Below the pieces are notes generated by a model. That model did not search any database. It was not told where the DNA came from and saw only the letters and a program-made list of their open reading frames with translations. Position numbers and translations under genes: made by a program. DNA of 64,000 bases from IMG/VR virus record IMGVR_UViG_3300036766_000988, positions 124,001 through 188,000 of that record, one strand, 5' to 3'. This document shows positions 1 to 64,000 of this stretch, piece by piece. How positions within the stretch are numbered: position 1 is the stretch's first letter; every line of letters starts with the position of its first letter.

Positions 1-250
1 TTCAGCGGTGACGGTAACGTACGTGGACTTCATCGAAGTACCTGCTGACGCCGTTGGTAGGGGGTGGGGAAAAGCAGCTCAAGCTTCCGCGCCTCCGAGA
101 GGGGCATCAGGAGCGTGCCGCTCTCGGCAAAGTCTTCATCACCCGGGCCGGTTCTGATGTAGATGCGGATGACCGTGGGGGTCGAAGGTGCCTGTTGGCC
201 ACCATCAGGGTAGAGGGTGGCCACGAAGTCCTTCGTGAGATCGAGCAGCA

Positions 251-949
251 TCACCCCTCCGGGTTCTGGTGCCGGGGGCAGTTACGCATCGAGGTCTCGG
301 CGCAGTAACAGGGGATCTTCAACAATGCTCGTGCTTCTTCACCGAGGCGCTGACACCATCCGCATTCCGGAGCCTGAGACGACATATGCAGCGGACAGGA
401 CGGGTTCTGAAGCTCGCCCCGTACCTCGAAGCCACACAGCGACAGGCAGTATCGATACCTGGGGGTGCCGACAGGGTGTGTGCCATCGCCCAGGATACCG
501 CCGCACTTGGGACACGGGTCCGCAGGCTTGGGAGGTTCTTGCTGGCCCGTTCCACGGCAGACGGTGCATGGATACGATTTGAAGTCATGCAGCTCGCCGG
601 AGCCTTCACATTCAGGACAAGGACGAGGTGACTGAGCGAGACGCCGGTTTTTGGTGTTCACGAGGTCGTTGAGCCGCAGGGCAGCCCTGCACGCCACCTC
701 AATGTCCGGCACGGAGCCTGTCGCCAGCATCTCCTTCGATGTTGGAGCGATCGACAACAGGCTCTCGACAGCATGCTGTTCTGCTTCCGTCAGCCCCTCG
801 TACCCGGGTGGAGCAGCTTGCTTCTCTTGTGCCGCCAAGGCCTTGTTGATCGAGCACGAAGCCCGCATTGCACAGGCCTCGGGATCGGCGCACATGTACG
901 GTTTGTCGTTGGCCTTGAGTGGAGCGTGGCATTTACGACACTGGTTCAT
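251..949 (-). CDS. Cys-rich protein with DnaJ-type zinc-finger repeats
   Basis: CPECEGSG and CTVCRGTG (CxxCxGxG) plus further CxxC pairs; start overlaps the upstream ORF stop. Confidence 0.55.
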   Translation of the reverse strand: MNQCRKCHAPLKANDKPYMCADPEACAMRASCSINKALAAQEKQAAPPGYEGLTEAEQHAVESLLSIAPTSKEMLATGSVPDIEVACRAALRLNDLVNTKNRRLAQSPRPCPECEGSGELHDFKSYPCTVCRGTGQQEPPKPADPCPKCGGILGDGTHPVGTPRYRYCLSLCGFEVRGELQNPSCPLHMSSQAPECGWCQRLGEEARALLKIPCYCAETSMRNCPRHQNPEG

Positions 950-1884
950 CCCGGGTTCCCGCTCCCCTCCGGCTTACGATCTCGTTCAGGGCCCCCAGTC
1001 CGCAGCTCACTGCATCGGGTACTCTGACACCAACCTTGACGAGCATCTGGACCGTCCACGTTGTTCAGGAAGGCACAGACCCAGCACCGCCACGGAACGA
1101 ACTTGGGGGTCTCCTTCTCAACCATGGCAGGCGCGTAGTCGCAAACATCGTGGCGCTCTCCATCCGCGCAGTCGTAGCAGATGGTACCTGGAGGGGGCTT
1201 TCTTGCCTGAACCAGAGCCGCGAGCTTTCCCCGCAGCACGTACGCGACCTCCTGACCGGTCTGGCGGCTGAGCATCTTGCTGTCCTCAGCCCATCGGGCG
1301 CAGTCCTCGACCAGAGCTTCCAGCTCATCCACCCGGGTGCGCTCGACCGTGAGGTTGGCTTCGAGGTCGTTGCGCCATGCCTGGAAGTCGTCGTCTAGTT
1401 GGGACCAGCGCTCGATGATGGGCTGATGCCGTTCGAGGATGTCCTCAACGTGCTTGAGCTTCTCCTGGGTCTCTTCCAGGGCGTTCTCGGCCACCTGACG
1501 GGCGTTGCGTTCCAGCCACAACAGGGCCGACGGAGGATGAGGCCCCATCGCCGCCCTGACGGCCTCGATGCCAGCTCGCCACTCCGGGTTCAGCGCCATC
1601 GACTGGCGGATGTACTCCCCGAGGCTGGTCAGCAGGGCCTCGCAGGCTTCCATGGCCAGGTCAGCTCGGGCCTGCTCGACACGGGGGGCAGCGGCCTGTG
1701 TCCTTCGCATCTCATCGATGATCCGAAGCAGTGTATCCCGGTCGACATGAGCCTCATGGATCTCGGTCTCGGTGCGGGACTCGGCCCACCCCCGACTCTC
1801 GACCTTGAGACTCCAGTTCTTGCGGATGCGCTCCTGTTCCGCGTGTCGCTTGCGGATCTCAGCTTCAGACTCGGGCGTTGTCAT
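946..1884 (-). CDS. hypothetical coiled-coil-rich protein
   Basis: 312 aa ORF packed end to end with neighbours; helical E/R/A-rich composition. Confidence 0.6.
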   Translation of the reverse strand: MTTPESEAEIRKRHAEQERIRKNWSLKVESRGWAESRTETEIHEAHVDRDTLLRIIDEMRRTQAAAPRVEQARADLAMEACEALLTSLGEYIRQSMALNPEWRAGIEAVRAAMGPHPPSALLWLERNARQVAENALEETQEKLKHVEDILERHQPIIERWSQLDDDFQAWRNDLEANLTVERTRVDELEALVEDCARWAEDSKMLSRQTGQEVAYVLRGKLAALVQARKPPPGTICYDCADGERHDVCDYAPAMVEKETPKFVPWRCWVCAFLNNVDGPDARQGWCQSTRCSELRTGGPERDRKPEGSGNPG

Positions 1885-2176
1885 GGGCTTTCGTTCGATA
1901 GGAGCTGTTTCGCACCGCCTCCATCATCATCAGGAAGTTCCAGCGCGTCTGCATGTACCCGTTCCATCGAGAAAGAGCCGCCCCACACCCACCCAAACCA
2001 CTGACCACCATCCATCCGCACTTGGGGGTGTACTTCATCGCCCACTGATCTGCGCCGTTGATCAGATCAGGATTGAATCCGAGCGACTGCTTGCCCAACA
2101 CAGCGCACATGTGATTGAACACCCCGAGGAGTTCGGTCTTCGTCACCGTCGGGACTGTAACGCGTACGCGTTTCAT
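1865..2176 (-). CDS. hypothetical protein
   Basis: 103 aa ORF whose start overlaps the clpX stop. Confidence 0.55.
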   Translation of the reverse strand: MKRVRVTVPTVTKTELLGVFNHMCAVLGKQSLGFNPDLINGADQWAMKYTPKCGWMVVSGLGGCGAALSRWNGYMQTRWNFLMMMEAVRNSSYRTKAHDNARV

Positions 2177-3450
2177 CCCGATGCCTGTTTGACGGTCTTC
2201 GGCTCCTTCGTGACGATCACGGCCTTGCCCTTCTTCTCGACGACTTCCTCGGTGATCCGGATGGCCTTGATGTTGGGCTGGCTGCGGCTCTCGAACGAGT
2301 ATGGCTGCAAAATCGACTCGACGATGCTCCGGAGCGCACGAGCCCCAGTGGGGCGCTTCTTGGCTTCACGCCCGATTGCCTTGAGGGCAGCCTCGTCGAA
2401 CTGGAGGTCGATGCCATCGAGGCCGAAGAGCGCCTTGAACTGACGGATGATCGCGTTCTTGGGCTCGGTCAGGATCTGGACCATCTCGCCTTCGGTCAGG
2501 TCGATGGTGGTGGTCAGGACGGGCAAACGGCCCATCACTTCGGGAATGAGCCCGAACTCCAAGACGTCTTCCTCGGTAACCGAGAGGTAGGTCTCCGAAC
2601 CCGAGAGCTTCACGCGCTCGACCGACCCGAACCCAAGGCTCGTATGCCGGTTCACACGCTTGCTGATGACCTCTTCGATGCCCGCAAACGAGCCCGCGCA
2701 GATGAAGAGCACGTTGGTCGTGTCCATCACGTCTACGGCGCCCCCCATCCCGACCCGCATGCCGTTGCCGCGAGGGACAGGTACCTTCGAGCCTTCGAGA
2801 AGCTTCAAGATGGCTTGCTGCACCATCTCGCCGCCAACGTCACGGTAGCCCGTGGCTCCGCGTCCCGACTTGCGGGCGATCTTGTCGAACTCGTCGATCA
2901 GGACGATGCCCCACTGGGCACGCTCCATGTCTCCCCCGGCTTCCTGCATGAGGCCTTGGAGCAAGCTCTCGACGTCATCCCCAACATAGCCCGCCGCCGT
3001 CAGCTTCGTCGCATCACCGACGAAGAACGGGACGTTGAGCATCTTGGCCAGAGCCCGGGCGATGTGGGTCTTGCCCGTGCCGCTCGGCCCCATCAGCAGG
3101 ATGTTCGACTTCTCGATCTCGACATCTCCGAGATCGACGCCCTGTCGGAGAGCTTCACGCCGCCGGTAGTGGTTGTAGATCGCGATGCTGACGTCGGTCT
3201 TGGCCTTGTCCTGCGCGATGACCCGCTCGTCCAGGTAGCTCTTGATCTCGACCGGCTTCTTGAGCGGTGCCTCGTTCTCCTTGGCCGCCTGCTCCTTCTT
3301 CTGCTCTGCCGTGAAGGCCTTGAACCCCTGATCGATGCAGCGGTTGCAGATGAAAGGCCCCTCATCCGATGCGGAAATGAGGCCTTTTACTTCGTTCCGC
3401 GGACGCTTGCAGAACGAGCACTGGGCGATCGTGCTCTTGGGAGGGCTCAT
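2173..3450 (-). CDS. clpX: ATP-dependent Clp protease ATP-binding subunit ClpX
   Basis: N-terminal C4 Zn finger CSFC...ICNRC, Walker A GPSGTGKT, Walker B IVLIDEFDKI, RDVGGEMVQQAILKLLEG, LGF loop, GRLP, TGARALRSIVE. Confidence 0.95.
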   Translation of the reverse strand: MSPPKSTIAQCSFCKRPRNEVKGLISASDEGPFICNRCIDQGFKAFTAEQKKEQAAKENEAPLKKPVEIKSYLDERVIAQDKAKTDVSIAIYNHYRRREALRQGVDLGDVEIEKSNILLMGPSGTGKTHIARALAKMLNVPFFVGDATKLTAAGYVGDDVESLLQGLMQEAGGDMERAQWGIVLIDEFDKIARKSGRGATGYRDVGGEMVQQAILKLLEGSKVPVPRGNGMRVGMGGAVDVMDTTNVLFICAGSFAGIEEVISKRVNRHTSLGFGSVERVKLSGSETYLSVTEEDVLEFGLIPEVMGRLPVLTTTIDLTEGEMVQILTEPKNAIIRQFKALFGLDGIDLQFDEAALKAIGREAKKRPTGARALRSIVESILQPYSFESRSQPNIKAIRITEEVVEKKGKAVIVTKEPKTVKQASG

Positions 3451-3487
3451 GTCTTACCTTACACCAACTAAGGAGGGTCGTCCGCCG

Positions 3488-3694
3488 CTAGTATTCGCCT
3501 GGGTGGGACGGGGATCCCAAGCCGTGGGTGTACTCCCCACAGGTCGAACCCGGAAGCTGCTGGCTGACCTGCCGGGCGTCCTCAGCGGAGTCACAGTAAA
3601 TGACCTGAACGTCCCCGAGGCGGCGTATCCGGTGGCCTTGAACTACCACAAGGTCTGCATCCGGATGCAGAGGCAGGTAACAGCAGTGGGGCAT
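3488..3694 (-). CDS. hypothetical protein
   Basis: GGTGTA motif 11 nt before the ATG. Confidence 0.5.
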   Translation of the reverse strand: MPHCCYLPLHPDADLVVVQGHRIRRLGDVQVIYCDSAEDARQVSQQLPGSTCGEYTHGLGSPSHPGEY

Positions 3695-3710
3695 GGGGCC
3701 CTCTTACACC

Positions 3711-4010
3711 CTAGGGCTTCAAGAACGTGAGGCCACTCCGGGCCAAGGCTGCTTGAAGCGACGGCGGATCTTCCTCGCCCGGCTCGTCATCGAGAAAGCC
3801 CTGACGGACTTTGGCGAAGGCATCCTTGTTCTTCTTCCAGCCATCGACCACATCCCCGAAGGCCTTGGTTACCTGATCCTGCTCTTCCGTGGTTTTGCAC
3901 CGGCGGTACATCACCTCGAAGGCATCCGTGGCGAACTGGGTGAGGCCGTAGGCTTTCGCCCGTGCCTTCATGAGCCCAATCAGGGTGTGCTTGCGATCTC
4001 GGATCCCCAC
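3711..4010 (-). CDS. hypothetical protein (GTG start)
   Basis: 3' part of the 3711..4289 ORF; GGTGTA motif 10 nt before the GTG at 4010. Confidence 0.5.
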   Translation of the reverse strand: MGIRDRKHTLIGLMKARAKAYGLTQFATDAFEVMYRRCKTTEEQDQVTKAFGDVVDGWKKNKDAFAKVRQGFLDDEPGEEDPPSLQAALARSGLTFLKP

Positions 4011-4018
4011 AAGATCCT

Positions 4019-4252
4019 TTACACCGAGCAGTACCCTTGGCGAATGTCCGCTCGACGGCACTCTTCCTTGGTGGCTTGTCGAAGGGTTCCGTCGTGGACC
4101 ATCTCGTCGAGGAGTTCCTCGGTGCCCCGTAAGGTAGACCACCATCCAAACATGAGCGACACGGCACCACTTAGGATCGGCATCGGCTGCTGCTTCCGGG
4201 CGTAATCCAGGACGAGCTGCTTCTGCACATCCCGGGGCGGGATCGGCATCAT
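4019..4252 (-). CDS. small hypothetical protein, possibly winged-helix-like
   Basis: 77 aa ORF coupled to the upstream ORF 4249..4467. Confidence 0.5.
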   Translation of the reverse strand: MMPIPPRDVQKQLVLDYARKQQPMPILSGAVSLMFGWWSTLRGTEELLDEMVHDGTLRQATKEECRRADIRQGYCSV

Positions 4253-4467
4253 TCGAGCTGCTTGGGGGGATCGACCGACTCGAACTCATCGAGACAGTTC
4301 ATCTGAACGATCCTCACCCCCTCCTCTCGAAGGGCCTTCACGAACAGATCGGGGTTCTCGATTTGGGTGTTGAAGACGTTCTGTCCTGTGTCGAGGACAA
4401 GATAGTGCTCGGGGATCATGACGACATCCCCAGACTGGTTGTCCACGATGAGGCTGTAGAAGCCCAT
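4249..4467 (-). CDS. hypothetical protein
   Basis: 72 aa ORF in a tightly packed run. Confidence 0.5.
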   Translation of the reverse strand: MGFYSLIVDNQSGDVVMIPEHYLVLDTGQNVFNTQIENPDLFVKALREEGVRIVQMNCLDEFESVDPPKQLE

Positions 4468-4469
4468 GG

Positions 4470-4709
4470 TCAGATGTTGTTGGGGTCTGGGTAGCCGAGC
4501 GCCATGATGGCCGCCCGGGCTCCGGAGCCCATCAGGGTGGCCTTCGTAGGGTCCACGGTGTCAAAAGCCGCAGAGGTCCAAAATCCCCCTGTCGAGGGTG
4601 GAACCGCAACACGCACTGAAACCGTGACACCTGGGGCCGTGATCTTGCCGAAAGGAGCAGTAAAAGGGGGCAACAGAGGGAGAGGTTGCGGACCGCCGAT
4701 GATGGGCAT
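4470..4709 (-). CDS. Pro/Gly-rich hypothetical protein, possibly structural
   Basis: 79 aa ORF, 2 nt from both neighbours. Confidence 0.5.
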   Translation of the reverse strand: MPIIGGPQPLPLLPPFTAPFGKITAPGVTVSVRVAVPPSTGGFWTSAAFDTVDPTKATLMGSGARAAIMALGYPDPNNI

Positions 4710-4711
4710 GA

Positions 4712-5086
4712 TCAGCCTCGTAGGGGGGTGCCAAGGGTCCCAGGTTGAAAGAAGACAGGCAAATTCGTGAGAGCAGCCACCGTAGCCGCCCCCGGCTGGC
4801 CGATCACGAACGGAGCTGACCGAACTCCTGCGGGGTCTCCCGCAAGAAGGATGAAGAAGAAGCCGTTGGCTCCCACCTGGGCATCCGCCGGAATGGTCAC
4901 GACAATCGCGGTATCAGACCACGACGTTACAGAAAAAGAGAGGTCGACGAAGGCCCCTCCTGCTGGGTAGAACAGGAACTTGGTGGTGCCTTGAACGGCT
5001 CCAAACCCTGTCCCATTGACGGTGGCCGGGAGATTTGGGCGGCCGGTCGGAGTGACCCCAGAGACGCTAGAGATGGTGGCAGGCAT
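4712..5086 (-). CDS. IPT/TIG (Ig-like) domain protein
   Basis: ISSVSG...TVNGTGFG...SWSDTAIVVTIP is the typical IPT/TIG pattern. Confidence 0.6.
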   Translation of the reverse strand: MPATISSVSGVTPTGRPNLPATVNGTGFGAVQGTTKFLFYPAGGAFVDLSFSVTSWSDTAIVVTIPADAQVGANGFFFILLAGDPAGVRSAPFVIGQPGAATVAALTNLPVFFQPGTLGTPLRG

Positions 5087-5110
5087 CGCTTCTGCGATGC
5101 TATCAAAGGC

Positions 5111-6268
5111 CTAAACGATCTCCGTAGGAGGTTCGAACGGGAGGTCTGGCACCTGGAGGCCGACGATCTGCTGGGGATCAACGTAGAGCGTGTAGCTCAA
5201 GGTGGCCTCGACTTCCCACCGGCTAAATACCTCCCGAGCTTGAACCGAATACCCTTCGGGCCCGATTTCGATAGCCCCCACGTGCCCAAGAAGACCTGTG
5301 GGCTCAACGTTCTCGACAGGCAGCAGTCCATCCGTGAACGGGGAGAACGTCGAGTAGGCATGGGGCGGGAGAATCCAGAAGTCTGCGTATTCGAGGGTCT
5401 TCCAGTTGAGGTCCGCCATGTTGATGGGCTTGCGGGGTTCTGCTGCCGACGCTACCCGGCGGGCGATCTCGCGCACCCAAGAGGTTCCAATCCTGGCGGC
5501 AAGAGCCCGGAGGCCGTCATGCCGAAGACTGAACGTAAGAGGATCCCCAATTGACTGTTGACTTCGAGCGACCGCCACCGAGGGAGGGAGCTGCATGAAC
5601 CCCTTTGGGGGTGTATCCCGGACCTCGAAGTGGTCGAGGAACAGCTTGGCTGCCCCCTTGGTCGCATCGAGCAGTCCTGGGAGACTGGTTCGGAGGTCGT
5701 CGATCATGCTGGCGCGTCCCGAGCGGGTGATGACCCGCAATCGGGGATCGCCTCCATCTCGAAGAGCCAGTGTTTGGGGGTACCTGGCTTGAACCCGGGC
5801 GAGCCGCTCGACGTCCTTCGCTTGGTCGAAGTAGTGAGAGACCAGGAAGCCTTCGAGGTCTGGACGCAACCGGGGGAGCGGTTGGGCCATCGAGCCGTCT
5901 TCTCTGGGGACAGGCGCTGGGGTCCAGATGTCGTGATCGGTAAACCGCGCAACGGCCCGACCCGTGACCCGGTTGATGACCAACATCGCGTCCCCAAGCT
6001 GGAAGTACTCGTCCGCCAAGTACTGAGCGACCTGGATGGCTTCCTCGGGGGTGCATTCGAGCACCCGCTCTAGCTCAGGTGTGATGGCGCCAGCAAGCTG
6101 CTCTGGCGTGCTGTTTTGCTGCCTGGCTTGCTCGAAAGAAGCACGCAAGGCCTGGTTCCGTTGAACCTCCCCACGAGCAGCCAACAGAGGGCCGGAGGCC
6201 GGTTGCGCAAGCGTCCTGACCTCGGGGGTGAACCGAGCCAACTCTTGGGAGGGAGGATTGGGCATCAT
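5111..6268 (-). CDS. hypothetical protein; C-terminal half weakly resembles an HK97-fold capsid protein
   Basis: The 385 aa ORF is clear; the fold guess rests only on a long helix (ALAARIGTSWVREIARRVA) and the C-terminal LYVDPQQIVGLQV. Confidence 0.35.
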   Translation of the reverse strand: MMPNPPSQELARFTPEVRTLAQPASGPLLAARGEVQRNQALRASFEQARQQNSTPEQLAGAITPELERVLECTPEEAIQVAQYLADEYFQLGDAMLVINRVTGRAVARFTDHDIWTPAPVPREDGSMAQPLPRLRPDLEGFLVSHYFDQAKDVERLARVQARYPQTLALRDGGDPRLRVITRSGRASMIDDLRTSLPGLLDATKGAAKLFLDHFEVRDTPPKGFMQLPPSVAVARSQQSIGDPLTFSLRHDGLRALAARIGTSWVREIARRVASAAEPRKPINMADLNWKTLEYADFWILPPHAYSTFSPFTDGLLPVENVEPTGLLGHVGAIEIGPEGYSVQAREVFSRWEVEATLSYTLYVDPQQIVGLQVPDLPFEPPTEIV

Positions 6269-6495
6269 TTGAGAATATGGTCCCAGGCCGAGAGACGATC
6301 ATGGTTATCGAACTCTTGTTGGTTGGTGTCTGCCTCGGCCTTCACAGCAGGCTCAGCAACTCTACCCCCATCCCCACCAATATAGGCCGCTGTGGGTGTG
6401 TAAACTCGACGCCGAAGGATTGCTTCGATGGCCCGCAACATGGCCTCAGCCTCAGCTTCCCCAGCAAAATGGATTTCGACTCCCTGATCTGTCAT
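6265..6495 (-). CDS. hypothetical protein ending in SAWDHILK
   Basis: 76 aa ORF; stop overlaps the next start. Confidence 0.55.
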   Translation of the reverse strand: MTDQGVEIHFAGEAEAEAMLRAIEAILRRRVYTPTAAYIGGDGGRVAEPAVKAEADTNQQEFDNHDRLSAWDHILK

Positions 6496-6720
6496 CCGAG
6501 CGAAAGGGATGAAAGAAGAACCCTGCTCTAGGACTTCGAAATGTAGGACAACACCCCCACGATCCTCGACACCATTGGATGTGAAGAGTATCGCGCTTGC
6601 GGTGCCTACAGCTCCCGAAGCGTATTCAACATGTTCAACATCGATGAACGTTGTTGTAGCACGATTTTCCCATTGATCCTCACCCTTGCGAGGTGGTCGA
6701 AATAGTTGTCCCCCAGGTTA

Positions 6721-7659
6721 TTACATCCTGGTAGACGGTCGATGCTGATGATGTCCATGTGTACCTCCGTCCTGGCTTACACCATCCAAGACGAGTCCTA
6801 GTTGCCTTTCCATGAAGGCCTCTACCGGACACGCATGGTAGGGCACCACCAAGAGCCGTACGCCATGGGCAGCGCACTTGACGACCTTCTCGGCGTCTCG
6901 CTGCTGCTGAGCCTCGAAGTCGGCCGTGGATTTGCCGAACCACAAGGCAGGACGGTAATGCTGGGGGCCTTGGTACTCGAAGGCCAGCCTCAGCTCCTCG
7001 TTGTACCCATCAAGCTGTAGCCTGGTGCCACTGCTTCTGCGCAACCATTCCGGATTAGCCTTGGGGAACGGCTTGCCGAAACGTTGCTCCAACCACGCTC
7101 TGCACGAAGCTTCACCGACCAGGTCGCGACAATAAGGGCACCATCGTTTGTTGTTCCGTACGTTGTTGGGCACAGCCTCCCAGGTGTGGCCCTTGGCACA
7201 CTGCCACTGAAGCTTCGTCTCACCGTTGATGTAGGTCTCGGAGAGGCACTTTCCTCCATGGGAGGCAGCCATCTCTTGCATGAGCCCGATGGTGAGCCGG
7301 GCCTTCCCGCTACAGTGGGGGCACCAGTGCTTCTGAATCGTGTTGGGCACTGCTTCCCAGACGTGCCCCTCAGCACACTGCCATCGTAGCTTGGTAGCAG
7401 TGTTGACGTACGTGGTTGAGAGACACTTCCCGCCATGCGCAGCAGCCCGAGCTTGCATGTCCTCCAGGGTGAGAGGAGCGTTGCCGCTACAGAAAGGACA
7501 CCACTGCCGTGGGACCATACTCGGTCGAGCCTCCCAAGTGTGTCCTTCGGAGCACTGCCACGTCAGGTTGGAATGAGCCTCGACGAAGACGATAGAGAGA
7601 CACAGGCCGCCCCGGAGAGCGGCACGAGCGTGCATGTCTTGGAGCGTAAGACGACCCAT
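6721..7659 (-). CDS. zinc-ribbon repeat protein with C-terminal PD-(D/E)xK nuclease (putative freestanding homing endonuclease)
   Basis: Three ~57 aa repeats GGxCLS...WQCxxGHxWEA...WCPxC, then LQLDGYNEELRLAFEYQGPQHY. Confidence 0.8.
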   Translation of the reverse strand: MGRLTLQDMHARAALRGGLCLSIVFVEAHSNLTWQCSEGHTWEARPSMVPRQWCPFCSGNAPLTLEDMQARAAAHGGKCLSTTYVNTATKLRWQCAEGHVWEAVPNTIQKHWCPHCSGKARLTIGLMQEMAASHGGKCLSETYINGETKLQWQCAKGHTWEAVPNNVRNNKRWCPYCRDLVGEASCRAWLEQRFGKPFPKANPEWLRRSSGTRLQLDGYNEELRLAFEYQGPQHYRPALWFGKSTADFEAQQQRDAEKVVKCAAHGVRLLVVPYHACPVEAFMERQLGLVLDGVSQDGGTHGHHQHRPSTRM

Positions 7660-7690
7660 ACCCTACGTCATTCTACCCTATCCCCGAACG

Positions 7691-7725
7691 AAAAGAGGCC
7701 CGAATCTTTCGATCCAGGCCTCTTT
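7691..7725 (-). terminator. intrinsic terminator downstream of the AAA ATPase gene
   Basis: AAAGAGGCC/GGCCTCTTT inverted repeat; inner stem with GAAA loop and a following T-run on the minus strand. Confidence 0.7.
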
Positions 7726-7744
7726 GGGGCTACAGGAAAAACCT

Positions 7745-9328
7745 TCAGTCCTCGGTCTTGACGAGCTTCAAAGCGCCGCTCTTGTTGGGGTCCGCAGCGA
7801 ACCGAGCCCGAACTCCCTCGTTCAGATCCGGATCGTACCCAACCCAGTCGATCACTTCCTTGACCTCGTCGACCATGGTCTTGAGGATGCGGGGCTTCGA
7901 CTCCAGCTCATCCGCGAGGATCGCCTCATCGAGCGTGGCCTTACCCGCCGCGAAGCTTTCGATCATCGCAGCTTTGATGCTCTGCTCGATCTCACGTCCG
8001 ACCATGCCCTGAGCCTTCTCGGAGAGCATCGCAAGATTGAAGTCCTCGATCCTCTGACCGACCTTGACGATGTGGATCTTGAGGATGTCGATGCGGTCTT
8101 CCTCCGACGGGAGGTCGAAGAAGAAACGCTGATCCATGCGGTTGACGAACTCGACCGGCAGGGTCTTGAGGCTGTTCGCCGTCATGGCGAGGCACACGGG
8201 AGCCTTGGTCTCCTGAAGCCACGTGCTCAGGATCCCGATGGTGCGGCTCGTCGTACCGGCGTCCGAGGCCCCACTCGACTGGCCGCCCGAGAGGGACTTC
8301 TCCGCTTCGTCGATCCAGACGATGCAGGGAGCGACCGCTTCGATGATCTTGAGCGCACGGTAGACGTTCGCCTCCGAATCACCGACGCCCGAGCTGCGGA
8401 GCCGACCCATCTCCAGCCCGACCACCGGGAGCCCCCAGGCGTTGCCCAGGGCCTTCGTGGTGAGGCTCTTGCCGGTACCCCAGATGCCGACGCACAGGAT
8501 GCCCTTCGGAGGCACGAGCCCGAACTGACGACCCTTCTCGCTCCACGAAAGAGCCGACTTCCGCGCCCAGTCCTTGAACCGGCCGACGCCGCCGACCGTA
8601 TCGAACGAGCACTCGTCCGTGTTGATGTACTGCACGAGGTCCGTCTTGCGGAGCTGCCGACGACGGAACTCCGAGATGTAGTCGGGGTCGATCCGCTTCG
8701 GGTTCACCGCATCCTTGCGGGTCTTCACGATGCTCTGGGCGATCGACATGTCGATTTCGTAGCTCGTGAGCCCCTTGAAGTGCTTGGCGGAGTCCTTCGG
8801 AGGCGTCATCCCGAGGTAACCGCAGGCCTCTTCGACGGTCGAGAGGATCTCTTCCGAGGAAAGCCCGTTGTCGTGAACGACCTCGATGTAGCGCGAGAGC
8901 TTCTCGGGCACGACCTTGCGGGCGCCGACGAAGATCAGAAGCTTGATCGTCCGGATGTCGTTGTGGACTTGGTGGATGATGTTGAGGATGCGCCGCTGGA
9001 CGTGGGGATCGTTGAGGTAGCGCTCTGGGTCCGTGATGACGTAGAAGTTCTGGTCGTCCTTCGGGTCGTCCTTGTAGACCTGGATGAGCGCAGTGTGGAT
9101 GTCCGCCGCGTCACGGTTCTCCTGGTGGAGACGCGAACCCCAATCCTTGATGAGCTGGTTGAGCGGGACCAGACCGAGCGCCGCATTGAAGACCCACACG
9201 CGATCGGCGAGCTTCTTCAAGGTGTCGCGAAGCGTGATCAAGAAGCGGTCTTCCTCGTCGGTGACGAAGTAGATGCACCGCGACAGGCTTCGGAGGTGGA
9301 ACAGCAGCTCTTCGTTCGTCTTGGCCAT
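7745..9328 (-). CDS. Ycf46-family AAA+ ATPase
   Basis: Degenerate N-terminal AAA-like domain; active domain with GIWGTGKS, IVWIDEAEK, MTANSLKTLPVEF..RMD..FFFDLP. Confidence 0.88.
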   Translation of the reverse strand: MAKTNEELLFHLRSLSRCIYFVTDEEDRFLITLRDTLKKLADRVWVFNAALGLVPLNQLIKDWGSRLHQENRDAADIHTALIQVYKDDPKDDQNFYVITDPERYLNDPHVQRRILNIIHQVHNDIRTIKLLIFVGARKVVPEKLSRYIEVVHDNGLSSEEILSTVEEACGYLGMTPPKDSAKHFKGLTSYEIDMSIAQSIVKTRKDAVNPKRIDPDYISEFRRRQLRKTDLVQYINTDECSFDTVGGVGRFKDWARKSALSWSEKGRQFGLVPPKGILCVGIWGTGKSLTTKALGNAWGLPVVGLEMGRLRSSGVGDSEANVYRALKIIEAVAPCIVWIDEAEKSLSGGQSSGASDAGTTSRTIGILSTWLQETKAPVCLAMTANSLKTLPVEFVNRMDQRFFFDLPSEEDRIDILKIHIVKVGQRIEDFNLAMLSEKAQGMVGREIEQSIKAAMIESFAAGKATLDEAILADELESKPRILKTMVDEVKEVIDWVGYDPDLNEGVRARFAADPNKSGALKLVKTED

Positions 9329-9475
9329 GATCGTTTCTGTATCCTCGTGATCCTAGTACACCGCTTGAGGCTTGTTTTCAGCCAGCTTTTGCCGCTACAA
9401 ACACGAACGCCCGGCCCATGTGGACCGGGCGTCGAGTCCGGGGATCAAGGGCTGATCGTCAGCCCATCACGCACC

Positions 9476-9805
9476 TCAGCCCATCGCGCACATCAGCACG
9501 ATGTTGCCCTGCTGATCGACGACGCGGCTCTCGATGGAGATGCCCTGCTTCATGCACTCCTGGCGGTACTTGCTCTCGCCGTACGCCTGCTTGAGGACGC
9601 CGAGCGCCTCCGACGTGTGGCCGTAGTCGGAATCACCCGTGATGCGGCCCGACCGGAGGTCGAGCGTCGCGTTGTTGAGCTTGCCCGACGTGAAGCGGAG
9701 GCTGTCGTTCCCCTGCTCGACGTAGGAGATGCCCGCCGTCTTGCACGCCTGAATGGCGAGCGTCTTGTCCTTGATCTCGGTGTCGGTGGTTACTCGGTGG
9801 CTCAT
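9476..9805 (-). CDS. DUF1257 (Ycf35-like) protein
   Basis: MSHRVTTDTEIKDKTLAIQAC N-terminus, LKQAYG..., size and position next to the Ycf46-type ATPase. Confidence 0.7.
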   Translation of the reverse strand: MSHRVTTDTEIKDKTLAIQACKTAGISYVEQGNDSLRFTSGKLNNATLDLRSGRITGDSDYGHTSEALGVLKQAYGESKYRQECMKQGISIESRVVDQQGNIVLMCAMG

Positions 9806-9847
9806 GTCTCGTGCCTCTTCCTCTGTGGTGGCCCGGAGGCCGGTTGG

Positions 9848-10030
9848 TCAGCCTTCCCCGGAGATTTCGTGAACGGTGTCGCCCTCGGGCCCGATGTGCT
9901 CATCCGACTCCTGGCGCCCGACCGCGTTCGTCACCTTGTAGATCGACGAGCACAGATGCTCTCCTCGATCGAGAACCTCGGTGACGATCTTGCCGTTCTT
10001 GTCGATGACTGCTTTGAACTTCATGGCCAT
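9848..10030 (-). CDS. DUF2997 protein
   Basis: FKAVIDKNGKIVTEVLDRGEHLCSSI...LG-like pattern, ~60 aa, immediately upstream of DUF1257. Confidence 0.62.
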   Translation of the reverse strand: MAMKFKAVIDKNGKIVTEVLDRGEHLCSSIYKVTNAVGRQESDEHIGPEGDTVHEISGEG

Positions 10031-10108
10031 GGCGCTTGGGTCTCCTGTGGATGTTTGCGTCCTTGCCCCTAACCTATACACCGGTTCCGCGTCCAGACTT
10101 CAGAACGT

Positions 10109-10729
10109 CTAGCTGCTTTTGCGAAATTGCACCGTGGTACCAGGAGAGACAATCTGCTCGGTTGTGTCAGACGGCAAGGGGGTTGTCCAAGGATCTCGCT
10201 TAGGAATAGACGCAGACGGAGGAGATGGCAAGGTCTTCCCCGACTGATCGGGGGCATTGCCGAGCGCTAACCGGGCTGCGGTCGCAGTACTTCGAGTGGA
10301 AGCTGTGTTCTTTTGTGGGCTTGCCGTCCGATCCTCCGGCGACGTTGGTACGTCATTTTTCGTCGCAGGAGCCTGCATTGCAAGAGGGGCGGGCGGGGCA
10401 GGAATTGGGGATAGAGCTGCGGGCTCGACGAGATCCCGTGGATCGTTCCATGCCGAACGGATCTCGGGAGTCCGCCCCACATCGATCGTGATAAACTTCT
10501 GCGCGGTGATCTGCGGGAAACGAGGGTCGTCGGGCGTCATGCGGGAGGGGTTGTTGAAGAGCCTGTCCTCCCAGTTCGACACCCGTACCTCAAACCTCGA
10601 CTTGCCCCCAATGCTCCGGGTGCAGTCGAGGTTGAAGCACCGGGCACACCACTGCTCCTGGAACGTGTCGAGCGCTGTCCCACTCTCTGCGCACTCCGGC
10701 AGTAGATCTCGACGTGTCCCGGCCATCAC
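10109..10729 (-). CDS. hypothetical protein with N-terminal Cys cluster and low-complexity Pro/Ala/Thr tail
   Basis: ECA...WCARCFNLDC; 206 aa ORF. Confidence 0.55.
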   Translation of the reverse strand: MMAGTRRDLLPECAESGTALDTFQEQWCARCFNLDCTRSIGGKSRFEVRVSNWEDRLFNNPSRMTPDDPRFPQITAQKFITIDVGRTPEIRSAWNDPRDLVEPAALSPIPAPPAPLAMQAPATKNDVPTSPEDRTASPQKNTASTRSTATAARLALGNAPDQSGKTLPSPPSASIPKRDPWTTPLPSDTTEQIVSPGTTVQFRKSS

Positions 10730-11001
10730 CTAGGGAATTATATCAAAGTTTCAGGCTCGAAGGGCTACAAAGTGTACCCGAGGAAGCGCGGCTTCTTCGG
10801 CGCATCCTCGGGATCCCTCTTGGCAGCTCGTCGGATCGAGCGGTTCACCAACCGCTTCAAGTAACGACGCGACAGCGTATGATCGTGCCTACTGATCTGC
10901 TCGGCTCTCTTCACGGAAAAACACCTCCAGCGCCCGTTGGAGCGCTGGGTGTGGAATCCATGAGGGCATAAGCATCCCCGTACCCTAGCAGGGAGGCCGG
11001 G

Positions 11002-11874
11002 CTAGAGGAAGGCGCGGATGCAGATCCGCTTCTTGGCCGGAGTCAGGCTGGACTTGTTGATCGCCTCGGTGAGCGTGTAGCCGTCCGTGAGGAGCGTGAA
11101 GATCTCCTTCTGGGCCGACTCGTCGACACCCTTGGACGAGAGCTTGTCGAGAGCCCTCGACAAGGCGACCTGAGCCTCGATGCGCGTCTCGGCGACGTCA
11201 TCGCGGATCGTGTCCTCCCAGTAGTTGTTGTAGCCGCCCGCTGCCGTGTGGAACTGCGGGACGTTGTCCCCAAGAAGGTTCTTGCCGGGCATGGAATCCC
11301 CCGTGCGATCCTTCCACTTGCGCGAGCGGGTACGGCAGAAGTTCGCGAAATGATGGCGAACGCTGGTCCCGAGGTAGTTGAGAAACTGGTACGGCGTTGC
11401 CTTCGGAGCCGAGATCGTGATCTCCCCCTGATCCTTCCACTTCATCTCGTCGTTCCGCGTGGACAGCTCGACGATATCCTCACCACGGTAGGTGGCCTTC
11501 GGCGACGCATAGCCACCCGTGATCGGATCCGGCATCCACTTGCAGATGACCCGAGCGCCGTCCTTCTTCTTCCCCTGCTTGTGCCCCTTGCGGTAGCTCC
11601 ACTGACGAGATCGCCACTGCGTGAAGCGGATGCCGCCGAGGAACGCGCAGGCTTCGAGAGCCGTCATGGTCTCCGGAACAGAGCACGAGACGCGCTCGTG
11701 GAACTTCTCGATCACCTGCGCCTGGAGAAGCTTCTCCCACACATCCTGGCAAGCGTCTTCGAAGTTGGTGACGACCGTGTTCAGCTTGCGAATCTCGTTC
11801 GCAACGAACGGAGCGAAATCCCGGTACAGCTCGGTGTTGTCGCGGGGAATACCCGGACGCACGCGCATCGTCAT
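11002..11874 (-). CDS. ECF-like RNA polymerase sigma factor with internal insertion
   Basis: Region 2-like FAPFVANEIRKL..NFEDACQDVWEKL and FLNYLGTSVRHHFANFCR; region 4-like EIFTLLTDGYTLTEAI; start codon uncertain. Confidence 0.6.
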   Translation of the reverse strand: MTMRVRPGIPRDNTELYRDFAPFVANEIRKLNTVVTNFEDACQDVWEKLLQAQVIEKFHERVSCSVPETMTALEACAFLGGIRFTQWRSRQWSYRKGHKQGKKKDGARVICKWMPDPITGGYASPKATYRGEDIVELSTRNDEMKWKDQGEITISAPKATPYQFLNYLGTSVRHHFANFCRTRSRKWKDRTGDSMPGKNLLGDNVPQFHTAAGGYNNYWEDTIRDDVAETRIEAQVALSRALDKLSSKGVDESAQKEIFTLLTDGYTLTEAINKSSLTPAKKRICIRAFL

Positions 11875-12215
11875 GATGATCGTCCTCTCTCGTAGGTTGA
11901 GGCTACTACGCGGGCGACCCATGCCGTTCAGCCGCCCCCGTACCCAAAACGCCGTGCCCAGCTTTTTGGGAGCCCACTTCGTACCGCTTTCCTGATCTTC
12001 CTGTCAACCTCTACGGAGACGAAAGTAGTAAAAATTAAGGCAGTCCCGTATAGGAACTTTCCTGTGGGCTACGTACCGGTACTTCCTCTCTAGCTGGACT
12101 GTACGTTAGGGTTGAACCTGAGCGATTCCCGGTGTATGGGTGTCGATGTCTCTCGTGCCTCCTTCGGCGATCCCGCTGTCGAAGTGAGTCGTGCCAAGGC
12201 GGGGGCCGCTCCTTC

Positions 12216-12842
12216 ATGCACCGCAAAATGAGGGAGCGGCAGCTCTTTCCGCGACACATCTTTTCCTACATGGACGAACAATTCGGCGAAGGAGATCCCG
12301 AGGTAAAGCGCATCATCGCCGAGATGAACGCGCTCAACACGGCGCTCCAAGCCCTCGACAATCCACAAGAAGTCCCCAACGCACTGCGTCTCGTGCGTCA
12401 AGTCCGAGAGACCCATCTCGAACCGGAGACCTTCGAGGGCTTCGTCATCCTGGTCGCCATGTCGAAAATCGTAGCCGCTCAAGCTCCTACGAATCCCCCC
12501 CGACTTCTTCTGGGGCACCCCTGGACGACCCACGTCTTCGAGCAGGTCGGGTTGGCTTGGGTAGCCTGGACGGCCCAACGCAGCCCCGAAGCCTTGAGGT
12601 GCATCTACCGACTGCGTGATGTCCAGAAGGAGCGCGAGCTGGGGGAAGACCGCTCGGGAGCAATCCAGCTCCTGGCCCTCTACGACTGGGCCCGGGCTGT
12701 CGAGGCCCTGGCCAACGAAATGCCGACAGAGGCCGAACGCTTCTTCAAGCGGGCCACAGCGATCGGGGCAAGTTTCGGTACGGAGAGCCATCCCGTTGTC
12801 CTGTGGACGATGGCGGCGAGTCTTTTCCCACCCACCATCTGA
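12216..12842 (+). CDS. hypothetical all-helical protein
   Basis: GC3-rich long ORF; start uncertain. Confidence 0.55.
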   Translation: MHRKMRERQLFPRHIFSYMDEQFGEGDPEVKRIIAEMNALNTALQALDNPQEVPNALRLVRQVRETHLEPETFEGFVILVAMSKIVAAQAPTNPPRLLLGHPWTTHVFEQVGLAWVAWTAQRSPEALRCIYRLRDVQKERELGEDRSGAIQLLALYDWARAVEALANEMPTEAERFFKRATAIGASFGTESHPVVLWTMAASLFPPTI

Positions 12843-12844
12843 GG

Positions 12845-13285
12845 TCACTTCGGGAGGTTCACCCGGGGCGTCGAACGGACCATCTCGACGTAGTTCGAGA
12901 GCACCGCCTTCTGGGCGGGGTTCAACCTGGGAAGCTTGCTTTCGTAATCGGCTGCGATGTCGATCATGACAACGGGCCTTTTCACGAAGAGGCTGTGGAA
13001 GACCTCGGGAGGCAACGAAGTCTCCAAGCTGGCGAGGTTCATCCCCTTCTTGGCCGTCGGAACGGGCTTCACGCCCACGATCGTGGCCACCCCGAGGTTG
13101 CCCTCGATCTCCACGGAGTTCTCCCCCGAGAGCGCCTGTCGAGCCACCCCCTCAGCACGGAGGTGGGGCTTCACAGCTTCCAGCTCCTGGGTGAGCTGCA
13201 CGATCTCTCGGTGGGTTTCGATGGCGAAGTCGACCACCGAGGCCAGATTCCCTGAAGCCAAGACGTCCTTGGAGGACTTGAGCAT
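12845..13285 (-). CDS. hypothetical protein
   Basis: GC3-rich ORF starting MLKSS with a GGAG-type SD-like sequence upstream. Confidence 0.55.
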   Translation of the reverse strand: MLKSSKDVLASGNLASVVDFAIETHREIVQLTQELEAVKPHLRAEGVARQALSGENSVEIEGNLGVATIVGVKPVPTAKKGMNLASLETSLPPEVFHSLFVKRPVVMIDIAADYESKLPRLNPAQKAVLSNYVEMVRSTPRVNLPK

Positions 13286-13439
13286 CGTTCTCTCCTGCCA
13301 GGAGACGATCCGCTCGATGGTCGAGCTTGGATGGCCTACAAGGCTTCGAGCCCACTCTACACGGGATCTTCGTCGAGGACAAACCCGCCACATCTGAGGC
13401 GCTTCGGCTACCGCTTTTTGCGTCTCTTACCTGGCCTTT

Positions 13440-14040
13440 TGCAGCAGCTCTCGTTCGAGCTGTCGTACTTCCGCTACCTTACACAGCAGCTCTAGATGGA
13501 CTCAGAGTTGCTCTGCTCGGATCCCGACCGTCTGCCGTACATGCCGTACGAAGACTCGCTCTGGTTGTTGCTACTCTACGTGCCATCACTGCTGTCGCTA
13601 CTGCTGTGCCGCTTGAGAAACCACTCGAAGCAGAGCTTCTCGTGAGAATCTTTGAACAGAGAATGGGGTCTCAGGTTTCACTCAGTATCTTCTTCAAGGA
13701 GTGATCCAAGGAGAAGAGTGAAGGATCAGATAGTTTCGGGATGATCCTTCTGCGAGCTACTTCGAAGCCTCTCAGGGGATCCCGACCCTTGAGAGGCTCT
13801 TCCTCGATGTGCAGCTTGAAGTGGCCTTCCTCCAAGCGAGAGATCGAGGTCCGTTGGCAGGTTCTTCCGAGGAAGAGGCTCTCCTGCCACCTGAGCAGTT
13901 GGATTTTTCAGCAGCTTGGGTCCTCGAAGGAAAACCTGAGCTGGCTGTCCCTCCAAAGAGGGTACGGAACCTGGTAACCGTTGGCTGAGCCTCGGAGGGG
14001 ATACACCTCGGTTCCGGGCTTCGCAAGGAAGAAAGAAGAG
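13440..14040 (+). ncRNA. candidate large structured non-coding RNA
   Basis: At least nine complementary stems in ~600 nt with no credible CDS; G-T wobble pairs are compatible only on the plus strand. Confidence 0.55.
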
Positions 14041-14107
14041 ACCGAAAGAACGCGTCTCATAAGGGATTTCTCAAGCGCAGAATCTTCGATGAAAGCGCTC
14101 TAGTAAG

Positions 14108-14440
14108 ATGAAAATGAACCCCGCTACCCTCGTCGAGATGAGCGATGTCGTTGGCCGTCCGAAGGTGAAGATGACGCTCCCTGTTCCTTTGCGGATCGGA
14201 GACCGCATTCACCTGGCGTTTCAGCTTCGTCGTGTAAACGGAGGCCGGTCCGAAGTCTTGGACATCTCAGGGGACTTCCGAATCACAGCCGTCTCGTTCG
14301 ACGCCTCCAACGGCCCCACCCGGCAGATCCTCGCGGTCGAAAGCGCTGGGAAAGCTCCCACCTGGCGTGCCGTGAAGACGGTCCCGGCTCCTGAGCGCAA
14401 GCTCGGGCCGACCCGCTTCCCGCGCACCTCTGTCGTATGA
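14108..14440 (+). CDS. hypothetical beta-rich protein
   Basis: 110 aa ORF coupled to the next ORF (ATGA overlap). Confidence 0.6.
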   Translation: MKMNPATLVEMSDVVGRPKVKMTLPVPLRIGDRIHLAFQLRRVNGGRSEVLDISGDFRITAVSFDASNGPTRQILAVESAGKAPTWRAVKTVPAPERKLGPTRFPRTSVV

Positions 14441-14709
14441 CGTCGGCACTTCCCGAGGCCATTTGGATTCCCGGGCGGAGTCCGTCGGTCTACGTCGGCA
14501 CGCCTTTCGAGATGGTGCGGTCGATGGCCGCCGAGATGGGCGAAGACGTGACGGTACGGGATGCCGTGGAGCTGCTGCTCCACGCGCTGGCCGAGAACCG
14601 ACGCCTCATCATCGGCCTTCCAGCCAACGTGCCGGTGGAAGACCTCACCCGGCTATTCGTCACGGCCTTGCTCGACACAGGGCTCGCCAAGACGATGGCC
14701 GCCGCCTAG
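14437..14709 (+). CDS. hypothetical protein
   Basis: 90 aa ORF, start overlaps the upstream stop. Confidence 0.55.
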   Translation: MTSALPEAIWIPGRSPSVYVGTPFEMVRSMAAEMGEDVTVRDAVELLLHALAENRRLIIGLPANVPVEDLTRLFVTALLDTGLAKTMAAA

Positions 14710-15137
14710 CTCAAGAGCGCCTTGGCTCGCGTCCAGAGAGCCCGCCAGAAGTCGACCTCGGGTTCGGACGCCCTACCGGCGCCTCGGTACGGGTGGGGCC
14801 CTGGAATGGGCAGCACGACGGCAGGGAGGTCGTTCTCCGAGCGGTCCTTGGCCCAGGACTCTTGCAGAGCAGCAAGTCCTATCGGGTAGGGTTTCTGCAC
14901 CTCGTTCAACAGGGAGGGCCTGATGGATGGCTGTCGGGCGGTTTCATTTTCGGCAGCCCACGGGGGACCGGGGATCACCTGGCCGCCGCCCGTGACGCCT
15001 CCTTGAGCTTGGCGCATCTCCGTCATCAGCCGCTGGGACCAGGCCGGAGACGAAGTTCGTTGCGATAGCCGCTTGTCTTGCTCGCGGAGTTCCTTGATCG
15101 TCTCGACCACTTCGTCCGACCACTGTTTTCCCGACAT
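14706..15137 (-). CDS. hypothetical protein
   Basis: 143 aa ORF with upstream GGTGTA motif. Confidence 0.5.
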   Translation of the reverse strand: MSGKQWSDEVVETIKELREQDKRLSQRTSSPAWSQRLMTEMRQAQGGVTGGGQVIPGPPWAAENETARQPSIRPSLLNEVQKPYPIGLAALQESWAKDRSENDLPAVVLPIPGPHPYRGAGRASEPEVDFWRALWTRAKALLS

Positions 15138-15166
15138 CGTGGTTCTTCTTCTACACCTGGAAGGGC

Positions 15167-15892
15167 ATGGATCGTCTCGCCCAGCGGGTGTTGACCCGCT
15201 TCATGACCCGGGTGGCCTTCGAAAAGGGCCTGGTCTCCTTCGGGATCAAGGATCTCGAACAGCTTTCGAAGATGGGGCGCCAGTTCGCGGTCATCTCCGC
15301 CTACCGGCCGCCGGATGAGCACGGCAAGCACGAGAACAAGCAACGCCACGGGGACTTGATGGCTGACCTCCAGCGCATGGGGTACCGCAAGTTCGAGACG
15401 CTCCGCAGCTCCTGGGAGGACATGGCCTCGGGCACCCGCCACGGTGAGCGCTCTATCCTGGTTCCCGGGATGAGCTTCAAGGACGCTACCCACCTGATGA
15501 AGAAGTACAACCAGGACGGGATCCTCTACAAAGATCCCTCCGGGTCGGTCGGCATCTACAAGAAGGACGGCAAGGCCGAGATGGCGTACGACCCCAAGAC
15601 CGGCGATCCCGCCATCTCGAAGGCGCTCGACAAGAGCGAGTACTCGAAGGGCCGTTCGATGAGCTTCGGCCTCCAGCTCGTCGAGGGAGAGATCCCCTGG
15701 TCCGACGGGCCGGTCACCGGCGAGCAGATCAAGAAGCACGTCGAGGCTACGGCCGCGAAAGCAGAGAAAAAGACGCCCAAGGAGTCCCCCAAAGAGGAAG
15801 CTCCCGAATCCTCGAAGTGGTGGGAATCCCAGACCCCCGCCTTCAAGCGGAAGTACATCGAAGAGCACCCGCAGAGCGTGTACGCGCCTTAA
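15167..15892 (+). CDS. DUF3293-like phage protein
   Basis: FAVISAYR...ENKQR..DL..MGY...ERSILV....KKYNQDGIL pattern. Confidence 0.5.
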   Translation: MDRLAQRVLTRFMTRVAFEKGLVSFGIKDLEQLSKMGRQFAVISAYRPPDEHGKHENKQRHGDLMADLQRMGYRKFETLRSSWEDMASGTRHGERSILVPGMSFKDATHLMKKYNQDGILYKDPSGSVGIYKKDGKAEMAYDPKTGDPAISKALDKSEYSKGRSMSFGLQLVEGEIPWSDGPVTGEQIKKHVEATAAKAEKKTPKESPKEEAPESSKWWESQTPAFKRKYIEEHPQSVYAP

Positions 15893-16116
15893 TTCTCCGG
15901 CTGCTTCTTGGTCAGCTCCACCAGCATGGCCTCGGTCTTCTCCAGCAGCTCCTCGGGCGATGCAGCCTCGACCACGATTCCACTCGGGACGAGATCCTGA
16001 AGCACCGGACACCGTCTGCTGGTCAGACTCCCAAGGGTCTGCCGCAGACGGCTCTCGTTGATGGGCTTGTCCGGCGCTTCCGTCCTGGCCCTCTTCTTCG
16101 ATCTCCGATTGCCCAT
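15889..16116 (-). CDS. hypothetical protein
   Basis: GGTGTA motif 11 nt before the ATG at 16116. Confidence 0.5.
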   Translation of the reverse strand: MGNRRSKKRARTEAPDKPINESRLRQTLGSLTSRRCPVLQDLVPSGIVVEAASPEELLEKTEAMLVELTKKQPEN

Positions 16117-16132
16117 CTCGCTCACCTACACC

Positions 16133-16564
16133 TTACAGCACTCTGGACACAGAATGGACCCAGGTGGCGAACGCGTCTTCCGGGGTGATCTCATGGTACG
16201 TCCCGAAGTGGAAGTTCCACTTGTGGTGGTTTGCCGGGAATCCCACCGGGAACGGCCGTTGCGTCGGCTTGCCCCAGTCCTCTTGCTGCTGACGCAGGAT
16301 GTCTTCGAAACTCCCGAAAACGGTCATGTACCCATCGTTGGCGAGCAGCCCCTTCTCACCCTCCCGGTAGTGGATGGTGATGCCGTACGGACCGAACTTG
16401 GTGGGCAGCGTCCAGGTGTACCCGGAAGAAGGGATGTCCTTCACGTAGCCGTCGTTCTTCTTCCCACCGTGGGCCAGCACGAACTCACCGACGAGGGAGA
16501 ACAGCTTGCTGAGCGCAGCATCCGCCTTCTTCTGGGAGAAACGGGGCTTGGGTGAGGTCTTCAT
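16133..16564 (-). CDS. hypothetical protein
   Basis: Class A promoter motif 6 nt before the ATG. Confidence 0.6.
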   Translation of the reverse strand: MKTSPKPRFSQKKADAALSKLFSLVGEFVLAHGGKKNDGYVKDIPSSGYTWTLPTKFGPYGITIHYREGEKGLLANDGYMTVFGSFEDILRQQQEDWGKPTQRPFPVGFPANHHKWNFHFGTYHEITPEDAFATWVHSVSRVL

Positions 16565-16644
16565 GACGGTACTACGTCGGGTGAGGGGAAGCGTTCAACT
16601 TCAAACTGACTTGACTTCTTTGTAGACAACCTGGATGATAAAGG

Positions 16645-17589
16645 ATGCGCAAAGTCCTCTTACAAGGAATCTACCAGATTCGGAACACTACCAACGGGCA
16701 CTCCTACATCGGAAGCTCAGTCAACATTCACAGCCGATGGTCCGGGCACAAGTGCGACTTACGACGGGGCACCCACGACAACCCCATCGTGCAGGCGGCT
16801 TGGTTGAAGTATGGGGAAGACGCCTTCGAATGGCTCGTGCTTGAGACCGTAGAAAACAGGCTGAAGCTGCTTGAGCGTGAAGCTCAACACATGCTCGTTC
16901 TGAAACCCGAGTACAACCTGTCAAACCCCAACGAAGAGACCCTTAACATCGGACATCCCATGTCTGATGAGGCAAAGGCTCGAATCAGCAAGGCCAATAA
17001 GGGACGGAAGCGCACTGAAAAGACCCGCGACTTGATGAGTCGGCTCGCGAAGGTTCGAGGCATGCCTCAAGAAGCACAGGCACGTCAACGAGAGGCGGTG
17101 ACAGGAAGGCATCGTTCTCCCGAAGTGCGGGCGAAGATTGCTGCATCGCATCTCGGGATACGTCCTTCGGAAGAAACGAAGGCGAAGATCAGTCAAGCGT
17201 TGACGGGACAACCTGGTCGAAAGCACTCAGAAGAAGCTAAAGCTAAAATCGGTGCTGGTCGGAGGGGGAAGAAGCACACCCCAGAATCTCGGGCAAAGAT
17301 GTCAGAAGCACACAAAGGACATGAAGTCACCCCCATACATCGGGCCAACATGTCTGCTGGACAGAGGGGTCGAAAACACTCTGAAGAAACGAAAGCCAAA
17401 ATCGGAACTGGGCGAAAGGGAAAACGACACACGGCCGGGGCCAAAGCCAAGATCGCGGCTGCTCGACGTGCCCGATCTACCAGCGGTGTCGCTGCTGTTG
17501 CGCTCGTTGAGCAAGCAGAGTGTCTCGCTGCCAGGAATCCATCCATCCATCCGACGTCTTGTACTGGCCGAACCGACGATGCAGCTTGA
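16645..17589 (+). CDS. GIY-YIG homing endonuclease with NUMOD3 repeats
   Basis: GIYQIRNTTNGHSYIGSS...RW..H...KYGEDAFEWLVLE; repeated KHSEExKAKI / KHTPESRAKMS. Confidence 0.92.
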   Translation: MRKVLLQGIYQIRNTTNGHSYIGSSVNIHSRWSGHKCDLRRGTHDNPIVQAAWLKYGEDAFEWLVLETVENRLKLLEREAQHMLVLKPEYNLSNPNEETLNIGHPMSDEAKARISKANKGRKRTEKTRDLMSRLAKVRGMPQEAQARQREAVTGRHRSPEVRAKIAASHLGIRPSEETKAKISQALTGQPGRKHSEEAKAKIGAGRRGKKHTPESRAKMSEAHKGHEVTPIHRANMSAGQRGRKHSEETKAKIGTGRKGKRHTAGAKAKIAAARRARSTSGVAAVALVEQAECLAARNPSIHPTSCTGRTDDAA

Positions 17590-18088
17590 TCATCTCCGGT
17601 AAATTGTCGAGGGTAACGTACGGCCAGATGTCGTGGTAGATGGTCGAGAACTTGGTACCCTTCACCGGCTTCCACTCGAAGATGTCGGCTTCGACGACCT
17701 CGACCTTCTTGGGGAGGTAGGGTCCGACGAGCTTCACGACGTCGGGGCTCATCTCGACAACCGTCACCTTGGTGACCTCGGGCTTTGCCGCGATGGGGTG
17801 CAGGATCATCCCGAGGCCGAGTCCGGCGATCAGGACGTGACCGTGCGCCTGTCGGATGACCTGACGGTTGGTCCGCTGCTCCATCGGGGTGTCGCTCATC
17901 ATGAGGGTCCCGTTGACGAGCAGGTGCGCGTACACACCTGCCGGAACGTAGTCGTCCATGCGGCGGTGAATCGCGGCTCGGAGCTGCGTCATGTCGGCCG
18001 CCTGCGGGGTGACCTCGACGTGTCGGATCTCCACCTTGCCCGAGATACCCTCGGGGATGATCTTGGCGAGGCTGGGGAACTGGATCAC
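17477..18088 (-). CDS. class I SAM-dependent methyltransferase (spermidine-synthase-like)
   Basis: VLIAGLGLGMI, VTVVEMSPDVVKLV, EADIFEW, IYHDIWP. Confidence 0.8.
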   Translation of the reverse strand: MIQFPSLAKIIPEGISGKVEIRHVEVTPQAADMTQLRAAIHRRMDDYVPAGVYAHLLVNGTLMMSDTPMEQRTNRQVIRQAHGHVLIAGLGLGMILHPIAAKPEVTKVTVVEMSPDVVKLVGPYLPKKVEVVEADIFEWKPVKGTKFSTIYHDIWPYVTLDNLPEMIKLHRRFGQYKTSDGWMDSWQRDTLLAQRAQQQRHRW

Positions 18089-18600
18089 GACTCGTCTCCG
18101 AGGTCGGGGAGGATGCCGGGATTTCGGCGTTCGATGGCCCGGATGGCGGCGGTGATGTCCTTGACCGTCGTGGCAGCGGGAGTCTTGGGAAGCGCTTCGT
18201 AGTAGGCCTTCATCTTGTCGAGGATGTACTCGACTGCGAGATCGACCCTGCCGTAGTTGACGGTGTGCCGACCCTTGTAGGCCTTATCGTTGTAGTCCTT
18301 GAGGGTCGGCGGGTTCATGAAGTGACCCTTGTGGACCCAGCAGTCGATGAAGATGCCGTCGGTGTTTCGGTGCTCCCCAAACGTGATGAGGAGACAGGTC
18401 TTGTCCGAGAAGCTCCGACGGACGTTCAAGCAGACGCCGCGCTCCCGACCGTTGTACCAGGGGGACGTCTCGATCTCGATCTTGTACGTACCAAGATCCT
18501 TGTCGTACTCGGCGAAGGCGGGCTCCCGACGCGAGAGCATCGCCAAGACCGCCAAGGCCTGGGGGTTGAGGTTGAAGGTGGGGTCGCCGATGGTGTTCAT
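18085..18600 (-). CDS. hypothetical protein
   Basis: 171 aa ORF coupled to the methyltransferase. Confidence 0.6.
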   Translation of the reverse strand: MNTIGDPTFNLNPQALAVLAMLSRREPAFAEYDKDLGTYKIEIETSPWYNGRERGVCLNVRRSFSDKTCLLITFGEHRNTDGIFIDCWVHKGHFMNPPTLKDYNDKAYKGRHTVNYGRVDLAVEYILDKMKAYYEALPKTPAATTVKDITAAIRAIERRNPGILPDLGDES

Positions 18601-18607
18601 GGTTGTG

Positions 18608-18970
18608 CTACGCCGGGCAGGTCTCTTCGATCAACCGGCGAAGATCGTCCGGCCGCATCGGTTTCAGGAACACCTTGGTGGCCCCACAGGCGGTCCCGAT
18701 TCGGAAGACCTCCATGTTCCCCGAAATGAGCACCACGGGGATCTCGGGGTATCGAGCCCGCACGATCTCACAGAACTCGTCGCCGTCCATCCTGGGCATT
18801 TCGAGGTCCGACAGGATGAGGTCCGGCCTGAAGCCCCCTTCGAGAAGCGGTAACGCCTCCCCAGGGCACATGCACAGGGTGGAGTCGCAGTTCAGCATCG
18901 AGAGCATCCGGCCGTACGCGGAACGTATCTGCCGATCGTCTTCGACGACGAGAACCTTGGGAGCTGCCAT
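18608..18970 (-). CDS. stand-alone response regulator receiver (CheY-like)
   Basis: VLVVEDD, DLILSDLEMPRMDG (phospho-Asp), VVLISG, FLKP. Confidence 0.9.
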   Translation of the reverse strand: MAAPKVLVVEDDRQIRSAYGRMLSMLNCDSTLCMCPGEALPLLEGGFRPDLILSDLEMPRMDGDEFCEIVRARYPEIPVVLISGNMEVFRIGTACGATKVFLKPMRPDDLRRLIEETCPA

Positions 18971-18995
18971 GGGGGCCTTCTTGGGGGTGAGGGGT

Positions 18996-19493
18996 TCAGG
19001 CGGTGTGGCGGGCGAAGTCGAGCTTCTTCGAGGTGAGCGCCGCCGCAGCCAGCTCGGCCGCGTTGGGGGCACCAGCCGCCACAGCTTCGAGGACGGCTTC
19101 GAAGAGCTTGTCTTCGAGCCCGTGGGCGGCATCGAAGTCGCCAGCACAGGCCATGATCTCGGCGACCTTCTGGGTCACGTCCTTGACCGTCAGGCTGAGA
19201 TGGGCGGCGAGGTACCACTGGCCCTTGTCGAACTTGATGAGCCCGCCCTTGCGGAGGCTCTGAAGGGCGCGGTCGACGACGCGCTCGACGGGCAGCCCGT
19301 GATCGCCATCGACGAAGCGGGTCGTGAAGCCGCACACCACGACGAAGTGGCCCGACGTGCGACCCTGGGTCGGGTTCTTGAGGTACTCCAAGATCTTCGT
19401 CTTGGTGGTCTCGACCGCGAGCTTCTCGGTGCTGCCTTCGGGGGTCTTCATGGGGGTCTCCTGGGGGACGTGAAAGACGGGGAGAGCCCCCAT
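18996..19493 (-). CDS. hypothetical two-domain phage protein
   Basis: Class A promoter upstream; C-terminal GDFDAAHGLEDKLF..VL.A.A pattern. Confidence 0.55.
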   Translation of the reverse strand: MGALPVFHVPQETPMKTPEGSTEKLAVETTKTKILEYLKNPTQGRTSGHFVVVCGFTTRFVDGDHGLPVERVVDRALQSLRKGGLIKFDKGQWYLAAHLSLTVKDVTQKVAEIMACAGDFDAAHGLEDKLFEAVLEAVAAGAPNAAELAAAALTSKKLDFARHTA

Positions 19494-19534
19494 CTAGCAG
19501 TACTACGCCGTGGGGGCCCTTGGTTCAGCAGCTT

Positions 19535-19876
19535 CTAGAAGCTGGGATCGCGGTAGGCCGAGTACTCGCCGAGCGAGAGGAAGCCGCTGCGCTTGTTGCC
19601 CTTCGAGACGTAACGGCCGTTCTTGCGGCGCGTGAAGACGCGGACGGCGCCCTCGGGGTCGGCGACGAACAGGTAGCGCTGCTGCTCCGAGAAGATCGAG
19701 CCCGATGCCAAGCGGCTCTTGGCATCGCGTGTGGTGACCTCGTGGCCGCTCTTCGAGACGGCGACGACCGTCACGGCGTAGCGGTCACTGCCGACCTGGT
19801 AGGAGGCGGGCAGCCCGACGACGGGGACGACGGGGGTTTCTTCGGACGAGAGATTCGAGGCGGTCGAGGTGGGCAT
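19535..19876 (-). CDS. hypothetical protein
   Basis: Class A promoter 6 nt before the ATG. Confidence 0.6.
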   Translation of the reverse strand: MPTSTASNLSSEETPVVPVVGLPASYQVGSDRYAVTVVAVSKSGHEVTTRDAKSRLASGSIFSEQQRYLFVADPEGAVRVFTRRKNGRYVSKGNKRSGFLSLGEYSAYRDPSF

Positions 19877-19905
19877 GAGGCTACTACGCTCCTTGAAGAT
19901 TTGGT

Positions 19906-20187
19906 TCAACCCTGGATCGGATCCCGCGTGTAGGTCGCCAGGATCTCGCCCGTCCGCTGGTCCTTGATTCGAGCCGTCAGGATGTGGGTCAGCCCGATGT
20001 GGCTGTTGACGCCCCCTGGGGAGGTCGAGGCCTCGTACCCAAGAGCGTACTTCTTGAGGTTCTCGGTCGTGGCCTTGCCGTCAGCCGGGATCAGGCCCCG
20101 CTTGCGCATCCTCCACTCGGAGGGAGTCCAGTGCCCACGATCCGTGGTGACCTCGACGACGAACGGGATGAGTCGGCTGTGTCCCAT
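19906..20187 (-). CDS. hypothetical protein
   Basis: Class A promoter 6 nt before the ATG. Confidence 0.6.
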   Translation of the reverse strand: MGHSRLIPFVVEVTTDRGHWTPSEWRMRKRGLIPADGKATTENLKKYALGYEASTSPGGVNSHIGLTHILTARIKDQRTGEILATYTRDPIQG

Positions 20188-20217
20188 GAAGTTACTACGC
20201 CGTCGATCCCTTTGGGT

Positions 20218-20517
20218 TCAGCCGAGAAGATGCAGCACTTCTCGGACGTCGCTGTCGGTCAGCCCACAGGACTCTCCCTCCGCGTCCGCCTTGCAGACGA
20301 AGAAAGTACCCACGATGTGGGTATCGCCGACCACCCGGTTGAACGGCAGCCGTTGGAGGAGCCCTTCCTCGTTGCAGAAGAGGTCGAACCGGCCCAGCCG
20401 GACCAGCTCGATCAAGCCGCCCACGACCGCCTGCATCCCTTCCAAGGACGACGGAATCTCCTGGATCATGGGAAATCCGCCCGGCTTGCAGATGACGACC
20501 TGCATGGTTTTCGGCAT
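20218..20517 (-). CDS. DUF3846 domain protein
   Basis: LEGMQAVVGGLIE...LFCNEEG...LPFNR...IVGTFFV. Confidence 0.75.
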   Translation of the reverse strand: MPKTMQVVICKPGGFPMIQEIPSSLEGMQAVVGGLIELVRLGRFDLFCNEEGLLQRLPFNRVVGDTHIVGTFFVCKADAEGESCGLTDSDVREVLHLLG

Positions 20518-20528
20518 GAAAGTCTCCC

Positions 20529-20735
20529 TCAGATCTTTCGGATGCGGTCCGGCGGACAGACGACCATCAGGGTGCGGCCGTTGTCCCACAGGACATCGAT
20601 TTGGGTGAAGTTGTCGCCGGGCCCGAGCCGCACAGGTTCGACGTGACGAACCGTGCCCTTGGTACCCGGCGCAATCGGATTGGGGTCGTCGCTCATGCGG
20701 ATCATCTCGATCCGGTCACCGGTGGCGAACATCAC
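20529..20735 (-). CDS. DUF4314 domain protein
   Basis: GDRIEMIRMSDDPNPIAPGTKGTV...QIDVLWDNGRTL. Confidence 0.75.
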   Translation of the reverse strand: MMFATGDRIEMIRMSDDPNPIAPGTKGTVRHVEPVRLGPGDNFTQIDVLWDNGRTLMVVCPPDRIRKI

Positions 20736-20946
20736 TCCGCCCCCATGTAGGTGTAGGCGAAGAGCGCACGACGAACCTCTGCCACAGCCGCCTTCTCCTC
20801 GTTCGCACGAGCCACCTTGTCCGCCGCCGGAGCGGGGACAACGACGAACCGGATGACGACAGGGGTAACAGGGGTGAGGACCATCGAAACCATACAGCTA
20901 CTACACCTCGGGATCCCTTAGTTCAGCCAGGATTCGTTCTTGGGTG

Positions 20947-21246
20947 TTACTTGATCAGCTCGACGAAGTCCTCGAAGTAGATGATGACCTCGTGCTTCCC
21001 TTCGGCGTGACCGTGCTCCCAGGCCAGCTCGAAACAGCGCTGTGCCTTCGGGTTTCCGGTGACCCCGTGCTCCTCGAAGAGATCTTGCTTGAATTGCTCG
21101 CGGAGCTGCTGCACCTCGTCCCGGTAGGCCTTCTTGAGGGCCTCTTCCTGGGCGTTGATCTTGGTGGGCCAGGGGCTCTTGGGGGCATAGCAGCCCTGCT
21201 TCAACCTCTCCAACACGGTACGGGTATCCACGATGGTTTTGGGCAT
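20947..21246 (-). CDS. hypothetical protein
   Basis: Class A promoter 6 nt before the ATG. Confidence 0.6.
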   Translation of the reverse strand: MPKTIVDTRTVLERLKQGCYAPKSPWPTKINAQEEALKKAYRDEVQQLREQFKQDLFEEHGVTGNPKAQRCFELAWEHGHAEGKHEVIIYFEDFVELIK

Positions 21247-21275
21247 GCTGCTACTACGCCGCCAAGAGGCTGCGT

Positions 21276-21608
21276 TCAGCGAGCTTCGGGAATGTCGTTG
21301 AGGTCTGCCTCGAACCAGTAGCCGCCCGTCCCCGCCCAGCGAACGCTCGGGTTCGTCAGGGGCACCTTGGTGACGATGAAGTGGTACGGAGGCTCCGTCG
21401 CCTGCTCGTGTTTGGTATCCGTCGAACCAGGGAGGATGTGGTCGACTTTGACCCGGTAGGTACGAGCGGCGACGCGATCCTTCATCTGGGGATGCGTCGT
21501 TCGAAGGTGCGTACCCTTCGGGATCGTCACCGTGTCGCCTCGCTTGACGGGCAGATCCGCGTCCTCGTGGAAGCCGACGTACTTCGGGGTGTTAACAGAA
21601 GGGGCCAT
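21276..21608 (-). CDS. hypothetical SH3-like protein
   Basis: 110 aa ORF; TACTAG variant motif 6 nt upstream. Confidence 0.55.
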   Translation of the reverse strand: MAPSVNTPKYVGFHEDADLPVKRGDTVTIPKGTHLRTTHPQMKDRVAARTYRVKVDHILPGSTDTKHEQATEPPYHFIVTKVPLTNPSVRWAGTGGYWFEADLNDIPEAR

Positions 21609-22086
21609 GAAAGTACTAGGGTGTTGTATATACTTGTTGAACCAAAAAACGACTCCGGAGCGGCTATTTTTATTCAGGGTCTAGGCATCAAGGTAGGAAA
21701 TCTCACTTGATTTGAGCCGGGTTCTAGGACTTAGACCGAATAGGTCACCCCGTTAGTTCTGGGTTATTATGAAAAACGGTTCCGGAGCGGGGATTTGATC
21801 TTGTCCCTAAGTACGACCTACTGATGCGTGCCCAGCTCGACGCCAGCCAGGAAGGCCCAGATGAGCTGCCACAGAGCCAGATCGGTGACTTCCTGGAAGT
21901 TCCCAAGCCAGGCATCGGCGAATCCATCCCGGCGACGAACCTGAAGGTCGTACCCACGCCCTCTTTGGATGAGGGTAAACGTCCAGCCTTCGACGACGAA
22001 CTTGGAAGTGCCGCCTTCCTGGTACCGGACCCAGAAGTCGTGAACCTCCGCAGGAACTGTTTCAGGCGTCAGCGTGGTCCTGGGCA

Positions 22087-22467
22087 TCAGGTGTCGAGCC
22101 CCCAGTAGATCTGGAAGGTCTCCAGCTCTTCGAGCAGCTCCACCAGCCGGGTGTTGAGCCTCACGGCCTTGCGGGCTTGGTCGAGACGCGAGAGGGTTGT
22201 GCCGCACTGGATGCGGAGATTCACGGGCAGCAGGTGCTGCTCCACGGACGAAATCTCCGCCCTGATGAGGGCCTCGTCGCGATGGGCCTGGGGGAGCTTG
22301 GCGAGCTGCACGCATTCGAGCCCCACGCACCAGATGGTACCCACGGGATGATCGTCGCGAACGACGAGCTGCTCGACCGTTGCGTCTTCGGCATCGACCG
22401 CGATGATTTTCCCCAGGGTCTTTTGCCCGTGGAGACGTCCAAACAGCACCCGATCACCCTTCAACAT
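22087..22467 (-). CDS. SH3/KOW-like domain protein, paralog of 23725..24174
   Basis: GDRVLFGRLHGQKTLGKII...VGTIW vs GDKVYFGRAHGEKTLGEVV...VGTIW. Confidence 0.6.
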   Translation of the reverse strand: MLKGDRVLFGRLHGQKTLGKIIAVDAEDATVEQLVVRDDHPVGTIWCVGLECVQLAKLPQAHRDEALIRAEISSVEQHLLPVNLRIQCGTTLSRLDQARKAVRLNTRLVELLEELETFQIYWGLDT

Positions 22468-22732
22468 GGCCTCTACCCTTACTTGGGGTCCCGCAGGATG
22501 GCCCCGAGATCTTGCATGGCCCCATCACCCGAGAGCCCGCTCTTGACGGGCTCCCACTCGTCGTAGAGGGCCTGGATGCGAGCGAGCTTCTGCTCGGCCT
22601 CAGCCAGCCGTTCCTTCGTGCCCTCGAAGCACGCCTCATCCGTGTGGGGCTCGGCCCACTGGCTCATCAAGACAAGGGCCTTGCAGTGCGGACAGAGGAC
22701 GAAGCCGGGGGGCAGCGGTTCAGCCATGGGGA

Positions 22733-23140
22733 TTATACCTTCCGGCGTTTCGAGACGGGTTTCTTGGGCATCGGGGGCGGGTTGCAGCCATCGCAGTCGA
22801 TGCTGAGCGCCCCCACGGGGTGGTCGGGATTGTCCGATGCGACCTCGGCGAACCAGAAGCGCCCGTGGGGGCACTGGTCACCCGCCTTCGTGGGAGGCGG
22901 CGGCTTGTAGTCGACGATGGGAAGCAGATCGAGGGCCATGTTCCACCGGATGATGTCCTGGGTCAGCGAGTTCGCGTTGTGGATCAGGTGGTTGTTGAGC
23001 GGCTTGCCCTCGGCGATTTCCTTGAGGGCAACCTCGACCTCATACGCCAGGCTGCGGAGCCCGTTCTCTAGATGGAGGCGGGCCGAGTCCTGCGCGATCG
23101 TGAGGCGGCTGTGGAGTAGACGCTTGGCTGTGGAGTCCAT
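22733..23140 (-). CDS. hypothetical protein
   Basis: Class A promoter 6 nt before the ATG at 23140. Confidence 0.6.
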   Translation of the reverse strand: MDSTAKRLLHSRLTIAQDSARLHLENGLRSLAYEVEVALKEIAEGKPLNNHLIHNANSLTQDIIRWNMALDLLPIVDYKPPPPTKAGDQCPHGRFWFAEVASDNPDHPVGALSIDCDGCNPPPMPKKPVSKRRKV

Positions 23141-23169
23141 GGCGGTACTACGTTGCCAGAAGCCAGGGT

Positions 23170-23679
23170 TCAGCGAGCGTTCAACTCTTCTTGGGTAGGT
23201 GGTAGGAGATACGGACGAAGCTCGTGTTTGTCGTGTCGCTTGATCCATTGACAGTTCATACAGAGGGTCTGGAATCCTACTGGAAACCCTTGCCGCACAA
23301 GCCATCGGTAGAAGTTGATGCCCCCAAGGGTTCGGCGATGATCCGCACCACCGCTGTCTACGTGGTCGATGGAGAGCGCACGCATGTCAGGGAAACCACA
23401 CCCAACGCATATGACTCCATAGTGCGCAAAGACCCTCTCTTTGGCGCGGTAGTACGAGCTTCGACACGCAACGAGATGCCTGTCGTGGTACCGCTCGCGT
23501 TCGGTCGCGTAATGACCTGTTTTGGCTTTACGAGCCGCCTGGCGACGCTTGTTGTGGCATGTCTTACACTCGGTTTGAAGGCGGTCCCTAGTGGTCCGGT
23601 GGGGATGAAACTCGCTTACAGCGATTGGGCCCCGTTCTGGACCACACATAGCGCATCGTTTCAGTCGTTCTTCACTCAT
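23170..23679 (-). CDS. HNH endonuclease with N-terminal Zn finger
   Basis: CAMC...ECKTC; YGVICVGCGF...LSIDHV...QTLCMNCQWIK. Confidence 0.78.
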   Translation of the reverse strand: MSEERLKRCAMCGPERGPIAVSEFHPHRTTRDRLQTECKTCHNKRRQAARKAKTGHYATERERYHDRHLVACRSSYYRAKERVFAHYGVICVGCGFPDMRALSIDHVDSGGADHRRTLGGINFYRWLVRQGFPVGFQTLCMNCQWIKRHDKHELRPYLLPPTQEELNAR

Positions 23680-23724
23680 GCTTTACGTTCGCCATCGAAA
23701 AACTATTCGATGGCGAACGGGTGT

Positions 23725-24174
23725 TCAGAACGAGCCAGCAAGCCGGTATGCCTCTTCCTCGTCCACCCGACGGCCAATCTCGACGAACAATGTGTTGAGC
23801 TTGGCACGAAGAGCGACCCCATGACGACGAGCAGCCGAGGCTGAGATTTCCCCATCCTGGTGTAAATTCTCGGGACTGAGGTGGCTGTAGACCCCCAGGA
23901 TGTCCTTCAGGATGGCAGCCTCGGGCCTGCGGACCGCCGGGGCCTGAGGAGCCTGCGGGAGGCTCTTGGGCTCGCTGGGGACCGACACGGCACCCGTCAC
24001 CGGGCTCACGAGCGAGAGAGCCACGCGCCAGATGGTGCCCACCGCGAAGTTCTTCATGGTGCCGCGGCTTTCGAGCTGCTTCACCTTGACGGACTTGCCG
24101 TTGACCTTGACCACCTCGCCCAGAGTCTTCTCACCGTGGGCGCGACCGAAGTAGACTTTGTCGCCACGTACCAT
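23725..24174 (-). CDS. SH3/KOW-like domain protein
   Basis: Class A promoter; N-terminal domain shared with 22087..22467. Confidence 0.65.
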   Translation of the reverse strand: MVRGDKVYFGRAHGEKTLGEVVKVNGKSVKVKQLESRGTMKNFAVGTIWRVALSLVSPVTGAVSVPSEPKSLPQAPQAPAVRRPEAAILKDILGVYSHLSPENLHQDGEISASAARRHGVALRAKLNTLFVEIGRRVDEEEAYRLAGSF

Positions 24175-24592
24175 GTAGCTACTACGCCCGTGCCAGCCTC
24201 AGTTCAGCAAGTTTTCGGACAGCGCCCCAGAGCTGTTCCCAGCGAATCTGTGATGTGCTACCCCCAACTTGGGCGAGTAGCTCAGAACCGATTCAGAAGC
24301 GCCGCGTCCAGGAAGCGCAGACGAATTGGGTCACGAGCAGCGGGCTGATAACCCGTCAGGACGCTGGTAGTCGTGACCAGCCTCGTCCTTTTGAACTAGG
24401 GAACAACCCGATGAGGAGCCTCGTCGGGACAATCCCGATCCCAGAGCTTCACGTACTCACGAGCTTCCTTGCGAGTTGCACCGGCTTCGAACTTCTTGCC
24501 CGTGTTGTCCCGCACGTACCACCAGGGCTTCTTGGGGGTCTTGGTCGGCTTCTTGGGCTTCATCCAGCTACTACGCTGGCAGGAGTCCCAGC

Positions 24593-25306
24593 TCAGTCTG
24601 AAGTCCACCAAGCCGAACGAGCGGCCAATTTGACCTTGATCCGGTCGGCCTGCTCCTGGCCTTCCTGCCAGCGCGTCGGGTTGTTCTTCCGCTGGCTGTC
24701 ACAACCAGCCCAGGTCTCGGCAGCGCCCGCACAGGCGGCCTCGAAGGGCATCCCGCTCTTGAGACTGCGGAGGAAGTCCAGAGCCGAAGCCACGCAACCT
24801 CCGGCTCCTGGCACAGCGGTCGCCCCAAGAGCAGCGGCCCAGTTGGACTCCGTGATCGCAAACGCGTCCTCGAAGGTGCGGTAGGTCTCGACGATGCAGT
24901 ACGCGATCGTCACTGGATGGCCGGGGTAGACCGCGAACTCGCCGAGGATGTCCAGGTCGTGCCGGGTATCCTCCCCAGGGTAACGGGGCAGCCTCATGCG
25001 GATGTTGCGAGGAAGCTTCCCCGCCACATCGTAGGTGTCCATGGTGCCCGTGCGGTCGTAGCAGTACCAGCCGTGCAGCTCCGAAGAGTACTCGCTGTCG
25101 TGCTGCCGCCCGTAGAGCTTCGTCAGGCTGTTCGCCGTGTTGATGGCGTCCGCTCGGTTGAGCCAGAGCCGCAGGACGTAGTTTCCCCGAGTCACCCGCA
25201 CTTCCTGGGGCGGTCCCTTGGGAATATCCCGCACCGGCACACGCTTCTTGGCTGCCTTCTTGGGGGTCTTGGCTGCCTTCTTGGATGCGGGGCTCCCGGT
25301 CTTCAT
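24593..25306 (-). CDS. hypothetical protein with Lys-rich N-terminus
   Basis: Class A promoter 7 nt before the ATG; 237 aa. Confidence 0.6.
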   Translation of the reverse strand: MKTGSPASKKAAKTPKKAAKKRVPVRDIPKGPPQEVRVTRGNYVLRLWLNRADAINTANSLTKLYGRQHDSEYSSELHGWYCYDRTGTMDTYDVAGKLPRNIRMRLPRYPGEDTRHDLDILGEFAVYPGHPVTIAYCIVETYRTFEDAFAITESNWAAALGATAVPGAGGCVASALDFLRSLKSGMPFEAACAGAAETWAGCDSQRKNNPTRWQEGQEQADRIKVKLAARSAWWTSD

Positions 25307-25341
25307 GGTGGGTACTACACCTCAGAGGCCCCTGGTTCAGC

Positions 25342-25818
25342 CTACTTGCGTTCGTAAGGCTGGTAGCAGAACAGGCACGAGTCCATGGCGGGGTCGTTCT
25401 CCTGATCGTAACAGCAGTACGTCGTGGGGCTCTTGGGACATTCGTGAACGTGCTCGATCCACAAGTCCTTGGAGTCGAGAGTCCCCTCCGGAGCCCATTC
25501 GGAGTTGTAGATGCCCGTCACGATGCCCCGCAGCAGATCCTGTTGAACCCCGATCTCCTCCATGATCTCGGAGATCTTCTCCCGCATGCCGTCCATTGCG
25601 TTCAGGACCCCAGCAACCCTAGGGTCCGGTTCACGCGGGATGGGCTTCGGGTTCTTTTCCTGACGAGCCTTGTTGCGGCGAGCGTACTGGATGTCGCGAC
25701 AGGGCTTGCATCGAACGATCTGGTGGGTGCGCTTCTTCCTCGCGTGCTCTTCCTGCTCGGCCGCCGTCCAACAGAAGGGTTTTTGACAGTCCCGACAGGT
25801 GAGGTTGAGATCTTCCAT
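25342..25818 (-). CDS. zinc-ribbon (CxxC...CxxC) domain protein
   Basis: LTCRDCQKPFCWTAAEQ...RCKPCR, second Cys/His cluster at the C-terminus. Confidence 0.6.
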   Translation of the reverse strand: MEDLNLTCRDCQKPFCWTAAEQEEHARKKRTHQIVRCKPCRDIQYARRNKARQEKNPKPIPREPDPRVAGVLNAMDGMREKISEIMEEIGVQQDLLRGIVTGIYNSEWAPEGTLDSKDLWIEHVHECPKSPTTYCCYDQENDPAMDSCLFCYQPYERK

Positions 25819-25820
25819 GG

Positions 25821-28800
25821 TTACTCGGCGAGGATCCTGTCCCAAGCAGTTCTGGGCGGAGCTTTGTAGACGTAGATGAGCAGCACCCGCTGGTTGATCT
25901 CCTTGCCCAAAAGATTGTGGCGGATCCAACAGCTCTTCTTGTTGACCTTCGTGACTACGCCGAAACGCCGTCGTCCGTAGGCGTACGGGTAGAACGAAAC
26001 CCGCACCCCCACAGCGAGCCAGAGCAAGTCCATGGCTCAGTCGTGCGTTCCGATGTGCATGGTGCCGTGCTCGGGACAGGTGAACGAGTACATGCAGACG
26101 CAGGGAGAAGGCGTCGCCTTCGAGCAACAGGCGTGCTGCCGGATGTGTTCTTTGCGGCGGCACTCGTCCGAGCAGAGCTGCTGCTCGAAGCGCTTCACCG
26201 CCCACCGGAAAACCTCGTCCGCCACGGGTTGGCCGCAGCAGCGGCACGTGCCGTACTCCTGCATCGCCCTGACAAGCCAGAAGAAGCTCCTGTTCTCCGC
26301 CCGATACTCACCCCTGAACAGGTACTGGTAGGTGGCCAGGTCCGAACGGAGCTTCTTCACGTCGCCTTCGAGCATGCTGAGAAGAAGCAGCACCCGCTCG
26401 TGCATCTCCCCCTTCTTGATCTGCACGGTGACGCGCTTCGGCTTGCTGGAACGCTTCTTGGGAGTGGGCTTCTTGGGGGTCATGGTCTTCCTAGACATTA
26501 CACCTCTACTCCTCGTGTCAGCCGTTACCAGCTTGAGACGGCCCAGTTGAGCAGCGCACGGAGCTTCTCGGGAGCCACCAACACACGGTCACCGCCGTAG
26601 ACCTGAATCGCAAGATGAAGCCCCGACCTGGGAGCATTCACCGTGGTCCGGTACACGAACACTGTCGGGGACTCGCCCAGGAGGTCGTAGGTGGCGTCCG
26701 GCTTCTCCCACCAGAGAAGTAGGCGCTCCACGAGCGCCACGGGTAGCCTGACGTGGTGATGATCGACAGCGATGTGCAGCACCTTCTCGTCCGTCCCCCA
26801 CTCGATGGAGGCCGACTCGCCGGTCTCGAAACAGCAGGCCGAGCCCAAAGGCTGCTGGATCTCGGGGGTCCCCACCGGCTTCGGAGCCGTGTACCCACCC
26901 AAAATCGTGTGGTTGAGGTCGTTCATGACAGTACTACGCCTCCAAAAGTAGGAGTTCAGCTAGGGAACGCCGCCGCCCGCTCCAAGAGCTGGAGAGCTTC
27001 CTCGCATTCGGCCGCCTTCGCCAGCAAAAGCTGGTCAACCTTGCTGCCGACCCCACGAGGAGCCGCTTCGCGGTAGATCTTGGCGTAGCTGCGGAGTAGG
27101 TCCAACGCAGCGTTGGGGCGAACGACGGGGGCAGCAACGGGCTTGGTGTCCATGAGGGTACTACGCCGCCACTTCTTGGGATTCAGCCCGACTTCTTGCG
27201 CTCCCCAGGGAAGTGCCAGCTATCGAGGAGCTTCTGAGGCACCGGCTGGTCGCCAAACATCCGAAGGATCTCGGCCCTGGCCCGGTGACACCGAGCCTCC
27301 TCCCGGTAATACGCCTGACGCTCCCAGTCGGAGAAGATGGCAGCCGCTTCGGCACAGGTCTTGGGTAGGGACGGAGTGCCCATCAGGTGGCCTCTTGAGG
27401 GTTGGGGAGGTTGCTCACGATGTGCGAGACCAACCAGTCGGCCGCGTCGTACATCCCGAGCCGGGACGCCACGAGCCGCAAATCCTCCAACTGGTCGTTC
27501 AGCGAATCCTGACGTTGCGATTGCCGAGGCAGAGCGCGGACAAGAGCGAGAAAGTCTTCGCGGGCCATTTACGCCGCCTTCCTGAGCGCATGGTAGCGCT
27601 GCTGGATCTGGCCGTTCCGGTGCGTCATGCGGGGACTCACCGACCCCAACATGTCGAGCAGGTCTTCACGGGGCCAGCTCCGTAGCTCGGGGAACTCGGC
27701 AAGTAGACGATCGAGGGCGGTGTCCATGAAACTACTACGCCGCCTGGAAGCCCGGTTCAGCGGGCCTTCGCGAGCTTGACGAAGAGCTTGAGCGCCTCGT
27801 CGAACGGAAGGGTGTTGAGAACCACCATCTGGGGATCGAACGGGACAGAGTGTCCGGGCAGGTTCGCCTGGAAAAGCTTTCCGTCACGAACGAAGACGAG
27901 CTTCTTCTTGAAGAGCCTCTTGAGGTCGCGCTCCGCCAGCCAGGTGTCCAGAAGCTCACCGAAAAGAAGCTCGGGGGACTGGGGGAGCGGCCCGAAGGCG
28001 TGATCGACCGGAGGCAGCGTCTTGCAGTAGACCCTGATCTCGTCGGCAAGACTTCCAGGACGAATCAGGTCCGCCCCACCGTGACCGTCGTTCTCGACCG
28101 TCCCGCGCTTCACCCCATCAACCCAGACATCCGCTGCAAAAGCAGACGTCTCGTGGGAAAGTCGCGCGTTGTAGGAGATGCGACGAAGTTCGATCTTCAT
28201 AGGGGTACTACGTCTTGGGTACTGCCGGTTCAGCCAAAATGTTGACCAGTAACGTAGGGTCGCCCGCCTGGGTCCGATGATGCCTGTACTCCCCCGCAGC
28301 CACGGAACGCGTCGAGCCAGACTCCTGCCACCCACAACAGCAGATGGCCGTCCAGCAACGTTCCGCAAGCGACCGCTCGCCGTTTGATTCCAGCGACACC
28401 AACCGGTGCTTCACGCGATGGCCTGAGCCCAGAGGTCGAGCTTGAGTACCAGATCCAAGGTCGCCTGCTCGAACGTGTCCCCCGAGCCCGTGATGTTCGA
28501 CGCTTTGCAGCGGCTCCCACGAAGCTTCACCGGAATACTCATTGTGCAGCCCCAGGCGGCTCACCCGGAACTCGGGCTCACCCAACGGGCCAGGCACCGG
28601 CAGAAGCCGAGGATGAAGACGTACGGCTTCCTCGATCTTGAGGAACAGCGGTTCCAGTTCAGCAGCGGTGGCCATGCAGCTACTACGTCACCATGACCCA
28701 CAGTTCAGCTCGTCCAGCAAGGGTGGAATCCCTACCGCCGGGCGGACAACCAGATGAGGCCGACCGCCAGAAGCCCCACCAGCAAGAGCCCGAAGTCGAC

Positions 28801-29407
28801 CGCGTCCCAGATGCCCATTCTGGGCCCTACACCGAAGGGGAGAAGTACCTGGAAGCCCGGAGCTGCTTGGCGGCTTCCTCGACCGTGTACCGCACCATGA
28901 GGGTCTGCTCCCGCCTGGCTTGCCGCTTCCGCTCCTGTCGATTCAGCTCAAGCTTCACGAGACGCTGAGTCCAATACCCGATCCGGGCAAGATAGCGATC
29001 CCCCAGCCACCGACGATTCGCCCGAGCTGCTTCTTGGCTCAGCCGCTGCTGCTTTCGCTCTCGTCGGGTCTGCTTCACGTCTTGTCTTCCTGAGCGTCCC
29101 CTGGCAGGTCTTCGAGCGGCGTGCGGGTCCCGTCCTCGGCTTCGTACTCGGGCCTGGTGAGCTTCGAGCCCGGCCCAAAACACTTGCTCACGTCGGGATG
29201 ATGCACGATGCGGGTCAGCGGCTTCGCCGTCCTATCGTGATCGACCCGAGCGTACCCCGCCTTCTTCTCGGCCTCGTACTCGGACAACAGCTTCAGGGGG
29301 ACGCCCGGCCAATCACGGCGAAAGCATTCCTCACATCGGGCGCTCTCCCCCATGTGCGAATAGCCCCCGTTCGGCAGCTCCGTCCCGCAGTCTGCACAGT
29401 CTTCCAT
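25821..29407 (-). other. run of small hypothetical genes (25821..26033, 26037..26498, 26525..26926, 26956..27153, 27183..27383, 27383..27568, 27757..28200, 28208..28675, 29075..29407)
   Basis: Contiguous minus-strand ORFs, most preceded by class A or B motifs; no function recognised. Confidence 0.6.
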
Positions 29408-29429
29408 ACGGTACCCCTCCAGTACACCG

Positions 29430-29448
29430 ACTTTCGTTGCACGAAAGT
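29430..29448. promoter_or_regulatory. palindromic operator ACTTTCGT-TGC-ACGAAAGT
   Basis: Perfect 8 bp inverted repeat upstream of an RHH gene; related site at 31141..31169. Confidence 0.6.
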
Positions 29449-29471
29449 AACATCCGTTGTACGAATGTAAC

Positions 29472-29777
29472 GTGGCCCTGGGACGACCTCGCCGAAACCC
29501 CTCCCAAGCAGCTACCGAGTTCGTTGCTTTCCGGCTGACCAAGGACGAGCTGCGGGCCCTCGATGGCTTCGTGGAGCTGAAGAACCAGGAGCTTGCCGCT
29601 TTGGGTAGCTCGATGACCCGAGCTTCGTTCCTGCGAGCCCTGGTGACCCGCAACATCCAGCCCCAGCCGAAGCCAGCCAAACGAAAGCCCGCCCCCGCCC
29701 CAGAGCCGGAGCCCGAGCCCGAAGAAGAAGCTCCCGAACCCGACACCAGCGACATCTTCGAGAACTCACCGCTCTAA
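29472..29777 (+). CDS. ribbon-helix-helix DNA-binding regulator
   Basis: FVAFRLTKDELRALD...MTRASFLRALV; lone plus-strand gene in a minus-strand block; GTG start inferred. Confidence 0.6.
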   Translation: MALGRPRRNPSQAATEFVAFRLTKDELRALDGFVELKNQELAALGSSMTRASFLRALVTRNIQPQPKPAKRKPAPAPEPEPEPEEEAPEPDTSDIFENSPL

Positions 29778-30375
29778 ATGGCTTCGACCCCGGCCTGCTC
29801 TCCTCACCGAGGATAGAAGCAGGACAGGGTCGAGGAAGAGCGGAAAGAAACTGGCCCCTCAGAGCTACTACGCAGGGGCCCGCGGGAGTTCAACCGCTAG
29901 CGAGCAACCCACATGTGTGCGTCGCGATCGTAGGTGGCGAGCCCGTGAAGGACCCGAACCACACGGCGTTCCGACGCCTGGAAGCGCTCGGCGGCAGCCC
30001 AGAGGACGCGAGCCCTGGGGGCAGCGGCGGTGAAGTTGGCCGCACAAAGACGACGTGCCGCCAGGTCACGACGAAGAGCCGAGTGGAGCAGCATGTTCCG
30101 ACGGGCGTTGAGAGTCTTGATCGTGGACATGAAAGGGTCTCCTGGGCCTACTACGCCTCTCATTCAACAAGGTCAGCCCCAAAAAACCTGGGCCGAAACC
30201 CCGACAAGACTACCCGACGAAGTTCGGGTCAATCCCATCGAAGCCTCGGCCCGCTCCCAAGGGAGCCGCCTCGGCAGCACAACCGGCCTCCCAATGAATG
30301 AAAGAGGCAGTTGCGAGGGGCTAGCTGTTCGCCCCTTACCGGAAAAGGTAGCCGGGTCCGCCAGAATCTTGAGCC

Positions 30376-30693
30376 TTAGTAGGCGCCGAGCTTGTCCCAC
30401 CAGACGCGGGGCTGCTTGCGGGACTTGCGGGGAGCGCGGATGGCCACCGGGGGCGGCGAGGTGCCCTGAACCGCCAGCACCTTGCCGGACAGCACGGTCT
30501 GCTGACGGAACGCTTCGAGGTGCTTGCACGAGCGGTTCATCGGATGGTTCTTCTGGAACCGCCAGCTTGGACACGTGCAGTAGATGTTGCCGTCCTTGCC
30601 CAGACGAACCTCGTGAACGTGCAGCGGGTTCGACTTCGAGGCGAAGGTGGCGAGGAGCGTGGGGCGAAAGACTGGAGTCGTCGTCTTGTCCAT
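30376..30693 (-). CDS. SWIM zinc-finger protein
   Basis: HEVRLGKDGNIYCTCPSW...CKHL; class A promoter. Confidence 0.75.
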   Translation of the reverse strand: MDKTTTPVFRPTLLATFASKSNPLHVHEVRLGKDGNIYCTCPSWRFQKNHPMNRSCKHLEAFRQQTVLSGKVLAVQGTSPPPVAIRAPRKSRKQPRVWWDKLGAY

Positions 30694-30891
30694 ACACCTA
30701 CTAGGTCGCTTGACCCCCGCGTTCAGCAGAAAATCGTAACTTTCATCTTAGTCCGTGCGGTCACGGTGTACTGCGGGCCGCCCATGGCCCAAAAGGAAAA
30801 CGCCAGGAAGTACCCGACCACACCTGTGCCCGCAGGATGCGATCCGGTCTTCCTGGCGAAGTTGTTCGAGCCCAGGCCCGTGAGCAGGCGA

Positions 30892-31089
30892 TTACTCGAC
30901 CTCGCTCTGCATGTCCGCCAGAGCCGCCTTGAGGCGAGCCGGGACGTCCTTGCCCGCGGTGGACATGAGAAGGGCGGTCATGGTGATGCCCTCGATCTTG
31001 GCGAGCAGCCGCACCTGACGGGCGAGCTTCTCGGGAAGCGAGATCGAGAGGATGGTGACCTTGGAAGGGGAGCCGGTAGAGGTGTCCAT
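30892..31089 (-). CDS. ribbon-helix-helix (CopG-like) regulator
   Basis: ILSISLPEKLARQVRLLAKIEGITMTALL; class A promoter 6 nt before the ATG. Confidence 0.65.
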   Translation of the reverse strand: MDTSTGSPSKVTILSISLPEKLARQVRLLAKIEGITMTALLMSTAGKDVPARLKAALADMQSEVE

Positions 31090-31316
31090 GGCCCTACTAG
31101 GGCTCTGAACCCGAAGGTTCAGCCTCAAATCGACCCTGTTACTTTCGTGACATTACGTTGCACGAAAGTCGCTAAACTCCGGGCCCCGTTGGCACGGCGA
31201 TTTCCCAACGTTTTGGCACATGGGCCGAACCATTATGACGCACGGCCCATTCGGGCGCAGAGCCCTTAGCCCTCTAATTCCTGGGGGGTCCGGAGGCCGC
31301 ATAAGACTTTCGTCGG

Positions 31317-31955
31317 TCACTCCGAGGCAGCCCGTAGCTTCGCTCGCCGGGCGTAGATCTTCTGCCAACCGGGAGGCAGAGCTGCCCAAGCCTGACGCTC
31401 TTCGGATTCTGCCTGAGCCTGGGACTGCTTCTGAACCCGTAGTCGGTTTTGAGCGGCGACCAGCTTGGCCCTAGTCTCTTCCGAGACTACCCGTCCCATG
31501 CTGGCAGCTTCGCGTCGCTTTCGACCTTCTTCGGATAACCTGAACCTCTGTCGCGGTCTCGACAGCTTCGCTCGGGTTTCAGCGGACGGTCGGAGTCCCT
31601 GGTGAGCCTTCGACATCTTGGCTCGGGCTTCTGGGGTGAGCTTCCAACCGGCCATGGCCGACCATCCCCCTGGGCTCATGTTGAACCCGAGAGCAGGGTC
31701 AGTAGAGCCGAAGTGGGCAACCCACCACAGCTCGGCCTCGTTGGCTTCCTCCAACGTCTCGACCCTCTCTAGGACTTCGGCGGTGAAAGTCTCTGGACCG
31801 AACTCTCGGATCGCCTAGTGGAAGCGTCCTCGACTCCCTCGCTTGAGAGCATCCCCCTTATGCCGAGTCCACCGCTTCTTGGTTGTCTTGGAGGTCTGAC
31901 CAACGTAGCGACGCTGGCTAGCCTGGTGGACGTGGCAGTAGATCTCGAACGGCAT
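31317..31955 (-). pseudogene. GIY-YIG/NUMOD3 endonuclease interrupted by one in-frame TAG
   Basis: FEIYCHVH..RRYVGQT..RW..H..GRFH*AIREFGPETFTAEVLE...GFNM..GG; TAG at 31815..31817, same frame on both sides. Confidence 0.8.
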
Positions 31956-31975
31956 CCCCCGTTCTACACCGCTCC

Positions 31976-32305
31976 CTAGTAGCCGAAGTCGTACGCCACG
32001 ATCCGGCCTGCACGGGTCAGCCCTACTTGCTGGCAGTCGACGTAGTCCGCCCACCTGGGTTGCGCCTCGTCAGGAACGCTGGTGTCGACCCGCTCCATGA
32101 CGAGCCAGCCGTTCTTCAACAACCTGCACCTAGCGTACAGGACCCCGTTCTGGTCCGGCCCACGACCCCACCGCCTTGAGAGCCGGGCTTCGCGGCTGTT
32201 GTCCGCCAGGCCGTAGTCATTGAGCGGCACCTTGATGACCCACCGGCCGTCTGCGTAACAGGCTCGGCTGTAACCACTGCCCAACAAGGTTCCCCTGGGT
32301 TCCAT
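31976..32305 (-). CDS. minimal protein-kinase-like protein, paralog 1
   Basis: GSGYSR Gly loop, VIK, alphaC Glu, LVME hinge, terminal VAYDFGY. Confidence 0.55.
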   Translation of the reverse strand: MEPRGTLLGSGYSRACYADGRWVIKVPLNDYGLADNSREARLSRRWGRGPDQNGVLYARCRLLKNGWLVMERVDTSVPDEAQPRWADYVDCQQVGLTRAGRIVAYDFGY

Positions 32306-32340
32306 CCTGGGACTACTGCGCGAACTTGGGAAGTTCAACC

Positions 32341-32832
32341 TCATCCGTCTTCTCGGCGGATCGTGACCTGACCCTTTCGAATCACGACAGCTTCGAACCC
32401 GACCCCGTGGTCAAGGTACTCGTTGGCGGCGTCGATGCAGGCACAGCAGTAGGGCGCCAGGGCTTCGAAGCTCAGCGGGAAGTCCGCCTCCACCTGTGCC
32501 CCCTCGTGGAAGAACCGTTGGTCCTCTCGGACGAACGCCAACTGGGCACCCTCGATGGTATTATGGTACCGTTGGCTCCACAGAAGCTTCCTAGCTTCAT
32601 CTGCCTTCCAGCACTCGGGGCAAATCCAGTCCCAACACAGCCGTTGGTCGAACCGGGCCGGATCAGGTCTGAACAAGGTGGGCCGGTTGAACTGCCCACC
32701 AAACCTACCAGGGCAGTAGTGGCAATAGGGCGGCGGGTCGTCTTCGACATGATCGGAGCAACGGTAGTCTGGGCGAGGCCTGCCTGGGCTCTTGGGTTGT
32801 TCTCGCCACAAACTACGGAGCCACTCAAGCAT
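32341..32832 (-). CDS. Cys-rich hypothetical protein
   Basis: GGTGTA motif 10 nt before the ATG. Confidence 0.55.
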   Translation of the reverse strand: MLEWLRSLWREQPKSPGRPRPDYRCSDHVEDDPPPYCHYCPGRFGGQFNRPTLFRPDPARFDQRLCWDWICPECWKADEARKLLWSQRYHNTIEGAQLAFVREDQRFFHEGAQVEADFPLSFEALAPYCCACIDAANEYLDHGVGFEAVVIRKGQVTIRREDG

Positions 32833-32852
32833 CTAGTTCAGTACACCGCCCT

Positions 32853-33245
32853 TCACCCGAAGTCGTAGGCGACGATCCTGCCGTCTCGGGCTCTCCCTAC
32901 TTGAGCGCCTTCCACCGCCAAGGCCCACCAAGGAAGCTGCGACCTCTCCAGCATCCTCACCCGTTCCATCACGAGCCAGCCGCAAGGAAGCAACCGACAG
33001 CGGGCGTACCGGACTCCGTTGGAATCAGGGCGATCTCGGAACTCTCGTGACAGGTCAGCTTCCCTGCGGTTGTCTTGGAAGCCCAGCTCGTTCCCCAGTC
33101 CACGTTTGCTGTAGAGCCGACCCACAGGATCGCGTTCGATCCAAAAGTCGACGGAGGTCATCAACGGTACCTTGATGACCCAGGGGCCGTCCGCGTAGCA
33201 GGCTCGGGTGCAGCCTTGACCCAACAAGGTCCCGCGGGGTTCCAT
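32853..33245 (-). CDS. minimal protein-kinase-like protein, paralog 2
   Basis: MEPRGTLLGQGCTRACYADGPWVIKVP...LVMERV...IVAYDFG, clearly homologous to 31976..32305. Confidence 0.55.
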   Translation of the reverse strand: MEPRGTLLGQGCTRACYADGPWVIKVPLMTSVDFWIERDPVGRLYSKRGLGNELGFQDNRREADLSREFRDRPDSNGVRYARCRLLPCGWLVMERVRMLERSQLPWWALAVEGAQVGRARDGRIVAYDFG

Positions 33246-33622
33246 GACCAGCTATTGGCCTGGCCTTTGAGTCCAAGCGGCTTCCAGGACGGCGACGTCC
33301 AGCTCAAAATCCTTCGCTACCTGCCGGAGCAAATGTGGGTAGGCCTCATTCCAGGCCTCAAGCCCCTCGCGGACAACGATGCAGAAAGTCGCGCTAGCCA
33401 TATACTGGACCGCCCGTTGCCGGTGTTCTTCGACGAAGGCAGTTCCGTACAGGAGGACGTGACGCGACCACCAACGTGGCTGGGGACGTTTCAGGTCACA
33501 ACCGCTACACGTCCACTGGTGCTCGTCATGGAGACGCCCGATGCAGCGACAAGCCCAGCGGGTGTCGGCCCACATTCCTCGTCCACGGGTCATCTTTGCA
33601 CGAGCTTCGATGGACATGGGCT

Positions 33623-34102
33623 TCAGTTCAACAGGGTCGAATTGGGCTCCGGCTCACCCGGTTCTCCCAAGCAGGCCAGCATGCAGGCCACGATGGGGGT
33701 CATCCAAGGCCAGAGGTCCGGGATGTCGTCGATCGTATCGGGGTCGGGAAAGTGAACCAGGATCAGCGTGACCTCATGTCCTTCGAACGAGCCTTCGAAG
33801 GACAGCCGTCCTCTTTGCAGCAGAACGTAGGCACTTTCGAACAGCTCCTGGATCCCCGATACCTCGATGGTCTCGATGTCGACCAGATCGTAGTCACCGG
33901 GGTTCTCCTCAGTTGAGAACAGGGGCACCCAGCAAAAGATGGTCAGGCTTTCGTCCGGCGAGTCCCTACCCCAGGCCCAATCGCACGGCATCCCCAGGCA
34001 ATTCATCAGGGGTCCAATTTGGTTGACCAACCGGCCACACCACGGAGGGGCGTCCTTCGAGTTACCGAAGTAGCGGGGCTTCAGGATCGGGCTTTCCGAC
34101 AT
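33623..34102 (-). CDS. hypothetical acidic protein
   Basis: GGTGTA motif upstream; 159 aa. Confidence 0.55.
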   Translation of the reverse strand: MSESPILKPRYFGNSKDAPPWCGRLVNQIGPLMNCLGMPCDWAWGRDSPDESLTIFCWVPLFSTEENPGDYDLVDIETIEVSGIQELFESAYVLLQRGRLSFEGSFEGHEVTLILVHFPDPDTIDDIPDLWPWMTPIVACMLACLGEPGEPEPNSTLLN

Positions 34103-34129
34103 TGGGTTTGTCTTTACACCAACGGGGTC

Positions 34130-34429
34130 TCAGGCGTCGTCCTGGATCAACCGCTCCCAGCAGGTAGGGGCTCCCAAGTGGGCCAGGGTAGCTTCGGCCA
34201 ACTTCAGGACCCGGCGGGCCTCCTGGGGGCGTTCCAGGATGGCCAGTTCATCCGGGTAGGTGTAGATAGAATCTCGACCCTCAAGAGCTTCGATCAAGCG
34301 ACTGCATCGAAGTTCCGCCAACGCGACCCATTGTTGGCATTCCTCGACCCACAGACGGGCTAGCTCAAGTTGTTGAGCTGCCGTGGGGTCTTGCCCCAAT
34401 AGGCGGGTCAACAATTCATCCCGCTCCAT
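34130..34429 (-). CDS. hypothetical helical protein ending in TCWERLIQDDA
   Basis: 99 aa ORF in a packed run. Confidence 0.55.
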   Translation of the reverse strand: MERDELLTRLLGQDPTAAQQLELARLWVEECQQWVALAELRCSRLIEALEGRDSIYTYPDELAILERPQEARRVLKLAEATLAHLGAPTCWERLIQDDA

Positions 34430-34433
34430 TGCG

Positions 34434-34838
34434 CTACCGTTTGACCAGCCGAGGAAGAACCTTCGGGTGCTCCACTGCGTACTCTTGGGGCAAATCCAGG
34501 ATGAGGGTCTGTTGATCGAGCAGGATCTTCACATCGTAGGAGAGCCCGTGCCCGACATTCCTTCGAAGGACCAGTTCGATGTGTTGGGGATCCCCGTCTT
34601 CATCCTCGGGCAAGATGGTCACCTGAAAGGGCCACTCGATGTGGAACCCATCAGGGTCCACCCGCAGAGGGGTGTTCTGAGGCGTGATGTCGAAGAGGCG
34701 CCGGAAACCCTTGGTGTGCCGGAGCTTTTCCCCCTGAAACTCGACGGTACCTACCTTGAAGTCGAACCCAACCTGAAGCTTCGTGGGCTCGTAGTAGGTC
34801 ACGCTCAAGACCCTATCTTCGTTGAAAAAGATTCTCAT
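34434..34838 (-). CDS. hypothetical beta-rich protein
   Basis: 134 aa ORF in a packed run. Confidence 0.55.
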   Translation of the reverse strand: MRIFFNEDRVLSVTYYEPTKLQVGFDFKVGTVEFQGEKLRHTKGFRRLFDITPQNTPLRVDPDGFHIEWPFQVTILPEDEDGDPQHIELVLRRNVGHGLSYDVKILLDQQTLILDLPQEYAVEHPKVLPRLVKR

Positions 34839-34847
34839 GGGGGCTCG

Positions 34848-35612
34848 TCAGACGGCGATGAACAGTTGATCGAGGCTGCGGATCTTGCCCACGAAGGCTT
34901 CCCACGCTCTCACGTAGGCGTCGTGTTGGGCCTCCACTTCTCGGTAGAGCCGTGTGAAGTCCTCGGTCTTTGCCTGAAGCACGCTCTCCGCTGTCACGAG
35001 ATCTTGCGTTCCCTTCCCGACAGAGGTGGCGATTCTTGTCAGATGCGCCGTGAACCACGTGTGGGCCTCTTCTTTACGAGTCATTCCATACTGGTCGTCC
35101 GCATCACATTCGAGAGCGAGGGTGTGTCGCTGGAGACCGTCGTAGGGGCGACCTTCGAATGAACGATCCCATCCCGCTATCTTCATGGGGTCGCCGCTTC
35201 TTTGGTTCTTTTCCGGCCTGGCTCCATCGAGGAAGGCTCGCAGGATGGCGGCTTCCCCGAGTATGTGCATCGCATCCACGCGGTTCTTGAGGTACAGGTA
35301 ATGTTGACCGCCACACTCCCCGTAGTTGGCCTGATGGTTGAAGCACGTGCGCCGAAGCTCGTTCCCCTTCTGCCACACCAGATGCAGATGCCCGTTGCCC
35401 TCCATCCCGCATCCTTGCCAGAAGTAGTTGATGTGCCCCCAAGGCTCCCCCCGAGCCTTTCGTGCCTCGACGTCCCAGATGGGCTCGTTGATGAGCTGTC
35501 GGAAGACCGATTGGGTCATCTGCTTCCGGCCGATCTGCACGGCGTGGATGGTCACCGAGACGGTCCTGACCCCCGCATCCCCCACCTGAACCGCATCCTC
35601 GACGTTCGGCAT
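34848..35612 (-). CDS. hypothetical protein
   Basis: 254 aa; GGTGTA motif 10 nt before the ATG. Confidence 0.65.
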   Translation of the reverse strand: MPNVEDAVQVGDAGVRTVSVTIHAVQIGRKQMTQSVFRQLINEPIWDVEARKARGEPWGHINYFWQGCGMEGNGHLHLVWQKGNELRRTCFNHQANYGECGGQHYLYLKNRVDAMHILGEAAILRAFLDGARPEKNQRSGDPMKIAGWDRSFEGRPYDGLQRHTLALECDADDQYGMTRKEEAHTWFTAHLTRIATSVGKGTQDLVTAESVLQAKTEDFTRLYREVEAQHDAYVRAWEAFVGKIRSLDQLFIAV

Positions 35613-36205
35613 GCCGTACAGTACACCGGGTCCGGAGGCCGTATAAAGAAAACAGCCGCCAGGGCGCTACAGCAGACGTAGCCGCCGAAGGAACCCGGAT
35701 CGGGTGCTTTTACGGCGTGGCCAGAGCCCCAAGCAGGTCTCGGTCGGCTTTGCACCTAAACCCGCCTGACGCCGCTGGTTTCGGTGGAGCCGCCCGCTCT
35801 ACACCGAAACCCAAATGACGCGCCCTCGGACGGGGCCTGAGAGCCGATCTAGACCGGGCCAGCCTCCGACCACCTGGGCCAACGGCCTTGGATTTCGAGC
35901 TGGACGATCCGGCGTAAGTGCGCGAGAATAGGCGCATCATGTCGTACGTTTCCCTCTCTGCGGCCCCGGTCTTCTGTACGCCCTGCCCTCCCTGTCTCGA
36001 CACTTTTTCCGCCCAGCATGACTGGCGACGGAACGTGAGCCGCATCGATGCGGGAGGTTCTCCGGCTCGTGTCCTTGGCTGGACGGCTGCGCTCTTGGCC
36101 GTCGCGGTCGTGGGCAAGAAGCTCCTCGACGGCTGAACCGCCATGGCCCCCCACCGCCGAGGCGGTTGACCCTTGGTGCCGGGACCGCCGGTGTAAGGAT
36201 CAACC

Positions 36206-36571
36206 ATGAGCGACTCGATGTCGAAGAAGGTGGCTGATCGCTTCCTGAAGGAGGCGATGGCAAACATGCGCACGAGGCGAACCGGGATCGATGGGGTCGT
36301 CATCTGGGTCTCCCCCGGGGAGTTCAGCGGCGCGGATAGTCAGCACGGCCCCCGAATCAAGGTGATGCTCGGGGACAAGGTCACGACGGAAGGGCTGGAA
36401 GAGGCAGTCTCGGTGCGGCTCACGAACCCACCCAAGGTGCTTGGAACCCTGCCTGCCAAGGTGGAGAAGCAGGTCGTGAAGTTCATCAACCAGAACCGCA
36501 ATGTTTTGCTCGGTCACTGGAATGGTGAAACGGACACCGAGGAGATGCTGAAGCTCATCGTGAGCATCTAG
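36206..36571 (+). CDS. DUF4160-like phage protein
   Basis: ANMRTRRTG..VIWVS...HGPRIKV...VVKFINQNRNVLLGHWNG; GGTGTA motif upstream. Confidence 0.45.
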   Translation: MSDSMSKKVADRFLKEAMANMRTRRTGIDGVVIWVSPGEFSGADSQHGPRIKVMLGDKVTTEGLEEAVSVRLTNPPKVLGTLPAKVEKQVVKFINQNRNVLLGHWNGETDTEEMLKLIVSI

Positions 36572-36694
36572 ATCGGGGGCAGTGCTGCTCCGCTACTGGA
36601 AGAACGAGATCAGCACCGGCGAGATGCTGGACGCGCTGGCGGCGGGCACGGAGCCGCCCCTGGCTGGATTTGAGCCGTCAAGTCCGCCTGGCCG

Positions 36695-37722
36695 CTAAGG
36701 TGTCGGAACGGGCAGGATCGCGAGCGGGTTGAGCACCAGGCCGGGAGACTGGAACTTGGCGTTCGTTGCGAAGACGTTGCTTGCGTGTGAAAGAACCCCG
36801 GTTCCCTTCGCTGCGTACCCAGCCCCCAGGGGGACGTTGAAGAAGCAGTAGATCAGAAGTCCCGTAGGGAACGGTGGGATGCCCGCCTGGATGATGCCGC
36901 TGTTCCCCGCCGTCCCCTGGGTGATCAAGACGTTGTCGAACTGGTAGGCGCCGCCCGAGGCCACGTTCACGACATCCGGCCCTCTCGCAACCAAGTTCAC
37001 GTTGAAGAACTTAGCGAGTCCGGCGGCGCCGATCTTCAGGCCACGGGCAGCCGCAGCGGCGGAGAGATCGCACGTGACCGCCTGGAGGGTGCCGCTCTCG
37101 ATGTCGTACGCAGTTCCTCCCGCAGCGAGGTTGCCGATGCAGTCCTGCAAGAAGAGCGTCGATCCTGCGTTCCCGTTGATCAGCACGTTTGGTGCGGTGT
37201 TCTCGGCCTTGGTTACGACGCAGTTCCGAACGTAGAGCTGACCGACGTTGGCGCCGAGAAGTTCTACGCAGGGCTTCCCGGCTGGGGCCTGGAGGTAGAG
37301 TCCCTCAACGTGAACTTGGTGAAACAACCCCACGGCGGGCGTGAACGAGATCTTGCCGTTGACGAGGATGCTGTACTCGTCGTTTCCCCAGATGCCTTGG
37401 ATGTGGACGCCCGCCGTCAGGATGATGTCCTCGTTCCAGCCGCCAGCTTTCGGGCTGATGAGGACGACAGCGGAGTTGCCGGAGTCCGTGTGCCCATCGG
37501 CTATTGCTTTTGCCTGAGCTGCGCCAATCGTCGCGAACGGTCCACCTGGGTACACGGGGTAGACAGCACCGGATAACGGGGGGGGGGGCCGCGCCCCCCC
37601 CCCCCCCCCGATTCCGCATCGATCTCATCTTCGACAGCGCGTAGAGCAGCGTCGAGATCTTCTCGGAGATCAGCTTTCCGAAGAAACTTGAAGAGCCGTC
37701 GGCTTCGCTGTTGGTAGCTCAT
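36695..37722 (-). CDS. putative virion appendage / beta-helix fibre protein, split by a frameshift in a G/C homopolymer tract
   Basis: ORFs 37501..37722 and 36695..37555 join at the tract; Gly/Ala/Asn-rich beta-helix-like body (FATIGAAQAKA.. start typical of tailspike-like proteins). Confidence 0.55.
37578..37609. repeat. G11-CCGCG-C16 homopolymer tract
   Basis: Read directly from the sequence. Confidence 0.95.
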
Positions 37723-37893
37723 CAGTCAACGCGATCTTAAAAACAAAAACGGCCCGTGAAGGCTAGGGTACCTACGTTCGCGGCTGCACCCGGCGACGTC
37801 GCCAGTAGGCACGTTCCCAAGCCCAGAAGATGGTGAAGCCGCCCGCGAGCGAGACCATGGTGGCGATGGCCATCAAGATCACGGGCGCCTCAG

Positions 37894-38445
37894 CTACTTC
37901 GGGCAGCAGTAGTTGTTGAAGCTCGGATCCGGCCCCGTTTGGGTGGAGACGTAATGGGCGTGAACGCAGCCTCGGGCGAGCGCCACCTGCTCGTTCTCGG
38001 CGTAGGTGCCGCCCGAGAACTCCAACCCCTTCGGCGGCTTCCCATCGGAGACGCACTTGTCGGACTCGTAGTCCAAGCGGGCGGGCAGGCTCGACGTGTG
38101 GACCTTGGCCTTCAGGACGGCGAGGACGGCTTCCTGCTGCACCGCCTCTGCCGCACGCCTCTCTGCGGCGGCCTTCGCCTTGGTGGCCTGCGCTTCCGCA
38201 TCGGCCCTGTCCTTCGCCGCGAGCTTCGTCTTCAAGCTGAGGAGCTTCTCGGCGGCGGCCTTGCCGCTCTTCGAGTTGGGGTCGAGCATCGTGGCTCCCT
38301 GACACGATTGAACCGCCAAGAGCCAATCTTCCTTCGCTTCCGCCGTCACGCACGCGTCGAACGAGGACTTCGCCTTGTCCTGGCAGCCCGACAGCAGAAC
38401 GAGCACCAGCACCGCGATCACCAAGACCCACGAGTTCTTCACCAT
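37894..38445 (-). CDS. putative lipoprotein
   Basis: MVKNSWVLVIAVLVLVLLSGC signal with LSGC lipobox; strong SD AAGGAGG upstream. Confidence 0.75.
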   Translation of the reverse strand: MVKNSWVLVIAVLVLVLLSGCQDKAKSSFDACVTAEAKEDWLLAVQSCQGATMLDPNSKSGKAAAEKLLSLKTKLAAKDRADAEAQATKAKAAAERRAAEAVQQEAVLAVLKAKVHTSSLPARLDYESDKCVSDGKPPKGLEFSGGTYAENEQVALARGCVHAHYVSTQTGPDPSFNNYCCPK

Positions 38446-38511
38446 CGGCCGAGCCTCCTTGGGTGACAACATATATGAAGGTAGACCCCCAAGGGAAGGG
38501 CCTGTGAACCC

Positions 38512-38781
38512 TTGGGGGTGCCCGAGCATCCCAACGCCTTCGCTGCGAAGATCACCCGCAAGCTCGTCGAGCTGCGGAAGGCCGAAGGGATCACCGTTCA
38601 CGAACTCGCCGAACGCCTCGACACCACCCCGCAAAATATCCAGCGGATCGAGCGCGGTCAGAACATCACCCTCAAGACCCTCGCCAGGATCGCGATGGGG
38701 ATCGGCATGCGGGTCGAGGTGTCGTTCGTACGTGACCCCAAGGGCCCGCGAGCCCCGCCACCAGGACGACCGAAGAAGTGA
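38512..38781 (+). CDS. XRE/Cro-family helix-turn-helix regulator
   Basis: LVELRKAEGITVHELAERLDTTPQNIQRIERGQNITLKTLARIA. Confidence 0.88.
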   Translation: MGVPEHPNAFAAKITRKLVELRKAEGITVHELAERLDTTPQNIQRIERGQNITLKTLARIAMGIGMRVEVSFVRDPKGPRAPPPGRPKK

Positions 38782-38950
38782 TCCCTCTACAGCTCTGACC
38801 TCGGGGTCTTCGCGGGGCCGCCGGGGAGCATCGGATCGCGGGGCAACCCTAGGGACGGTTCGAGCGCCGGACGATCTCGCCGTTCCGGGGATCGACTTCG
38901 GCGAAATACTCTCTCGATAAAATCCCTTCGTCAAAAACGGAGGGATCCCC

Positions 38951-39760
38951 TTGAGCGACAACCAGTACGCCCTCGCGTTCTACAAGCACAACTTCATTGG
39001 CGGGGACCTGGATCCCAACACTGCCCCTCCGGATCCCACCAGGATCTTGCGGACGCCGCACCTGGTGGAGACCTACGGGTACAGTGCGCTCCTGTCAGTG
39101 ATGGACGGGACAAGTCTCGTGGTCACCTGCTGGTTCAACGACCCGCTATCAGGCGTGTGGGTGCCGCTCACCAAGCCTTTGGTGGTGAATGCAGGCGAAC
39201 CCACCTATGTAGTCGTTCCAGCGGATGCCAACATCTTCACCCAGCTCGGGGCCAACGTTGGGGTGGTGACGAAGTTCGGAGTGGGCTGGATGGGGTTGGA
39301 TGCGGTCTCTTCGGAGATGATTGCGGCCCCCATCCCAGCAGGATCAGCAACGGCTGCGAATCAGACCAGCGAGATTGCCGACCTCGACATCATCAAGGCG
39401 CAGCTTGCTCCGAAGATTGCCTACCAGTCGGTGGCACTCGAAGCAGCGGCAGTCATCAAGGCAGGAGCTGGGACAGCGTTTACGGTGTTGGGCCGCGTGG
39501 ACTCCACTGCGGTGAGCGCAACGTACTACGTGCAGTTGGTCAACCGAACGGCGGCCGGAGCCGAAGGCGTCTATGCAGCAGGGGAGCTGCTCAGCGTCCT
39601 CAAGGTGATTCACATTCTCGGTACGGATGACGATTTCGACTTCAAGATCAGCATCGGCGGAATCGTGGCCAGTGTTGGGATCGTCTGCTTGATCTCTTCA
39701 ACCGAGTTCACCAAAACGATCTCAGGGGCTTCTCTGAACGTCTACGCGGAGCACTCATGA
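38951..39760 (+). CDS. hypothetical protein, probably virion-associated
   Basis: 269 aa beta-rich ORF coupled to the downstream tailspike-like gene. Confidence 0.55.
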   Translation: MSDNQYALAFYKHNFIGGDLDPNTAPPDPTRILRTPHLVETYGYSALLSVMDGTSLVVTCWFNDPLSGVWVPLTKPLVVNAGEPTYVVVPADANIFTQLGANVGVVTKFGVGWMGLDAVSSEMIAAPIPAGSATAANQTSEIADLDIIKAQLAPKIAYQSVALEAAAVIKAGAGTAFTVLGRVDSTAVSATYYVQLVNRTAAGAEGVYAAGELLSVLKVIHILGTDDDFDFKISIGGIVASVGIVCLISSTEFTKTISGASLNVYAEHS

Positions 39761-41772
39761 GCGCCGGACGAGGAGGGTATCCGGGTAGGGTCGGACAACA
39801 GCCGAATCAGGTGGTGGCGGCGGCGCTGTCTGCGGTCCCGTTTACCGGTACCGGCGCAGGCGATTGGGCGCGGCTCCACACAATGCTGGTCGCCAATGCG
39901 TACCACCGCCCTGTACTCCTGCTCGGGACGATCACGGCCGACTCGAAGGAATGGATCCCATCCGGCTCTACGATATTGCTCGCCAGCGGCACGATCATCA
40001 ATTCGACGCTGACCAATGCCGTCGACCCGCACGGGGGGACGGGTCACTGGGGGCCGTTCTACGCCGACGACACGGACCTTGGCGCTCGCACTCACGCCAC
40101 TACGCTGGCCGCCGCGTCGCGACCTGGATTCCCCGCACTGGTACTGACCAGCGGCACAGGATACACGGCCGGTGCAGAGATCATCGTCGATGATGCTGGA
40201 CAGCGCGAAGGTGCATACACTGTCGCGAGCGTCGCCGCTGCGTGGCAGGCAGGATATGCGTACGCAGCTTACAATCTCGTCACGAACGATACCGGCAAGG
40301 TCTACGCCTGCATCGTAGCCGGTACGAGCGCTGGCGCTGGAGGTCCCACGGGCACTAGCGCCCAGATCCAAGACAACACCGCGTGGTGGACGTATCTCGG
40401 GACAGGCGCGGGGATCAAACTCGACCGCGCAACGATCAAAACGTTTGCGAACGGCTCTGCCACGGGCGTGTCGGCCGGATTCCCGAAGGACATCTCGATC
40501 ATCGCGGACAAGGGGGCGATCCTTCAGGGTACAGGTCCGCGAGGTATTCAGATCGCCTACGGGCAAAACTGCCTAGTTCGCGGACTGCATATCAAGTCGA
40601 GTTTTGACGCGGCGGCCGGTTCGTTCGACTGGGGAGGGTTCGGCAATACATGGCAGGACATGGCCGTCGAGTACGTGGCGAACAACGGAGGCTGGGGGCT
40701 CGCGCTGGAGGACAACGAAAACGGCGCGTTCGTCCGATGCAACGTCAAGGGGTTCCAGGTCGGGATCCACTTCGAGGGTGCAGTCAACTCGGTCGCCGAC
40801 AATTGCAATGTGGAAGGCTCGACTCAGGCTGGATACTCAGCGAATGAAGATGCTGGAGATACCACCGAGGGCCCGCGTAACATCACGTTCACGGCATGCA
40901 CCGCGACGCGCTGTGGGGTTGGCAGCTACGGAGGTTTCGCATTCGGCATCGGCGCAAACTCGCCAGGGTCCGGCATTCGGCTCATCGGTTGCACGGCGAG
41001 CTACAACTACGTCGGACTCTATAGCTACCTAAGTGGGATCGAGATTGTCGGAGGCCTGTTCGAGAAATCGCAGCAGCAGGCGATGTTTTTTGCGGCGAAC
41101 ACGACCGGACACGTGCTCACGTCGGTGCGCACGACGGGCAACAACACGCAGGTGGCGGCCGGGACGCTGACCGCCACGACGATTTACCTTGGATCCAACG
41201 CCGAGCTCCGGGCCACTGACCTGACCGCGAGCGAGGTGGTCCCCGTGTTCTCATTGCAGAGCGAGACGGGCGTCACGCTGACGCTCGACAATCTTCGAAT
41301 CAATTCGACGTACAGTGGCGGCAATTACTACGGGATCAACGTCGTCGCGACGGGGAGCAAGATCCGCGTCAATGGCTACTCGTTTAACTCTGCTGGCGTC
41401 GGCGGTGTGTACCCGATCGTCGCGACCGCGGCTGCAACGATCTGGCTCAATGGTCTTCGGTCGACGGGATCCGCGCTGACTGGCGCTACGCACGGTGCGG
41501 CTGGGGTCGTGTTCGCATACGGCCCAGACATGAGCGAGGTCACGACTCACGGCAGCGGGCAGACGTACAACTTTGGCACCGTGGTAGCGGCAGGTACGGG
41601 CAACGCGCAGACCGTACCTGCGTCGTGCGCTGCGGGGGGTAGGCCGCCGACGTTTACGCGCACGGTGACCGGAGGGAGCGTGTTCAACCCGCCGATCGTG
41701 GTGATGGGCGCTGGATCATTTACCGCGCAATTCTCGGCGACCGACACCAGCACATACGCGTGGCGGCTGTGA
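39757..41772 (+). CDS. tailspike/tail-fibre-like protein with right-handed beta-helix (pectin-lyase-like) repeats
   Basis: Repeats such as NITFTACTATRCG and GIRLIGCTASYN; CBM-like module AWQAGYAY...KVYACIVAGTS...WWTYLG. Confidence 0.7.
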   Translation: MSAGRGGYPGRVGQQPNQVVAAALSAVPFTGTGAGDWARLHTMLVANAYHRPVLLLGTITADSKEWIPSGSTILLASGTIINSTLTNAVDPHGGTGHWGPFYADDTDLGARTHATTLAAASRPGFPALVLTSGTGYTAGAEIIVDDAGQREGAYTVASVAAAWQAGYAYAAYNLVTNDTGKVYACIVAGTSAGAGGPTGTSAQIQDNTAWWTYLGTGAGIKLDRATIKTFANGSATGVSAGFPKDISIIADKGAILQGTGPRGIQIAYGQNCLVRGLHIKSSFDAAAGSFDWGGFGNTWQDMAVEYVANNGGWGLALEDNENGAFVRCNVKGFQVGIHFEGAVNSVADNCNVEGSTQAGYSANEDAGDTTEGPRNITFTACTATRCGVGSYGGFAFGIGANSPGSGIRLIGCTASYNYVGLYSYLSGIEIVGGLFEKSQQQAMFFAANTTGHVLTSVRTTGNNTQVAAGTLTATTIYLGSNAELRATDLTASEVVPVFSLQSETGVTLTLDNLRINSTYSGGNYYGINVVATGSKIRVNGYSFNSAGVGGVYPIVATAAATIWLNGLRSTGSALTGATHGAAGVVFAYGPDMSEVTTHGSGQTYNFGTVVAAGTGNAQTVPASCAAGGRPPTFTRTVTGGSVFNPPIVVMGAGSFTAQFSATDTSTYAWRL

Positions 41773-41815
41773 CCCCCAGGAGCCCCGATGAGACGAAGCC
41801 CAACTTCAAGCTGCG

Positions 41816-42109
41816 TCATTTGGGCACTCCGTCGTCGGTCAACGACGCAGGGGCATGTCCGCAGTAGGGGCACGCTCCCACGGCCGGGAACCGTCCGGCG
41901 AGAAGGTCATCGAGCGACACGTTGACGAATCTCGACAGACGGAACGCGAGCAGCGGGGTGACCGTGCGGCCCTTCACGATGTTCGTGAGCGTCCTCGGCT
42001 GGAACCGCAGCGTCTCTGCGAGCGGGATCCAGCCGCCGAACCGCGTCCGAAGGAACCGCAAGGCGGCACGTACCCGCACTTGCTCTTCCCGCGTGAGATC
42101 AAGGTTCAT
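41816..42109 (-). CDS. XRE-like HTH protein with C-terminal CxxC
   Basis: ATG overlaps the transposase stop (TGATG); LAETLRFQPRTLTNIVKG...LSRFVNVSLDDLL; CPYC. Confidence 0.65.
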   Translation of the reverse strand: MNLDLTREEQVRVRAALRFLRTRFGGWIPLAETLRFQPRTLTNIVKGRTVTPLLAFRLSRFVNVSLDDLLAGRFPAVGACPYCGHAPASLTDDGVPK

Positions 42110-43356
42110 CACGAGCCTCCCGCCGCCATCAACGGCGGCTCGCCCCAGAACGACGCGTCGATCCCCAACTCGTAGATCGACTGCACCAGCACACGGATGT
42201 TGTGGCAGAGCACCTTCATGTAAATTTCGCTGACCTGCCCCTCGAAGGACTTCGCCCGTACCGAGGATCCGAGCACGCGCTTCACCGAACTGAACGTCGC
42301 CTCGGTCAAGCTGCGCTTGTGGTAGTGCTCCAAGAACGTCGGCCGGTTGTACGTGTAGAACGCGAACAAGCGGTTCCACAGGTCATCGTTGGCGCTCGCC
42401 TTCGAGTTCGACTTGAAGGGGACGAACGGCTCCGCGCCCGCCTTCACGATGGCCTTAAAGTTCTCCCGCGAAAGGTAGCCCATGTCGGCCGAGACCTCGC
42501 GCATCGCGAAGTTCTTCCCGGTCTGTTCGATGAGCCCAGGAAGGAACGGTGAGTCATGCGCGTTGCCTGGCGTGACCTCGGCGCCGGTGATGATCTGCGT
42601 CGTCACGCCGATCATCATGTGGAGCTTGAGCCACTTCTTCTCCCTACGATCCTTCCCCCACTTCTGATCGTGCCACCTGACGTAGCCCTTCGTGGCGATC
42701 CCGGTGCCATCGGCGGCGAAGTCCACCTCGACGGTGCGGAGCGGCTTTGCGCTTTCTTCGATCAGACGACGAAGCACCGGCACGGTCTCGGGCTCCCGCA
42801 TGATGCGGAAGACAGTGTTCGGATGCGGCACCACGTCGGTGAGGCCGCGCTCTTGACACGAACGGATGTCGCTCACGGCGCGGTCGCCGGAGAACAGCGT
42901 GAAGGTCTTGACCCCTGCGGCGAAGATCACGTCGGAAAGCGGGAGCGACGGGCGGCCGTTGCCCTTGTAGCAGGGCTGTTGGACGCCGTCGCAGAGCGCA
43001 CGGAGAAGCTTCTCGAAGATGTCCTTCTCGTTCATCCTCGCCTTGCGGTAGGCAGGCCAGTTCTGCGCGTACGTGATGCGCTTCTCTTCGGTCACGACGT
43101 TCCCGTCCGGCAACGTGATCTCACGGCGGACGATCAAGACCGCGTAGAGGTGCTTGCAGCGGTGCCCTGCCCCATGCTCTTCCGCGTCCGGGCACGAGCA
43201 GGTGCCCGCCACGGGATCCACGAAGTAGCTCCCCGAGTTCTTAGACTGCGAGGGAACGAGGTATTTGCCTTCGAGAACCTGCCGGATCTGCTTGCCCTTA
43301 CCTTGCACGATGGCGAGGCCGCGTTGCGCTCGGTAGTCGATGGCTGCGGTATCCAT
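42109..43356 (-). mobile_element. DDE transposase (IS4/IS5-like DDE_Tnp_1 type) with N-terminal SWIM zinc finger
   Basis: CSCPD..CKH; FAADGTG, KWLKLH, HDSPFL, VSADMGY, YHKRSLTEATFSSVKR. Confidence 0.88.
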
Positions 43357-43361
43357 GTGGA

Positions 43362-43429
43362 CTAATGTTGCCACAACGTAGCAACAGTCAAGACCCGCTT
43401 GACATGTTCCTACGTTGTGGCAACATTAG
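43362..43429. promoter_or_regulatory. 20 bp perfect inverted repeat around divergent promoters
   Basis: CTAATGTTGCCACAACGTAG (43362..43381) and its exact reverse complement (43410..43429); GTCAAG/CTTGAC between them. Confidence 0.85.
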
Positions 43430-43435
43430 CCACGC

Positions 43436-43615
43436 ATGGCACAGAAGAAGACCCGAAAGCCGAAAGCGCTTCGTAAGGAGGACTCGATCCGCATCAGGGT
43501 CACGGAAGAGCAGAAGGAAGGGCTGACCGAAGCGGCTACACGGGCCGGGCTCGGGGTGTCGTCCTGGCTGCTGATGCTCGGGCTGCGCGAAATGAAGAAG
43601 GCCGAAAAGACATAG
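43436..43615 (+). CDS. 59 aa ribbon-helix-helix protein (below the ORF track cut-off)
   Basis: MAQKKTRKPKALRKEDSIRIRVTEEQKEGLTEAATRAGLGVSSWLLMLGLREMKKAEKT. Confidence 0.8.
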   Translation: MAQKKTRKPKALRKEDSIRIRVTEEQKEGLTEAATRAGLGVSSWLLMLGLREMKKAEKT

Positions 43616-43772
43616 ATTTTGGTCACTTGAGAGAGCACGGCTACCTCCGAACACACGTGTACCTTGCGTCCGACGGAGGTGTGGTTAGCTTCGCGCTACC
43701 TTCGACACACACACACACACCGTTTGTGGGGTGAGACAAAGGAAAGCGTGCGGCTTCACCGCCGAACGTGAT

Positions 43773-43796
43773 GAAACCCGGTTGCCACCGGGTTTC
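43773..43796. terminator. hairpin between convergent genes, possible bidirectional terminator
   Basis: GAAACCCGGT-TGCC-ACCGGGTTTC perfect 10 bp stem. Confidence 0.55.
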
Positions 43797-43819
43797 GTCG
43801 TTTGTGGGGTGTAAAGACT

Positions 43820-44470
43820 TCAGACTGCGGGCTGAGCACCTCCGTTCGCGAGCACGAAGAGGCCGCCGTTGTTGGCCCCGACGCCCTTCTGCACGAGCAG
43901 CTTGTCGTGGCGCATCCTGACGAGTTCGGCGTCCACGCTGGGCCGCTTGGCGTCAGGCTTGAGCCGAACGAGACCGTTGAAGATGTCGGTGGCCCCGAGG
44001 GGCGTGTTGGCGGTTGTCAGCACCTCCGTGATCAGGCCTCGCAAAGTCTTCGCCTTGGGCTTGGCGCCTACTACGGGGGCCGAAGAGACAGAGACGGGGT
44101 ACCACTTGCCATCACGGCGTTCGACAGTACCGCGCTTCAGGAGCTGACGAAGCGTACCGTCGGCGTTCGTGGGAGCCTGGCCGATGGCCCTAGCGATCTC
44201 GGTCGTGGTGAGGCCGTTCGGGCTCGCCAAGATGAGCGCCTCGGCCCGATCCACGTAGGTGCGCCGCTTCTGACCGGCCGACGCAGACGTGGGGGGTTCC
44301 TGGGGCTTGGGGGCCGTGACGGGCTGTTCCTCGGCCTCGGCAAGCATGATCAGGTCGGCCAAGACATCGCGGCGCTCATCGAGGGGTAGCCCCATGACGG
44401 CAGCGATGGCTGCCTCCCGACGGGCCTTCTTCTCACGTGCCTGCTGAACGATCTGGTTGACGAGGCTCAA
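43820..44470 (-). CDS. protein with two winged-helix-like segments
   Basis: GLTTTEIARAIG...LRQLLKRGTVERRDGKWY; second HTH-like segment LGATDIFN...VDAELVRM. Confidence 0.55.
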   Translation of the reverse strand: MSLVNQIVQQAREKKARREAAIAAVMGLPLDERRDVLADLIMLAEAEEQPVTAPKPQEPPTSASAGQKRRTYVDRAEALILASPNGLTTTEIARAIGQAPTNADGTLRQLLKRGTVERRDGKWYPVSVSSAPVVGAKPKAKTLRGLITEVLTTANTPLGATDIFNGLVRLKPDAKRPSVDAELVRMRHDKLLVQKGVGANNGGLFVLANGGAQPAV

Positions 44471-44606
44471 GGTTCGTCGAACCTAGCCAACCTTTCAGGT
44501 CTAGCAACCTCTCCGGACCGAAATTCGTACATGACCCTGATGGCTACGCGCTGCGTCAGGTTCTCATGGTTTTGTTACAGCCGATCAGGTTTCGGTGTAG
44601 CGGGGA

Positions 44607-44945
44607 CTAGAACTGCAAAGCCGTCTCGGTCTTGGGCGCCACCTCCGTGTGCCCGAGGTCGACGACCAGAAAGTGGTCGGGCTCTTCTGTCTTGACTCTC
44701 TCGAACTCGGCGTCCGACGCCGCCAAAACGATCTTGCCGTGTTCGCCCGCTTGCCAGAAGCCGAAGTCAGAGAGCCGTAGGGCCTCCAGCTCCGTAGGGA
44801 CAACCGGGTGAACACGCTGACGAAGCCGCACAACTTCGCGGTACAAGTAGTCGACCGCATGGCCGCACTGAGCCCCGACCTTACCCGCGCTGAGATGCAG
44901 GCCAGTACGTACCACGATATACATGACGAAGGGATCGGGATCCAT
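44607..44945 (-). CDS. pth2: peptidyl-tRNA hydrolase type 2, C-terminus apparently short
   Basis: MYIVVRTGLHLSAGKVGAQCGHA...W..GEHGKIVL...VVDLGHTEVAPKTETAL. Confidence 0.8.
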   Translation of the reverse strand: MDPDPFVMYIVVRTGLHLSAGKVGAQCGHAVDYLYREVVRLRQRVHPVVPTELEALRLSDFGFWQAGEHGKIVLAASDAEFERVKTEEPDHFLVVDLGHTEVAPKTETALQF

Positions 44946-45008
44946 GCGGTTGGTCTACACCAAGATCTCGATAGGGATACGGTTCTTCGGGTTGGTGTAC
45001 TGATCCCC

Positions 45009-45344
45009 ATGGATCTCGAAGCTCGTGCCCGGCAGGTGATCGACGATCACTTGTTCGAGGCGTTCTGGGAGAGCGTCGATCACCTTGGGACGACCGATCT
45101 GGTGCTTTGTCTCGACACCACGGTACCCGAGAAAACGCTTCAAGTGTTCGTGCGTGAGCAGCTCATCCAGGATCCCGAAGCTCCCGCGTTCTTGAAGCGA
45201 AAGTTCGCCCGGCCCGCCCGAGAGGTTGCCAGGAAGATGAAGGACGCCTCGACATCCTTCTGGCTCATGATCGCGTTCCCTGACGAACAAGTGCTGGTCC
45301 TGGCTCTCCATGCTCGCCAGATGAGCCCCGGTGGGCAGGCGTAG
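45009..45344 (+). CDS. hypothetical protein
   Basis: GGTGTA motif 10 nt before the ATG. Confidence 0.6.
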   Translation: MDLEARARQVIDDHLFEAFWESVDHLGTTDLVLCLDTTVPEKTLQVFVREQLIQDPEAPAFLKRKFARPAREVARKMKDASTSFWLMIAFPDEQVLVLALHARQMSPGGQA

Positions 45345-45363
45345 CCCCGGTGTAGAGTCTTTC

Positions 45364-45771
45364 ATGAACCTGTGGAAGCGTCTGGTCATGCTGTGGCACG
45401 GGGCGGAAGAGAAGCCCAAGGCTGTCTCCAGTGCATTTGGGGAGGGCCTTCAAAGGTTCGCAGGTCGCCAAGTAGCGGAGGCCAAGGCGGCTCAAGCTAG
45501 GGCCCTGGCTGCAAAAGCCAACTCTCCTGACGGCCAAAATCCCTACACGTTCGAGATCGACTGGGAAGAGCACCAAAAGGTGAAGGCCTTCATGAAGGAG
45601 CACGAGCATCGGGGTCAGTACATGGGGGCCATCGGGGGCCACATCTCGTTCACCTTCTGCCCCACCAGCATCGGGACCGTCGCTAGCGTCCACTGCTCGG
45701 CGTGCGGAGAGCAGTGCTGCAAGAAAGGTTACCGCAAGGGGGCCTCGACCGATTGCTCGGGGATGCTGTAG
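45364..45771 (+). CDS. hypothetical protein with C-terminal Cys cluster
   Basis: GGTGTA motif 10 nt before the ATG; ISFTFCPTSIG..VHCSACG. Confidence 0.6.
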   Translation: MNLWKRLVMLWHGAEEKPKAVSSAFGEGLQRFAGRQVAEAKAAQARALAAKANSPDGQNPYTFEIDWEEHQKVKAFMKEHEHRGQYMGAIGGHISFTFCPTSIGTVASVHCSACGEQCCKKGYRKGASTDCSGML

Positions 45772-45800
45772 AGCTTTAGTCCTTCTCTTGAGGGTCGGGT

Positions 45801-46343
45801 ATGACACTCGACGATTTCAACCGGACTACGCTCCAAGAGTTCCCTGGCTTCAAGCTCGTCTACAAGGAAGAGAGCTTGCTGATGCGCTTTCTGGCGAAGC
45901 TCCTGTGGATCGTGACGTTCGGCCAACAGAAGCTCTTCATGACCCACTTCACCACCACGGTGGGCCAGACGATCTACGTCCCCCTCGGGTGGGATCTGAA
46001 GAATCCTCTCCAACAGCTCCAAGTCTTGCGGCACGAACGCATCCACATGAGGCAGGCAGCCCGCTTGACCTTCCCGCTCTTCATGTTCCTCTACTTGGTG
46101 CCTTTCTTCCCCCTCGGGCTCGCCTACGGGAGGGCCCGGCTCGAATGGGAGGCCTACACAGAGTCGATGCGGGCCATCCGTGATCAGTACGGGGATGAGG
46201 CGCTTCACGATGCCCGGTTCCGGCAGAGCATCGTAGACATGTTCACCACGGGTCAGTACGGCTGGATGTGGCCGTTCCCCACCACGGTCGACCGCTGGTA
46301 CACCGAGACCATGATGCTGATCCTGGCCGAGCCCAAGGGATGA
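45801..46343 (+). CDS. putative zincin-like (HExxH) membrane-associated protein
   Basis: VLRHERIHMRQ, hydrophobic stretch, distal LEWEAY. Confidence 0.6.
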   Translation: MTLDDFNRTTLQEFPGFKLVYKEESLLMRFLAKLLWIVTFGQQKLFMTHFTTTVGQTIYVPLGWDLKNPLQQLQVLRHERIHMRQAARLTFPLFMFLYLVPFFPLGLAYGRARLEWEAYTESMRAIRDQYGDEALHDARFRQSIVDMFTTGQYGWMWPFPTTVDRWYTETMMLILAEPKG

Positions 46344-46344
46344 A

Positions 46345-46410
46345 GCCCGCCTAGTTTAAGCTCCCGGCGGACAGAGAACAGGTTCTGGTGGGGCTCACTC
46401 CCAAGAACCC
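46345..46410 (-). repeat. structured ~65 nt dispersed element, copy A
   Basis: GCCCGCCTAGTTTA...CCCGGCGG...GAGAACAG...GCTCAC shared with 56886 and 57361. Confidence 0.8.
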
Positions 46411-46538
46411 TTCTAATCAAGTTGATAACAGCGAGCTTTTGCCCTCAACTTCTAAAAGGACTGTCCCAACATCGGTCCGTCATGAGACCTAGAAGGGCCA
46501 ATCGAGGACTTGACCAGCCGTCAGAGGCGAGCCCAGAT

Positions 46539-46560
46539 CTCTACACCGGCCGGTGTAGAG
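46539..46560. promoter_or_regulatory. 22 bp perfect palindrome made of two back-to-back GGTGTAG motifs
   Basis: CTCTACACCGGCCGGTGTAGAG; ATG at 46568 lies 11 nt from the plus-strand motif. Confidence 0.75.
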
Positions 46561-46567
46561 TCCCCGC

Positions 46568-46891
46568 ATGAAGCTGACTCGACACCAACACTTCTGGGAG
46601 ATGGCTCGCGAGATCCGAGCCTATTGTCGCGCACAAGGTCTCCAGGTGCTCGTCAAGGACAGCCTCGACAACATGACGTGCGGGTTCGTGACGGACTGCG
46701 CAGAGAACGACCCTCGGCATCGGGAATGGCGCATGCGGCTCGCCGACGTGTCGCTCACGGCCAATGATCGTCGAGGGGGCTTTGATGGGTTGTCCGAAGA
46801 GGACATGATCAAGATCACGCACCCCCACCTGATGGGCTCGACGGGTCGTGAGAAGGTCGCCCAGGCTCTATCTCTCTTGCCCTCCGGGTAG
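46568..46891 (+). CDS. hypothetical protein
   Basis: GGTGTA motif 11 nt before the ATG. Confidence 0.6.
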   Translation: MKLTRHQHFWEMAREIRAYCRAQGLQVLVKDSLDNMTCGFVTDCAENDPRHREWRMRLADVSLTANDRRGGFDGLSEEDMIKITHPHLMGSTGREKVAQALSLLPSG

Positions 46892-47192
46892 AGCCCCCAT
46901 GGATTACGGAGACCGCCAGGCAAGGGCCGAGATGTTGGTCAAGGCCTTCCGTGCCCGAGGCTCAAAAACGATACGCAGTCCGAGGGGCCAGATCCTTACC
47001 TGCGAGGCGGTCGCCGTCGAGATTGAAGGCATGACGGACCTCGGTCGGGATCTGGTGGCCGTTGCGGGGTTGGTTCTTCATGCCATGCAGGCGACCCCCG
47101 AATTCTTCGAAAACCAGGCAGCTCTCGACAAGAGTCCCTGACGCTACGGTGAGCCGGGCAAAGCCGTCCCTTCGGTGTAATGCGGGCGGCCC

Positions 47193-48950
47193 ATGACCCA
47201 ATCCGCCCCGGATCGCCAAGCCCTCGTCTATGAGCAACTGAAGAGCATCCGCGTCTCGAAGACGTGTGCTCTCAAGCCGAGTCCACGGCTCAAACAGGAG
47301 ATCCGCGACCTATCCGGCACGCCGATCCAGTTTCGCCTACGCTACTACCAGGTGCAGGGGATCTACCATCTCTTGCTGATGAAGCGGATGGTGCTCGGGG
47401 ACGGTACCGGGCTCGGCAAGACCGTCGAGATGTTGGGGGCCCTTTGCTACCAGTGGCAAAAGGAGCCAACCAACAAGGTGTTGATCGTCGCCCCGAAGTC
47501 GGCTCTACGGCAGTGGGCTAGCGAGATCGACCGCTTCACGACCGACGTGAAGGTCTTCGTCGTTTCTGGCAAGCTCGATGAACGACGCGAGGTCTGGGAG
47601 GCCTGGGCAGCACACCCGGCGGACTCCGAAACCAAAGCTGTCCTGATCATCAACTACCACTTGCTCATTCGCGACTGGAACGAAGGGGCAGCCCTCCAGA
47701 AGGGAAAGGACGGCAAGCCTGATCCCAAGCTACCGATCATCCCCGGCATGGTCGACAAGATCACTCAGGGGATGAAGGACGTAGTGGTCGTCTACGACGA
47801 GGCTACAGCGTTCAAGAATACGCAGACCAAGACCTGGCAAGTCTGCCGGTTCCTCTCGGACCGGGCTCATCGCTGCTACGGCCTGACGGCGACGCTCCTC
47901 AAGAACAACCTGATGGAGGGCTTCGCGATCTACAAGGTGATCTGCCCGCCTGTCTTCGGGAACAAGACCTCCTTCCTCAAGGAGTACTGCGTCACCAAGA
48001 TGCAGCCTGTGGGGGGCGGTCGAAAGGTACCCATTGTCGTTGGGTATCGGAACCTACAGCACTTCAGGGACCGCATCGATCCGTACTTCCTGGGTCGAGC
48101 GAAGCATATCGTCTCCGATGAGCTACCGACGCTCATCACCAAAGAGATCATCTGCGAGCTGAGCGCCGCCGAGGACGCGAAGTACACGGAAGCTCTCTCG
48201 GGGGTGTTGGAACTCGGGGACGGTGAGGTCAGGGACTTCGAGGAGCACAAGGCATTCGTCAGCCTCATCTATTGCCAGCAGGTCTGCGATTCGATCTCGC
48301 TTTTGCGGTACCAAGATGGCGATGAGGTGCTGACCGGGATCTTCAAGGACGAGGGTCTCAAGGTCAAAGCCACCGGAGCGAAAGAGCAGCAGCTTCTCGA
48401 CATGTTGGCAGACGAACTCGATGGCGAGAAGACCATCATCTACACGCGGTTTGCGAGCCTTGTTCCCCGCCTCCAGAACATCCTCAAGGAGAACGGGATC
48501 AAGTCGGTCGCCATCACCGGCAAGGTGAAGGACACCGCCAAGGATCCCGCACGCCTCCGGGCACAGGAAGCATTCCAGGACATGAACTCCGATGTGAAGG
48601 TCATCTTCATCACGGACGCTGGCAGCGAGGCCATCAACCTACAGGCGGCCTCCGCGATGGTCTTCTACGACGCCCCTTGGTCGTGGGGAAACTACGTGCA
48701 GCTATTGGGGCGTCCTATTCGGATTGGGAGTCCTCATCAGCACGTCGTGGTCTACCATCTGGTGGCCGAGCGGCCCCGAGACAAGGCGAAGGATCGCAAG
48801 ACGATCGACCACCATGTGCTCGCCATGTTGGGCAAGAAGAAAGACCTTGTGGATAAGGTCTTGGGCGAAGCCGCTGTGGGGGCGCTCGATTTCGAGAAAG
48901 AGGGTTCCGGAACCAAGGAACTCGTACGGAAACTACAAGGCAAGGCATGA
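47193..48950 (+). CDS. SNF2/SWI2-family helicase
   Basis: LRYYQVQG, LGDGTGLGKT, VYDEATAFKN, GLTATLLKNN, AGSEAINLQAA, WSWGNYVQLLGR. Confidence 0.92.
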   Translation: MTQSAPDRQALVYEQLKSIRVSKTCALKPSPRLKQEIRDLSGTPIQFRLRYYQVQGIYHLLLMKRMVLGDGTGLGKTVEMLGALCYQWQKEPTNKVLIVAPKSALRQWASEIDRFTTDVKVFVVSGKLDERREVWEAWAAHPADSETKAVLIINYHLLIRDWNEGAALQKGKDGKPDPKLPIIPGMVDKITQGMKDVVVVYDEATAFKNTQTKTWQVCRFLSDRAHRCYGLTATLLKNNLMEGFAIYKVICPPVFGNKTSFLKEYCVTKMQPVGGGRKVPIVVGYRNLQHFRDRIDPYFLGRAKHIVSDELPTLITKEIICELSAAEDAKYTEALSGVLELGDGEVRDFEEHKAFVSLIYCQQVCDSISLLRYQDGDEVLTGIFKDEGLKVKATGAKEQQLLDMLADELDGEKTIIYTRFASLVPRLQNILKENGIKSVAITGKVKDTAKDPARLRAQEAFQDMNSDVKVIFITDAGSEAINLQAASAMVFYDAPWSWGNYVQLLGRPIRIGSPHQHVVVYHLVAERPRDKAKDRKTIDHHVLAMLGKKKDLVDKVLGEAAVGALDFEKEGSGTKELVRKLQGKA

Positions 48951-49527
48951 TCATGAACGCGATCCATCCCAACTCCTACTGGCTCGATGGTACAGTGCAT
49001 CAGTTCGTCGAGAAGCCCACGGTCGTTGACGCAAATGCTTCGACCGCAATCGAGGTCACGAAGGACGAAGCGGAGTCCGTCAACAAGGCCTCCGAACAGG
49101 ACAATTGCCAACCAATGGCGACCGACGCCGAGCAATCCCGGTGGGCCCGAGATACCGCCCGTAAGGAGCATGCTGCTTCCGAGATCGGTCGTCGGAAGCT
49201 CGCCAGGAAACGTCAGCTCGCCAAGGCCGCCCGCAAGGCCCGTAAGGAGAACCGTCGATGAATCACGCCGCTGTCTTCAAGGAAATCGAGATCGAACGTG
49301 AGAAACAAGACCGTATCTGGGGTGGTCAGGACCACGACCGTATTCACACGAGTCACGACTGGATCTCGTACCTCACGAAGCACGTCGGCCGTGCAGTACA
49401 CTGGCCGTGGACGCCCGAGCGTTTTCGGCAGCAGATGATTGTCGTGGCAGCCCTGGCGGTGGCGGCAATCGACTGGTGTGACACGAAGACAGCAACGGTC
49501 GCCAAGCCCTCGGTGTAGAGGCCCCCG

Positions 49528-50403
49528 ATGGCCGAAGCCGAGAAGCCACCCTGCCCTCTTTGTGGGGGCGCCGAGGTCATTTACGTCAATGACTTCGATG
49601 TCGACACGTGCCGTTGTCTCAAGGCTCGGCTGATCAAGCAACATCTAGGATCCGAGATTGCATCGGCTCCCACGATTCTACGAAGCCCTGTGTTCGTCGT
49701 AAAAGACGACGAGGTACGGGTCGACCGCACCAAGGACAACCTCTTCATCAAGGCACCTTGGCAGGACGTGTTACCGCACCTCAAATGGGTGTTCTACTGC
49801 AAGGGGACGCGGTTCCGCTTTCGGATCGTGACCGACGAGAAGATCCGCACGGTCTTCGTAGGGAACGAGAGCTACAGGGCCCGCTCGAAGAGCACCCGAG
49901 ATGACGTCACGACGTTCAATTCTCTTGGGGATCTAGTGGGCTCGGACTTCGACCTCATCATCATCCGGCTAGGGCTCTTGGGACACAAGAACGTGGCCGC
50001 CCCTGGGGCCTTGAAGGAAGCCCTCATGCTCCGTGAGGTCGCATGTCTACCGACCTGGATTGTCGAACAGCCCAACAACCCATTCGGTCCTGGATGCCAT
50101 ACGTACTCTGAGGATGTGGCGGACTACATCGAGCGTCTTTTCGAGGTCGTCAATCTCACCCGAAAAGATCGTCCTGCCCCTGTTCCTCGTCCCCCGGAGA
50201 CCGATGCGGATGAGGTCACGGGGAACGAAGACCCCGCTGCGATGGAATCCCCTGTGGCGGCCGAACCTGTCGAATCCCATTTCGAGACCCCTCCGAGCGC
50301 GATTGACGATGACATGATGTCTCAGCTTGTGGGCAGTGGCGGCAAGAAAAAGTACTCGGGGTCGAGCTGGAAAAAGAAGTCCGGCGGAGGGGGCCCAGTA
50401 TGA
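49528..50403 (+). CDS. DnaC/IstB-like helicase loader (degenerate ATPase) - tentative
   Basis: N-terminal CPLCGG...CRC Zn motif, DLIIIRLG Walker-B-like strand, coupled to dnaB; no Walker A seen. Confidence 0.4.
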   Translation: MAEAEKPPCPLCGGAEVIYVNDFDVDTCRCLKARLIKQHLGSEIASAPTILRSPVFVVKDDEVRVDRTKDNLFIKAPWQDVLPHLKWVFYCKGTRFRFRIVTDEKIRTVFVGNESYRARSKSTRDDVTTFNSLGDLVGSDFDLIIIRLGLLGHKNVAAPGALKEALMLREVACLPTWIVEQPNNPFGPGCHTYSEDVADYIERLFEVVNLTRKDRPAPVPRPPETDADEVTGNEDPAAMESPVAAEPVESHFETPPSAIDDDMMSQLVGSGGKKKYSGSSWKKKSGGGGPV

Positions 50404-51878
50404 AGCGCCTTCTTCGTTCGATCCTCGACTTCGGCGGGATCTCTCAGGAGAACCTCGTTCAGAACTTCCAGAAGCTCTTGGGCGCCCATATCGACTGGAC
50501 GCAGCCTCCGGATCAGAAGATCTACGAATACACGCTCTCGTATTTCCAGCAGCGTTTGGAAATGCCGTCCGGTCAGACGGTGCTCGACTACTACATGACC
50601 GTCGGGGAGTCCGGAGACATCGAGGTCATCGAGCGTCTCAAGGACATCGGGGCGGCTCCTGCGTACATCCGAACGAACTACGTTCAGCTTCTGACCAACC
50701 TGCTCGAAGAGCAGAGCAAAGCGAAGGCAGTCGCTCTCATCAAGGAGACACACGAGATCGTGACTCGTGGTCTCGACGTGCTCGACGGTCGGGAGAAGGT
50801 TCGTCGACAAGGCGTTCGAGATGGGCTCTTGCATTTCGCAGGACGTGCTCACGACCTTCTCTTGCCTGAGTCCAACGCTCGTACGGCCGGGGACATCCGT
50901 CTCGACGGCACTTCCGTGTGGAAGGAGTACGAGCAAGCCAAGATCAACAAGGACAAGGTCTGGGGCAAGTTCACAGGCATCAACGAGATCGACAAGATCT
51001 GTCACGGAATCAAGAAGGGCGAGCTATGGGTACACGCCGCCTTCCCAGGTGAGCTGAAGACCACATTCGCCCTTAATTGGTGCTACAACCTCGTCACCCG
51101 CTACAAGTCGAATGTCCTCTACTTCTCGATGGAGATGCCTTACGAGCAGCTTCGGTTGCAGACGTACGTCATTCACAGCGCCAACGCGAAATGGAAGCAG
51201 TATGGGTACAAGCCTCTCGACTACCGCAAGGTGCGTGACGGTGAGCTGACGCCCGCCGAGGAGGCCTTCTACCAGAAGGTCATCGAGGACTTCTGCACCA
51301 ACCCCGACTACTGTCACTTCGAGATTCGTGCGCCGGATCGAGACTTCACGATTGACGACATCCGGCTCGAAGCCGAGCTGACCCACAAGCAACTCGAAGT
51401 CGGATTGGTTGTTGTGGACCACGGGCAGTTGGTCGAGGCTCGCAAGACGAAGCGGTCGAAGGACTACGTCATCGAGCTGAACTCGGTGGTCCGCGACATG
51501 AAGAAGTTCGCTCTGCACTTCAACCATGGGGAGAAGATCCCTGTCCTAATGCTCTTCCAGATCAACCGTCAGGGGAAGGAAGACGCAGCGAAAAACGAAG
51601 GCCGCTACAAGGCCAGTGCGCTCGCGTACGCCAACGAAGTCGAGAAGTCGGCCGACACGATCACCACATCATATCTCGATGACGACCACCGGCGGAACGG
51701 GACGTCTCTCTTCTGCAACCTCAAGAACAGAGACAATCCGATCTTCGATCCCTTCATGTGCCGGGTCGAGTTTCAATGTCGCCGGATCTACAACCTCAAC
51801 GCGCTCGATGCCCCAATCGGCCGTGGTATGGGGGTCGAGGAACACCAGAGCGTTCTGGATGCGATGGCGAATCTCTAG
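50400..51878 (+). CDS. dnaB: replicative DnaB-like helicase
   Basis: FTGINEIDKICHGIKKGEL, AFPGELKTT, YFSMEM, VVVDHGQL, FQINRQG, EKSADTI. Confidence 0.85.
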   Translation: MKRLLRSILDFGGISQENLVQNFQKLLGAHIDWTQPPDQKIYEYTLSYFQQRLEMPSGQTVLDYYMTVGESGDIEVIERLKDIGAAPAYIRTNYVQLLTNLLEEQSKAKAVALIKETHEIVTRGLDVLDGREKVRRQGVRDGLLHFAGRAHDLLLPESNARTAGDIRLDGTSVWKEYEQAKINKDKVWGKFTGINEIDKICHGIKKGELWVHAAFPGELKTTFALNWCYNLVTRYKSNVLYFSMEMPYEQLRLQTYVIHSANAKWKQYGYKPLDYRKVRDGELTPAEEAFYQKVIEDFCTNPDYCHFEIRAPDRDFTIDDIRLEAELTHKQLEVGLVVVDHGQLVEARKTKRSKDYVIELNSVVRDMKKFALHFNHGEKIPVLMLFQINRQGKEDAAKNEGRYKASALAYANEVEKSADTITTSYLDDDHRRNGTSLFCNLKNRDNPIFDPFMCRVEFQCRRIYNLNALDAPIGRGMGVEEHQSVLDAMANL

Positions 51879-52143
51879 GGGGTTTCGATGGCCAAGCGCA
51901 CCCTTTTGGAACGCATTGAGACCGAGCGGGATCAGTGGATGGAGACAGCCGCTGCCGAATCGCGGAACACTGCCTACTACCGAGGGTTGCTTGACGAGGT
52001 TGCTGCCTATCTGGGTCCCGAAGTATTCATTTCGGACGATGGTACCGTAAATGAGAACCCTCTGCGGTCCAAGATCCCCGAGCTGGTCGCAAGGCTAGCT
52101 GCCTCCAATGTCACATGCACGGTAGAGGTGAACGTGACTCGCC

Positions 52144-52779
52144 ATGGCAAGTAAATACGAAGAAGAAGCTCGGCGAGAGATCGCGCAGCAAGAGGGCTTT
52201 CGACGGTGGATCGCTGAGCGGATCACAATGATCCACGCCACAGCGTCTGCGGCCGATGTCCTGCGACGTAATGGGGTGAGCCTACGGTACGGCGGCCAGC
52301 GGGCGGAGCAGATCTTCTGCCCTTTCCATGGGAACTCGAAGACACCTGCGGCGAGGTTCCACCCCCCGGACGCGAAAAGATCCGACCACGTGTGGTGTTT
52401 CGTCTGCAACGAGCAGTGGGATGCCATCACACTTTTCAAGAAGTTCGCGAACTACACGGGCAAGTTCTCGGGCTTACTCCGGCTCATCGAGCGGGATTAC
52501 GGGATCACGCCGCCCGAAGCCCCTTCGGCTGTACCTGACGACGAACCGGCTGAGCATGAGCTGGCTGAAGCGCATGTCATGCTCGATGTGTGCGAGCGCC
52601 GTCTCGTAAGCTCTCGACGGGCTTTCGAGATGAAGGGCTATTTGGTCCTAGGCTCCGTGCTCGACCGAATAACCCATGGTCTCGACGCTGGTACGCTGCC
52701 TCTGCCAACAGCACGAGAAACCATGCAACGAGTGCTTGACAAGATCGGTGAGAAGAGGCGGGTGTGCCCCGACGGTTGA
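52144..52779 (+). CDS. CHC2 zinc-finger protein (primase Zn-binding domain without TOPRIM)
   Basis: IFCPFHGNSKTPA...VWCFVC...DAITL. Confidence 0.8.
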   Translation: MASKYEEEARREIAQQEGFRRWIAERITMIHATASAADVLRRNGVSLRYGGQRAEQIFCPFHGNSKTPAARFHPPDAKRSDHVWCFVCNEQWDAITLFKKFANYTGKFSGLLRLIERDYGITPPEAPSAVPDDEPAEHELAEAHVMLDVCERRLVSSRRAFEMKGYLVLGSVLDRITHGLDAGTLPLPTARETMQRVLDKIGEKRRVCPDG

Positions 52780-53231
52780 AGCTCTCCACCCGAGAGATGG
52801 GCAATGTTGAGTTGCAGCTCATCTACCAGGTGGGGGAGCTGTGGGAGCCAACGTGGAGGCCTTTACAGGGGTCGACTTTCGCGGCCATTCTGCCGGTGGT
52901 CTCTGACGAGACGATGAACCATGCGCTCCGGGGATGGACGAAGCCTCTCGTGTCGTCGCTCGGGCTGCCTCCCCAGGGCTCTCTACGGAAGCTGCCCAAG
53001 GAGTACCAGCAGTGTGAGCACCGGAATCACTGTCCGTTTTATGCGCCGCACAACTGTGTCCCGATCGCTAAGAAATTGCAGGACTGTTTTCAGCCGGAAA
53101 ACCTAGCAGGAGACGACGCTCGAACTCTTGCCTACGATGCCATTCGGCTTTGGCGAGAAGGGGTGTATATCGTGGTCGTCCAGGAGGCTTCTGATGCCCA
53201 TCGATCCTACCCAAGATCCGACCGAACTTGA
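52764..53231 (+). CDS. hypothetical protein with Cys/His cluster
   Basis: CEHRNHCPFY..NC...DC; overlaps neighbours in the replication operon. Confidence 0.55.
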   Translation: MPRRLKLSTREMGNVELQLIYQVGELWEPTWRPLQGSTFAAILPVVSDETMNHALRGWTKPLVSSLGLPPQGSLRKLPKEYQQCEHRNHCPFYAPHNCVPIAKKLQDCFQPENLAGDDARTLAYDAIRLWREGVYIVVVQEASDAHRSYPRSDRT

Positions 53232-56088
53232 TGAAGATGGTCTAAACGAAGTCTTCGACCTGATGCACGAGAACAGGGACGTGGCGAAGCCTGTGCCCAA
53301 TCTTGATGCTGACGACGATGACGGAACCTCAGCGACTGACTTCCTCGACAACAACGTCTTGCAGGAGCGCGAAGTTCCTGACATCACGAAGCCGTGGATG
53401 AAGCACCACAACTTCGTCCTCGTCCGGACCCTCGAAGAGGTCAACGGCATCGTGGATGCAGCTCTGGCGAACGGGCATTGCTCGCTCGACCTAGAGTGTG
53501 AGGGACTCGACAACCGTATCTTCTACACGGAGATGCCGCCGGATATCGATCCGGTGAGTGGTGTCGAACGAAAGGTGCATGGCAAGCCCTATACGAAGCA
53601 CAAGGTCGTAGGCTTTTGCCTGGCGGTCGGAGACGCCAAGACCGGTTACTACATCCCAATCCGGCACACTCCGCTCGATGGAGGGGTCGATCTCAATGTC
53701 AAGCCTGTCGAGGAGGTCGAGGCGGCTATCAAGCGTCTATGCTTGGCGGCGCAGCCTATCCCTAAACCTGGGGTGAAAGATCCTCTCGCCTTTCGGGAGT
53801 TCGAGAAACCGCCGCAGGTCATCATCGATTTCTGGCACTCGGCGTTCGATCAGGAGTTCCTATTCCCCATCACGGGTATCGACTTCTGGCATCCGGATGG
53901 CTTCGAAGACGGCAACCTGGCAGCCTTCGTGAAGTACTCAGGAGACCGAAATCTCGGGCTCAAGGCGAAGTCCGCTGAGATGCTCCGTGACCCGGATGGG
54001 CACCCCTACGAAATGATCGAGCTGAAAGAACTCTTCCCCCATCGTGGGAGCAAGATCGAGTTCCATCTTCTGGCGCCGGATGAACCCGGCGTCATCAAGT
54101 ACGGCTGCTCGGACGGCATCTGCACGCGGCTCATCTGCGCCCATAAGGATCTCGTCCCGCTGGTGAAGGAGAAGTACAACTTCACGTACCGTCTCGAAAA
54201 GCAGGTCGCTCAGGTGAAGCGGGCGATGGAGCGGCACCGGGTCAAGATCAACCGAACCCGCATCATCGAGCTGCGAGCCCAGCACGAGAAAGCTCGGGAT
54301 GAGATTCGAGCGAAGATCCAGGAGTTCGCTCAGTCGAAGGGGTTCAACAGCTTCGAGCCAGGCTCGCCGAAGCAGCTCTCCGACATGCTCTTCGGAAAAG
54401 ATCCTGGGCTCGACATCACGCTCCCAGGACGCGGCCCTGACGATGCGGACTTCCCCAACGGGAAGCCCCCGATGAACGAGAAGTCGAAGCAGTACAAGAC
54501 GGGCGCCGACGTTCTCGACGAGATGGCGAAGATCATGGGGGACAATGCGCCCCCGATTCTCAAGTGGATCGTTGCCTTCCGTGAGGAAGACAAGATGCTG
54601 GGCACGTACCTCGATAGCCTGGCCAACCATCCGGATGCGGGGACCGACGAGCTTCGGTTCCAGTTCAAGCAGACCGGGGCCGCCACCGGTCGTTTCTCAG
54701 CTCCGGCAGGGGACAACGCCCATGGATACTCGGGCGTTCCGATCCACGGAATCCCGGCGACGTCGGACATCCGGACGTGCTTCGTGGCCCGCGAGGGCTA
54801 CACGATGGTCAAGTGCGACTACTCGGGTGAAGAGCTGCGCATCGTCACCAACCTCTCCAACGAGCGGGTGTGGATCAAGGAGTTCCATGAAGGAACTGGT
54901 GATCTTCACAGCATCACGGCCCGAGCGTTCTTCGGCAAGCAAGAGGTCTCGAAGGACGAGCGCAAGATGGGCAAGATTGCCAACTTCGCGCTCGTCTACG
55001 GTGGGGGTCCCGCAGCCGTCATGCGTGCCACCGGGTGCGACCGTATGGAAGGTCAGCGCCGGAAGCAGGCCTTCGATAAGGCCGTGCCTGACTTCGCCAA
55101 ATGGGTGAAGGTTCAACACGCAAAGGTGAAGAAAGAGTTGGGGGTCTGGACGGCATTCGGTCGTTGGATTCAGATCCCCGATGCGTGCTCTCCGGATAAC
55201 GCGATCAAGGCTGCCTGCGAGCGTCACGCGACCAACTACCCGATTCAGGGTTCGGGCGCGGACATCATGAAGATCGCGATGGTTCTCGTCCACAAGGAGA
55301 TGTGGCGCCGTGGGTGGCTACAGGACGACTCCGTTCGGTTGCTCTTGACGGTACACGACGAGTTGGTCTTCGAGATCAAGCACGCCAGGGTGGTGGAAGC
55401 TGTGCCGCTCATCGTCGAGCAAATGGAGCTGCCGACCATGATGGCTCGACCTCCCTACTCCCCTCAGTGGCAGGTGCCGCTGGTGACCGAGCCGCTGGTG
55501 GGCCCTACGTGGGGGACCGGCTATCCGTGTGAGCGAGCGACGGAGGCCCACAAGCTCAAGGAGGGCGAGGTCGTCGTCAACGGTTTCGTCTACGGCGCGA
55601 TCCGAACCGTCGATCTGGGCAAGGAGATTCCAGGGGTAGGGGAAGTCGAGCATCACCGCGACGAGAAGAACAAGAAGGTCAAGATCCGCATCCTCGAACC
55701 GCAGTGGCTCGTGGGGGTCTCGGACATGAAGTTTGAGCCTGCGCCCCCTCCTAAGAAGGACGAGTCCGGTGGCGGTGGGGGAGGAAGCAACGGAGCTGGG
55801 GGTCCTGGTGAGCCCCAGCGAGCTTCGGCCACCGAGTCCACCAAGAACGGGGCGTCCAAGACAGCTACGTTGAAGTTGAAGCTGCTCACGAAGCAGTCGG
55901 TACAGCAGGTTCGAGGTCTGTGTATGGAGTGGATCGATCCCGACCATGGGGTTCTGCTCAAGCTCATCGATCCGGTGAGCGGACAGATCCTCATCGACCC
56001 CAAGCACGGGGTGCGGATCAACGCCGAGAAGTTCAGGCAGGCGATGTTCGAGAAGAACCTCAGCGACGGGAAAATGGTCGTTTCTTAG
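53194..56088 (+). CDS. polA: family A DNA polymerase with 3'-5' exonuclease
   Basis: ExoI DLECEGL, ExoII AFDQEF, ExoIII YGCSD; motif A DYSGEELR, motif B ERKMGKIANFALVYG, motif C VHDELVF. Confidence 0.95.
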   Translation: MPIDPTQDPTELDEDGLNEVFDLMHENRDVAKPVPNLDADDDDGTSATDFLDNNVLQEREVPDITKPWMKHHNFVLVRTLEEVNGIVDAALANGHCSLDLECEGLDNRIFYTEMPPDIDPVSGVERKVHGKPYTKHKVVGFCLAVGDAKTGYYIPIRHTPLDGGVDLNVKPVEEVEAAIKRLCLAAQPIPKPGVKDPLAFREFEKPPQVIIDFWHSAFDQEFLFPITGIDFWHPDGFEDGNLAAFVKYSGDRNLGLKAKSAEMLRDPDGHPYEMIELKELFPHRGSKIEFHLLAPDEPGVIKYGCSDGICTRLICAHKDLVPLVKEKYNFTYRLEKQVAQVKRAMERHRVKINRTRIIELRAQHEKARDEIRAKIQEFAQSKGFNSFEPGSPKQLSDMLFGKDPGLDITLPGRGPDDADFPNGKPPMNEKSKQYKTGADVLDEMAKIMGDNAPPILKWIVAFREEDKMLGTYLDSLANHPDAGTDELRFQFKQTGAATGRFSAPAGDNAHGYSGVPIHGIPATSDIRTCFVAREGYTMVKCDYSGEELRIVTNLSNERVWIKEFHEGTGDLHSITARAFFGKQEVSKDERKMGKIANFALVYGGGPAAVMRATGCDRMEGQRRKQAFDKAVPDFAKWVKVQHAKVKKELGVWTAFGRWIQIPDACSPDNAIKAACERHATNYPIQGSGADIMKIAMVLVHKEMWRRGWLQDDSVRLLLTVHDELVFEIKHARVVEAVPLIVEQMELPTMMARPPYSPQWQVPLVTEPLVGPTWGTGYPCERATEAHKLKEGEVVVNGFVYGAIRTVDLGKEIPGVGEVEHHRDEKNKKVKIRILEPQWLVGVSDMKFEPAPPPKKDESGGGGGGSNGAGGPGEPQRASATESTKNGASKTATLKLKLLTKQSVQQVRGLCMEWIDPDHGVLLKLIDPVSGQILIDPKHGVRINAEKFRQAMFEKNLSDGKMVVS

Positions 56089-56114
56089 GGGGCAACCCCG
56101 GTGTAGGGCGAGCC

Positions 56115-56570
56115 ATGCCCTCAGCTCTCTCATGCTTTCGAGTCGACACCCTGGTGTTGGCCGAGTCCAGGCCTTGGTACGCAATGGAACAAGGCAGCTT
56201 GGTTGTCGTCGCGCTCGACGGGCAAAACCTAGCTACTTGTCGTATCAGCTCGAATCGAGTGCTGATCCCCATGTGGGAGGTCGGGGATGTGGAGCTGGTA
56301 GCGGGGGAGCTGCTCTACTGCGCCGGATTACAGCAAGGAGTCCGGCGCGCAACGGCCAAGCAAGCGGCTCTAGGGCACCGTCAAGTCCTCACTCATCAAG
56401 ACCATCCAGCGATCCCTCTCGGGATGGCGTTGGGTCTCGATTCACCGGAATATGTAGGAATCCACGTGGTGCGCGGTTCCCAGAAGGGGCTCGTGGTCTT
56501 CCCCGAGGGGGGTGATAACGGCAGGACTGTCGTGCTTTACGATGGTCACGACATGAACGAGTCTGACTGA
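56115..56570 (+). CDS. hypothetical protein
   Basis: GGTGTA motif 10 nt before the ATG. Confidence 0.55.
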   Translation: MPSALSCFRVDTLVLAESRPWYAMEQGSLVVVALDGQNLATCRISSNRVLIPMWEVGDVELVAGELLYCAGLQQGVRRATAKQAALGHRQVLTHQDHPAIPLGMALGLDSPEYVGIHVVRGSQKGLVVFPEGGDNGRTVVLYDGHDMNESD

Positions 56571-56572
56571 CG

Positions 56573-56875
56573 CTAGACGGCGGGCCGCTGCACCCGAGCC
56601 CAACAGGTCTGGGCTCGACGGGCTTCGATACGTTCTTGGTAGAAGCCGATGCTCTTTTGGAGCTTCACCACGTGCTGCCTGAGCAAGGCCCGGATGTGGT
56701 AGTTGCATCCGAGTTGGGTCCTCAGTCGACGTCGAGTCGACCCTCGATGAAGCTTGCTGGCCGAGGCCTCTTGTCGGGAGATCCGCTGTTCGAGGTCGCG
56801 GAGTTCGTTCGAGCGCTTCCGCAACAGATCGTGCGCAGCGTTGAGCTTCTGCTCCCAGAACGTGAGATCTCGCAT
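56573..56875 (-). CDS. 100 aa coiled-coil protein, paralog 1
   Basis: MRDLTFWEQKL...FYQERIE..R..CW. Confidence 0.7.
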   Translation of the reverse strand: MRDLTFWEQKLNAAHDLLRKRSNELRDLEQRISRQEASASKLHRGSTRRRLRTQLGCNYHIRALLRQHVVKLQKSIGFYQERIEARRAQTCWARVQRPAV

Positions 56876-56885
56876 CGGAGTTGAA

Positions 56886-56950
56886 GCCCGCCTAGTTTAG
56901 CGTTCCCGGCGGGCAAGAGAACAGGGCCGATGTCCCGCTCACCAGCACCC
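56886..56950 (-). repeat. structured dispersed element, copy B
   Basis: Same conserved blocks as 46345; ends ~10 nt before the ATG at 56875. Confidence 0.8.
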
Positions 56951-57047
56951 ACGTATTTTAGGCAACCGACCGTCTGGTTCAGCCAAGGAGGCCTTTATCC
57001 TGACGGAGGCGGCGGGCGTAGTTTCTCTACACCAGTCGGGCAGGCCG

Positions 57048-57350
57048 CTACAACATCGGCCGCTGGATCACGTTCCAACAGCTCCGTCGCATCCGGGTTT
57101 CGATGCGCTCTTGGTAGAACACAGCCTGCTGCTCAAGACGTGCGATCTCACGCCGCTGCCGGGCCCGCATGCGGTACGCCACGACGAGCTGCGCCCGTAA
57201 CCGACGCTTCTCCGAACCCTTCGGAAGCTTGAGTGCGGCAGCCTCATGACGTTGAATGACGTTGTGAAGGGTTTTCTGGTTTTCGTGAAACCGCTTCAAG
57301 CGACCCTGACAGTCCTTGAGCTTCTGCTCCCAGAAGGTGCGGTCTCGCAT
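57048..57350 (-). CDS. 100 aa coiled-coil protein, paralog 2
   Basis: MRDRTFWEQKL...FYQERIE..R..CW. Confidence 0.7.
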   Translation of the reverse strand: MRDRTFWEQKLKDCQGRLKRFHENQKTLHNVIQRHEAAALKLPKGSEKRRLRAQLVVAYRMRARQRREIARLEQQAVFYQERIETRMRRSCWNVIQRPML

Positions 57351-57360
57351 GGTAGTAGGG

Positions 57361-57423
57361 GCCCGCCTAGTTTACGGTTCCCAGCGGGCGGAGAACAGAT
57401 GCTTGTGCCCCGCTCACAAGCGA
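57361..57423 (-). repeat. structured dispersed element, copy C
   Basis: Same conserved blocks; ends ~10 nt before the ATG at 57350. Confidence 0.8.
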
Positions 57424-58214
57424 TCCCAACAATAGCGGCTCCCGATGTCCAGGTCGGCCCCCGATACCCTTCCACAAGAGATGTCTTGCCAAATGATGGG
57501 GTAAGACAATTTGCACCGAGGCATCAGAAAGCTTCCCCGACCACCAGTGGCGGGCATCTCTTCTCTACACCGGTTGTCCGAGAAACCCTACGAAGGACGG
57601 GCTCAATTTGGTTTGTTCAAGGTCTCGAAAGTAACCGGTTGTCCATCCCATACTTTCGGAATGTGCCTCTGCTCATCGAACAGAAGTACAGAGCGCACGA
57701 CGTGGATTCCTGAGCGGGAATCCACACTTATCCTTGTCCACTTCCAGTCTCGGGGGATGATCTTCATGAGATAGCGTAACAAGCGTGCGGCAGAGGATCC
57801 CGTAAGTTTCACCGCCATCAACCCTTCCTTGGGTATCTGAGCCTGATGTGCCTCAGCACCCCCAACCAGTAGGTGGTGGTGAGCCGCCCGCTGGCCGAAC
57901 TCTCGTGGTACAATCCCCCATCGTCGGGGTCGAAGTGGATCCAGTCCCCGTGGTCGACGGGCAGCCGATGCTCCCGCACACCAGACATCCCATGGGGTCT
58001 GCGAAGGCTGCGGGCAGCTTCCAGTCTGGACATCGGCATGGGGCTCCTTGCTCACCGGTAGGGCGTTGGGGGCTGGGGTCTCAAGACCGCTTCGAGGATA
58101 GCGCGGAAATCAGCCGTCTCTCGGATGTAGGTGATCGCCAAGCGAAGCTCGTCCACGGACAAGCTCATAAAGCCGCCTTGCTTCGCTTTCCAGTAGAGTT
58201 CTTCGCGATGGGAT

Positions 58215-58445
58215 CTAGGTTGGGTTGAACTGGGCATGTTCCCACTCTTCGTGGACAGCATTGATGAAATGAGACTTGGACAGCCCTGCGGCCTTGAAAA
58301 GAAGAGTCGTGGCGTGAACGGCGGCTGTGGCCAGGAGTAAGCCTGCATCGGGCTCATTCTCTGGAATGGCCTGAGCCGCTTCGTTCATGACGCCATCGAA
58401 AAAAGCTGTGGCAACTCGCTTAACGATCTTAGCGTCGTAGGGCAT
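58215..58445 (-). CDS. hypothetical protein
   Basis: GGTGTA motif 10 nt before the ATG. Confidence 0.55.
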   Translation of the reverse strand: MPYDAKIVKRVATAFFDGVMNEAAQAIPENEPDAGLLLATAAVHATTLLFKAAGLSKSHFINAVHEEWEHAQFNPT

Positions 58446-58516
58446 GAAAGTCTCTACACCAACGGCGTCAGATGGCTTTGGGTGCCAGTCCTAAACCTCT
58501 TATCCAGCATGTCAGC

Positions 58517-58816
58517 ATGACCCTCTCGTACGACCGCCGCGTAGCTGCCCGTCCTGCCCCGGACCAGGATGACCGCCAGCCCTACTACGTCGAGGTCAAG
58601 GTGGGGGTTGCAGTCTTGGCCTCCAACAAGGAAGAGGCGAAGCAGATCGCCCTCCAGAAAACGTTCACGACCTTGGGGTTGACCATGGAGCCCGAAGCTC
58701 AGGCGCGGCGGGCCTCCAAGCTTTCCGACTTCCCTCGGGACTGGCACTCCGGTACCTTCGTCACGGACAAGTCGCGTGAGATGATCGAGCTGAAGGACTA
58801 CTTCACGGACAAGTAG
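58517..58816 (+). CDS. hypothetical protein
   Basis: GC3-rich ORF starting MTLSYDRRVAAR. Confidence 0.55.
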   Translation: MTLSYDRRVAARPAPDQDDRQPYYVEVKVGVAVLASNKEEAKQIALQKTFTTLGLTMEPEAQARRASKLSDFPRDWHSGTFVTDKSREMIELKDYFTDK

Positions 58817-60135
58817 CCGGGCCCTACTGGGCTTTTCTCGACCAGATCACTGAGGGCGTCCCAGTAGCAGTCACTACAGGACGGGCTGCTCTCGTGAAGC
58901 TCTGCCGAGCATGCCTTGCATCGTTGCCTCTTGGACACCCGATGGGCTGTCAGATCGAGACGGGCGAACTGATCGAGGGTGTAGGCCATCGATCTACCCG
59001 GATTGAGGCACTTCGGATGTGTAGACCACGCGGACCGCATGCAACTCGCTCCACATCATGACCAACTCGTCGTACTCCATCCTGCAAATCGACTCGATAG
59101 TCTCACCAAGCCTGTAGGGTAGCTTGTCTGTGAGTTCGAATTTGTGCTCATCGGGGTGAATCAGCCTGTAGGGTTCGGCCCAAGCGGATCCATCAGCTTG
59201 CTCAAGGTGGATTGTCATTGACTCGCGAAGGTCTGGACGAGCCACACCCGACAGGTCCCCAGACAGAAACCTACGGAAAAACGCATCCACCTCGGGCATA
59301 CACCCGAGACAGGCACAGAAACCCTTCGTACGCCGGTGCAAACAGAATCCCTCAAGTCTGAAGCTCCACGTCGCCTGGGTCTGCCGTGCTAGGGCTACGC
59401 CCGGCACAAAGTACACGAGCCCAGCAGCGATCGTCTTGAGTGATGTTCGTCGATTCATGGTGGAGTAGGGTCCTTCTTTGCGGCCTTCCTAGCCCTCTCA
59501 GCTTCCAAGAGCCCCAGCACCTCTTCTACGATGAGGGCGGCGTCTTTCTGGAAGTCTTGCTCGTCAAGCAGGGCACTGTACCAACTCCCATCCGCTTGAA
59601 CGGTCAGCAAGAGCCCTGCAACACCTGGGGGCGGGAGCGTGAACCCATGGTGCTGACCCGAGGGGGGCTGGATCTTGGTGGTCAGGAGCTGGAGAACTTC
59701 GTAGGCGGTCTTCATGGTCTTGATTTCAGCCGCCTGGGCTTCCAGTTCTCCGGTACCCCACACGCCAACACGGCTCGCCACGCATCCCAAAGGGAGTTGT
59801 AGCGAGCGGCCTTCCCTGGGCGGTTGGATCGAGCGGTACCGGCACCGGTCTTCGCATCGAGGTACCACTTCGCTCGGTCACTGCGTCGAACGACCCACAT
59901 CGATCAGCCTCTGAGGTACGGCGGTCGAATGCTGAGGTATCCCAGCAGATACGGGCCTGCTACCGCAGCCGGGGGCCAGCCATGCTCTGCATCTATCCAG
60001 CCCCGTTCGAACTCCAACTGCCGAATCCGATCCGAATCGGGCGGGGTGTTCTGCGGATCTTTGGCGTCCATAGGCTTCACCAAGTTAGCACGAGGGCTTC
60101 TACACCGGAAGAGTCCAGACCTCGCCGCGTTCGGG

Positions 60136-61008
60136 TTAGGCGGCAACCCGGCGCTCATCCAGGTAGCCCACGGCACTTTCAAGGGTTTGAAGCCCCTCCC
60201 GTGAGTGCCCGAGCCCGAGGTTGCAGGAACGGCAGAGGAGCCCCCGCAGACCGGCCTTCTTGCCGACCGTGTGATCGTGGTCGATGTGGGTGCCTGCCCC
60301 TGGCTTCAACGGGTCACGACAGATGCCGCAGGCCCCACCCTGACGGTCGAGCAGCACCTGGAAGGACTCCAGCGTGAGCCCGTAGCCGTACCAGAGGTTG
60401 GAGACTCGGGTACCGGTCTTCTCGGCCCCCTGCGGCCTCTCGGCAGGGATGGGTAACCCCACCACGAATCCTTGGCTGAGGTAGACGAGGGCGTTCTTGA
60501 GCAGCGCAGGATCATCTCGGAAGTGTCCGAGCATCACGTTGCACAGACCGCAAAGCAGCCCCCGTACCTTCCCGGTCGTGTGGTCGTGGTCGAGATGTGT
60601 TCCGGTGCGGCCTGGCTTCAAGAGGTCGGAACAGACGGCGCACTTCCCATCCTGCTTCTCGAACAGAGCTTGCTTGTCCTCGGGGGTGAGGCCGTACCGA
60701 CAGAGAAGCTGCCAGGCCCGTACTTTTTCAGGGTTCTTGGTTTGGTAAGCAAATACCCGGGCTTTTTCACCTTCGGGGTTTGCGGCATAGCGAGCGGCGT
60801 CCTTGGCTTTCAAGTGCTCAGCATTCGAGGCAGCCCAGTTCACCCAAGTCTCGGGGTGCTTTGCTCTGTAGGCCGTTTGCTTCTCGGCGCAGCACTTCTT
60901 GCAGTGGCTCTTGAGCCCATCCTTGGCGACTTTGGATCGTCCGAACGGGCCAGGCCCTTCGCAATTTGAACAAGTCTTCTTGGGTACTACCAACTCGGAA
61001 TCACCCAT
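60136..61008 (-). CDS. endonuclease VII-like (His-Me finger) protein with two tandem nuclease domains
   Basis: YGLT...Q.GKCAVC...LDHDH.TGKVRGLLC..CN..LG twice; N-terminal CSNC...HCKKC. Confidence 0.88.
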   Translation of the reverse strand: MGDSELVVPKKTCSNCEGPGPFGRSKVAKDGLKSHCKKCCAEKQTAYRAKHPETWVNWAASNAEHLKAKDAARYAANPEGEKARVFAYQTKNPEKVRAWQLLCRYGLTPEDKQALFEKQDGKCAVCSDLLKPGRTGTHLDHDHTTGKVRGLLCGLCNVMLGHFRDDPALLKNALVYLSQGFVVGLPIPAERPQGAEKTGTRVSNLWYGYGLTLESFQVLLDRQGGACGICRDPLKPGAGTHIDHDHTVGKKAGLRGLLCRSCNLGLGHSREGLQTLESAVGYLDERRVAA

Positions 61009-61118
61009 GACAACAGAGTAGATCCGACCTAATAATAGTCAAGTATCCCGAGGATTTAGCCACCTATGGCAACTTGACTTCAAAATATCTCCAAAAGAGT
61101 TTGGAGCCTCGTAAGTGC

Positions 61119-61745
61119 CTATACGCACTCATCTCCGCCACGATTGGCCCATTGCGGCAACTTAACCTCGCGAAGAATGTTGAACTTTTTGCCGCCTGAG
61201 AGTGCTGAGAAGACCTTGTGGTAGGGCTCGAACTTCGGGTCACGGGCGGAGGCCTCTTTGAGCACCTTGACGGCCTTGAAGAAGCGATGCCGAACGCGTC
61301 CCTGGGTGAGCTTGAGCTGATTGGCGACTTCGCTTTGGCATGTTGTCTTCCACATGCCGACCAGGATTGAGACGTCGATTGGCTTGAAGATGTCAGGTAG
61401 GTCGCGCCGGATGTCCTCTTCCTGGATTTGGGGGATCGATAGGAGGAACTTGATCCTCTTGAGCCCACGGTCGAGTCGATAGCTGATGGCCGCTTGGGTC
61501 ACGTTGAAGATGACTGCGATGTCGGCCTGACGCTTCTTTTCGACGAAGTAGAGGTAGATGAGGTCTGCTTCCCGTTGGGGAATCCGGTCGAGTAGAGGAG
61601 CAATGCGCTCTTCGTAACTCATCCCGCCGGATAGGAGGGACTGGACCTCTTCGGTATCGTCGTCCTCCTCGGCGTCCTGATCGGGAACTTGGAAGCGGTT
61701 CGAAAGCTGTGCAGGATCGATAGGGATGACATACCCAGTGCTCAT
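61119..61745 (-). CDS. protein with two tandem sigma70 region-4-like HTH domains
   Basis: LLDRIPQREADLIYLYFVEKKRQADIAVIFNVTQAAISYRL and CQSEVANQLKLTQGRVRHRF. Confidence 0.7.
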   Translation of the reverse strand: MSTGYVIPIDPAQLSNRFQVPDQDAEEDDDTEEVQSLLSGGMSYEERIAPLLDRIPQREADLIYLYFVEKKRQADIAVIFNVTQAAISYRLDRGLKRIKFLLSIPQIQEEDIRRDLPDIFKPIDVSILVGMWKTTCQSEVANQLKLTQGRVRHRFFKAVKVLKEASARDPKFEPYHKVFSALSGGKKFNILREVKLPQWANRGGDECV

Positions 61746-61759
61746 CGTGCCCTCCATCG

Positions 61760-63691
61760 TTAGGCTCCGTCCCCAGCCGGGAAGAATACCGGGAGGATCG
61801 ATTCGACTTTCACATCTACATCTAGGAGCCGCTGGGAAGCGACATTTTGATCTGGGTCTGGCGTAGTGATGGTGAGCTGAAGGTCTTGCTGGAGGGTCAT
61901 CAGCTCCACATTGAGTCGAACCTGTTGCTCGGCTGCACGAAGCTTCTGGTACTGCACCGGAGTCAGTCCCGCCAGGTTCGACGAGAAGATGCCGTCCACC
62001 GTACCATAGAGTTTCAGGAGCTTCGAGGCCATTTTCGGGCCGAAGCCGGGGACACCGGGGATGTTGTCAGACGTATCACCGTCGATGGCTCGGAAATGGA
62101 CCATCCTGTCCGGCGTCGTCCCGTATTCCTTCTCGACCAGTGCGGCGTTGTAGAGCTTCTCTTTGCCCGCCCCCACGGCAGGAACCCACACCTGATCTGT
62201 GGCTGAAACGAGCTGCAAAAAGTCCCGATCTGTCGAGATAACGACGTTTTGCTGACCTCGGTACGCCCCTCGGACGAGCGTCGCCACGACGTCATCGGCC
62301 TCTTCCTCGACGTTCCACGCCTGCTTGATCCCGAGCAAGGGGAGGGTTTCGCGAAGCCAGTGGAACTGATCCCACTCGTCGTGAGCTGGGTAGAACGTCC
62401 GCCCCCGAAGACGATTCGCCTTATAGGACGTAAACATTCGGGTCCGCCGCTGGCTCGACCCGTCCCATACGACGGTGATCTTTCCCCCTGGGAAGCGTTT
62501 GAGGAACGAGCCGAGGCTCCGGAGAAAGCCGACGATGGCCCCCGTAGGACGGCCCTTCGAGTCCTTGAGCGTATCCAATCCAGGGCTCATGGAGCATCGA
62601 ACTGCGAGGTTGTGGCCGTCGATGATGATGTTGTCGGTCATGGTCTTTCCCAAAAGGGTCCTCTCGATGGCCTCTACTTCATCATTCAGCACGGCAACTT
62701 TGCCGAGCATCTCCTCAAACCACATCCACTTGAGGTACTGCGCTTCGATCGTCGCAAGCCTGTAGGAGGGCGGCGTGAAGAGAGGCAGGATTCCCAGTAG
62801 ACGGTCTGCCCACCGGTGAAGCACCTCGAAGGATCGGAAGTTTTCTCGTATCGGGGTGGGGTCGAGCTGCTTTTCGGCAGCCTTCACCATCCCCACCAAT
62901 TGGGTACCTCGCTGGTACCATCCGTGAAGCTTGTGCGCTGCTACGAAGGCACGAGCCACGGGGCGTGCATCCAAAGGTTCCCGCTCGACCACCTGTAGCT
63001 CGGCTTGCAACCCCAGCTCTTTGGCGATCCACCCGTCAAACTGATCCACGATCTGGAACCGTTGTCGGATCGGAACGATGCGGGCGTCGTCGAAGAGCAC
63101 GAAGGGCTTGACCTTCTTGAGCCAATCCCGGAGCGCCGCCAGCCTGGGCAGGAAGCTCGTTCGAGGAGCCTTCTCGACGAGCCGTAGGAATGACCTCGGT
63201 AGGGTGACGATCGACTCCTTGGAACGGAGTTTCACGTGGATCTGAACGCTTAGGTTCTCGGGGATGTCCTCGATGACCACCGCTCGGATTTGACGGTAGG
63301 GCCCGCTGGTGACTAGCACCGTATCGCCGACGTCAATTCCTTGGTCTTCCTTGTCGTGGATCTGGGACTTGAACCGGTCGATATCGGCATCGGTCGCGCA
63401 CGCAAGCTTCCTGACGGCACGGTAGCCTGAGCGGTCGATCTTGGTGATGACCGATTGCACGTAGCGGGAGCCTTCGAGCTTGTAGTACTTCTCGTCCGGC
63501 TGGGCGCGCTTGATGAAGGCGTACCCATCCACGAGGTAGTTGATCAGCCGATCCTCTCCCACGTTGGTCACCGACACGGGGAGGTAGATCTCGGCGTCCC
63601 GTATCTGATGCCGAATCGAGGCCCGAATGAAGTCGGGATCTTCGCCCTCAGCCTTCGGACTCAGCTCAAGAACAACCCATTCGTTCGCCAC
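61760..63691 (-). CDS. NusG/RfaH-like (NGN+KOW) domain fused to a 5'-3' exonuclease (PolI N-terminal/FEN type)
   Basis: WVVLEL...LVDGYAFI...VGDTVLVTSGPY; IIIDGHNL, VVWDG, YKANR, EADDVVATL, STDRDFLQL, GDTSDNIPGVPGFGPKMA. Confidence 0.82.
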   Translation of the reverse strand: MANEWVVLELSPKAEGEDPDFIRASIRHQIRDAEIYLPVSVTNVGEDRLINYLVDGYAFIKRAQPDEKYYKLEGSRYVQSVITKIDRSGYRAVRKLACATDADIDRFKSQIHDKEDQGIDVGDTVLVTSGPYRQIRAVVIEDIPENLSVQIHVKLRSKESIVTLPRSFLRLVEKAPRTSFLPRLAALRDWLKKVKPFVLFDDARIVPIRQRFQIVDQFDGWIAKELGLQAELQVVEREPLDARPVARAFVAAHKLHGWYQRGTQLVGMVKAAEKQLDPTPIRENFRSFEVLHRWADRLLGILPLFTPPSYRLATIEAQYLKWMWFEEMLGKVAVLNDEVEAIERTLLGKTMTDNIIIDGHNLAVRCSMSPGLDTLKDSKGRPTGAIVGFLRSLGSFLKRFPGGKITVVWDGSSQRRTRMFTSYKANRLRGRTFYPAHDEWDQFHWLRETLPLLGIKQAWNVEEEADDVVATLVRGAYRGQQNVVISTDRDFLQLVSATDQVWVPAVGAGKEKLYNAALVEKEYGTTPDRMVHFRAIDGDTSDNIPGVPGFGPKMASKLLKLYGTVDGIFSSNLAGLTPVQYQKLRAAEQQVRLNVELMTLQQDLQLTITTPDPDQNVASQRLLDVDVKVESILPVFFPAGDGA

Positions 63692-63692
63692 G

Positions 63693-64000
63693 TTACCCCC
63701 GTCCTGGCCAGGTACGCTCGAACTCCCGACGCCATTCGTCTGGCATGAGTACCCTGAGATCTGCATCTTGGTTTGGATCCGAGGTGAAGATCACCTGGGT
63801 CGGCTGATTGCTTCGTCCCCGAGCCTTCTCCAACGGGACGGTCTTGTGGTCAAGTTCTGTGAGCGCTTCGACATCACTGGACCCGAGAGAACCAATGCCG
63901 TCGGGGCGCAAACCCCGTCCAACGGGCTTCGGAGGCTGAACCGGTGCAGCCGTTACCACGGGGGGAGTAGCAGGAGCAGAGGCCACAGGAGCAGTTTGCA
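63693..64000 (-). CDS. 3' end of a gene that starts beyond the window
   Basis: Open frame runs to the window edge. Confidence 0.5.
   Translation of the reverse strand, partial: QTAPVASAPATPPVVTAAPVQPPKPVGRGLRPDGIGSLGSSDVEALTELDHKTVPLEKARGRSNQPTQVIFTSDPNQDADLRVLMPDEWRREFERTWPGRG

What the first reader, a model, noticed from the sequence alone, without database searches (positions are those of the whole stretch)
6265..6495. Shared C-terminal motif [ST]-[AC]-W-[DE]-[RH]-[IL] on many unrelated small proteins
Seen: otherwise unrelated ORFs end in similar Trp-centred peptides: 6265..6495 RLSAWDHILK*, 25821..26033 PRTAWDRILAE*, 34130..34429 PTCWERLIQDDA*, 56573..56875 QTCWARVQRPAV*, 57048..57350 RSCWNVIQRPML*, and looser 30376..30693 PRVWWDKLGAY* and 24593..25306 RSAWWTSD*. 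Inference: a short linear motif (docking tag or degron) for a common hub, for example the phage ClpX or AAA ATPase, or a compartment-targeting signal. I know of no described function for it.
Basis: partly seen in the sequence, partly recalled or inferred. Interest (0 to 1): 0.62.

Follow-up and report, generated by a model that had tools for sequence, protein, structure and literature searches.

The report
Shared C-terminal docking tag in huge phages
A clade of huge bacteriophages puts the same short aromatic-plus-acidic peptide at the end of dozens of unrelated accessory proteins. The peptide is a real, selected and portable docking tag; each phage lineage has its own flavour of it, and its receptor is still unknown.

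Summary
The window lies in a 252-kb fragment of a huge phage. Three of the seven listed ORFs (6265..6495, 25821..26033, 34130..34429) carry a strong tag, P-T-A-W-[E/D]-R-[L/I]-L-x-D-D. Two are borderline and two are not members.

Four of those seven lie outside the window.

Related huge phages carry the same tag in lineage-specific flavours, with W, Y or F as the aromatic residue. One complete 435-kb relative ends about 85 of its 589 proteins in P-[S/T]-R-F-[D/E]-R-[D/E]-E-V-L. Codons vary synonymously, so selection acts on the peptide. The protein bodies are mostly unrelated. Orthologues keep the tag and switch flavour with the genome. In a kinase-like protein the tag sits at the N-terminus in two phages and in an internal loop in another. 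It therefore behaves as a portable short linear docking motif for a co-evolving receptor.

The receptor is not identified. My best guess (about 0.4) is the phage's own AAA+ unfoldase system, chiefly ClpX with its zinc-binding N-domain. The one complex prediction gave no answer. The sliding clamp is unlikely, because the phage flap endonuclease carries a separate, invariant PIP-like tail. I found no description of this tag.

The parts
6265..6495 (-). 76-aa ORFan protein ending in a short form of the tag (S-A-W-D-H-I-L-K; tag codons about 6268-6297).
   Evidence: Sequence. Matrix score 23.7, Trp 6 residues from the C-terminus. No Pfam family. No homologue among 5.8 billion proteins other than itself.
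25821..26033 (-). 70-aa protein ending in P-R-T-A-W-D-R-I-L-A-E (tag codons about 25824-25856).
   Evidence: Matrix score 28.6. No Pfam family.
34130..34429 (-). 99-aa protein ending in P-T-C-W-E-R-L-I-Q-D-D-A (tag codons about 34133-34168).
   Evidence: Matrix score 30.7. No Pfam family.
30376..30693 (-). 105-aa protein with a C-x-C...C-x-H (SWIM-like) pattern and a borderline tail (V-W-W-D-K-L-G-A-Y, no acidic run).
   Evidence: Matrix score 6.0, top 0.5% of interior Trp sites. Residues 35-95 resemble the N-terminal part of the phage ATP-dependent ligase at G000 43587-44873. That ligase carries a tag-like stretch about 296 residues from its C-terminus (matrix score 17.1), upstream of its catalytic domains (residues 220-423).
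56573..56875 (-). 100-aa protein with a borderline tail (T-C-W-A-R-V, then Q-R-P-A-V); paralogue of 57048..57350.
   Evidence: Score 5.5. 46% identical to its neighbour 57048..57350.
57048..57350 (-). 100-aa paralogue of the previous ORF; its tail S-C-W-N-V-I is not a member by score.
   Evidence: Score -0.9.
57414..57557 (-). Uncalled 47-aa ORF next to the paralogue pair, ending Y-C-W-D-R-L; a possible third degenerate copy.
   Evidence: ORF listed. Matrix score 15.1, Trp 4 residues from the end.
24593..25306 (-).
   Evidence: Score -0.8.
2173..3450 (-). Phage ClpX homologue (425 aa): C4 zinc-binding N-domain, AAA+ module with a GYVG pore loop, and an L-G-F loop aligned to the ClpP-docking loop. 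Leading receptor candidate; binding was not shown.
   Evidence: Pfam zf-C4_ClpX and AAA_2. Alignment with relatives. Present in every relative examined. The complex test was uninformative.
7745..9328 (-). 527-aa tandem-AAA (Cdc48/p97-like) ATPase with no separate N-domain. Second receptor candidate and the marker used to find relatives.
   Evidence: Pfam AAA. phrog_8638. AlphaFold model, mean pLDDT 69. Foldseek matches to p97/Cdc48/Rix7 over about 530-580 alignment columns, E about 1e-14, but TM-scores only about 0.3.
61760..63766 (-). 668-aa 5'-3' exonuclease (FEN-like). Its C-terminus carries a separate PIP-like motif (E-x-[I/M/V]-L-x-x-F-[F/H]) that is conserved in most relatives whatever their tag flavour.
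   Evidence: Pfam 5_3_exonuc. C-terminal alignment across eight phages.

Best explanation
SHOWN. The tails are a genuine short linear motif under purifying selection. With the aromatic residue as position 0, the consensus is Pro at -3, Thr/Ser at -2, a small or aliphatic residue at -1, Trp (Tyr or Phe in other lineages) at 0, Asp/Glu at +1, Arg/His at +2, Leu/Ile at +3, Leu/Met at +4, and an acidic run from +6. The aromatic residue usually lies 6-13 residues from the C-terminus, behind a Pro-rich linker. The motif is attached to dozens of otherwise unrelated accessory proteins in a clade of huge phages. Each phage uses one flavour, and orthologues change flavour with the genome.

INFERRED. T-x-x-E is a helix N-capping box, and positions 0, +3 and +4 form one hydrophobic face. 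The tag is therefore read as a mini amphipathic helix plus an acidic tail that plugs into a groove on one receptor. That receptor co-evolves with the tag.

LIKELIEST RECEPTOR (about 0.4, not shown). This is the phage's own AAA+ unfoldase system. The first choice is the zinc-binding N-domain of the phage ClpX (about 0.3). The alternative is the Cdc48-like tandem AAA ATPase (about 0.1). Tagged proteins would then be tethered to the unfoldase, which keeps a loop aligned to the ClpP-docking loop. They would act either as substrates that are cleared, or as SspB-style adaptors that bring bound host targets to it.

I put the generic layer, a docking tag for a common receptor, at about 0.85.
For: - Enrichment and position.
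- Selection at peptide level: Arg is encoded by both CGN and AGG, and Ser by both TCN and AGC.
- Unrelated bodies: 52 tagged proteins from four phages fall into 41 BLAST-unrelated clusters. The bodies include DUF3268 plus a Top1-type zinc ribbon, a kinase-like protein, an ATP-dependent ligase and a Tudor-like protein.
- Relatives and flavours.
- Orthologues keep the tag. The DUF3268 family does so in G000, G006, G007 and G009. The A3 family does so in every phage sampled, and all 11 database homologues fetched end in the tag at 25-53% body identity.
- Flavour switches inside three orthologous families.
- Portability: N-terminal in one phage group, an internal loop in another.
- Pro-rich linker: 9-19% Pro upstream of the tag against about 6% in the proteome.
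- For ClpX specifically: ZBD, GYVG and L-G-F loops are present and the gene is conserved in all relatives. The architecture, domain then flexible linker then short C-terminal peptide, is that of the SspB adaptor, which tethers itself to ClpX (PMC9963277). By hand count on rows, the phage-clade ZBD region is net positive (about +3 to +4), whereas bacterial-type ClpX in other viral contigs is about -3. That charge is complementary to an acidic tag, but the argument is weak.
Against: - There is no direct evidence for any receptor.
- The ClpX-ZBD dimer plus zinc plus 41-residue tail prediction scored ipSAE 0.02 and 0.00. The tool rules this 'no answer', neither for nor against.
- ClpX shows no excess of substitutions private to the phage with the divergent R-F flavour: 11 of 63 (P = 0.88). 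The tandem AAA shows none either: 24 of 104.
- Known ClpX ligands (ssrA L-A-A, SspB L-R-V-V-K) are non-acidic; this is from my own knowledge.
- No ClpP family match was found in G000, G006, G007 or G009, all incomplete records. The ClpP-family gene of the complete relative G002 sits directly after a 477-aa ORF with overlapping stop and start. I read that as a head-maturation arrangement, by inference.
- A kinase and a ligase carrying the tag internally fit a recruitment hub better than a degradation signal.
Confidence: 0.4

Rival explanations
1. The tag docks on some other receptor, host or phage, and concentrates accessory proteins at one place. Candidates include RNA polymerase, the replication or recombination factory, or a scaffold or condensate. 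Degradation is not involved.
For: - The tag works from N-terminal and internal positions in a kinase-like protein and sits about 296 residues from the C-terminus of an ATP-dependent ligase.
- Tagged bodies include zinc-ribbon and SWIM-like DNA-type domains.
- The always-tagged A3 family has a Tudor/KOW-like N-domain whose nearest folds include the RNA-polymerase-binding domains of UvrD/PcrA and CarD. The Z scores are only about 7, which the tool's own notes treat as non-specific.
- Flavour differences between phages would also follow from different hosts.
- One core protein of unknown function (G000 29011-29613) has an excess of substitutions private to the R-F-flavour phage: 12 of 19, P = 2e-4.
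Against: No candidate receptor was identified. No phage PDZ_2 domain was found in five genomes, and no SSB family match in G000. The strict distance of the aromatic residue from the C-terminus in G002 (7 residues in 43 of 64) suggests the free end is read, which is more typical of unfoldase or pocket recognition.
Confidence: 0.3
2. The tag is a capsid- or virion-loading signal. It would work like encapsulin cargo-loading peptides or the HK97 protease targeting tail, so that many small proteins are packed into the very large head and injected with the DNA.
For: The architecture is the same as in encapsulin cargo: a folded domain, a flexible Pro-rich linker and a roughly 10-residue C-terminal peptide (PMC7355545). 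Lineage-specific co-variation is expected if the receptor is the phage's own shell or scaffold. The cargo set is fast-evolving and accessory, like anti-defence proteins (226 of 380 G000 proteins have no homologue in five relatives).
Against: In the complete genome G002 the tagged genes form long same-strand blocks of small genes across the genome ends (0-60 kb and 386-435 kb), away from the putative head module near 274 kb. I read that layout as early-gene-like, by inference. The ClpP-family protein of G002 carries no tag. The sequence does not resemble known cargo peptides.
Confidence: 0.15
3. The tag is a sliding-clamp-binding tail, like the acidic-hydrophobic C-termini of T4 gp43, gp33 and gp55 or a PIP box.
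For: The phage encodes a clamp (G000 192604-193911, phrog_947) and clamp-loader subunits. Positions 0, +3 and +4 give the same hydrophobic spacing as a PIP core. A ligase, a classic clamp client, carries the tag.
Against: The flap endonuclease of these phages ends in a separate, canonical PIP-like motif. It is conserved in most of them whatever the tag flavour, so the clamp's ligand appears to be that motif. The clamp shows no excess of substitutions private to the R-F-flavour phage. About 85 clients in one phage would swamp a replication clamp (inference).
Confidence: 0.04
4. There is no function of its own. The tails would be the conserved remnant of one large paralogous family, a by-product of translation signals (arrest peptide, ribosome-binding site of the next gene), or chance.
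For: About 30 of the tagged G002 proteins are tandem paralogues of about 130 aa. In the window, 56573 and 57048 are paralogues. In G002 many stops overlap the next start, and the Glu-Glu codons resemble a Shine-Dalgarno core.
Against: - 41 unrelated clusters and different Pfam domains.
- Lengths from 70 to 856 aa.
- The tag sits at other positions in the kinase-like protein.
- Codon families vary.
- The distance to the stop varies from 6 to 13 residues.
- By composition, about 1e-3 strict matches are expected in tails outside the window, against 4 seen (hand calculation).
Confidence: 0.03

Closest known systems
SspB adaptor tail (XB peptide) and other ClpX N-domain ligands
   Same: A short peptide at the very C-terminus, behind a long flexible linker, that tethers a variable cargo-binding body to one AAA+ machine (PMC9963277). 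The phage encodes a ClpX with that N-domain.
   Different: The known XB peptide is basic and hydrophobic (L-R-V-V-K, from my knowledge), whereas this tag is aromatic and acidic. Here dozens of unrelated proteins carry it rather than one adaptor. Binding was not shown.
ssrA-type C-terminal degrons
   Same: A C-terminal tag shared by many proteins. It may be bipartite, with an upstream element plus the extreme end; the G002 flavour ends in V-L with fixed spacing.
   Different: It is encoded in the genes rather than added by tmRNA. In G000 most ends are acidic or polar. The tag also occurs at N-terminal and internal positions.
Clamp-binding tails (T4 gp43/gp33/gp55; PIP box; bacterial Q-L-x-L-F)
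   Same: Unrelated proteins share a short hydrophobic-acidic C-terminal peptide for one hub (PMC7225939, PMC11139829; the T4 facts are from my own knowledge).
   Different: These phages have a separate PIP-like tail on their FEN that does not vary with tag flavour. The number and kind of clients also differ.
Encapsulin cargo-loading peptides and the HK97 protease capsid-targeting tail
   Same: A C-terminal peptide of about 10 residues after a flexible linker, sufficient to direct different proteins to one HK97-fold shell (PMC7355545).
   Different: There is no sequence similarity. The tagged genes are not next to the putative head genes, and the ClpP-family protein is untagged.
SSB C-terminal tip (D-D-D-I-P-F) and T7 gp2.5/gp4 acidic tails
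   Same: An acidic run that often ends in a hydrophobic residue with a free carboxylate, read by a basic or hydrophobic pocket.
   Different: There the tail sits on the hub and the pockets on the clients; here the tail is on many clients. No SSB family match was found in G000.

Membership tests
ClpX N-domain tethering peptides (SspB XB type) | A ClpX with a C4 zinc-binding N-domain is present in the same system | tested here: met
   Pfam zf-C4_ClpX plus AAA_2 at window 2173..3450; conserved in all relatives examined.
ClpX N-domain tethering peptides (SspB XB type) | A short peptide at the C-terminus behind a flexible linker | tested here: met
   The aromatic residue lies 6-13 residues from the end. 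The 16 residues upstream are 9-19% Pro against about 6% in the proteome.
ClpX N-domain tethering peptides (SspB XB type) | The peptide binds the ClpX N-domain | tested here: inconclusive
   Complex prediction returned 'no answer', ipSAE 0.02 and 0.00. This is not evidence either way.
ClpX N-domain tethering peptides (SspB XB type) | Basic-hydrophobic consensus L-R-V-V-K | tested here: not met
   The tag consensus is aromatic and acidic.
ssrA-like C-terminal degron (C-motif 1) | Non-polar last residues with a free carboxylate, at a fixed position at the end | tested here: not met
   G000 tails mostly end in acidic or polar residues, and the spacing varies from 6 to 13. This feature is met only by the G002 flavour, which ends in V-L with Phe at -7 in 43 of 64. 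The tag is also found internally.
Sliding-clamp-binding motif (PIP box or beta-clamp motif) | Consensus Q-x-x-[LIM]-x-x-[FY]-[FY] or Q-L-[SD]-L-F | tested here: not met
   The tag consensus differs. A PIP-like motif exists separately on the FEN and is conserved across tag flavours.
Encapsulin or HK97-type capsid-targeting peptide | Carried by proteins known to enter the procapsid (maturation protease, scaffold) or encoded next to the shell gene | tested here: not met
   The G002 ClpP-family protein has no tag. Tagged genes cluster at the genome ends. Virion content cannot be tested here.
Ribosome arrest peptides (SecM/TnaC type) | Fixed spacing between the key Trp and the stop or arrest codon; a leader-like small ORF upstream of a regulated gene | tested here: not met
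   The spacing is 6-13 residues. Hosts are 70-856 aa proteins. N-terminal and internal copies exist.
Sortase or exosortase-type C-terminal sorting signals | The motif is followed by a hydrophobic transmembrane segment and a basic tail | tested here: not met
   The tails end within 13 residues of the aromatic residue and are acidic.

The most novel reading that the evidence does not exclude
A clade of huge phages runs a proteome-wide addressing system. A genome-encoded peptide of about 12 residues, with a different flavour in each lineage, marks 3-14% of all phage proteins for one receptor. Most of the marked proteins are fast-evolving accessory proteins. The boldest reading the data allow is a library of tagged adaptors or effectors that a phage-encoded unfoldase or protease uses to seize and destroy host proteins. 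An alternative bold reading is a cargo-loading code for the giant capsid. Either would be a new organising principle for phage host takeover, and a ready-made orthogonal tag-receptor pair.
Probability: 0.35. Interest if true: 0.9.

Novelty: new variant of a known kind. Interest (0 to 1): 0.8.

Why it matters
Most genes of huge phages are ORFans with no handle for study. A shared and clearly selected tag groups dozens of them into one functional class per genome. It also predicts a single receptor that can be fished out with a synthetic peptide.

If the receptor is the phage ClpX, this would be the first phage-encoded tag-and-unfoldase system that acts on the phage's own proteome or on host targets. 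If the receptor is the capsid, it would be a cargo-loading code for a virus. In either case the lineage-specific flavours (W, Y or F; Leu-Leu or acidic at +3/+4) are natural orthogonal tag-receptor pairs and a clean case of motif-receptor co-evolution.

In practice, the tag is a simple sequence rule for annotating accessory or effector genes in this clade.

Tried and rejected
- **Complex prediction.** I folded the phage ClpX N-domain (residues 1-64, two copies, with zinc) with the last 41 residues of a canonical tagged protein. The result was 'no answer' (ipSAE 0.02 and 0.00, controls not run). It is not evidence for or against binding.
- **DNA repeat or promoter explanation.** Rejected because synonymous and cross-family codons vary.
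- **Near-identical phages.** A megablast of window 5000-12000 against GenBank phages found none.
- **Family scans.** Pfam scans of the 17 G000 candidates and Pfam plus PHROG scans of 10 G002 tagged proteins were empty, except for the DUF3268 plus zinc-ribbon protein.
- **Exact back-translated pattern.** A search for P-T-A-W-E-R-L-L in IMG/VR gave one hit, in an overlapping frame inside a large gene. I treat it as chance.
- **Candidate receptor families.** A ClpP family search found no match in G000, G006, G007 or G009. Searches for beta-clamp domain 3 and SSB found none in G000. A PDZ_2 search found none in five phages.
- **Host inference.** A search for GroEL relatives in bacterial genomes found nothing usable.
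- **Always-tagged A3 family.** Pfam gave nothing. The language-model and atlas search stayed below 0.9. The model is poor (pLDDT 61), and only a Tudor/KOW-like N-domain appears, at Z about 7.
- **Lineage-private substitution scan.** This was meant to find a receptor that changed together with the R-F flavour. Only one unknown 200-aa protein stood out, and neither PDB sequences nor the atlas explained it.
- **Literature.** Five full-text searches found no description of this tag.
Full report
**What the window is**

The window is bases 124,001-188,000 of a 252,183-bp IMG/VR virus record. CheckV rates the record 53% complete, and its G+C is about 60%. The record is a huge phage. It encodes:
- a family A DNA polymerase, a RecD2-type helicase and an NAD-dependent ligase;
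- GroEL, a UvsX-like recombinase, a DnaB-type helicase and clamp-loader subunits;
- a processivity factor;
- a ClpX homologue and a second AAA ATPase.

No gene caller was installed, so I wrote a three-periodic Markov caller. It gave 380 genes covering 82% of the genome, and it called all seven ORFs of the finding.

**Checking the observation**

The seven ORFs end exactly as quoted. The codons under the shared residues differ between copies, so no DNA repeat underlies them.

A looser pattern hits the last 20 residues of 15 of 4,946 stop-to-stop ORFs, and 14 of the 15 are called genes. An unsupervised count of gapped tripeptides in C-termini against interiors puts T.W.R, T.W..L and W-E-R at the top (P = 5e-9 to 4e-7).

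Aligning 17 tails on the Trp gives this consensus: Pro at -3, Thr at -2, Ala at -1, Trp at 0, Glu/Asp at +1, Arg/Lys/His at +2, Leu/Ile at +3, Leu at +4, and Asp-Asp at +6/+7. The Trp lies 6-13 residues from the end.

By this matrix, three window ORFs are strong members: 6265..6495, 25821..26033 and 34130..34429. Two are borderline and lack the acidic run: 30376..30693 and 56573..56875. Two are not members: 57048..57350 and 24593..25306. ORFs 56573 and 57048 are paralogues of each other.

**The bodies are unrelated**

Of the 17 G000 candidates, only one has Pfam domains, DUF3268 plus a Top1-type zinc ribbon. The anchor protein 6265..6495 has no homologue at all in 5.8 billion proteins. With the tails removed, 52 tagged proteins from four phages fall into 41 BLAST-unrelated clusters.

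**Relatives**

Homologues of the AAA ATPase led to 20 huge-phage contigs of up to 529 kb. I fetched seven of these records in full and one in part. Each has the tag in its own flavour:
- G005, G006 and G007: P-T-[A/V]-W-[E/D]-x-L, then an acidic run that often ends in I, L, V or F; 12-18 tails each.
- G009: S-A-W-x-R-L-M...D-D.
- G001, a complete 529-kb genome: [S/T]-L-W-E-R-L; about 20 tails.
- G010: K-[S/T]-[V/I]-W-[E/D]-H-[L/M]; at least 13 tails.
- G008: T-[A/V]-Y-D-[H/L]-[L/I/V]...D-D; four tails.

G002 is the striking case. It is a complete 435-kb genome with terminal repeats and has no W tails. Instead, 85 of its 589 proteins carry R-F-x-R in their last 18 residues (84 counted against 2.45 expected, P = 1e-95). 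The full form is P-[S/T]-R-F-[D/E]-R-[D/E]-E-[V/P]-[L/I/V], and the Phe lies exactly 7 residues from the end in 43 of 64 cases. In these tails Arg is encoded by both CGN and AGG, and Ser by both TCN and AGC, so the peptide is what is conserved.

The R-F core is absent from the tails of the W and Y genomes, and the W matrix finds nothing in G002 tails. Intermediates such as R-F-[T/E]-R-[L/I]-[L/F]-x-D-D occur in further contigs and link the two forms.

**Selection, equivalence and portability**

*Orthologues keep the tag.* The DUF3268 family does so in G000, G006, G007 and G009 at 42-51% identity. A core family of about 170 aa (alignment A3) carries the tag in every phage where I found it. That includes G000 at 243027-243551, where the aromatic residue is Phe. 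All 11 database homologues that I fetched end in the tag, although their bodies are only 25-53% identical. So do the roughly 22 further copies found next to phage-type ClpX genes.

*The flavour follows the genome.* Three orthologous families carry a W or Y flavour in some phages and the R-F flavour in G002.

*The tag is portable.* A kinase-like protein has it at the N-terminus in G006 and G007. In G000 (235768-236724) it sits inside an inserted loop, where it gets the highest matrix score in the genome. An ATP-dependent ligase (G000 43587-44873) has it about 296 residues from the C-terminus, upstream of the catalytic domains at residues 220-423.

*A linker precedes it.* The 16 residues upstream of the tag are 9-19% Pro, against about 6% in the proteome.

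Together these results show a portable short linear motif read by something that differs between phages.

**How it probably works**

This part is inference. T-x-x-E is a helix N-capping box, and positions 0, +3 and +4 lie on one face of a helix. The tag therefore looks like a one- to two-turn amphipathic helix followed by an acidic tail, often with a hydrophobic last residue. The AlphaFold model of the A3 protein puts a short helix exactly on the motif, but at low confidence.

**Which receptor?**

*Sliding clamp: unlikely.* The phage's flap endonuclease (window 61760..63766) ends in a canonical PIP-like motif, E-x-[I/M/V]-L-x-x-F-[F/H]. That motif is conserved in most of the phages examined, whatever their tag flavour.

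*Phage ClpX: the best candidate.* The ClpX at window 2173..3450 has the zinc-binding N-domain, a GYVG pore loop and an L-G-F loop aligned to the ClpP-docking loop. It is present in all relatives examined. The tagged proteins share the architecture of the SspB adaptor, which tethers itself to ClpX (PMC9963277). The phage-clade N-domain region is net positive, whereas bacterial-type ClpX is net negative; this is a hand count on rows and is weak support.

*Tandem AAA ATPase: a second candidate.* The ATPase at window 7745..9328 is a Cdc48/p97-like tandem AAA without a separate N-domain.

*What the tests gave.* The single complex prediction allowed (ClpX N-domain dimer, zinc and a 41-residue tail) gave 'no answer'. 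A scan for substitutions private to G002 at otherwise invariant columns singled out neither ClpX, the tandem AAA, the clamp nor GroEL. It singled out only an unknown 200-aa core protein, G000 29011-29613, which I could not characterise.

*Capsid loading: still possible.* It is disfavoured by the position of the tagged genes. In G002 they sit in long same-strand blocks of small genes across the genome ends. The ClpP-family protein of G002 is also untagged.

**Verdict**

I place it as a new variant of a known kind, a hub-docking short linear motif. Its scale is unusual, up to 14% of a phage proteome, and its lineage-specific co-variation is clear. The receptor, and therefore the function, remains open.

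**Limits**

Gene calls are home-made. Relatives other than G001 and G002 are incomplete records.

Noticed in passing
Relative G002 (loci L033-L054), e.g. L052:6459-16127 and L033-L035: A complete 435-kb relative ends about 85 of its 589 proteins in P-[S/T]-R-F-[D/E]-R-[D/E]-E-V-L. These include a tandem array of about 30 paralogues of about 130 aa at 386-402 kb, and a same-strand block at 0-60 kb across the terminal repeat.
   Followed up: yes
window 61760..63766 (C-terminal codons about 61763-61807): The FEN-like 5'-3' exonuclease (with an N-terminal extension that has a weak KOW match) ends in a PIP-like clamp-binding motif, E-x-[I/M/V]-L-x-x-F-[F/H]. It is conserved in most of the eight phages aligned.
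   Followed up: partly
G000 235768-236724 (L011:7771-8724, minus strand) and its G006/G007 homologues: A protein-kinase-like protein (sub-threshold Pfam Pkinase match) carries the tag in an inserted loop in G000, after the D-W-S triplet that may correspond to the kinase DFG motif, but at the N-terminus in G006 and G007.
   Followed up: partly
G000 29011-29613 (L003:9014-9613, minus strand): A core 200-aa protein of unknown function has a marked excess of substitutions private to the R-F-flavour phage at otherwise invariant columns (12 of 19, P = 2e-4). It is a lead for the receptor; no fold or family was found.
   Followed up: partly
window 42109..43356: A DDE transposase (DDE_Tnp_1) with an N-terminal SWIM zinc finger: an insertion-sequence-like gene inside the phage genome.
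   Followed up: no
window 6721..7659: A 312-aa protein with repeated treble-clef zinc-finger domains (DUF4379, with a weak CapR-homology match). It lies between the AAA ATPase gene and the tagged ORF 6265..6495.
   Followed up: no
window 61119..61757: A 212-aa protein with a sigma-70 region 4 domain at residues 55-103. It is very conserved across the clade (63-68% identity) and may be a phage sigma-like factor.
   Followed up: no
G000 219740-220382 and 219282-219863 (minus strand): An ORF carries a good tag 56 residues before its stop and overlaps the next called gene by about 120 nt in another frame. This could be a gene-call problem, a frameshift or a fused gene.
   Followed up: no
G000 213935-215596 (L010:5938-7596) and 209598-211402: The phage encodes its own GroEL (phrog_5725, E = 4e-147) and clamp-loader delta and delta-prime-like subunits next to a 768-aa gene that I could not reference because it spans two loci.
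   Followed up: no

What the first reader, a model, noticed from the sequence alone, without database searches (positions are those of the whole stretch)
7745..10030. DUF2997-DUF1257-Ycf46 AAA+ three-gene module in a phage
Seen: three co-oriented genes with a GGTGTA motif upstream (about 10077), an internal hairpin (ACGCCCGG/CCGGGCGT near 9407..9432) and a terminator after the ATPase, so this looks like a self-contained operon. Established: Ycf35 (DUF1257) and Ycf46 occur together in cyanobacteria and algal plastids and their mechanism is unresolved. Here the ATPase has a degenerate N-terminal AAA domain, an unusual Walker A (GIWGTGKS) and a reduced Arg-finger region (NRMD). Inference: a substrate/adaptor + unfoldase system used by the phage to remodel a host or phage complex.
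Basis: partly seen in the sequence, partly recalled or inferred. Interest (0 to 1): 0.62.

Follow-up and report, generated by a model that had tools for sequence, protein, structure and literature searches.

The report
Phage Ycf46-type ATPase with two partners
A giant phage carries a divergent copy of a three-gene set (a ring-forming protein-remodelling ATPase plus two small proteins predicted to bind each other) that is also widespread on plasmids, other phages and bacterial islands, and whose function nobody has tested.

Summary
On the minus strand lie a 60-aa DUF2997-like gene (9848-10030), a 109-aa DUF1257-like gene (9476-9805) and a 527-aa AAA+ ATPase (7745-9328).

- **Small proteins.** Neither passes Pfam on its own. 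Profile-profile comparison with bona fide members does: DUF1257 98%, E 2e-13; DUF2997 91%, E 1e-6.
- **ATPase.** It has a P-loop-less, AAA-shaped N-domain that matches cyanobacterial Ycf46 (TM 0.80), followed by an active-looking classical AAA module. Clade-specific changes are W/Y in the P-loop and a 2-residue deletion that removes one SRH arginine.
- **Distribution.** All 19 related jumbo-phage contigs keep the three genes. The same triad, in other gene orders, occurs in IncC plasmids, Agrobacterium phage JP1, a Bacillus plasmid and bacterial islands.
- **Unfoldase clue.** In some bacteria the ATPase is fused to an FtsH-type protease and is still followed by the two small genes.
- **Binding.** The two small proteins are predicted to bind (0.61 against 0.02 for the best control).
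- **Transcription.** It is not one operon. A conserved terminator and a second GGTGTA promoter-like motif separate the small genes from the ATPase.

The function is inferred, not shown. Verdict: a real, divergent variant of an uncharacterised mobile-element module.

The parts
10077..10082 (-). GGTGTA promoter-like motif 1, 46 nt upstream of the DUF2997-like start codon; an AGGAG ribosome-binding site lies at 10046-10042
   Evidence: Sequence. A yGGTGTA motif sits at the same place in 14 of 15 related phage loci. The hexamer is enriched in intergenic DNA genome-wide. Promoter function is inferred.
9848..10030 (-). Divergent DUF2997 (PF11211)-like gene, 60 aa, with invariant Gly13, Cys27 and Gly38
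   Evidence: ORF. Alignment A1 of 16 orthologues. Five of 16 orthologues hit PF11211, best E 6.6e-4. hhalign against 27 bona fide DUF2997: 91.1%, E 1e-6, controls at most 1.6%. Atlas feature search points to DUF2997 clusters.
9476..9805 (-). Divergent DUF1257 (PF06868, Ycf35)-like gene, 109 aa, with an invariant N-terminal Met-Ser (His3 in most orthologues)
   Evidence: ORF. PF06868 E 0.11 for the single sequence. Fourteen of 25 orthologues hit PF06868, best E 2.7e-4. hhalign against 24 bona fide DUF1257: 98.0%, E 2.1e-13 over 107 columns. Atlas structure TM 0.83 to a cluster that is 98% DUF1257.
9406..9433 (-). GC-rich hairpin followed by UUCGUGUUUGU: a predicted intrinsic terminator or attenuator between the DUF1257-like gene and the ATPase
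   Evidence: Terminator scan. Fold dG -31 kcal/mol, z -4.6. A hairpin plus T-tract is present at this place in 14 of 15 related loci, although the sequence differs.
9357..9362 (-). GGTGTA promoter-like motif 2, 28 nt upstream of the ATPase start codon; a GAGGA ribosome-binding site lies at 9346-9342
   Evidence: Sequence. Present upstream of the ATPase gene in 15 of 15 related loci, always after the hairpin.
7745..9328 (-). Ycf46-type AAA+ ATPase, 527 aa. Residues 1 to about 235 form a P-loop-less, AAA-shaped (D1-like) domain. Residues 277-405 form a classical AAA module: Walker A GIWGTGKS, Walker B WIDEAE, sensor-1 TAN, and a shortened SRH (NRMDQRFFF). The C-terminal tail is disordered.
   Evidence: PF00004 4.4e-19 and phrog_8638 3.9e-83. 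PDB sequence hits to Cdc48/p97 D2. AF2 model pLDDT 78.7. Foldseek top hits are tandem D1-D2 chains of p97/Cdc48/Rix7. N-domain model pLDDT 81.8 matches AAA+ modules in the PDB and the cyanobacterial ycf46 cluster at TM 0.80. Motif alignment.
7692..7729 (-). Hairpin followed by UUUUCGUU: a predicted terminator after the ATPase gene
   Evidence: Fold dG -36 kcal/mol, z -4.8, no shuffle as good. Sequence.
10109..10729 (-). Conserved upstream neighbour in the phage clade only: a 206-aa protein with four invariant Cys (C-x14-C-x2-C-x4-C). It is not part of the wider triad.
   Evidence: Syntenic in 19 of 19 related phage loci. Alignment A6. No Pfam, PHROG or PADLOC hit. Not found beside the triad in plasmids or bacteria.
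5111..6268 (-). Conserved downstream neighbour in the phage clade only (385 aa, unknown function). In this window an inserted HNH endonuclease gene separates it from the ATPase.
   Evidence: Syntenic in 18 of the 19 related loci; the 19th, L016, ends inside the ATPase gene. Alignment A5. Not related to the DUF3150 that follows the triad in bacteria (hhalign 0.2%).

Best explanation
**What it is.** The three genes are a jumbo-phage copy of a widespread mobile-element triad.

**Proposed mechanism.**
- The 527-aa protein is a Ycf46-type AAA+ ATPase built like a small Cdc48/p97. An N-terminal AAA-shaped domain has lost its nucleotide site. A C-terminal classical AAA module binds and hydrolyses ATP.
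- It most likely forms a hexameric ring that unfolds or pulls apart a protein substrate.
- The DUF1257-like and DUF2997-like proteins bind each other. The C-terminal strand of DUF1257 pairs with the N-terminal strand of DUF2997.
- The pair acts as the ring's dedicated cofactor: an adaptor or regulator that selects the target, or itself a controlled substrate.
- Because plasmids, islands and phages all carry the triad beside replication and recombination genes, the likely target is a protein complex that matters when a mobile element establishes or replicates itself in a cell.

**Predicted transcription in this phage.** The pair and the ATPase are read as two units, each from a phage-type GGTGTA promoter-like motif and separated by a terminator. 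Their amounts can therefore be set independently.

**Shown here.**
- Gene identities, fold and motifs.
- Conservation and synteny.
- The M41-protease fusion in relatives.

**Predicted.** Binding of the two small proteins.

**Inferred.**
- Hexamer formation and unfolding activity.
- Contact between the ATPase and the pair.
- The target.
- Promoter and terminator function.
For: **Identities.**
- Profile-profile matches to bona fide DUF1257 (98%, E 2.1e-13) and DUF2997 (91%, E 1e-6), with cross-controls at 1.6% or less.
- The ATPase hits Cdc48/p97 D2 by sequence and tandem D1-D2 chains by fold.
- The N-domain is AAA-shaped and matches the cyanobacterial ycf46 cluster at TM 0.80, rmsd 2.8 A over 222 residues.
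- Walker A Lys, Walker B DE and sensor-1 Asn are invariant across the clade.

**Co-conservation.**
- All 19 related jumbo-phage loci keep the three genes.
- In one bacterial phylum, DUF1257 and DUF2997 are adjacent at about 31 of 32 places.
- All 24 genomes with DUF1257 also have the ATPase, and the ATPase lies next to them.
- The triad is seen with different gene orders in a Pseudanabaena plasmid, a Bacillus plasmid and an IncC plasmid, in phage JP1, and in bacterial islands beside SSB, UvrD, PDDEXK and AAA_24 genes.

**Unfoldase reading.** In 11 sampled genomes the ATPase is fused to Peptidase_M41 (3.9e-21) and is still followed by DUF1257-like and DUF2997 genes.

**Pair binding.** Complex prediction score 0.61 (runs 0.61, 0.59, 0.62), best of 3 controls 0.02. 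That mark was reached by 58 of 80 solved complexes and 2 of 110 mismatched pairs. The runs agree in at least 87% of contacts, and the partner's pLDDT is at least 65.

**Two transcription units.**

**Literature.**
- ycf35 and ycf46 are lost together in freshwater red-algal plastids (PMC5940233).
- A DUF2997-ycf35-fed7 cluster exists in cyanobacteria (PMC4284462).
Against:
- The ATPase family often occurs without the small proteins: 19 of 20 further bacterial loci and 57 of 80 viral loci. In cyanobacteria ycf46 sits in a separate operon (PMC13683863).
- In the phage the ATPase has its own promoter-like motif and a terminator upstream, so co-transcription is not required.
- The phage clade has a small residue (G/N/A) where relatives have L/I/Y at pore loop 1, and it has lost the first SRH arginine. 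Both changes could weaken threading or hydrolysis.
- The clade sits on a very long branch.
- The complex score used my own shallow alignments, so its calibration holds only roughly.
Confidence: 0.5

Rival explanations
1. Synteny without partnership. In this phage the ATPase and the DUF1257/DUF2997 pair work separately and lie together only by descent. The ATPase is a stand-alone remodeller, like chromosomal Ycf46. The small pair has its own role, as in the cyanobacterial DUF2997-ycf35-fed7 cluster.
For: - The units look separate: a terminator plus the ATPase's own GGTGTA motif.
- Many family ATPases lack the small genes nearby.
- Cyanobacteria keep ycf46 and the DUF2997-ycf35 pair at different loci (PMC13683863, PMC4284462).
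Against: - Adjacency survives changes of gene order across phages, plasmids and bacteria.
- All 24 sampled genomes with DUF1257 have the ATPase.
- ycf35 and ycf46 are lost together in red-algal plastids (PMC5940233).
Confidence: 0.15
2. Conflict module. The triad is a defence, exclusion or counter-defence device of mobile elements. For example, the ATPase could dismantle a host immune complex, or the pair could sense an invader and trigger the ATPase.
For: - The distribution is patchy and tied to mobile elements: 24 of 301 genomes, and three copies in one MAG.
- 600 of the 729 plasmids with an ATPase hit are conjugative.
- The ATPase resembles the IetA defence ATPase weakly (3.4e-10; NCBIfam).
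- SGI1 uses an ATPase of the same superfamily as an antitoxin (PMC10954446).
Against: - The small proteins have no PADLOC match.
- The phage version has no recognisable effector; IetS-type or M41 proteases are absent.
- The neighbours are replication and recombination genes rather than defence genes.
- The IetA similarity is confined to the generic AAA core.
Confidence: 0.15
3. Crippled ATPase. In this phage clade the ATPase has become a slow switch or scaffold, or a decoy for a host homologue, rather than a processive unfoldase.
For: - Clade-specific loss of the first SRH arginine through a 2-residue deletion.
- A small residue at the pore-loop-1 position.
- W/Y in place of the P-loop Pro.
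- A very long stem branch.
Against: - Walker A Lys, Walker B Asp-Glu, sensor-1 Asn, Arg397 and the long loop after Walker B are invariant or nearly so across 15 sequences at 53-80% identity.
- The pore-loop-1 position is variable across the whole family, including the M41-fused members (T-V-G).
- A new, nearly invariant Arg401 could compensate; this is inference.
Confidence: 0.12
4. Redox or iron-sulphur role. The small proteins handle a metal or redox cofactor, and the ATPase assists assembly or repair.
For: - DUF2997 has one invariant Cys.
- The cyanobacterial pair is clustered with ferredoxin fed7 (PMC4284462).
- A 4Fe-4S-binding gene lies next to the Treponema plasmid ATPase.
Against: - A single conserved Cys is not a cluster-binding motif.
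- No ferredoxin or Fe-S gene lies beside the triad in the phage, IncC, Bacillus or bacterial-island contexts.
Confidence: 0.05

Closest known systems
Ycf46 (cyanobacterial and plastid AAA protein; Synpcc7942_0417, slr0374)
   Same: - Size of about 500 aa.
- The same two-part build. The N-terminal domain superposes on the cyanobacterial ycf46 cluster at TM 0.80.
- A classical AAA module at the C-terminus.
- Linked with Ycf35 by joint presence and loss in plastids (PMC5940233).
   Different: - Encoded in a phage, next to the DUF1257 and DUF2997 genes. In S. elongatus, ycf46 lies in its own three-gene operon with a CopG-like gene (PMC13683863).
- The phage clade has W/Y in the P-loop and lacks the first SRH arginine.
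- Orthology to true Ycf46 could not be tested with a tree, because no authentic sequence was reachable.
DUF2997 - Ycf35(DUF1257) - fed7 gene cluster of cyanobacteria
   Same: The same two small families, adjacent and in the same order, DUF2997 then DUF1257 (PMC4284462).
   Different: - There is no ferredoxin here; an AAA+ ATPase follows instead.
- The phage proteins are so divergent that Pfam misses them.
ATPase-DUF1257-DUF2997 triad of IncC plasmids, Bacillus and Pseudanabaena plasmids, Agrobacterium phage JP1 and bacterial islands (annotated only as DUFs)
   Same: The same three families, clustered together. The ATPases align over their full length, including the N-domain.
   Different: - The gene order is usually ATPase, then DUF1257, then DUF2997. 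In the phage clade it is DUF2997, DUF1257, ATPase, with a terminator and promoter-like motif before the ATPase.
- Those copies have a canonical LRxGRFD SRH and a GxPGxGKS P-loop.
- DUF3150 often follows the triad in bacteria. The phage's downstream gene is unrelated to it.
Cdc48/p97 with its Ufd1-Npl4 heterodimeric cofactor
   Same: - Tandem AAA modules: the full model aligns with D1-D2 chains over about 550 columns.
- The best sequence hits are to the D2 module.
- A two-protein cofactor is proposed.
   Different: - There is no N-terminal double-psi-barrel cofactor domain.
- The D1-like module has no P-loop.
- The small proteins are unrelated to Ufd1 and Npl4.
- This is a working analogy, not family membership.
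FtsH-type AAA proteases (Peptidase_M41)
   Same: A subgroup of the same ATPase family, in the same triad context, carries a C-terminal M41 domain with HEAGH.
   Different: The window's protein has no M41 domain and no membrane anchor.
IetAS defence system and the SGI1 sgiAT toxin-antitoxin pair (AAA+ ATPase plus S8 protease)
   Same: Weak similarity of the AAA core to IetA. Both are carried on mobile elements.
   Different: There is no S8 protease partner, and the scores lie far below the family cut-offs (36.6 bits against 510 in NCBIfam).

Membership tests
DUF1257 / Ycf35 (PF06868) | Sequence homology to the family over its whole length | tested here: met
   The single sequence is below Pfam's cut-off (13.1 bits against 22.2, E 0.11, C-terminal 39 aa only). 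Fourteen of 25 orthologues hit PF06868. The orthologue profile matches 24 bona fide members at 98.0%, E 2.1e-13, columns 1-109 against 1-126. Conclusion: a divergent member.
DUF1257 / Ycf35 (PF06868) | Shared fold | tested here: met
   The Atlas's own model of this protein (pTM 0.62) aligns at TM 0.83 over 109 residues with a cluster in which 98% of members carry PF06868. Both sides are predicted models.
DUF1257 / Ycf35 (PF06868) | Conserved N-terminal Met-Ser-His and the C-terminal Q-x-Y ... G block | tested here: met
   M1 and S2 are invariant, His3 is present in most orthologues, and Y75 and G88 are invariant in the phage clade. The same MSH start and Q-x-Y-A block occur in bacterial members.
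DUF2997 (PF11211) | Sequence homology to the family | tested here: met
   The single sequence gives no hit. Five of 16 orthologues hit PF11211, best E 6.6e-4. Profile-profile result 91.1%, E 1e-6 over 50 of about 60 columns, with cross-controls of 0.2% and 1.6%. The support is moderate and rests on the profile.
DUF2997 (PF11211) | The D-G-x-V ... G-x-x-x-C core motif | tested here: met
   G13, C27 and G38 are invariant in the phage clade. In the hhalign alignment the Cys column aligns with the family's Cys.
DUF2997 (PF11211) | Lies next to a DUF1257 gene | tested here: met
   In the window it lies 42 nt upstream of the DUF1257-like gene. In bacteria the two families are adjacent at about 31 of 32 places.
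Ycf46-type AAA+ ATPase | Family-specific N-terminal domain (AAA-shaped, no P-loop) | tested here: met
   The N-domain model (pLDDT 81.8) matches the cluster 'Uncharacterized AAA domain-containing protein ycf46' (Cyanobacteriota) at TM 0.80, 222 residues, rmsd 2.8 A. Generic AAA+ modules in the PDB reach only TM 0.45-0.58. The motif T-x-E-E-x-R stands where Walker A would be.
Ycf46-type AAA+ ATPase | One C-terminal classical AAA module with Walker A, Walker B and sensor-1 | tested here: met
   PF00004 4.4e-19 at residues 277-405. GIWGTGKS, WIDEAE and TAN are present and conserved.
Ycf46-type AAA+ ATPase | Canonical second region of homology with two arginines (L-R-x-G-R-F-D) | tested here: not met
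   The phage clade has V--NRMDxRFFF, a 2-residue deletion that removes the first Arg. All other family members aligned keep both. This is a clade-specific departure; it does not bear on descent.
Ycf46-type AAA+ ATPase | Orthology with plastid or cyanobacterial Ycf46 in a tree | not testable with these tools
The tree built here holds only phage, plasmid and one phylum's sequences.
Cdc48/p97-type (type II) AAA | N-terminal double-psi-barrel cofactor-binding domain and two nucleotide-binding rings | tested here: not met
   The protein begins directly with the D1-like module, which has no P-loop. The tandem layout aligns with p97 D1-D2. It works like this family but is not a member.
FtsH-type AAA protease | C-terminal Peptidase_M41 domain with HExxH | tested here: not met
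   There is no M41 hit in the window protein. The domain is present in a bacterial subgroup of the same ATPase family.
IetAS-type defence system | IetA-level similarity and an adjacent S8 protease (IetS) | tested here: not met
   IetA scores 36.6 bits against a cut-off of 510, and 3.4e-10 in PADLOC. No protease gene lies in 5111-11922.

The most novel reading that the evidence does not exclude
The ATPase-DUF1257-DUF2997 triad may be a general, still undescribed 'establishment' machine of mobile DNA. In this reading it is a minimal Cdc48-like segregase with its own two-protein cofactor. Phages, conjugative plasmids and islands would use it to strip or unfold a host or element protein at replication or recombination intermediates. 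The plastid and cyanobacterial Ycf46 and Ycf35 would be its domesticated relatives. The jumbo-phage form, with one arginine finger and separately controlled cofactor genes, would be a re-engineered variant. Working it out in a tractable phage or plasmid would then give the first handle on the long-open function of ycf35 and ycf46.
Probability: 0.25. Interest if true: 0.75.

Novelty: new variant of a known kind. Interest (0 to 1): 0.55.

Why it matters
Ycf46 and Ycf35 have been carried as 'hypothetical chloroplast frames' for decades. DUF1257 and DUF2997 are named in only five papers of the searchable library, and none of them describes the link with the ATPase.

- **Scale.** The three families form a tight gene set that travels on jumbo phages, a cultured Agrobacterium phage, Bacillus and cyanobacterial plasmids, and bacterial islands. 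Hundreds of plasmids carry the ATPase, and the IncC example examined has all three genes.
- **Mechanism clue.** In some bacteria the ATPase is fused to an FtsH-type protease.
- **Testable idea.** An unfoldase with a two-protein cofactor can be tested in laboratory systems.
- **By-product.** The GGTGTA motif looks like the promoter signal of a whole group of very large uncultured phages, which would help annotate their transcription units.

Tried and rejected
- **Cultured-phage searches.** blastn of the region and tblastn of the DUF1257-like protein against cultured phage genomes found nothing. The clade has no cultured close relative.
- **Direct family scans.** Pfam, PHROG, NCBIfam and PADLOC scans of the two small proteins gave no significant hit. 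Profiles were needed.
- **Extended motif.** CGGTGTANNAGG is not clearly enriched: 8 matches against 2.75 expected, and 1 of 100 shuffles did as well. Only the core hexamer and its position are informative.
- **Phage-clade neighbours.** I tested whether p385 or the Cys4 protein corresponds to the DUF3150 that follows the triad in bacteria, or to the genes after the triad in the IncC, Arthrobacter and Pseudanabaena plasmids. It does not (hhalign at most 0.3%).
- **'MPCDT...' proteins.** These small proteins sit beside related ATPases in 32 viral contigs. I tested whether they are hidden DUF1257 or DUF2997 members. They are not (at most 1.9%).
- **Iterated HMM searches.** They did not raise the number of viral loci with the small genes much: 23 of 80.
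- **Genome-collection scan.** With the ATPase alignment it returned only 4 loci, because the patterns were narrow. The family survey was done with the genome search instead.
- **Third word search.** It gave only unnamed or generically named 'AAA family ATPase' hits and did not settle the Ycf46 label.
- **Tree.** A maximum-likelihood run did not finish in time. The tree reported is FastTree only and has long-branch warnings.
- **Complex prediction.** ATPase-partner binding was not tried.


Full report
**1. Where the window lies**

The window is bases 124001-188000 of a 252-kb IMG/VR virus record that CheckV rates 53% complete. Its large ORFs match phage DNA polymerase, DnaB-type and other helicases, an exonuclease and several homing endonucleases. 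Related contigs reach 435-529 kb. This is therefore the replication region of a very large uncultured phage with about 60% G+C.

**2. The observation**

Three co-oriented minus-strand ORFs sit exactly at the stated coordinates: 9848-10030 (60 aa), 9476-9805 (109 aa) and 7745-9328 (527 aa).

- **ATPase.** It hits Pfam AAA at residues 277-405 (4.4e-19) and the functionless phrog_8638 over its whole length (3.9e-83).
- **Small proteins, direct scans.** They fail. The 109-aa protein gives PF06868 E 0.11 over its last 39 residues. The 60-aa protein gives nothing.
- **Orthologue scans.** I collected orthologues (58 proteins for the 109-aa gene; 15 loci for both) and aligned them (A1, A2). Fourteen of 25 DUF1257-like orthologues hit PF06868. 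Five of 16 DUF2997-like orthologues hit PF11211.
- **Profile-profile test.** I gathered bona fide members independently with the Pfam models in 301 genomes of one bacterial phylum. The phage 109-aa family matches DUF1257 at 98.0%, E 2.1e-13 over its full length. The 60-aa family matches DUF2997 at 91.1%, E 1e-6. The two cross-comparisons give 0.2% and 1.6%.
- **Atlas searches.** They agree: structure TM 0.83 to a DUF1257 cluster, and a feature search that points to DUF2997 clusters.

Both small genes are divergent members of the named families.

**3. The ATPase**

- **Sequence.** The best solved relatives are the D2 modules of Cdc48/p97 (E about 1e-35).
- **Whole-protein fold.** An AlphaFold2 model (pLDDT 78.7) aligns over about 550 columns with tandem D1-D2 chains of p97, Cdc48 and Rix7.
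- **N-domain fold.** Residues 1-240 folded alone (pLDDT 81.8) find only AAA+ modules in the PDB: spastin, Hda, Rpt subunits, Vps4 and RFC, at TM 0.45-0.58.
- **Lost nucleotide site.** The strand-loop where Walker A should be reads VTDEEDRF.
- **Ycf46 link.** In the ESM Atlas the same N-domain matches the cluster named 'Uncharacterized AAA domain-containing protein ycf46' (Cyanobacteriota) at TM 0.80, rmsd 2.8 A over 222 residues. This is the best evidence available here for the Ycf46 label. A tree with authentic Ycf46 could not be made.
- **Motifs kept**: Walker A fits GxxGxGKS, and Walker B (WIDEAE) and sensor-1 (TAN) are intact.
- **Clade-specific changes**:
  - This clade has W or Y where every other family member aligned has Pro.
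  - The SRH has a 2-residue deletion (LRxGRFD becomes V--NRMD) that removes the first arginine. A nearly invariant Arg401 appears four residues later.
- **Pore loop 1.** The position before V-G is small here (G/N/A), but it varies across the whole family (L, I, Y, K, T), so I give it little weight.
- **Family hallmark.** A long loop after Walker B (SSGxSDxGTTxR) is conserved across the family.

**4. Is it one operon?**

No.

- The hairpin at 9406-9433 (dG -31 kcal/mol, z -4.6) is followed by a U-rich tract. A second hairpin at 7692-7729 (dG -36, z -4.8) plus a U-tract follows the ATPase gene.
- In 14 of 15 related loci, a strong hairpin with a T-tract lies between the DUF1257-like gene and the ATPase, although its sequence differs.
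- In all 15 loci, that position is followed by a yGGTGTA motif 20-50 nt before the ATPase start codon. The same motif precedes the DUF2997-like gene in 14 of 15.
- In the window the two motifs lie at 10082-10077 and 9362-9357, each followed by a Shine-Dalgarno sequence.
- Genome-wide, 57 of 170 GGTGTA copies are intergenic, against a median of 17 for permuted hexamers. Thirty-seven lie 0-20 nt before a crude gene start (examples).

I read GGTGTA as the promoter element of this phage group. The module then has two units, [DUF2997+DUF1257] and [ATPase]. This reading is inferred, because no transcript data could be obtained.

**5. Co-conservation**

Within the phage clade:

- All 19 loci (ATPase identity 52-67%) keep the block: Cys4 protein, DUF2997-like, DUF1257-like and ATPase. 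The 385-aa protein follows in 18; the 19th locus ends inside the ATPase gene.
- That alone could be plain synteny, so I looked further out.

In a delta-proteobacterial MAG:

- An ATPase 32% identical over residues 109-519 is followed by a DUF1257 gene and a DUF2997 gene that both pass Pfam (8e-8 and 2e-12).
- The MAG holds three copies of this island.

In 301 genomes of that phylum:

- DUF1257 occurs in 24 and DUF2997 in 30. The two are adjacent at about 31 of 32 places.
- The phage ATPase profile hits a neighbouring gene nearly full-length at almost every one (E about 1e-100).
- All 24 genomes with DUF1257 have the ATPase.

In annotated records, the same triad appears in:

- a Pseudanabaena plasmid,
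- a 204-kb Bacillus plasmid,
- an IncC plasmid; 729 plasmids in the collection have an ATPase hit, 600 of them conjugative,
- an Arthrobacter plasmid, where only the ATPase and DUF2997 were detected,
- Agrobacterium phage JP1.

Bacterial islands place it beside SSB, DUF3150, AAA_24, PDDEXK and UvrD genes.

The gene order differs between these contexts. The only shared genes are the three, and the phage-clade neighbours are not part of the triad.

Conversely, the ATPase family also occurs alone:

- 19 of 20 further bacterial loci lack the small genes.
- Fifty-seven of 80 viral loci of another ATPase clade lack them too. Thirty-two of those 80 loci carry an unrelated small 'MPCDT...' protein instead.

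The dependence therefore runs one way. Outside cyanobacteria, the small pair comes with the ATPase.

**6. Clues to mechanism**

- **Protease fusion.** In 11 sampled genomes the family ATPase is about 715 aa long and carries a C-terminal Peptidase_M41 domain with HEAGH (3.9e-21). It is still followed by DUF1257-like and DUF2997 genes. A fusion to the FtsH protease domain argues that this ATPase family threads polypeptides.
- **Predicted pair binding.**
  - The score is 0.61 (runs 0.61, 0.59, 0.62), and the best of 3 controls is 0.02.
  - That mark was reached by 58 of 80 solved complexes and 2 of 110 mismatched pairs.
  - The runs agree in at least 87% of contacts, and the partner's pLDDT is at least 65.
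  - The contact is a strand pairing of DUF1257 residues 101-107 with DUF2997 residues 3-9.
  - The tool's caveat applies: this supports binding but does not show it, and my own alignments were used.
- **Literature.**
  - ycf35 and ycf46 are lost together in freshwater red algae (PMC5940233).
  - DUF2997-ycf35-fed7 is a cyanobacterial cluster (PMC4284462).
  - Ycf46 is a stress-induced, KaiC-interacting ATPase in its own operon (PMC13683863).
  - No paper in the library links the three families as a module.

**7. Verdict**

The most likely reading is a Cdc48-like ring unfoldase (dead D1, live D2) with a DUF1257-DUF2997 heterodimer as its cofactor or controlled substrate. Mobile elements would use it during establishment or replication.

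- **Confidence.** About 0.5 for this mechanism, and about 0.9 for the gene identities.
- **Rivals.** Mere synteny, a conflict system, a crippled ATPase in this clade, and a redox role.
- **Tree.** In a FastTree, the phage clade is monophyletic on a very long stem. It groups weakly with phage JP1; long-branch warnings apply.
- **Classification.** This is a new, divergent variant of a module that is visible in databases but functionally unknown.

Noticed in passing
whole genome G000; window examples 3465(-), 25321(-), 28833(-), 31970(-), 32847(-), 35627(-), 44994(+), 45349(+), 56100(+), 58460(-), 60106(-): GGTGTA behaves as a genome-wide promoter-like element. There are 170 copies, 57 of them intergenic, against a median of 17 for permuted hexamers. 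At many genes it lies only about 12 nt before the ATG or GTG, which would give leaderless or very short-leader mRNAs. The same motif is conserved in 15 related jumbo-phage contigs.
   Followed up: partly
window 6721-7659 (-) and 6265-6495 (-); L012:3436-3972: An HNH/treble-clef endonuclease gene (phrog_559 2.9e-36, DUF4379) and a 76-aa ORF are inserted between the ATPase and the 385-aa gene, relative to most relatives. In relative L012, a different 178-aa Cys-rich ORF sits between the DUF1257-like gene and the ATPase; it was not scanned against any family library. The module is a target for inserted genes.
   Followed up: partly
window 10109-10729 (-): The conserved upstream gene encodes a protein with four invariant Cys (C-x14-C-x2-C-x4-C), a Pro-rich linker and a conserved C-terminus (...PGATVKLGGSGV). 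In relatives its last codons (GGT GTA TAG) overlap the GGTGTA motif. The window copy ends earlier (…FRKSS), and the motif lies outside its frame.
   Followed up: partly
window 11002-11922 (-): A 306-aa protein gives a weak Sigma-70 region 2 hit (E 0.0017, below the cut-off). It could be a phage sigma-like factor that reads the GGTGTA motif. Not tested.
   Followed up: no
L179-L189 (for example L179:694-2826, minus strand): A bacterial subgroup of the same ATPase family is fused to an FtsH-type Peptidase_M41 domain, has no recognised membrane-anchor domain in the Pfam scan, and is followed by DUF1257-like and DUF2997 genes. This would be a soluble AAA protease with two small partners.
   Followed up: yes
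L116, L119, L126, L130 and 28 further viral loci of L099-L178: A conserved protein of about 115 aa that starts MPCDT(R/K)LK lies beside related ATPases in 32 of 80 viral contigs. In the loci read, a ~250-350-aa gene with '...TLRPGLLVSL...' lies between it and the ATPase. It is not related to DUF1257 or DUF2997 by hhalign. It may be an alternative partner set.
   Followed up: partly
P0162 (708 aa), L108:4920-8051, Atlas cluster of 1001 aa: Some homologues of the ATPase carry an intein (PF14890, LAGLIDADG) inside the AAA module.
   Followed up: no
L023, L024, L029, L030 (G001 contigs C2, C20, C21); L025 (G002): One delta-proteobacterial MAG holds three near-identical copies of an island: UvrD helicase, a 165-aa gene, the ATPase, DUF1257, DUF2997 and DUF3150. 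In a second MAG the ATPase is split by a frameshift into 254-aa and 231-aa ORFs.
   Followed up: partly
window 2173-3450 (-): A second, unrelated AAA-type ATPase (425 aa, phrog_4339 1.1e-84) lies 4 kb downstream of the module.
   Followed up: no
window 42109-43374 (-) and 16645-17589 (+): A transposase-like gene (phrog_2262, 7e-24) and a GIY-YIG-type homing endonuclease (phrog_314, 1e-44) lie within the phage replication region. No tRNA gene is present in the window.
   Followed up: no

What the first reader, a model, noticed from the sequence alone, without database searches (positions are those of the whole stretch)
11002..11932. ECF-like sigma factor with an excisionase/MerR-type HTH apparently inserted in region 2
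Seen: the sigma region-2-like segments NFEDACQDVWEKL and FLNYLGTSVRHHFANFCR are separated by roughly 90 extra residues containing MTALEACAFLGGIRFTQWRS...KATYRGEDIVEL, which resembles the HTH_17/Xis helix-turn-helix plus wing. The gene carries a class A promoter (CGTAGTA at 11904..11910, TGAAC 15 nt upstream). Inference: an early-expressed sigma with an extra DNA-binding module that could recognise the second (GGTGTA) promoter class, giving a two-step cascade.
Basis: partly seen in the sequence, partly recalled or inferred. Interest (0 to 1): 0.6.

Follow-up and report, generated by a model that had tools for sequence, protein, structure and literature searches.

The report
Phage sigma factor with built-in wHTH
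A huge sediment phage encodes an ECF-like sigma factor with a MerR/excisionase-type winged-helix domain spliced into the loop that normally reads the -10 promoter element; this architecture is shared by a large metagenomic family and co-occurs with an unusual -35-less GGTGTA promoter.

Summary
Window 11002..11874 (-) encodes a 290-aa two-domain (sigma2 + sigma4) sigma-70-family protein. Its region 2 is split by an ~80-95 aa module that folds as a MerR/Xis-type winged helix.

The insertion lies between region 2.2 and region 2.3, in the ECF "specificity loop" that reads the flipped -10 base. All 95 aligned full-length relatives carry the insert, out of 187 clusters at 50% identity, all from phage or metagenome contigs. 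One shorter, unaligned relative (P0027) lacks it.

A complex model places regions 2.1/2.2 on the RNAP beta' clamp helices (score 0.70, best control 0.01).

- Class A (CTGAAC-N15-CGTAGTA) has 23 copies, is specific to this subclade, is mostly leaderless, and precedes the sigma gene.
- Class B (GGTGTA, no -35, ATG 9-10 nt downstream) is the top upstream hexamer here and in three distant huge phages carrying the same sigma. None of the four encodes an RNAP.

The assignment sigma -> GGTGTA is therefore plausible but unproven. Each phage also has a second sigma-like paralog and its own bipartite promoter class. The insert's recognition helix is poorly conserved.

Verdict: a new variant of a known kind, with the mechanism only partly resolved.

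The parts
11002..11874 (-). CDS of the sigma factor ('sigma-ins'), 290 aa plus stop. The in-frame extension to 11922 is probably not translated.
   Evidence: ORF. The 290-aa form is the one on record and aligns with homologues. An SD lies upstream.
11689..11847 (-). Sigma region 2.1-2.2 (residues 10-62), the predicted beta' clamp-helix binding surface.
   Evidence: Sigma70_r2 profile positions 1-37. Structural matches to sigma2 domains. Predicted contacts of residues 13-18 and 39-51 with E. coli beta' 271-298.
11437..11679 (-). Inserted MerR/excisionase-type winged-helix module (residues 66-146): beta-alpha-alpha-wing-alpha, with a variable Lys-rich loop.
   Evidence: AF2 pLDDT is 88-98 per 10-residue block across this module in the full-length model and 81 when folded alone. 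VIA hits are nearly all MerR/Xis/TerS wHTH domains, Z 5.5-3, about 54 aligned residues, rmsd 2-2.7 A. Present in 95 of 95 aligned relatives.
11305..11406 (-). Sigma region 2.3-2.4 (residues 157-190), the most conserved segment. F164, Y167 and L168 are near-invariant; N178, R181 and R185 are invariant.
   Evidence: Alignment A2. The second half of Sigma70_r2 (profile 40/44-71) is matched at this position in relatives.
11005..11199 (-). Sigma4-like C-terminal HTH domain (residues 226-290).
   Evidence: Full-length structural alignments to sigB, sigma28, sigma32 and gp36 reach residue 290. Weak profile hits to LuxR/sigma4 HTH chains. Pfam r4, r4_2, GerE and HTH_23 match some relatives.
11883..11891 (-). 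Shine-Dalgarno GAGAGAGGA, 8 nt before ATG 11874.
   Evidence: Sequence; conserved in L065.
11904..11932 (-). Class A promoter GCTGAAC-N15-CGTAGTA in front of the sigma gene. Here it has a 29-nt leader, unlike most class A sites, which are leaderless.
   Evidence: Conserved upstream of the orthologue in L065, and present as CTGAAT-N15-CATAGTA in L066.
11978..12007 (-). Distal canonical sigma70-type promoter candidate: TTGACA (12007..12002), 18-nt spacer, TACGAA (11983..11978).
   Evidence: Both hexamers are conserved in L065 while the spacer has diverged. Pattern match only; no transcript data.
12131..12136 (+). Class B element GGTGTA, divergent from the sigma gene, with ATG 9 nt downstream (12146).
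   Evidence: the same arrangement is conserved in L065.

Best explanation
**What it is (shown in silico).** The gene encodes the phage's own promoter-specificity subunit. It is a two-domain, ECF-like member of the sigma-70 family and docks on the host RNA polymerase core through its region 2.1/2.2 and the beta' clamp helices. Its -10 'specificity loop', between the region 2.2 and 2.3 helices, has been expanded by a folded MerR/excisionase-type winged-helix module.

**What it reads (inferred).** The holoenzyme it forms reads phage promoters whose -10 region is a GG(T/C)(G/A)TA-type element. This element sits 8-10 nt upstream of a start codon, so the transcripts are leaderless.
- The invariant region 2.3-2.4 probably reads the invariant core. 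That core is the -35-less GGTGTA element (class B), which is conserved in every phage carrying this sigma and which drives replication and nucleotide-metabolism genes.
- The variable sigma4 helix probably reads the phage-specific -35 of the bipartite class. In this phage that is class A, CTGAAC-N15-CGTAGTA, which includes the sigma gene's own proximal promoter.
- First expression would come from the canonical TTGACA-N18-TACGAA promoter further upstream, read by host sigma-A.

**What the insert does (weakest step, inferred).** The winged helix sits next to the fork junction. It would add contacts to duplex DNA just upstream of the melted -10 base, acting as a substitute for the missing sigma region 3.0. 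That would help explain -35-independent initiation.
For: **Architecture.**
- Sigma70_r2 is split: profile positions 1-37 lie before the insert and 40/44-71 after it. The match is above Pfam's cut-off in relatives (P0150 31.3 bits, P0133 29.9 bits), and 46 of 95 relatives match r2.
- The AF2 model has pLDDT 90.7. Most of the top 50 matches among 48,161 PDB representatives are sigma factors. The best matches are sigB (8x6g) Z 7.8, SigI6 7.4, RpoE 7.2 and sigmaE region 2 (2mao) 6.5. Matches that span residues ~3-190 align only about 80 residues, so they skip the insert.
- The insert alone gives hits that are almost exclusively MerR/Xis/TerS winged helices.
- Position of the insert: in ECF sigmas the specificity loop (SigH 72-79, just before W81) binds the flipped master -10 base (PMC6411747). 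Here the insert lies between ..EKF.. and ..YQFLNYL...

**Core binding.** The complex model with beta' 250-320 scores 0.70 against a best control of 0.01. This mark was reached by 51 of 78 solved complexes and 2 of 108 mismatched pairs. The runs agree in at least 86% of contacts and the partner's pLDDT is 54. Contacts are residues 13-18 and 39-51, which is region 2.1/2.2.

**Promoters.**
- GGTGTA is the most enriched upstream hexamer in G000 and in relatives G001 and G002, and second in G003. Observed/expected counts are 49/5.8, 67/9.0, 36/3.7 and 51/6.4. The sigmas of these phages are about 30% identical and GC ranges from 0.48 to 0.60.
- GGTGTA is followed by ATG at +9/+10 in 17-30% of all occurrences, against about 3% for 59 permuted hexamers.
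- There is no -35 conservation upstream of it.
- No beta, beta' or T7-type RNAP gene is found in any of the four genomes, one of which is complete.
- Region 2.3-2.4 is the most conserved segment and the sigma4 recognition helix the least.
- The bipartite classes of three phages carry near-cognate -10 elements (GGCGTA, GGCATA, nnTGTA) in the same register, RTA-N8-ATG.
- Hybrid CTGAAC-N14-GGTGTAGTA sites exist.
- A conserved TTGACA/TACGA pair with a diverged spacer lies upstream of class A.
Against: - No experiment or transcript data exist. The DNA is found only in DNA runs of sediment metagenomes.
- A second sigma-like paralog is conserved in all four phages, usually immediately downstream of this gene. 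It has a normal short loop and could be the GGTGTA reader.
- The link between this sigma and GGTGTA is lineage co-occurrence among related phages, not independent replication.
- The insert's recognition helix is poorly conserved (1.28 bits per column).
- The insert's net charge averages -0.3 +/- 5.1 across the family.
- Pfam HTH_17 does not match this protein.
- A natural insert-less member, P0027, occurs in two samples.
- Structural Z-scores are moderate (at most 7.8 for sigma2, at most 5.5 for the insert), and Foldseek gave no significant E-values.
- The complex pass may reflect the model's memory of solved sigma-RNAP complexes, and it used E. coli beta' rather than that of the unknown host.
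Confidence: 0.5

Rival explanations
1. Division of labour between two phage sigmas. This protein has an intact sigma4 and reads only the bipartite class A promoters (-35 CTGAAC, -10 CGTAGTA), including its own, in a classic autoregulated ECF-type loop primed by the host-type TTGACA promoter. The -35-less GGTGTA promoters are read by the second sigma-like paralog, whose sigma4 recognition helix looks degenerate. That would resemble the T4 gp55 style of -35-independent initiation.
For: - Class A resembles ECF promoters (GAAC ... CGT). If transcription starts at the ATG, its CGTA lies at -12..-9, the ECF register described in PMC6411747.
- The sigma gene carries class A in G000, L065 and L066. 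It carries the analogous bipartite motif in G003.
- The -35 hexamers differ between phages (CTGAAC, TTGATC, TAGAGT), as does the sigma4 helix.
- The paralog is conserved in all four genomes.
Against: - Region 2.3-2.4 of this protein is nearly invariant across 95 relatives. The bipartite -10 elements vary between phages, whereas GGTGTA does not.
- The paralog's corresponding segment is more variable, though it is known from only 4 sequences.
- No bipartite class was detected in G002, where gene calls were poor.
Confidence: 0.25
2. Simple two-step cascade. Class A is read by a host sigma (primary or ECF). This phage sigma reads only GGTGTA. The similarity between the class A and class B -10 regions is coincidental or reflects overlapping promoters.
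For: - Class A drives clusters of small, early-type genes plus the sigma gene.
- Its hexamers CTGAAC and TAGTAS are 17 bp apart, the sigma70 geometry.
- Class A is absent from distant relatives, as expected if it tracks the host.
Against: - A canonical TTGACA-N18-TACGA promoter is separately conserved upstream of class A. This suggests the host's primary sigma uses the ordinary consensus and that class A is something else.
- Class A lacks the -7 T and sits too close to the ATG for a sigma-A -10 element.
Confidence: 0.2
3. The insert is not a DNA reader. This is compatible with any promoter assignment. The insert would instead be a protein-docking or regulatory module: a binding site for an anti-sigma, for the paralog, or for an RNAP lobe. 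Alternatively it would be a structural brace for the -10 pocket.
For: - The net charge is neutral on average across the family.
- The recognition helix is variable, while helix 1 and the WMPxP..G..S wing are conserved.
- MerR-like folds used for protein binding (CbpM 3ucs, the TniQ C-terminus) are among the structural hits.
- The insert-less P0027 exists.
- The loop tolerates duplication and nested Cys-rich elaborations.
Against: - The fold family is overwhelmingly DNA-binding.
- The N-terminal half of the recognition helix keeps S/T83, W/F84, Q86 and W/F87.
- The insertion site is adjacent to promoter DNA in all solved sigma complexes (established knowledge; PMC6411747).
Confidence: 0.3
4. 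The protein is not a working sigma. It would be a decayed sigma-like gene or a decoy that blocks the host clamp helices.
For: Sigma70_r2 is below Pfam's cut-off in this protein.
Against: - It belongs to a large family under purifying selection, with invariant region 2.4 residues.
- Sigma2 and sigma4 are both intact in a confident model.
- The phages encode no RNAP of their own, yet carry strongly conserved non-host-like promoters.
Confidence: 0.05

Closest known systems
ECF (group 4) sigma factors, e.g. E. coli sigmaE, M. tuberculosis SigH, B. subtilis SigW
   Same: - Two-domain sigma2-sigma4 architecture without regions 1.1 and 3.
- Acidic region 2.2 helix docking on the beta' clamp helices.
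- F..YL....N....R motif in region 2.3-2.4.
- A gene preceded by a GAAC..CGT-type promoter.
   Different: - The specificity loop is 8-12 residues in ECF sigmas. Here it holds an ~80-aa folded winged helix plus linkers.
- The family is found only on phage or metagenome contigs. None was found in 185,579 species genomes with the patterns used.
- No anti-sigma factor was identified.
- Phage sigmas were explicitly left out of the ECF re-classification (PMC7826278).
Phage phiEco32 gp36 (PDB 9m7y chain F) and other phage-encoded minimal sigmas such as T4 gp55 (7d7d)
   Same: A phage-encoded sigma2/sigma4-like factor that redirects host core RNAP to middle/late phage promoters. Both are among the structural hits (Z 5.2 and 6.4).
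   Different: - Neither is reported to carry an inserted DNA-binding-type domain in region 2 (recalled from their descriptions, not checked in the structures here).
- gp36 works with gp79 (PMC12276001); from memory, gp55 works with gp33 and the sliding clamp.
- Here the conserved neighbour is a second sigma-like paralog.
MerR-family N-terminal domains and excisionase / HTH_17 proteins (BmrR, TipAL, CueR, Tn916 Xis, RdfS, BldC, terminase small-subunit DBD 7lxs)
   Same: Fold and topology of the insert: beta-alpha-alpha-wing-alpha. About 54 residues superpose at 2.0-2.7 A. The sequence pattern is also similar: T..EA...LG[IV]S...W ... P.P..G..S..A.Y...DI..L.
   Different: - It is not a free-standing protein and has no MerR dimerisation helix.
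- There is no Pfam HTH_17 match in this protein.
- A variable 10-90 aa loop lies between the recognition helix and the wing.
- The recognition helix is poorly conserved.
Sigma70 region 3.0 / extended -10 (TGn) recognition
   Same: Functional analogy only. Extra duplex contacts just upstream of the -10 element make the -35 element dispensable. GGTG lies directly upstream of the TA in class B.
   Different: - Region 3.0 is a helix of sigma3 located C-terminal to sigma2. Here the candidate reader is inserted within sigma2.
- The motif abuts TA with no spacer base.
- The contact has not been demonstrated.
Lineage-specific insertions in sigma, such as the sigma70 non-conserved region between 1.2 and 2.1
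   Same: A large insertion tolerated within or next to sigma2 without loss of core binding.
   Different: - The NCR lies between regions 1.2 and 2.1, far from the -10 pocket, and is not an HTH.
- This insertion is in the loop that forms the -10 base pocket.

Membership tests
Sigma-70 family, ECF-like (group 4) architecture | Sigma2 domain (regions 2.1-2.4) recognisable by sequence and fold | tested here: met
   The Pfam Sigma70_r2 match in this protein is partial: profile 1-37, 18.6-18.8 bits, below the 24-bit cut-off, because the domain is split. Relatives exceed the cut-off (31.3, 29.9, 25.8 and 24.7 bits). In G003 both halves match, 1-35 and 44-71. 46 of 95 relatives match. Most of the top 50 structural hits are sigma2 domains, Z 5.2-7.8, about 80 residues at ~3 A.
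Sigma-70 family, ECF-like (group 4) architecture | Sigma4 domain (HTH that binds the beta flap and the -35 element) | tested here: met
   The model has a C-terminal helical HTH domain at 226-290, pLDDT above 90. Full-length alignments to sigB, sigma28, sigma32 and gp36 reach residue 290. Weak profile hits to sigma-H and LuxR-type HTH chains (E 0.1-0.3). Pfam r4, r4_2 and GerE match a few relatives. DNA or flap binding was not tested.
Sigma-70 family, ECF-like (group 4) architecture | No region 1.1 and no region 3; short sigma2-sigma4 linker | tested here: met
   The protein is 290 aa, of which about 95 are the insert and its linkers. An acidic linker of ~35 aa (191-225) joins sigma2 to sigma4. 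Structural matches to group 1 sigmas cover sigma2 only.
Sigma-70 family, ECF-like (group 4) architecture | Binds RNAP core through region 2.2 and the beta' clamp helices | tested here: met
   In silico only. ipSAE is 0.70 against a best control of 0.01 (51 of 78 solved complexes and 2 of 108 mismatches reach the mark). Agreement between runs is at least 86% and the partner pLDDT is 54. The interface is residues 13-18 and 39-51 with E. coli beta' 271-298. The pass may come from memory of solved complexes, and the host's beta' is unknown.
Sigma-70 family, ECF-like (group 4) architecture | Short flexible specificity loop between regions 2.2 and 2.3 | tested here: not met
   The loop carries an ~80-aa folded domain. 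This is the departure that makes the protein a variant rather than an ordinary ECF sigma.
Sigma-70 family, ECF-like (group 4) architecture | Directs promoter-specific initiation; cognate anti-sigma factor or autoregulation | not testable with these tools
   Only context is available. A class A (ECF-like) promoter precedes the gene. No anti-sigma factor was recognised among the neighbours.
MerR / excisionase (HTH_17) winged-helix superfamily (insert only) | beta-alpha-alpha-wing-alpha fold | tested here: met
   The insert model has pLDDT 81. The hit list is dominated by TerS DBD 7lxs (Z 5.5), GIsul2 Xis 8c3t (4.9), MerR-family N-domains (4.8-3.4), RdfS, BldC, Pukovnik Xis, Tn916 Xis and TorI. 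These align 50-58 residues at rmsd 2.0-3.0 A and cover whole target domains. Z values are low in absolute terms, as expected for a 55-residue domain.
MerR / excisionase (HTH_17) winged-helix superfamily (insert only) | Sequence match to Pfam HTH_17 / MerR models | tested here: not met
   No HTH_17 or MerR hit for this protein or for seven inserts, even at E <= 10. The profile against PDB sequences gave nothing. Four of 95 relatives match HTH_17 (best 5e-5) and one matches Rv2175c_wHTH, but the position of those matches was not determined.
MerR / excisionase (HTH_17) winged-helix superfamily (insert only) | Binds DNA | not testable with these tools
   Indirect and mixed. S/T83, W/F84, Q86 and W/F87 are conserved. 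However, the helix as a whole is variable and the net charge is about 0 across the family.

The most novel reading that the evidence does not exclude
The winged helix in the specificity loop is a second, built-in DNA reader. It lets a two-domain sigma recognise a compact 7-8 bp element (cGGTGTAr) partly as duplex and partly as a flipped base. This would make initiation independent of the -35 element and place the transcript start on the start codon. It would be a previously undescribed mode of promoter recognition in the sigma-70 family, used by a whole lineage of huge phages to run a leaderless gene-expression programme on host RNAP.
Probability: 0.22. Interest if true: 0.82.

Novelty: new variant of a known kind. 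Interest (0 to 1): 0.62.

Why it matters
Sigma factors are regarded as having a fixed toolkit: sigma2 reads the melted -10 element, sigma3 reads the extended -10, and sigma4 reads the -35. The ECF specificity loop is the short element that sets -10 specificity.

A large natural family exists in which that loop hosts a complete winged-helix domain. That domain can also be duplicated, decorated with Cys-rich modules, or lost. This shows the loop is an evolvable insertion platform and offers a natural test of how much extra recognition can be wired into sigma2.

Practical consequences:
- It gives huge phages without their own RNAP a candidate master regulator.
- It defines two compact, strongly conserved promoter types, including a -35-less, leaderless one. 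These make transcription programmes predictable in uncultured 250-400 kb phages.
- Such sigma/promoter pairs are potential orthogonal parts for synthetic biology.

Tried and rejected
**Searches that returned nothing useful**
- Foldseek against the PDB gave no significant E-value for the whole model or for the insert. The exhaustive VIA search was used instead.
- PHROGs gave only a noise hit, and tblastn against 50,697 phage records gave nothing.
- Pfam LEA_3a hits fall on the Lys-rich loop and were dismissed as low-complexity noise.
- Stand-alone relatives of the insert were not found, either by profile against PDB sequences or by a 5.8-billion-protein word search with the insert alignment.
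- The scan of 185,579 species genomes found no bacterial copy, so it gave no host clue.
- No RNA runs exist. Only DNA runs of sediment and aquatic metagenomes hold the DNA.
- DNA for the closest homologues' long contigs (P0004, P0010, P0007, P0027) is not held; only their gene maps are.

**Conclusions corrected along the way**
- 'One sigma per genome' was wrong. A divergent second sigma-like paralog was found later.

**Ideas rejected**
- GGTGTA as a half-site of a palindromic operator. The TACACC-N3-10-GGTGTA pairs are few and are back-to-back divergent promoters.
- TGGGACCA / CTTTGGGA as a promoter in G001. It encodes a shared C-terminal peptide.
- An (A/G)ATGTA(A/G) 'late' motif. It is only 1.7-2.4-fold enriched, and only in G001.
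- A phage-encoded RNAP as the GGTGTA reader. No beta or beta' domain was found; the T7-type search also found none, but its control did not ring, so it is uninformative.

**Literature**
- Searches found no description of an insert-bearing sigma or of GGTGTA phage promoters.

Full report
**Setting**

The window is bases 124001-188000 of a 252,183-bp IMG/VR viral contig. The contig is linear, CheckV estimates it at 53% complete, and its GC is about 0.60. Near-identical DNA is held only by DNA runs of sediment metagenomes, and no RNA run holds it. No alternative genetic code was needed.

- An open frame runs 11002..11922 on the minus strand, 306 codons.
- The form on record, and the one that aligns with all homologues, starts at ATG 11874 and gives 290 aa. 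It is preceded by GAGAGAGGA at 11891..11883.
- Pfam matches Sigma70_r2 only over profile positions 1-37 of 71 (E 0.0017, below the cut-off). This is the expected signature of an interrupted domain.
- Relatives confirm it. Several exceed the cut-off with the same truncation at position 35-37. One matches positions 40-70 after the insert. In phage G003 the two halves (1-35 and 44-71) match about 99 codons apart within one frame.

**The family**

- An exhaustive HMMER search of 1.84 billion representatives found 187 clusters at E <= 0.001, of which 132 are at <= 1e-10.
- I aligned the 95 members of 240-345 aa (A2). Every one carries extra sequence of 54-165 aa at the same place. The insertion lies between the region 2.2 helix (ED..Q..W.KL....EKF) and the region 2.3-2.4 helix (F.NYL....NHFANFCRT..R).
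- Among these, 46 match Sigma70_r2, 4 match HTH_17, and a few match sigma4-type HTH models.
- The loop is evolutionarily plastic:
  - two tandem copies of the module in L009/P0013;
  - an extra N-terminal copy in P0007;
  - Cys-rich elaborations nested in the module in P0078 and P0095;
  - a natural member without the module, P0027 (197 aa, seen in two samples).
- The family was found only on phage or metagenome contigs. A pattern scan of 185,579 species genomes found none, and the phage GenBank collection has none.

**Structure**

- AlphaFold2 with A2 gave a confident model: mean pLDDT 90.7, with the insert blocks at 88-98.
- An exhaustive structural comparison with 48,161 PDB representatives put sigma factors in most of the top 50 places. 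Examples are sigB 8x6g (Z 7.8), SigI6 (7.4), RpoE (7.2), sigmaE region 2 2mao (6.5), SigC, sigma70, T4 gp55 and phiEco32 gp36.
- Matches that span residues ~3-190 align only about 80 residues, so they skip the insert. Full-length sigmas extend the alignment to residue 290.
- The insert, folded alone from seven referenced sequences, has pLDDT 81 and the order beta-alpha-alpha-(loop)-beta-alpha.
- Its matches are almost exclusively MerR/excisionase-type winged helices. These include a terminase small-subunit DBD (7lxs, Z 5.5), the GIsul2 excisionase (4.9), many MerR-family N-domains, RdfS, BldC, Pukovnik Xis, Tn916 Xis and TorI. About 54 residues superpose at 2.0-2.7 A.
- Z values are modest, and Foldseek E-values were not significant. 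The evidence is the homogeneity of the hit lists and the full coverage of small target domains.
- By sequence the insert does not reach any Pfam HTH model. It is therefore a member of the fold superfamily, not demonstrably of HTH_17.

**Where the insert sits**

In ECF sigmas the loop between the 2.2 and 2.3 helices is the 'specificity loop'. It forms the pocket for the flipped master base of the -10 element (SigH residues 72-79, just before W81). It is disordered until DNA binds (PMC6411747). In this protein the module lies between ..EKF.. and ..YQFLNYL.., where F164, Y167 and L168 are nearly invariant. That the insert occupies the specificity loop is an inference from motif correspondence and the split HMM. 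It does not rest on a residue-level structural alignment.

**Core binding**

A complex model of residues 1-195 with E. coli beta' 250-320 scored 0.70 against a best control of 0.01.
- The mark was reached by 51 of 78 solved complexes and 2 of 108 mismatched pairs.
- The runs agree in at least 86% of contacts, and the partner pLDDT is 54.
- Contacts are residues 13-18 and 39-51 with beta' 271-298. This is the canonical region 2.1/2.2-clamp-helix interface, and the insert is not involved.
- The result shows likeness to solved sigma-core complexes. It does not prove binding, and the host is unknown.

**Promoters in this phage**

Class A is real.
- TGAAC-N13-17-CGTAGTA occurs 13 times in the window against 0 expected, and 23 times in the contig.
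- The fuller consensus is gCTGAAC-N13-gR-CGTAGTA-S.
- In 18 of the 23 sites an ATG follows exactly 5 nt after CGTAGTA, so the transcripts would be leaderless.
- The sigma gene is an exception, with a 29-nt leader and an SD.

Class B is also real.
- GGTGTA is the most enriched hexamer upstream of predicted genes, 49-51 observed against about 5.5-5.8 expected.
- It has no -35 conservation.
- The distance to the start codon peaks sharply at 9-10 nt.
- Without any gene calls, 30% of all GGTGTA occurrences are followed by ATG at +9/+10, against 3% for 59 permuted hexamers.
- Class B precedes AAA ATPases, a helicase, RtcB, a nucleotidyltransferase, a kinase, a NUDIX protein, an exonuclease and a DNA methyltransferase. 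This is a replication and nucleotide-metabolism ('middle'-type) set.

**Comparative evidence**

Three distant relatives of the sigma (~30% identity) lie on huge phage contigs. G001 is 398 kb with terminal repeats, is complete, and has GC 0.48. G002 is 323 kb and G003 is 312 kb. I fetched all three.
- GGTGTA is again the most enriched upstream hexamer in G001 and G002, and second in G003: 67/9.0, 36/3.7 and 51/6.4.
- It shows the same 9-10 nt spacing to start codons, the same absence of a -35 element, and 17-24% of occurrences followed by ATG at +9/+10.
- Class A is absent from these genomes: 0, 1 and 0 matches.
- None of the four genomes has a beta or beta' RNAP domain or a T7-type RNAP. The control for the T7 search did not ring, so that negative result is uninformative.
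- GGTGTA lies at about -16..-11 of leaderless transcripts, so it must be read by whatever occupies the sigma2 position.
- Its conservation across phages with very different GC content fits a phage-encoded reader, and this sigma's region 2.3-2.4 is nearly invariant (N178, R181 and R185 in 95 of 95).

**Complications that keep the assignment open**

1. A second sigma-like protein.
   - The ~270-aa gene immediately downstream of the sigma gene is a divergent sigma paralog. It occupies this position in G001, G002, G003, L065 and L066; gene maps of the closest homologues show a similar-sized gene there too.
   - Profile-profile probability is 74% (E 2.9e-5) over regions 2.3 to 4. Sigma70_r2 matches 2 of 4 members, near the cut-off in G003.
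   - It has a short loop and what looks like a degenerate sigma4 recognition helix.
   - In this phage it has moved about 40 kb away, to contig 94679-95467. It is still followed by the same methyltransferase.
2. A bipartite promoter class in each phage.
   - All are in the same register, RTA-N8-ATG.
   - The motifs are gCTGAAC-N13-GGCGTAGTA here, gTTGATCc-N12/13-cGGCATA in G003 (49 pattern matches, one directly upstream of the G003 sigma operon) and TAGAGTTT-N13-nTGTAATAT in G001 (35 pattern matches, roughly 25 close to the consensus).
   - Their -10 parts are one or two substitutions from GGTGTA, while their -35 hexamers differ.
3. Class A in the close relatives.
   - Class A is conserved upstream of the sigma gene in L065, and present as CTGAAT-N15-CATAGTA in L066.
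   - About 50 nt further upstream lies a canonical TTGACA-N18-TACGAA pair. Its hexamers are conserved in L065 while its spacer has diverged.
   - This suggests the host's primary sigma uses the ordinary consensus, and that class A is read by something else.
4. Conservation within the sigma protein.
   - Region 2.3-2.4: 2.51 bits per column.
   - Insert helix 1: 2.35.
   - Insert wing: 2.03.
   - Insert recognition helix: 1.28.
   - Sigma4 recognition helix: 1.13.
5. Charge. The insert's net charge averages -0.3 +/- 5.1 across the family, and is +6 in this protein.

**Most likely mechanism**

- Shown in silico: the protein is a sigma2-sigma4 factor with a winged helix in the specificity loop and a canonical core-binding surface.
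- Inferred: host sigma-A transcribes the sigma gene from the distal TTGACA promoter. The phage sigma then redirects host core RNAP to promoters with a GG(T/C)(G/A)TA-type -10 region positioned for leaderless transcripts.
  - Its invariant region 2.3-2.4 reads the invariant GGTGTA, so a perfect element needs no -35.
  - Its variable sigma4 reads the phage-specific -35 of the bipartite class, which has an imperfect -10 element. This class includes the sigma gene's own proximal promoter, giving positive feedback.
  - This single-reader model explains four observations. The -10 elements of the two classes are near-cognate and share a register. Hybrid CTGAAC-N14-GGTGTAGTA sites exist. Conservation is high in sigma2 and low in sigma4. 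The promoters upstream of the sigma gene are arranged in tandem.
- I give about 0.5 to the statement that this sigma reads GGTGTA-type elements.
- The main rival (0.25) gives class A to this sigma and GGTGTA to the paralog.
- The role of the insert is the weakest link. A DNA contact just upstream of the melted base, as a surrogate for the missing region 3.0, is attractive. However, the variable recognition helix, the neutral charge and the insert-less variant give roughly equal weight to a non-DNA role.

**Comparison with what is known**

- It works like an ECF sigma and like phage sigmas such as phiEco32 gp36 (PMC12276001) or T4 gp55.
- It meets the tested defining features of the sigma-70 family: sigma2, sigma4, the two-domain architecture and a predicted clamp-helix interface.
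- It departs from the family in one defining feature, the short specificity loop.
- The ECF re-classification explicitly omitted phage sigmas and mentions no insertions (PMC7826278).
- A comparative survey of jumbo phages describes minimal and RpoD-like phage sigmas but no insert-bearing form (PMC7824862).
- Full-text searches found nothing on GGTGTA phage promoters.
- I therefore rate it a new variant of a known kind.

**Limits**

- My gene calls are crude (GC3-based, 49-95% coverage). That is why the key promoter statistic was repeated without gene calls.
- The four genomes belong to one lineage, so the co-occurrence of sigma and motif is not statistically independent.
- Transcript starts, timing, host identity and all binding events are untested.

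Noticed in passing
G000 contig 94679-95467 (-) = L064:2646-3464 (-), outside the window. Also L030:15247-16056 (-), L043:15112-15876 (-) and L063:2666-3490 (+).: A second, divergent sigma-like paralog of ~270 aa is conserved in all four huge phages. It normally lies immediately downstream of the insert-bearing sigma and upstream of an N6/N4 DNA methyltransferase. In this phage the paralog-methyltransferase pair has been separated from the sigma gene by ~40 kb.
   Followed up: partly
Window, 13 sites from 11904 to 29892 (- strand). Contig-wide, 23 sites.: In 18 of the 23 class A promoter sites an ATG follows exactly 5 nt after CGTAGTA. This implies leaderless mRNAs for clusters of small genes. 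Class B sites likewise sit 9-10 nt before start codons. The host must therefore translate leaderless mRNAs efficiently.
   Followed up: partly
Window 11932-11977 (- strand), between TACGAA and the class A -35 element.: A ~26-nt block (GGCACGGCrTTTTGrGTACGGGGGCG) is almost perfectly conserved between this phage and L065, although the neighbouring spacer has diverged. It may be an operator or regulatory site controlling the sigma gene.
   Followed up: no
Window 12131-12148 (+).: A GGTGTA element lies divergent from the sigma gene, with ATG 9 nt downstream (12146) and TTGAAC 13 nt upstream. The arrangement is conserved in L065. The ATG is out of frame with the 236-aa ORF 12132..12842, so the true product here is unclear.
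   Followed up: no
G003 (about 49 sites, e.g. 301825 +) and G001 (about 25-35 sites, e.g. 41143 +).: Each relative has its own bipartite, leaderless promoter class. In G003 it is gTTGATCc-N12/13-cGGCATA-N8-ATG. In G001 it is TAGAGTTT-N13-nTGTAATAT, with an extra conserved CTGA-like element in the spacer.
   Followed up: partly
P0013/L009:2675-3157, P0007, P0078, P0095, P0027.: The insertion site is a hot spot. Variants include two tandem winged-helix copies, an additional N-terminal copy, CxxC..CxxC-rich elaborations nested inside the module (inserts of 157-165 aa), and one natural variant with no insert.
   Followed up: partly
G001, about 48-72 kb and elsewhere.: Dozens of small genes end in the same C-terminal peptide, encoded by CTTTGGGACCAT.. 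(..LWDHL..). This indicates a large paralogous family of small proteins. It first looked like a DNA motif.
   Followed up: partly
G000 45263, 170542 (window 46542) and 224131; G003, 11 sites.: TACACC-N3-10-GGTGTA arrangements are back-to-back divergent class B promoters only a few bp apart.
   Followed up: yes
G001 195-345 kb.: The region of very large (probably structural) genes has few GGTGTA sites. A recurring (A/G)ATGTA(A/G) appears upstream of several big genes. Enrichment is weak (1.7-2.4-fold) and is not seen in the other genomes. It may be a third, late promoter class.
   Followed up: partly
Window 2173-3450 (-) and 7745-9328 (-).: Two AAA+ ATPase genes (PHROG 4339 and 8638) and a helicase (47193-48950 +) are preceded by GGTGTA (the ATPase at 7745-9328 about 28 nt upstream of its start). 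The 206-aa ORF downstream of the sigma gene (10109-10729 -) has a CxxC...C motif, a low-complexity Pro/Ser/Thr-rich tail, and no family match.
   Followed up: no
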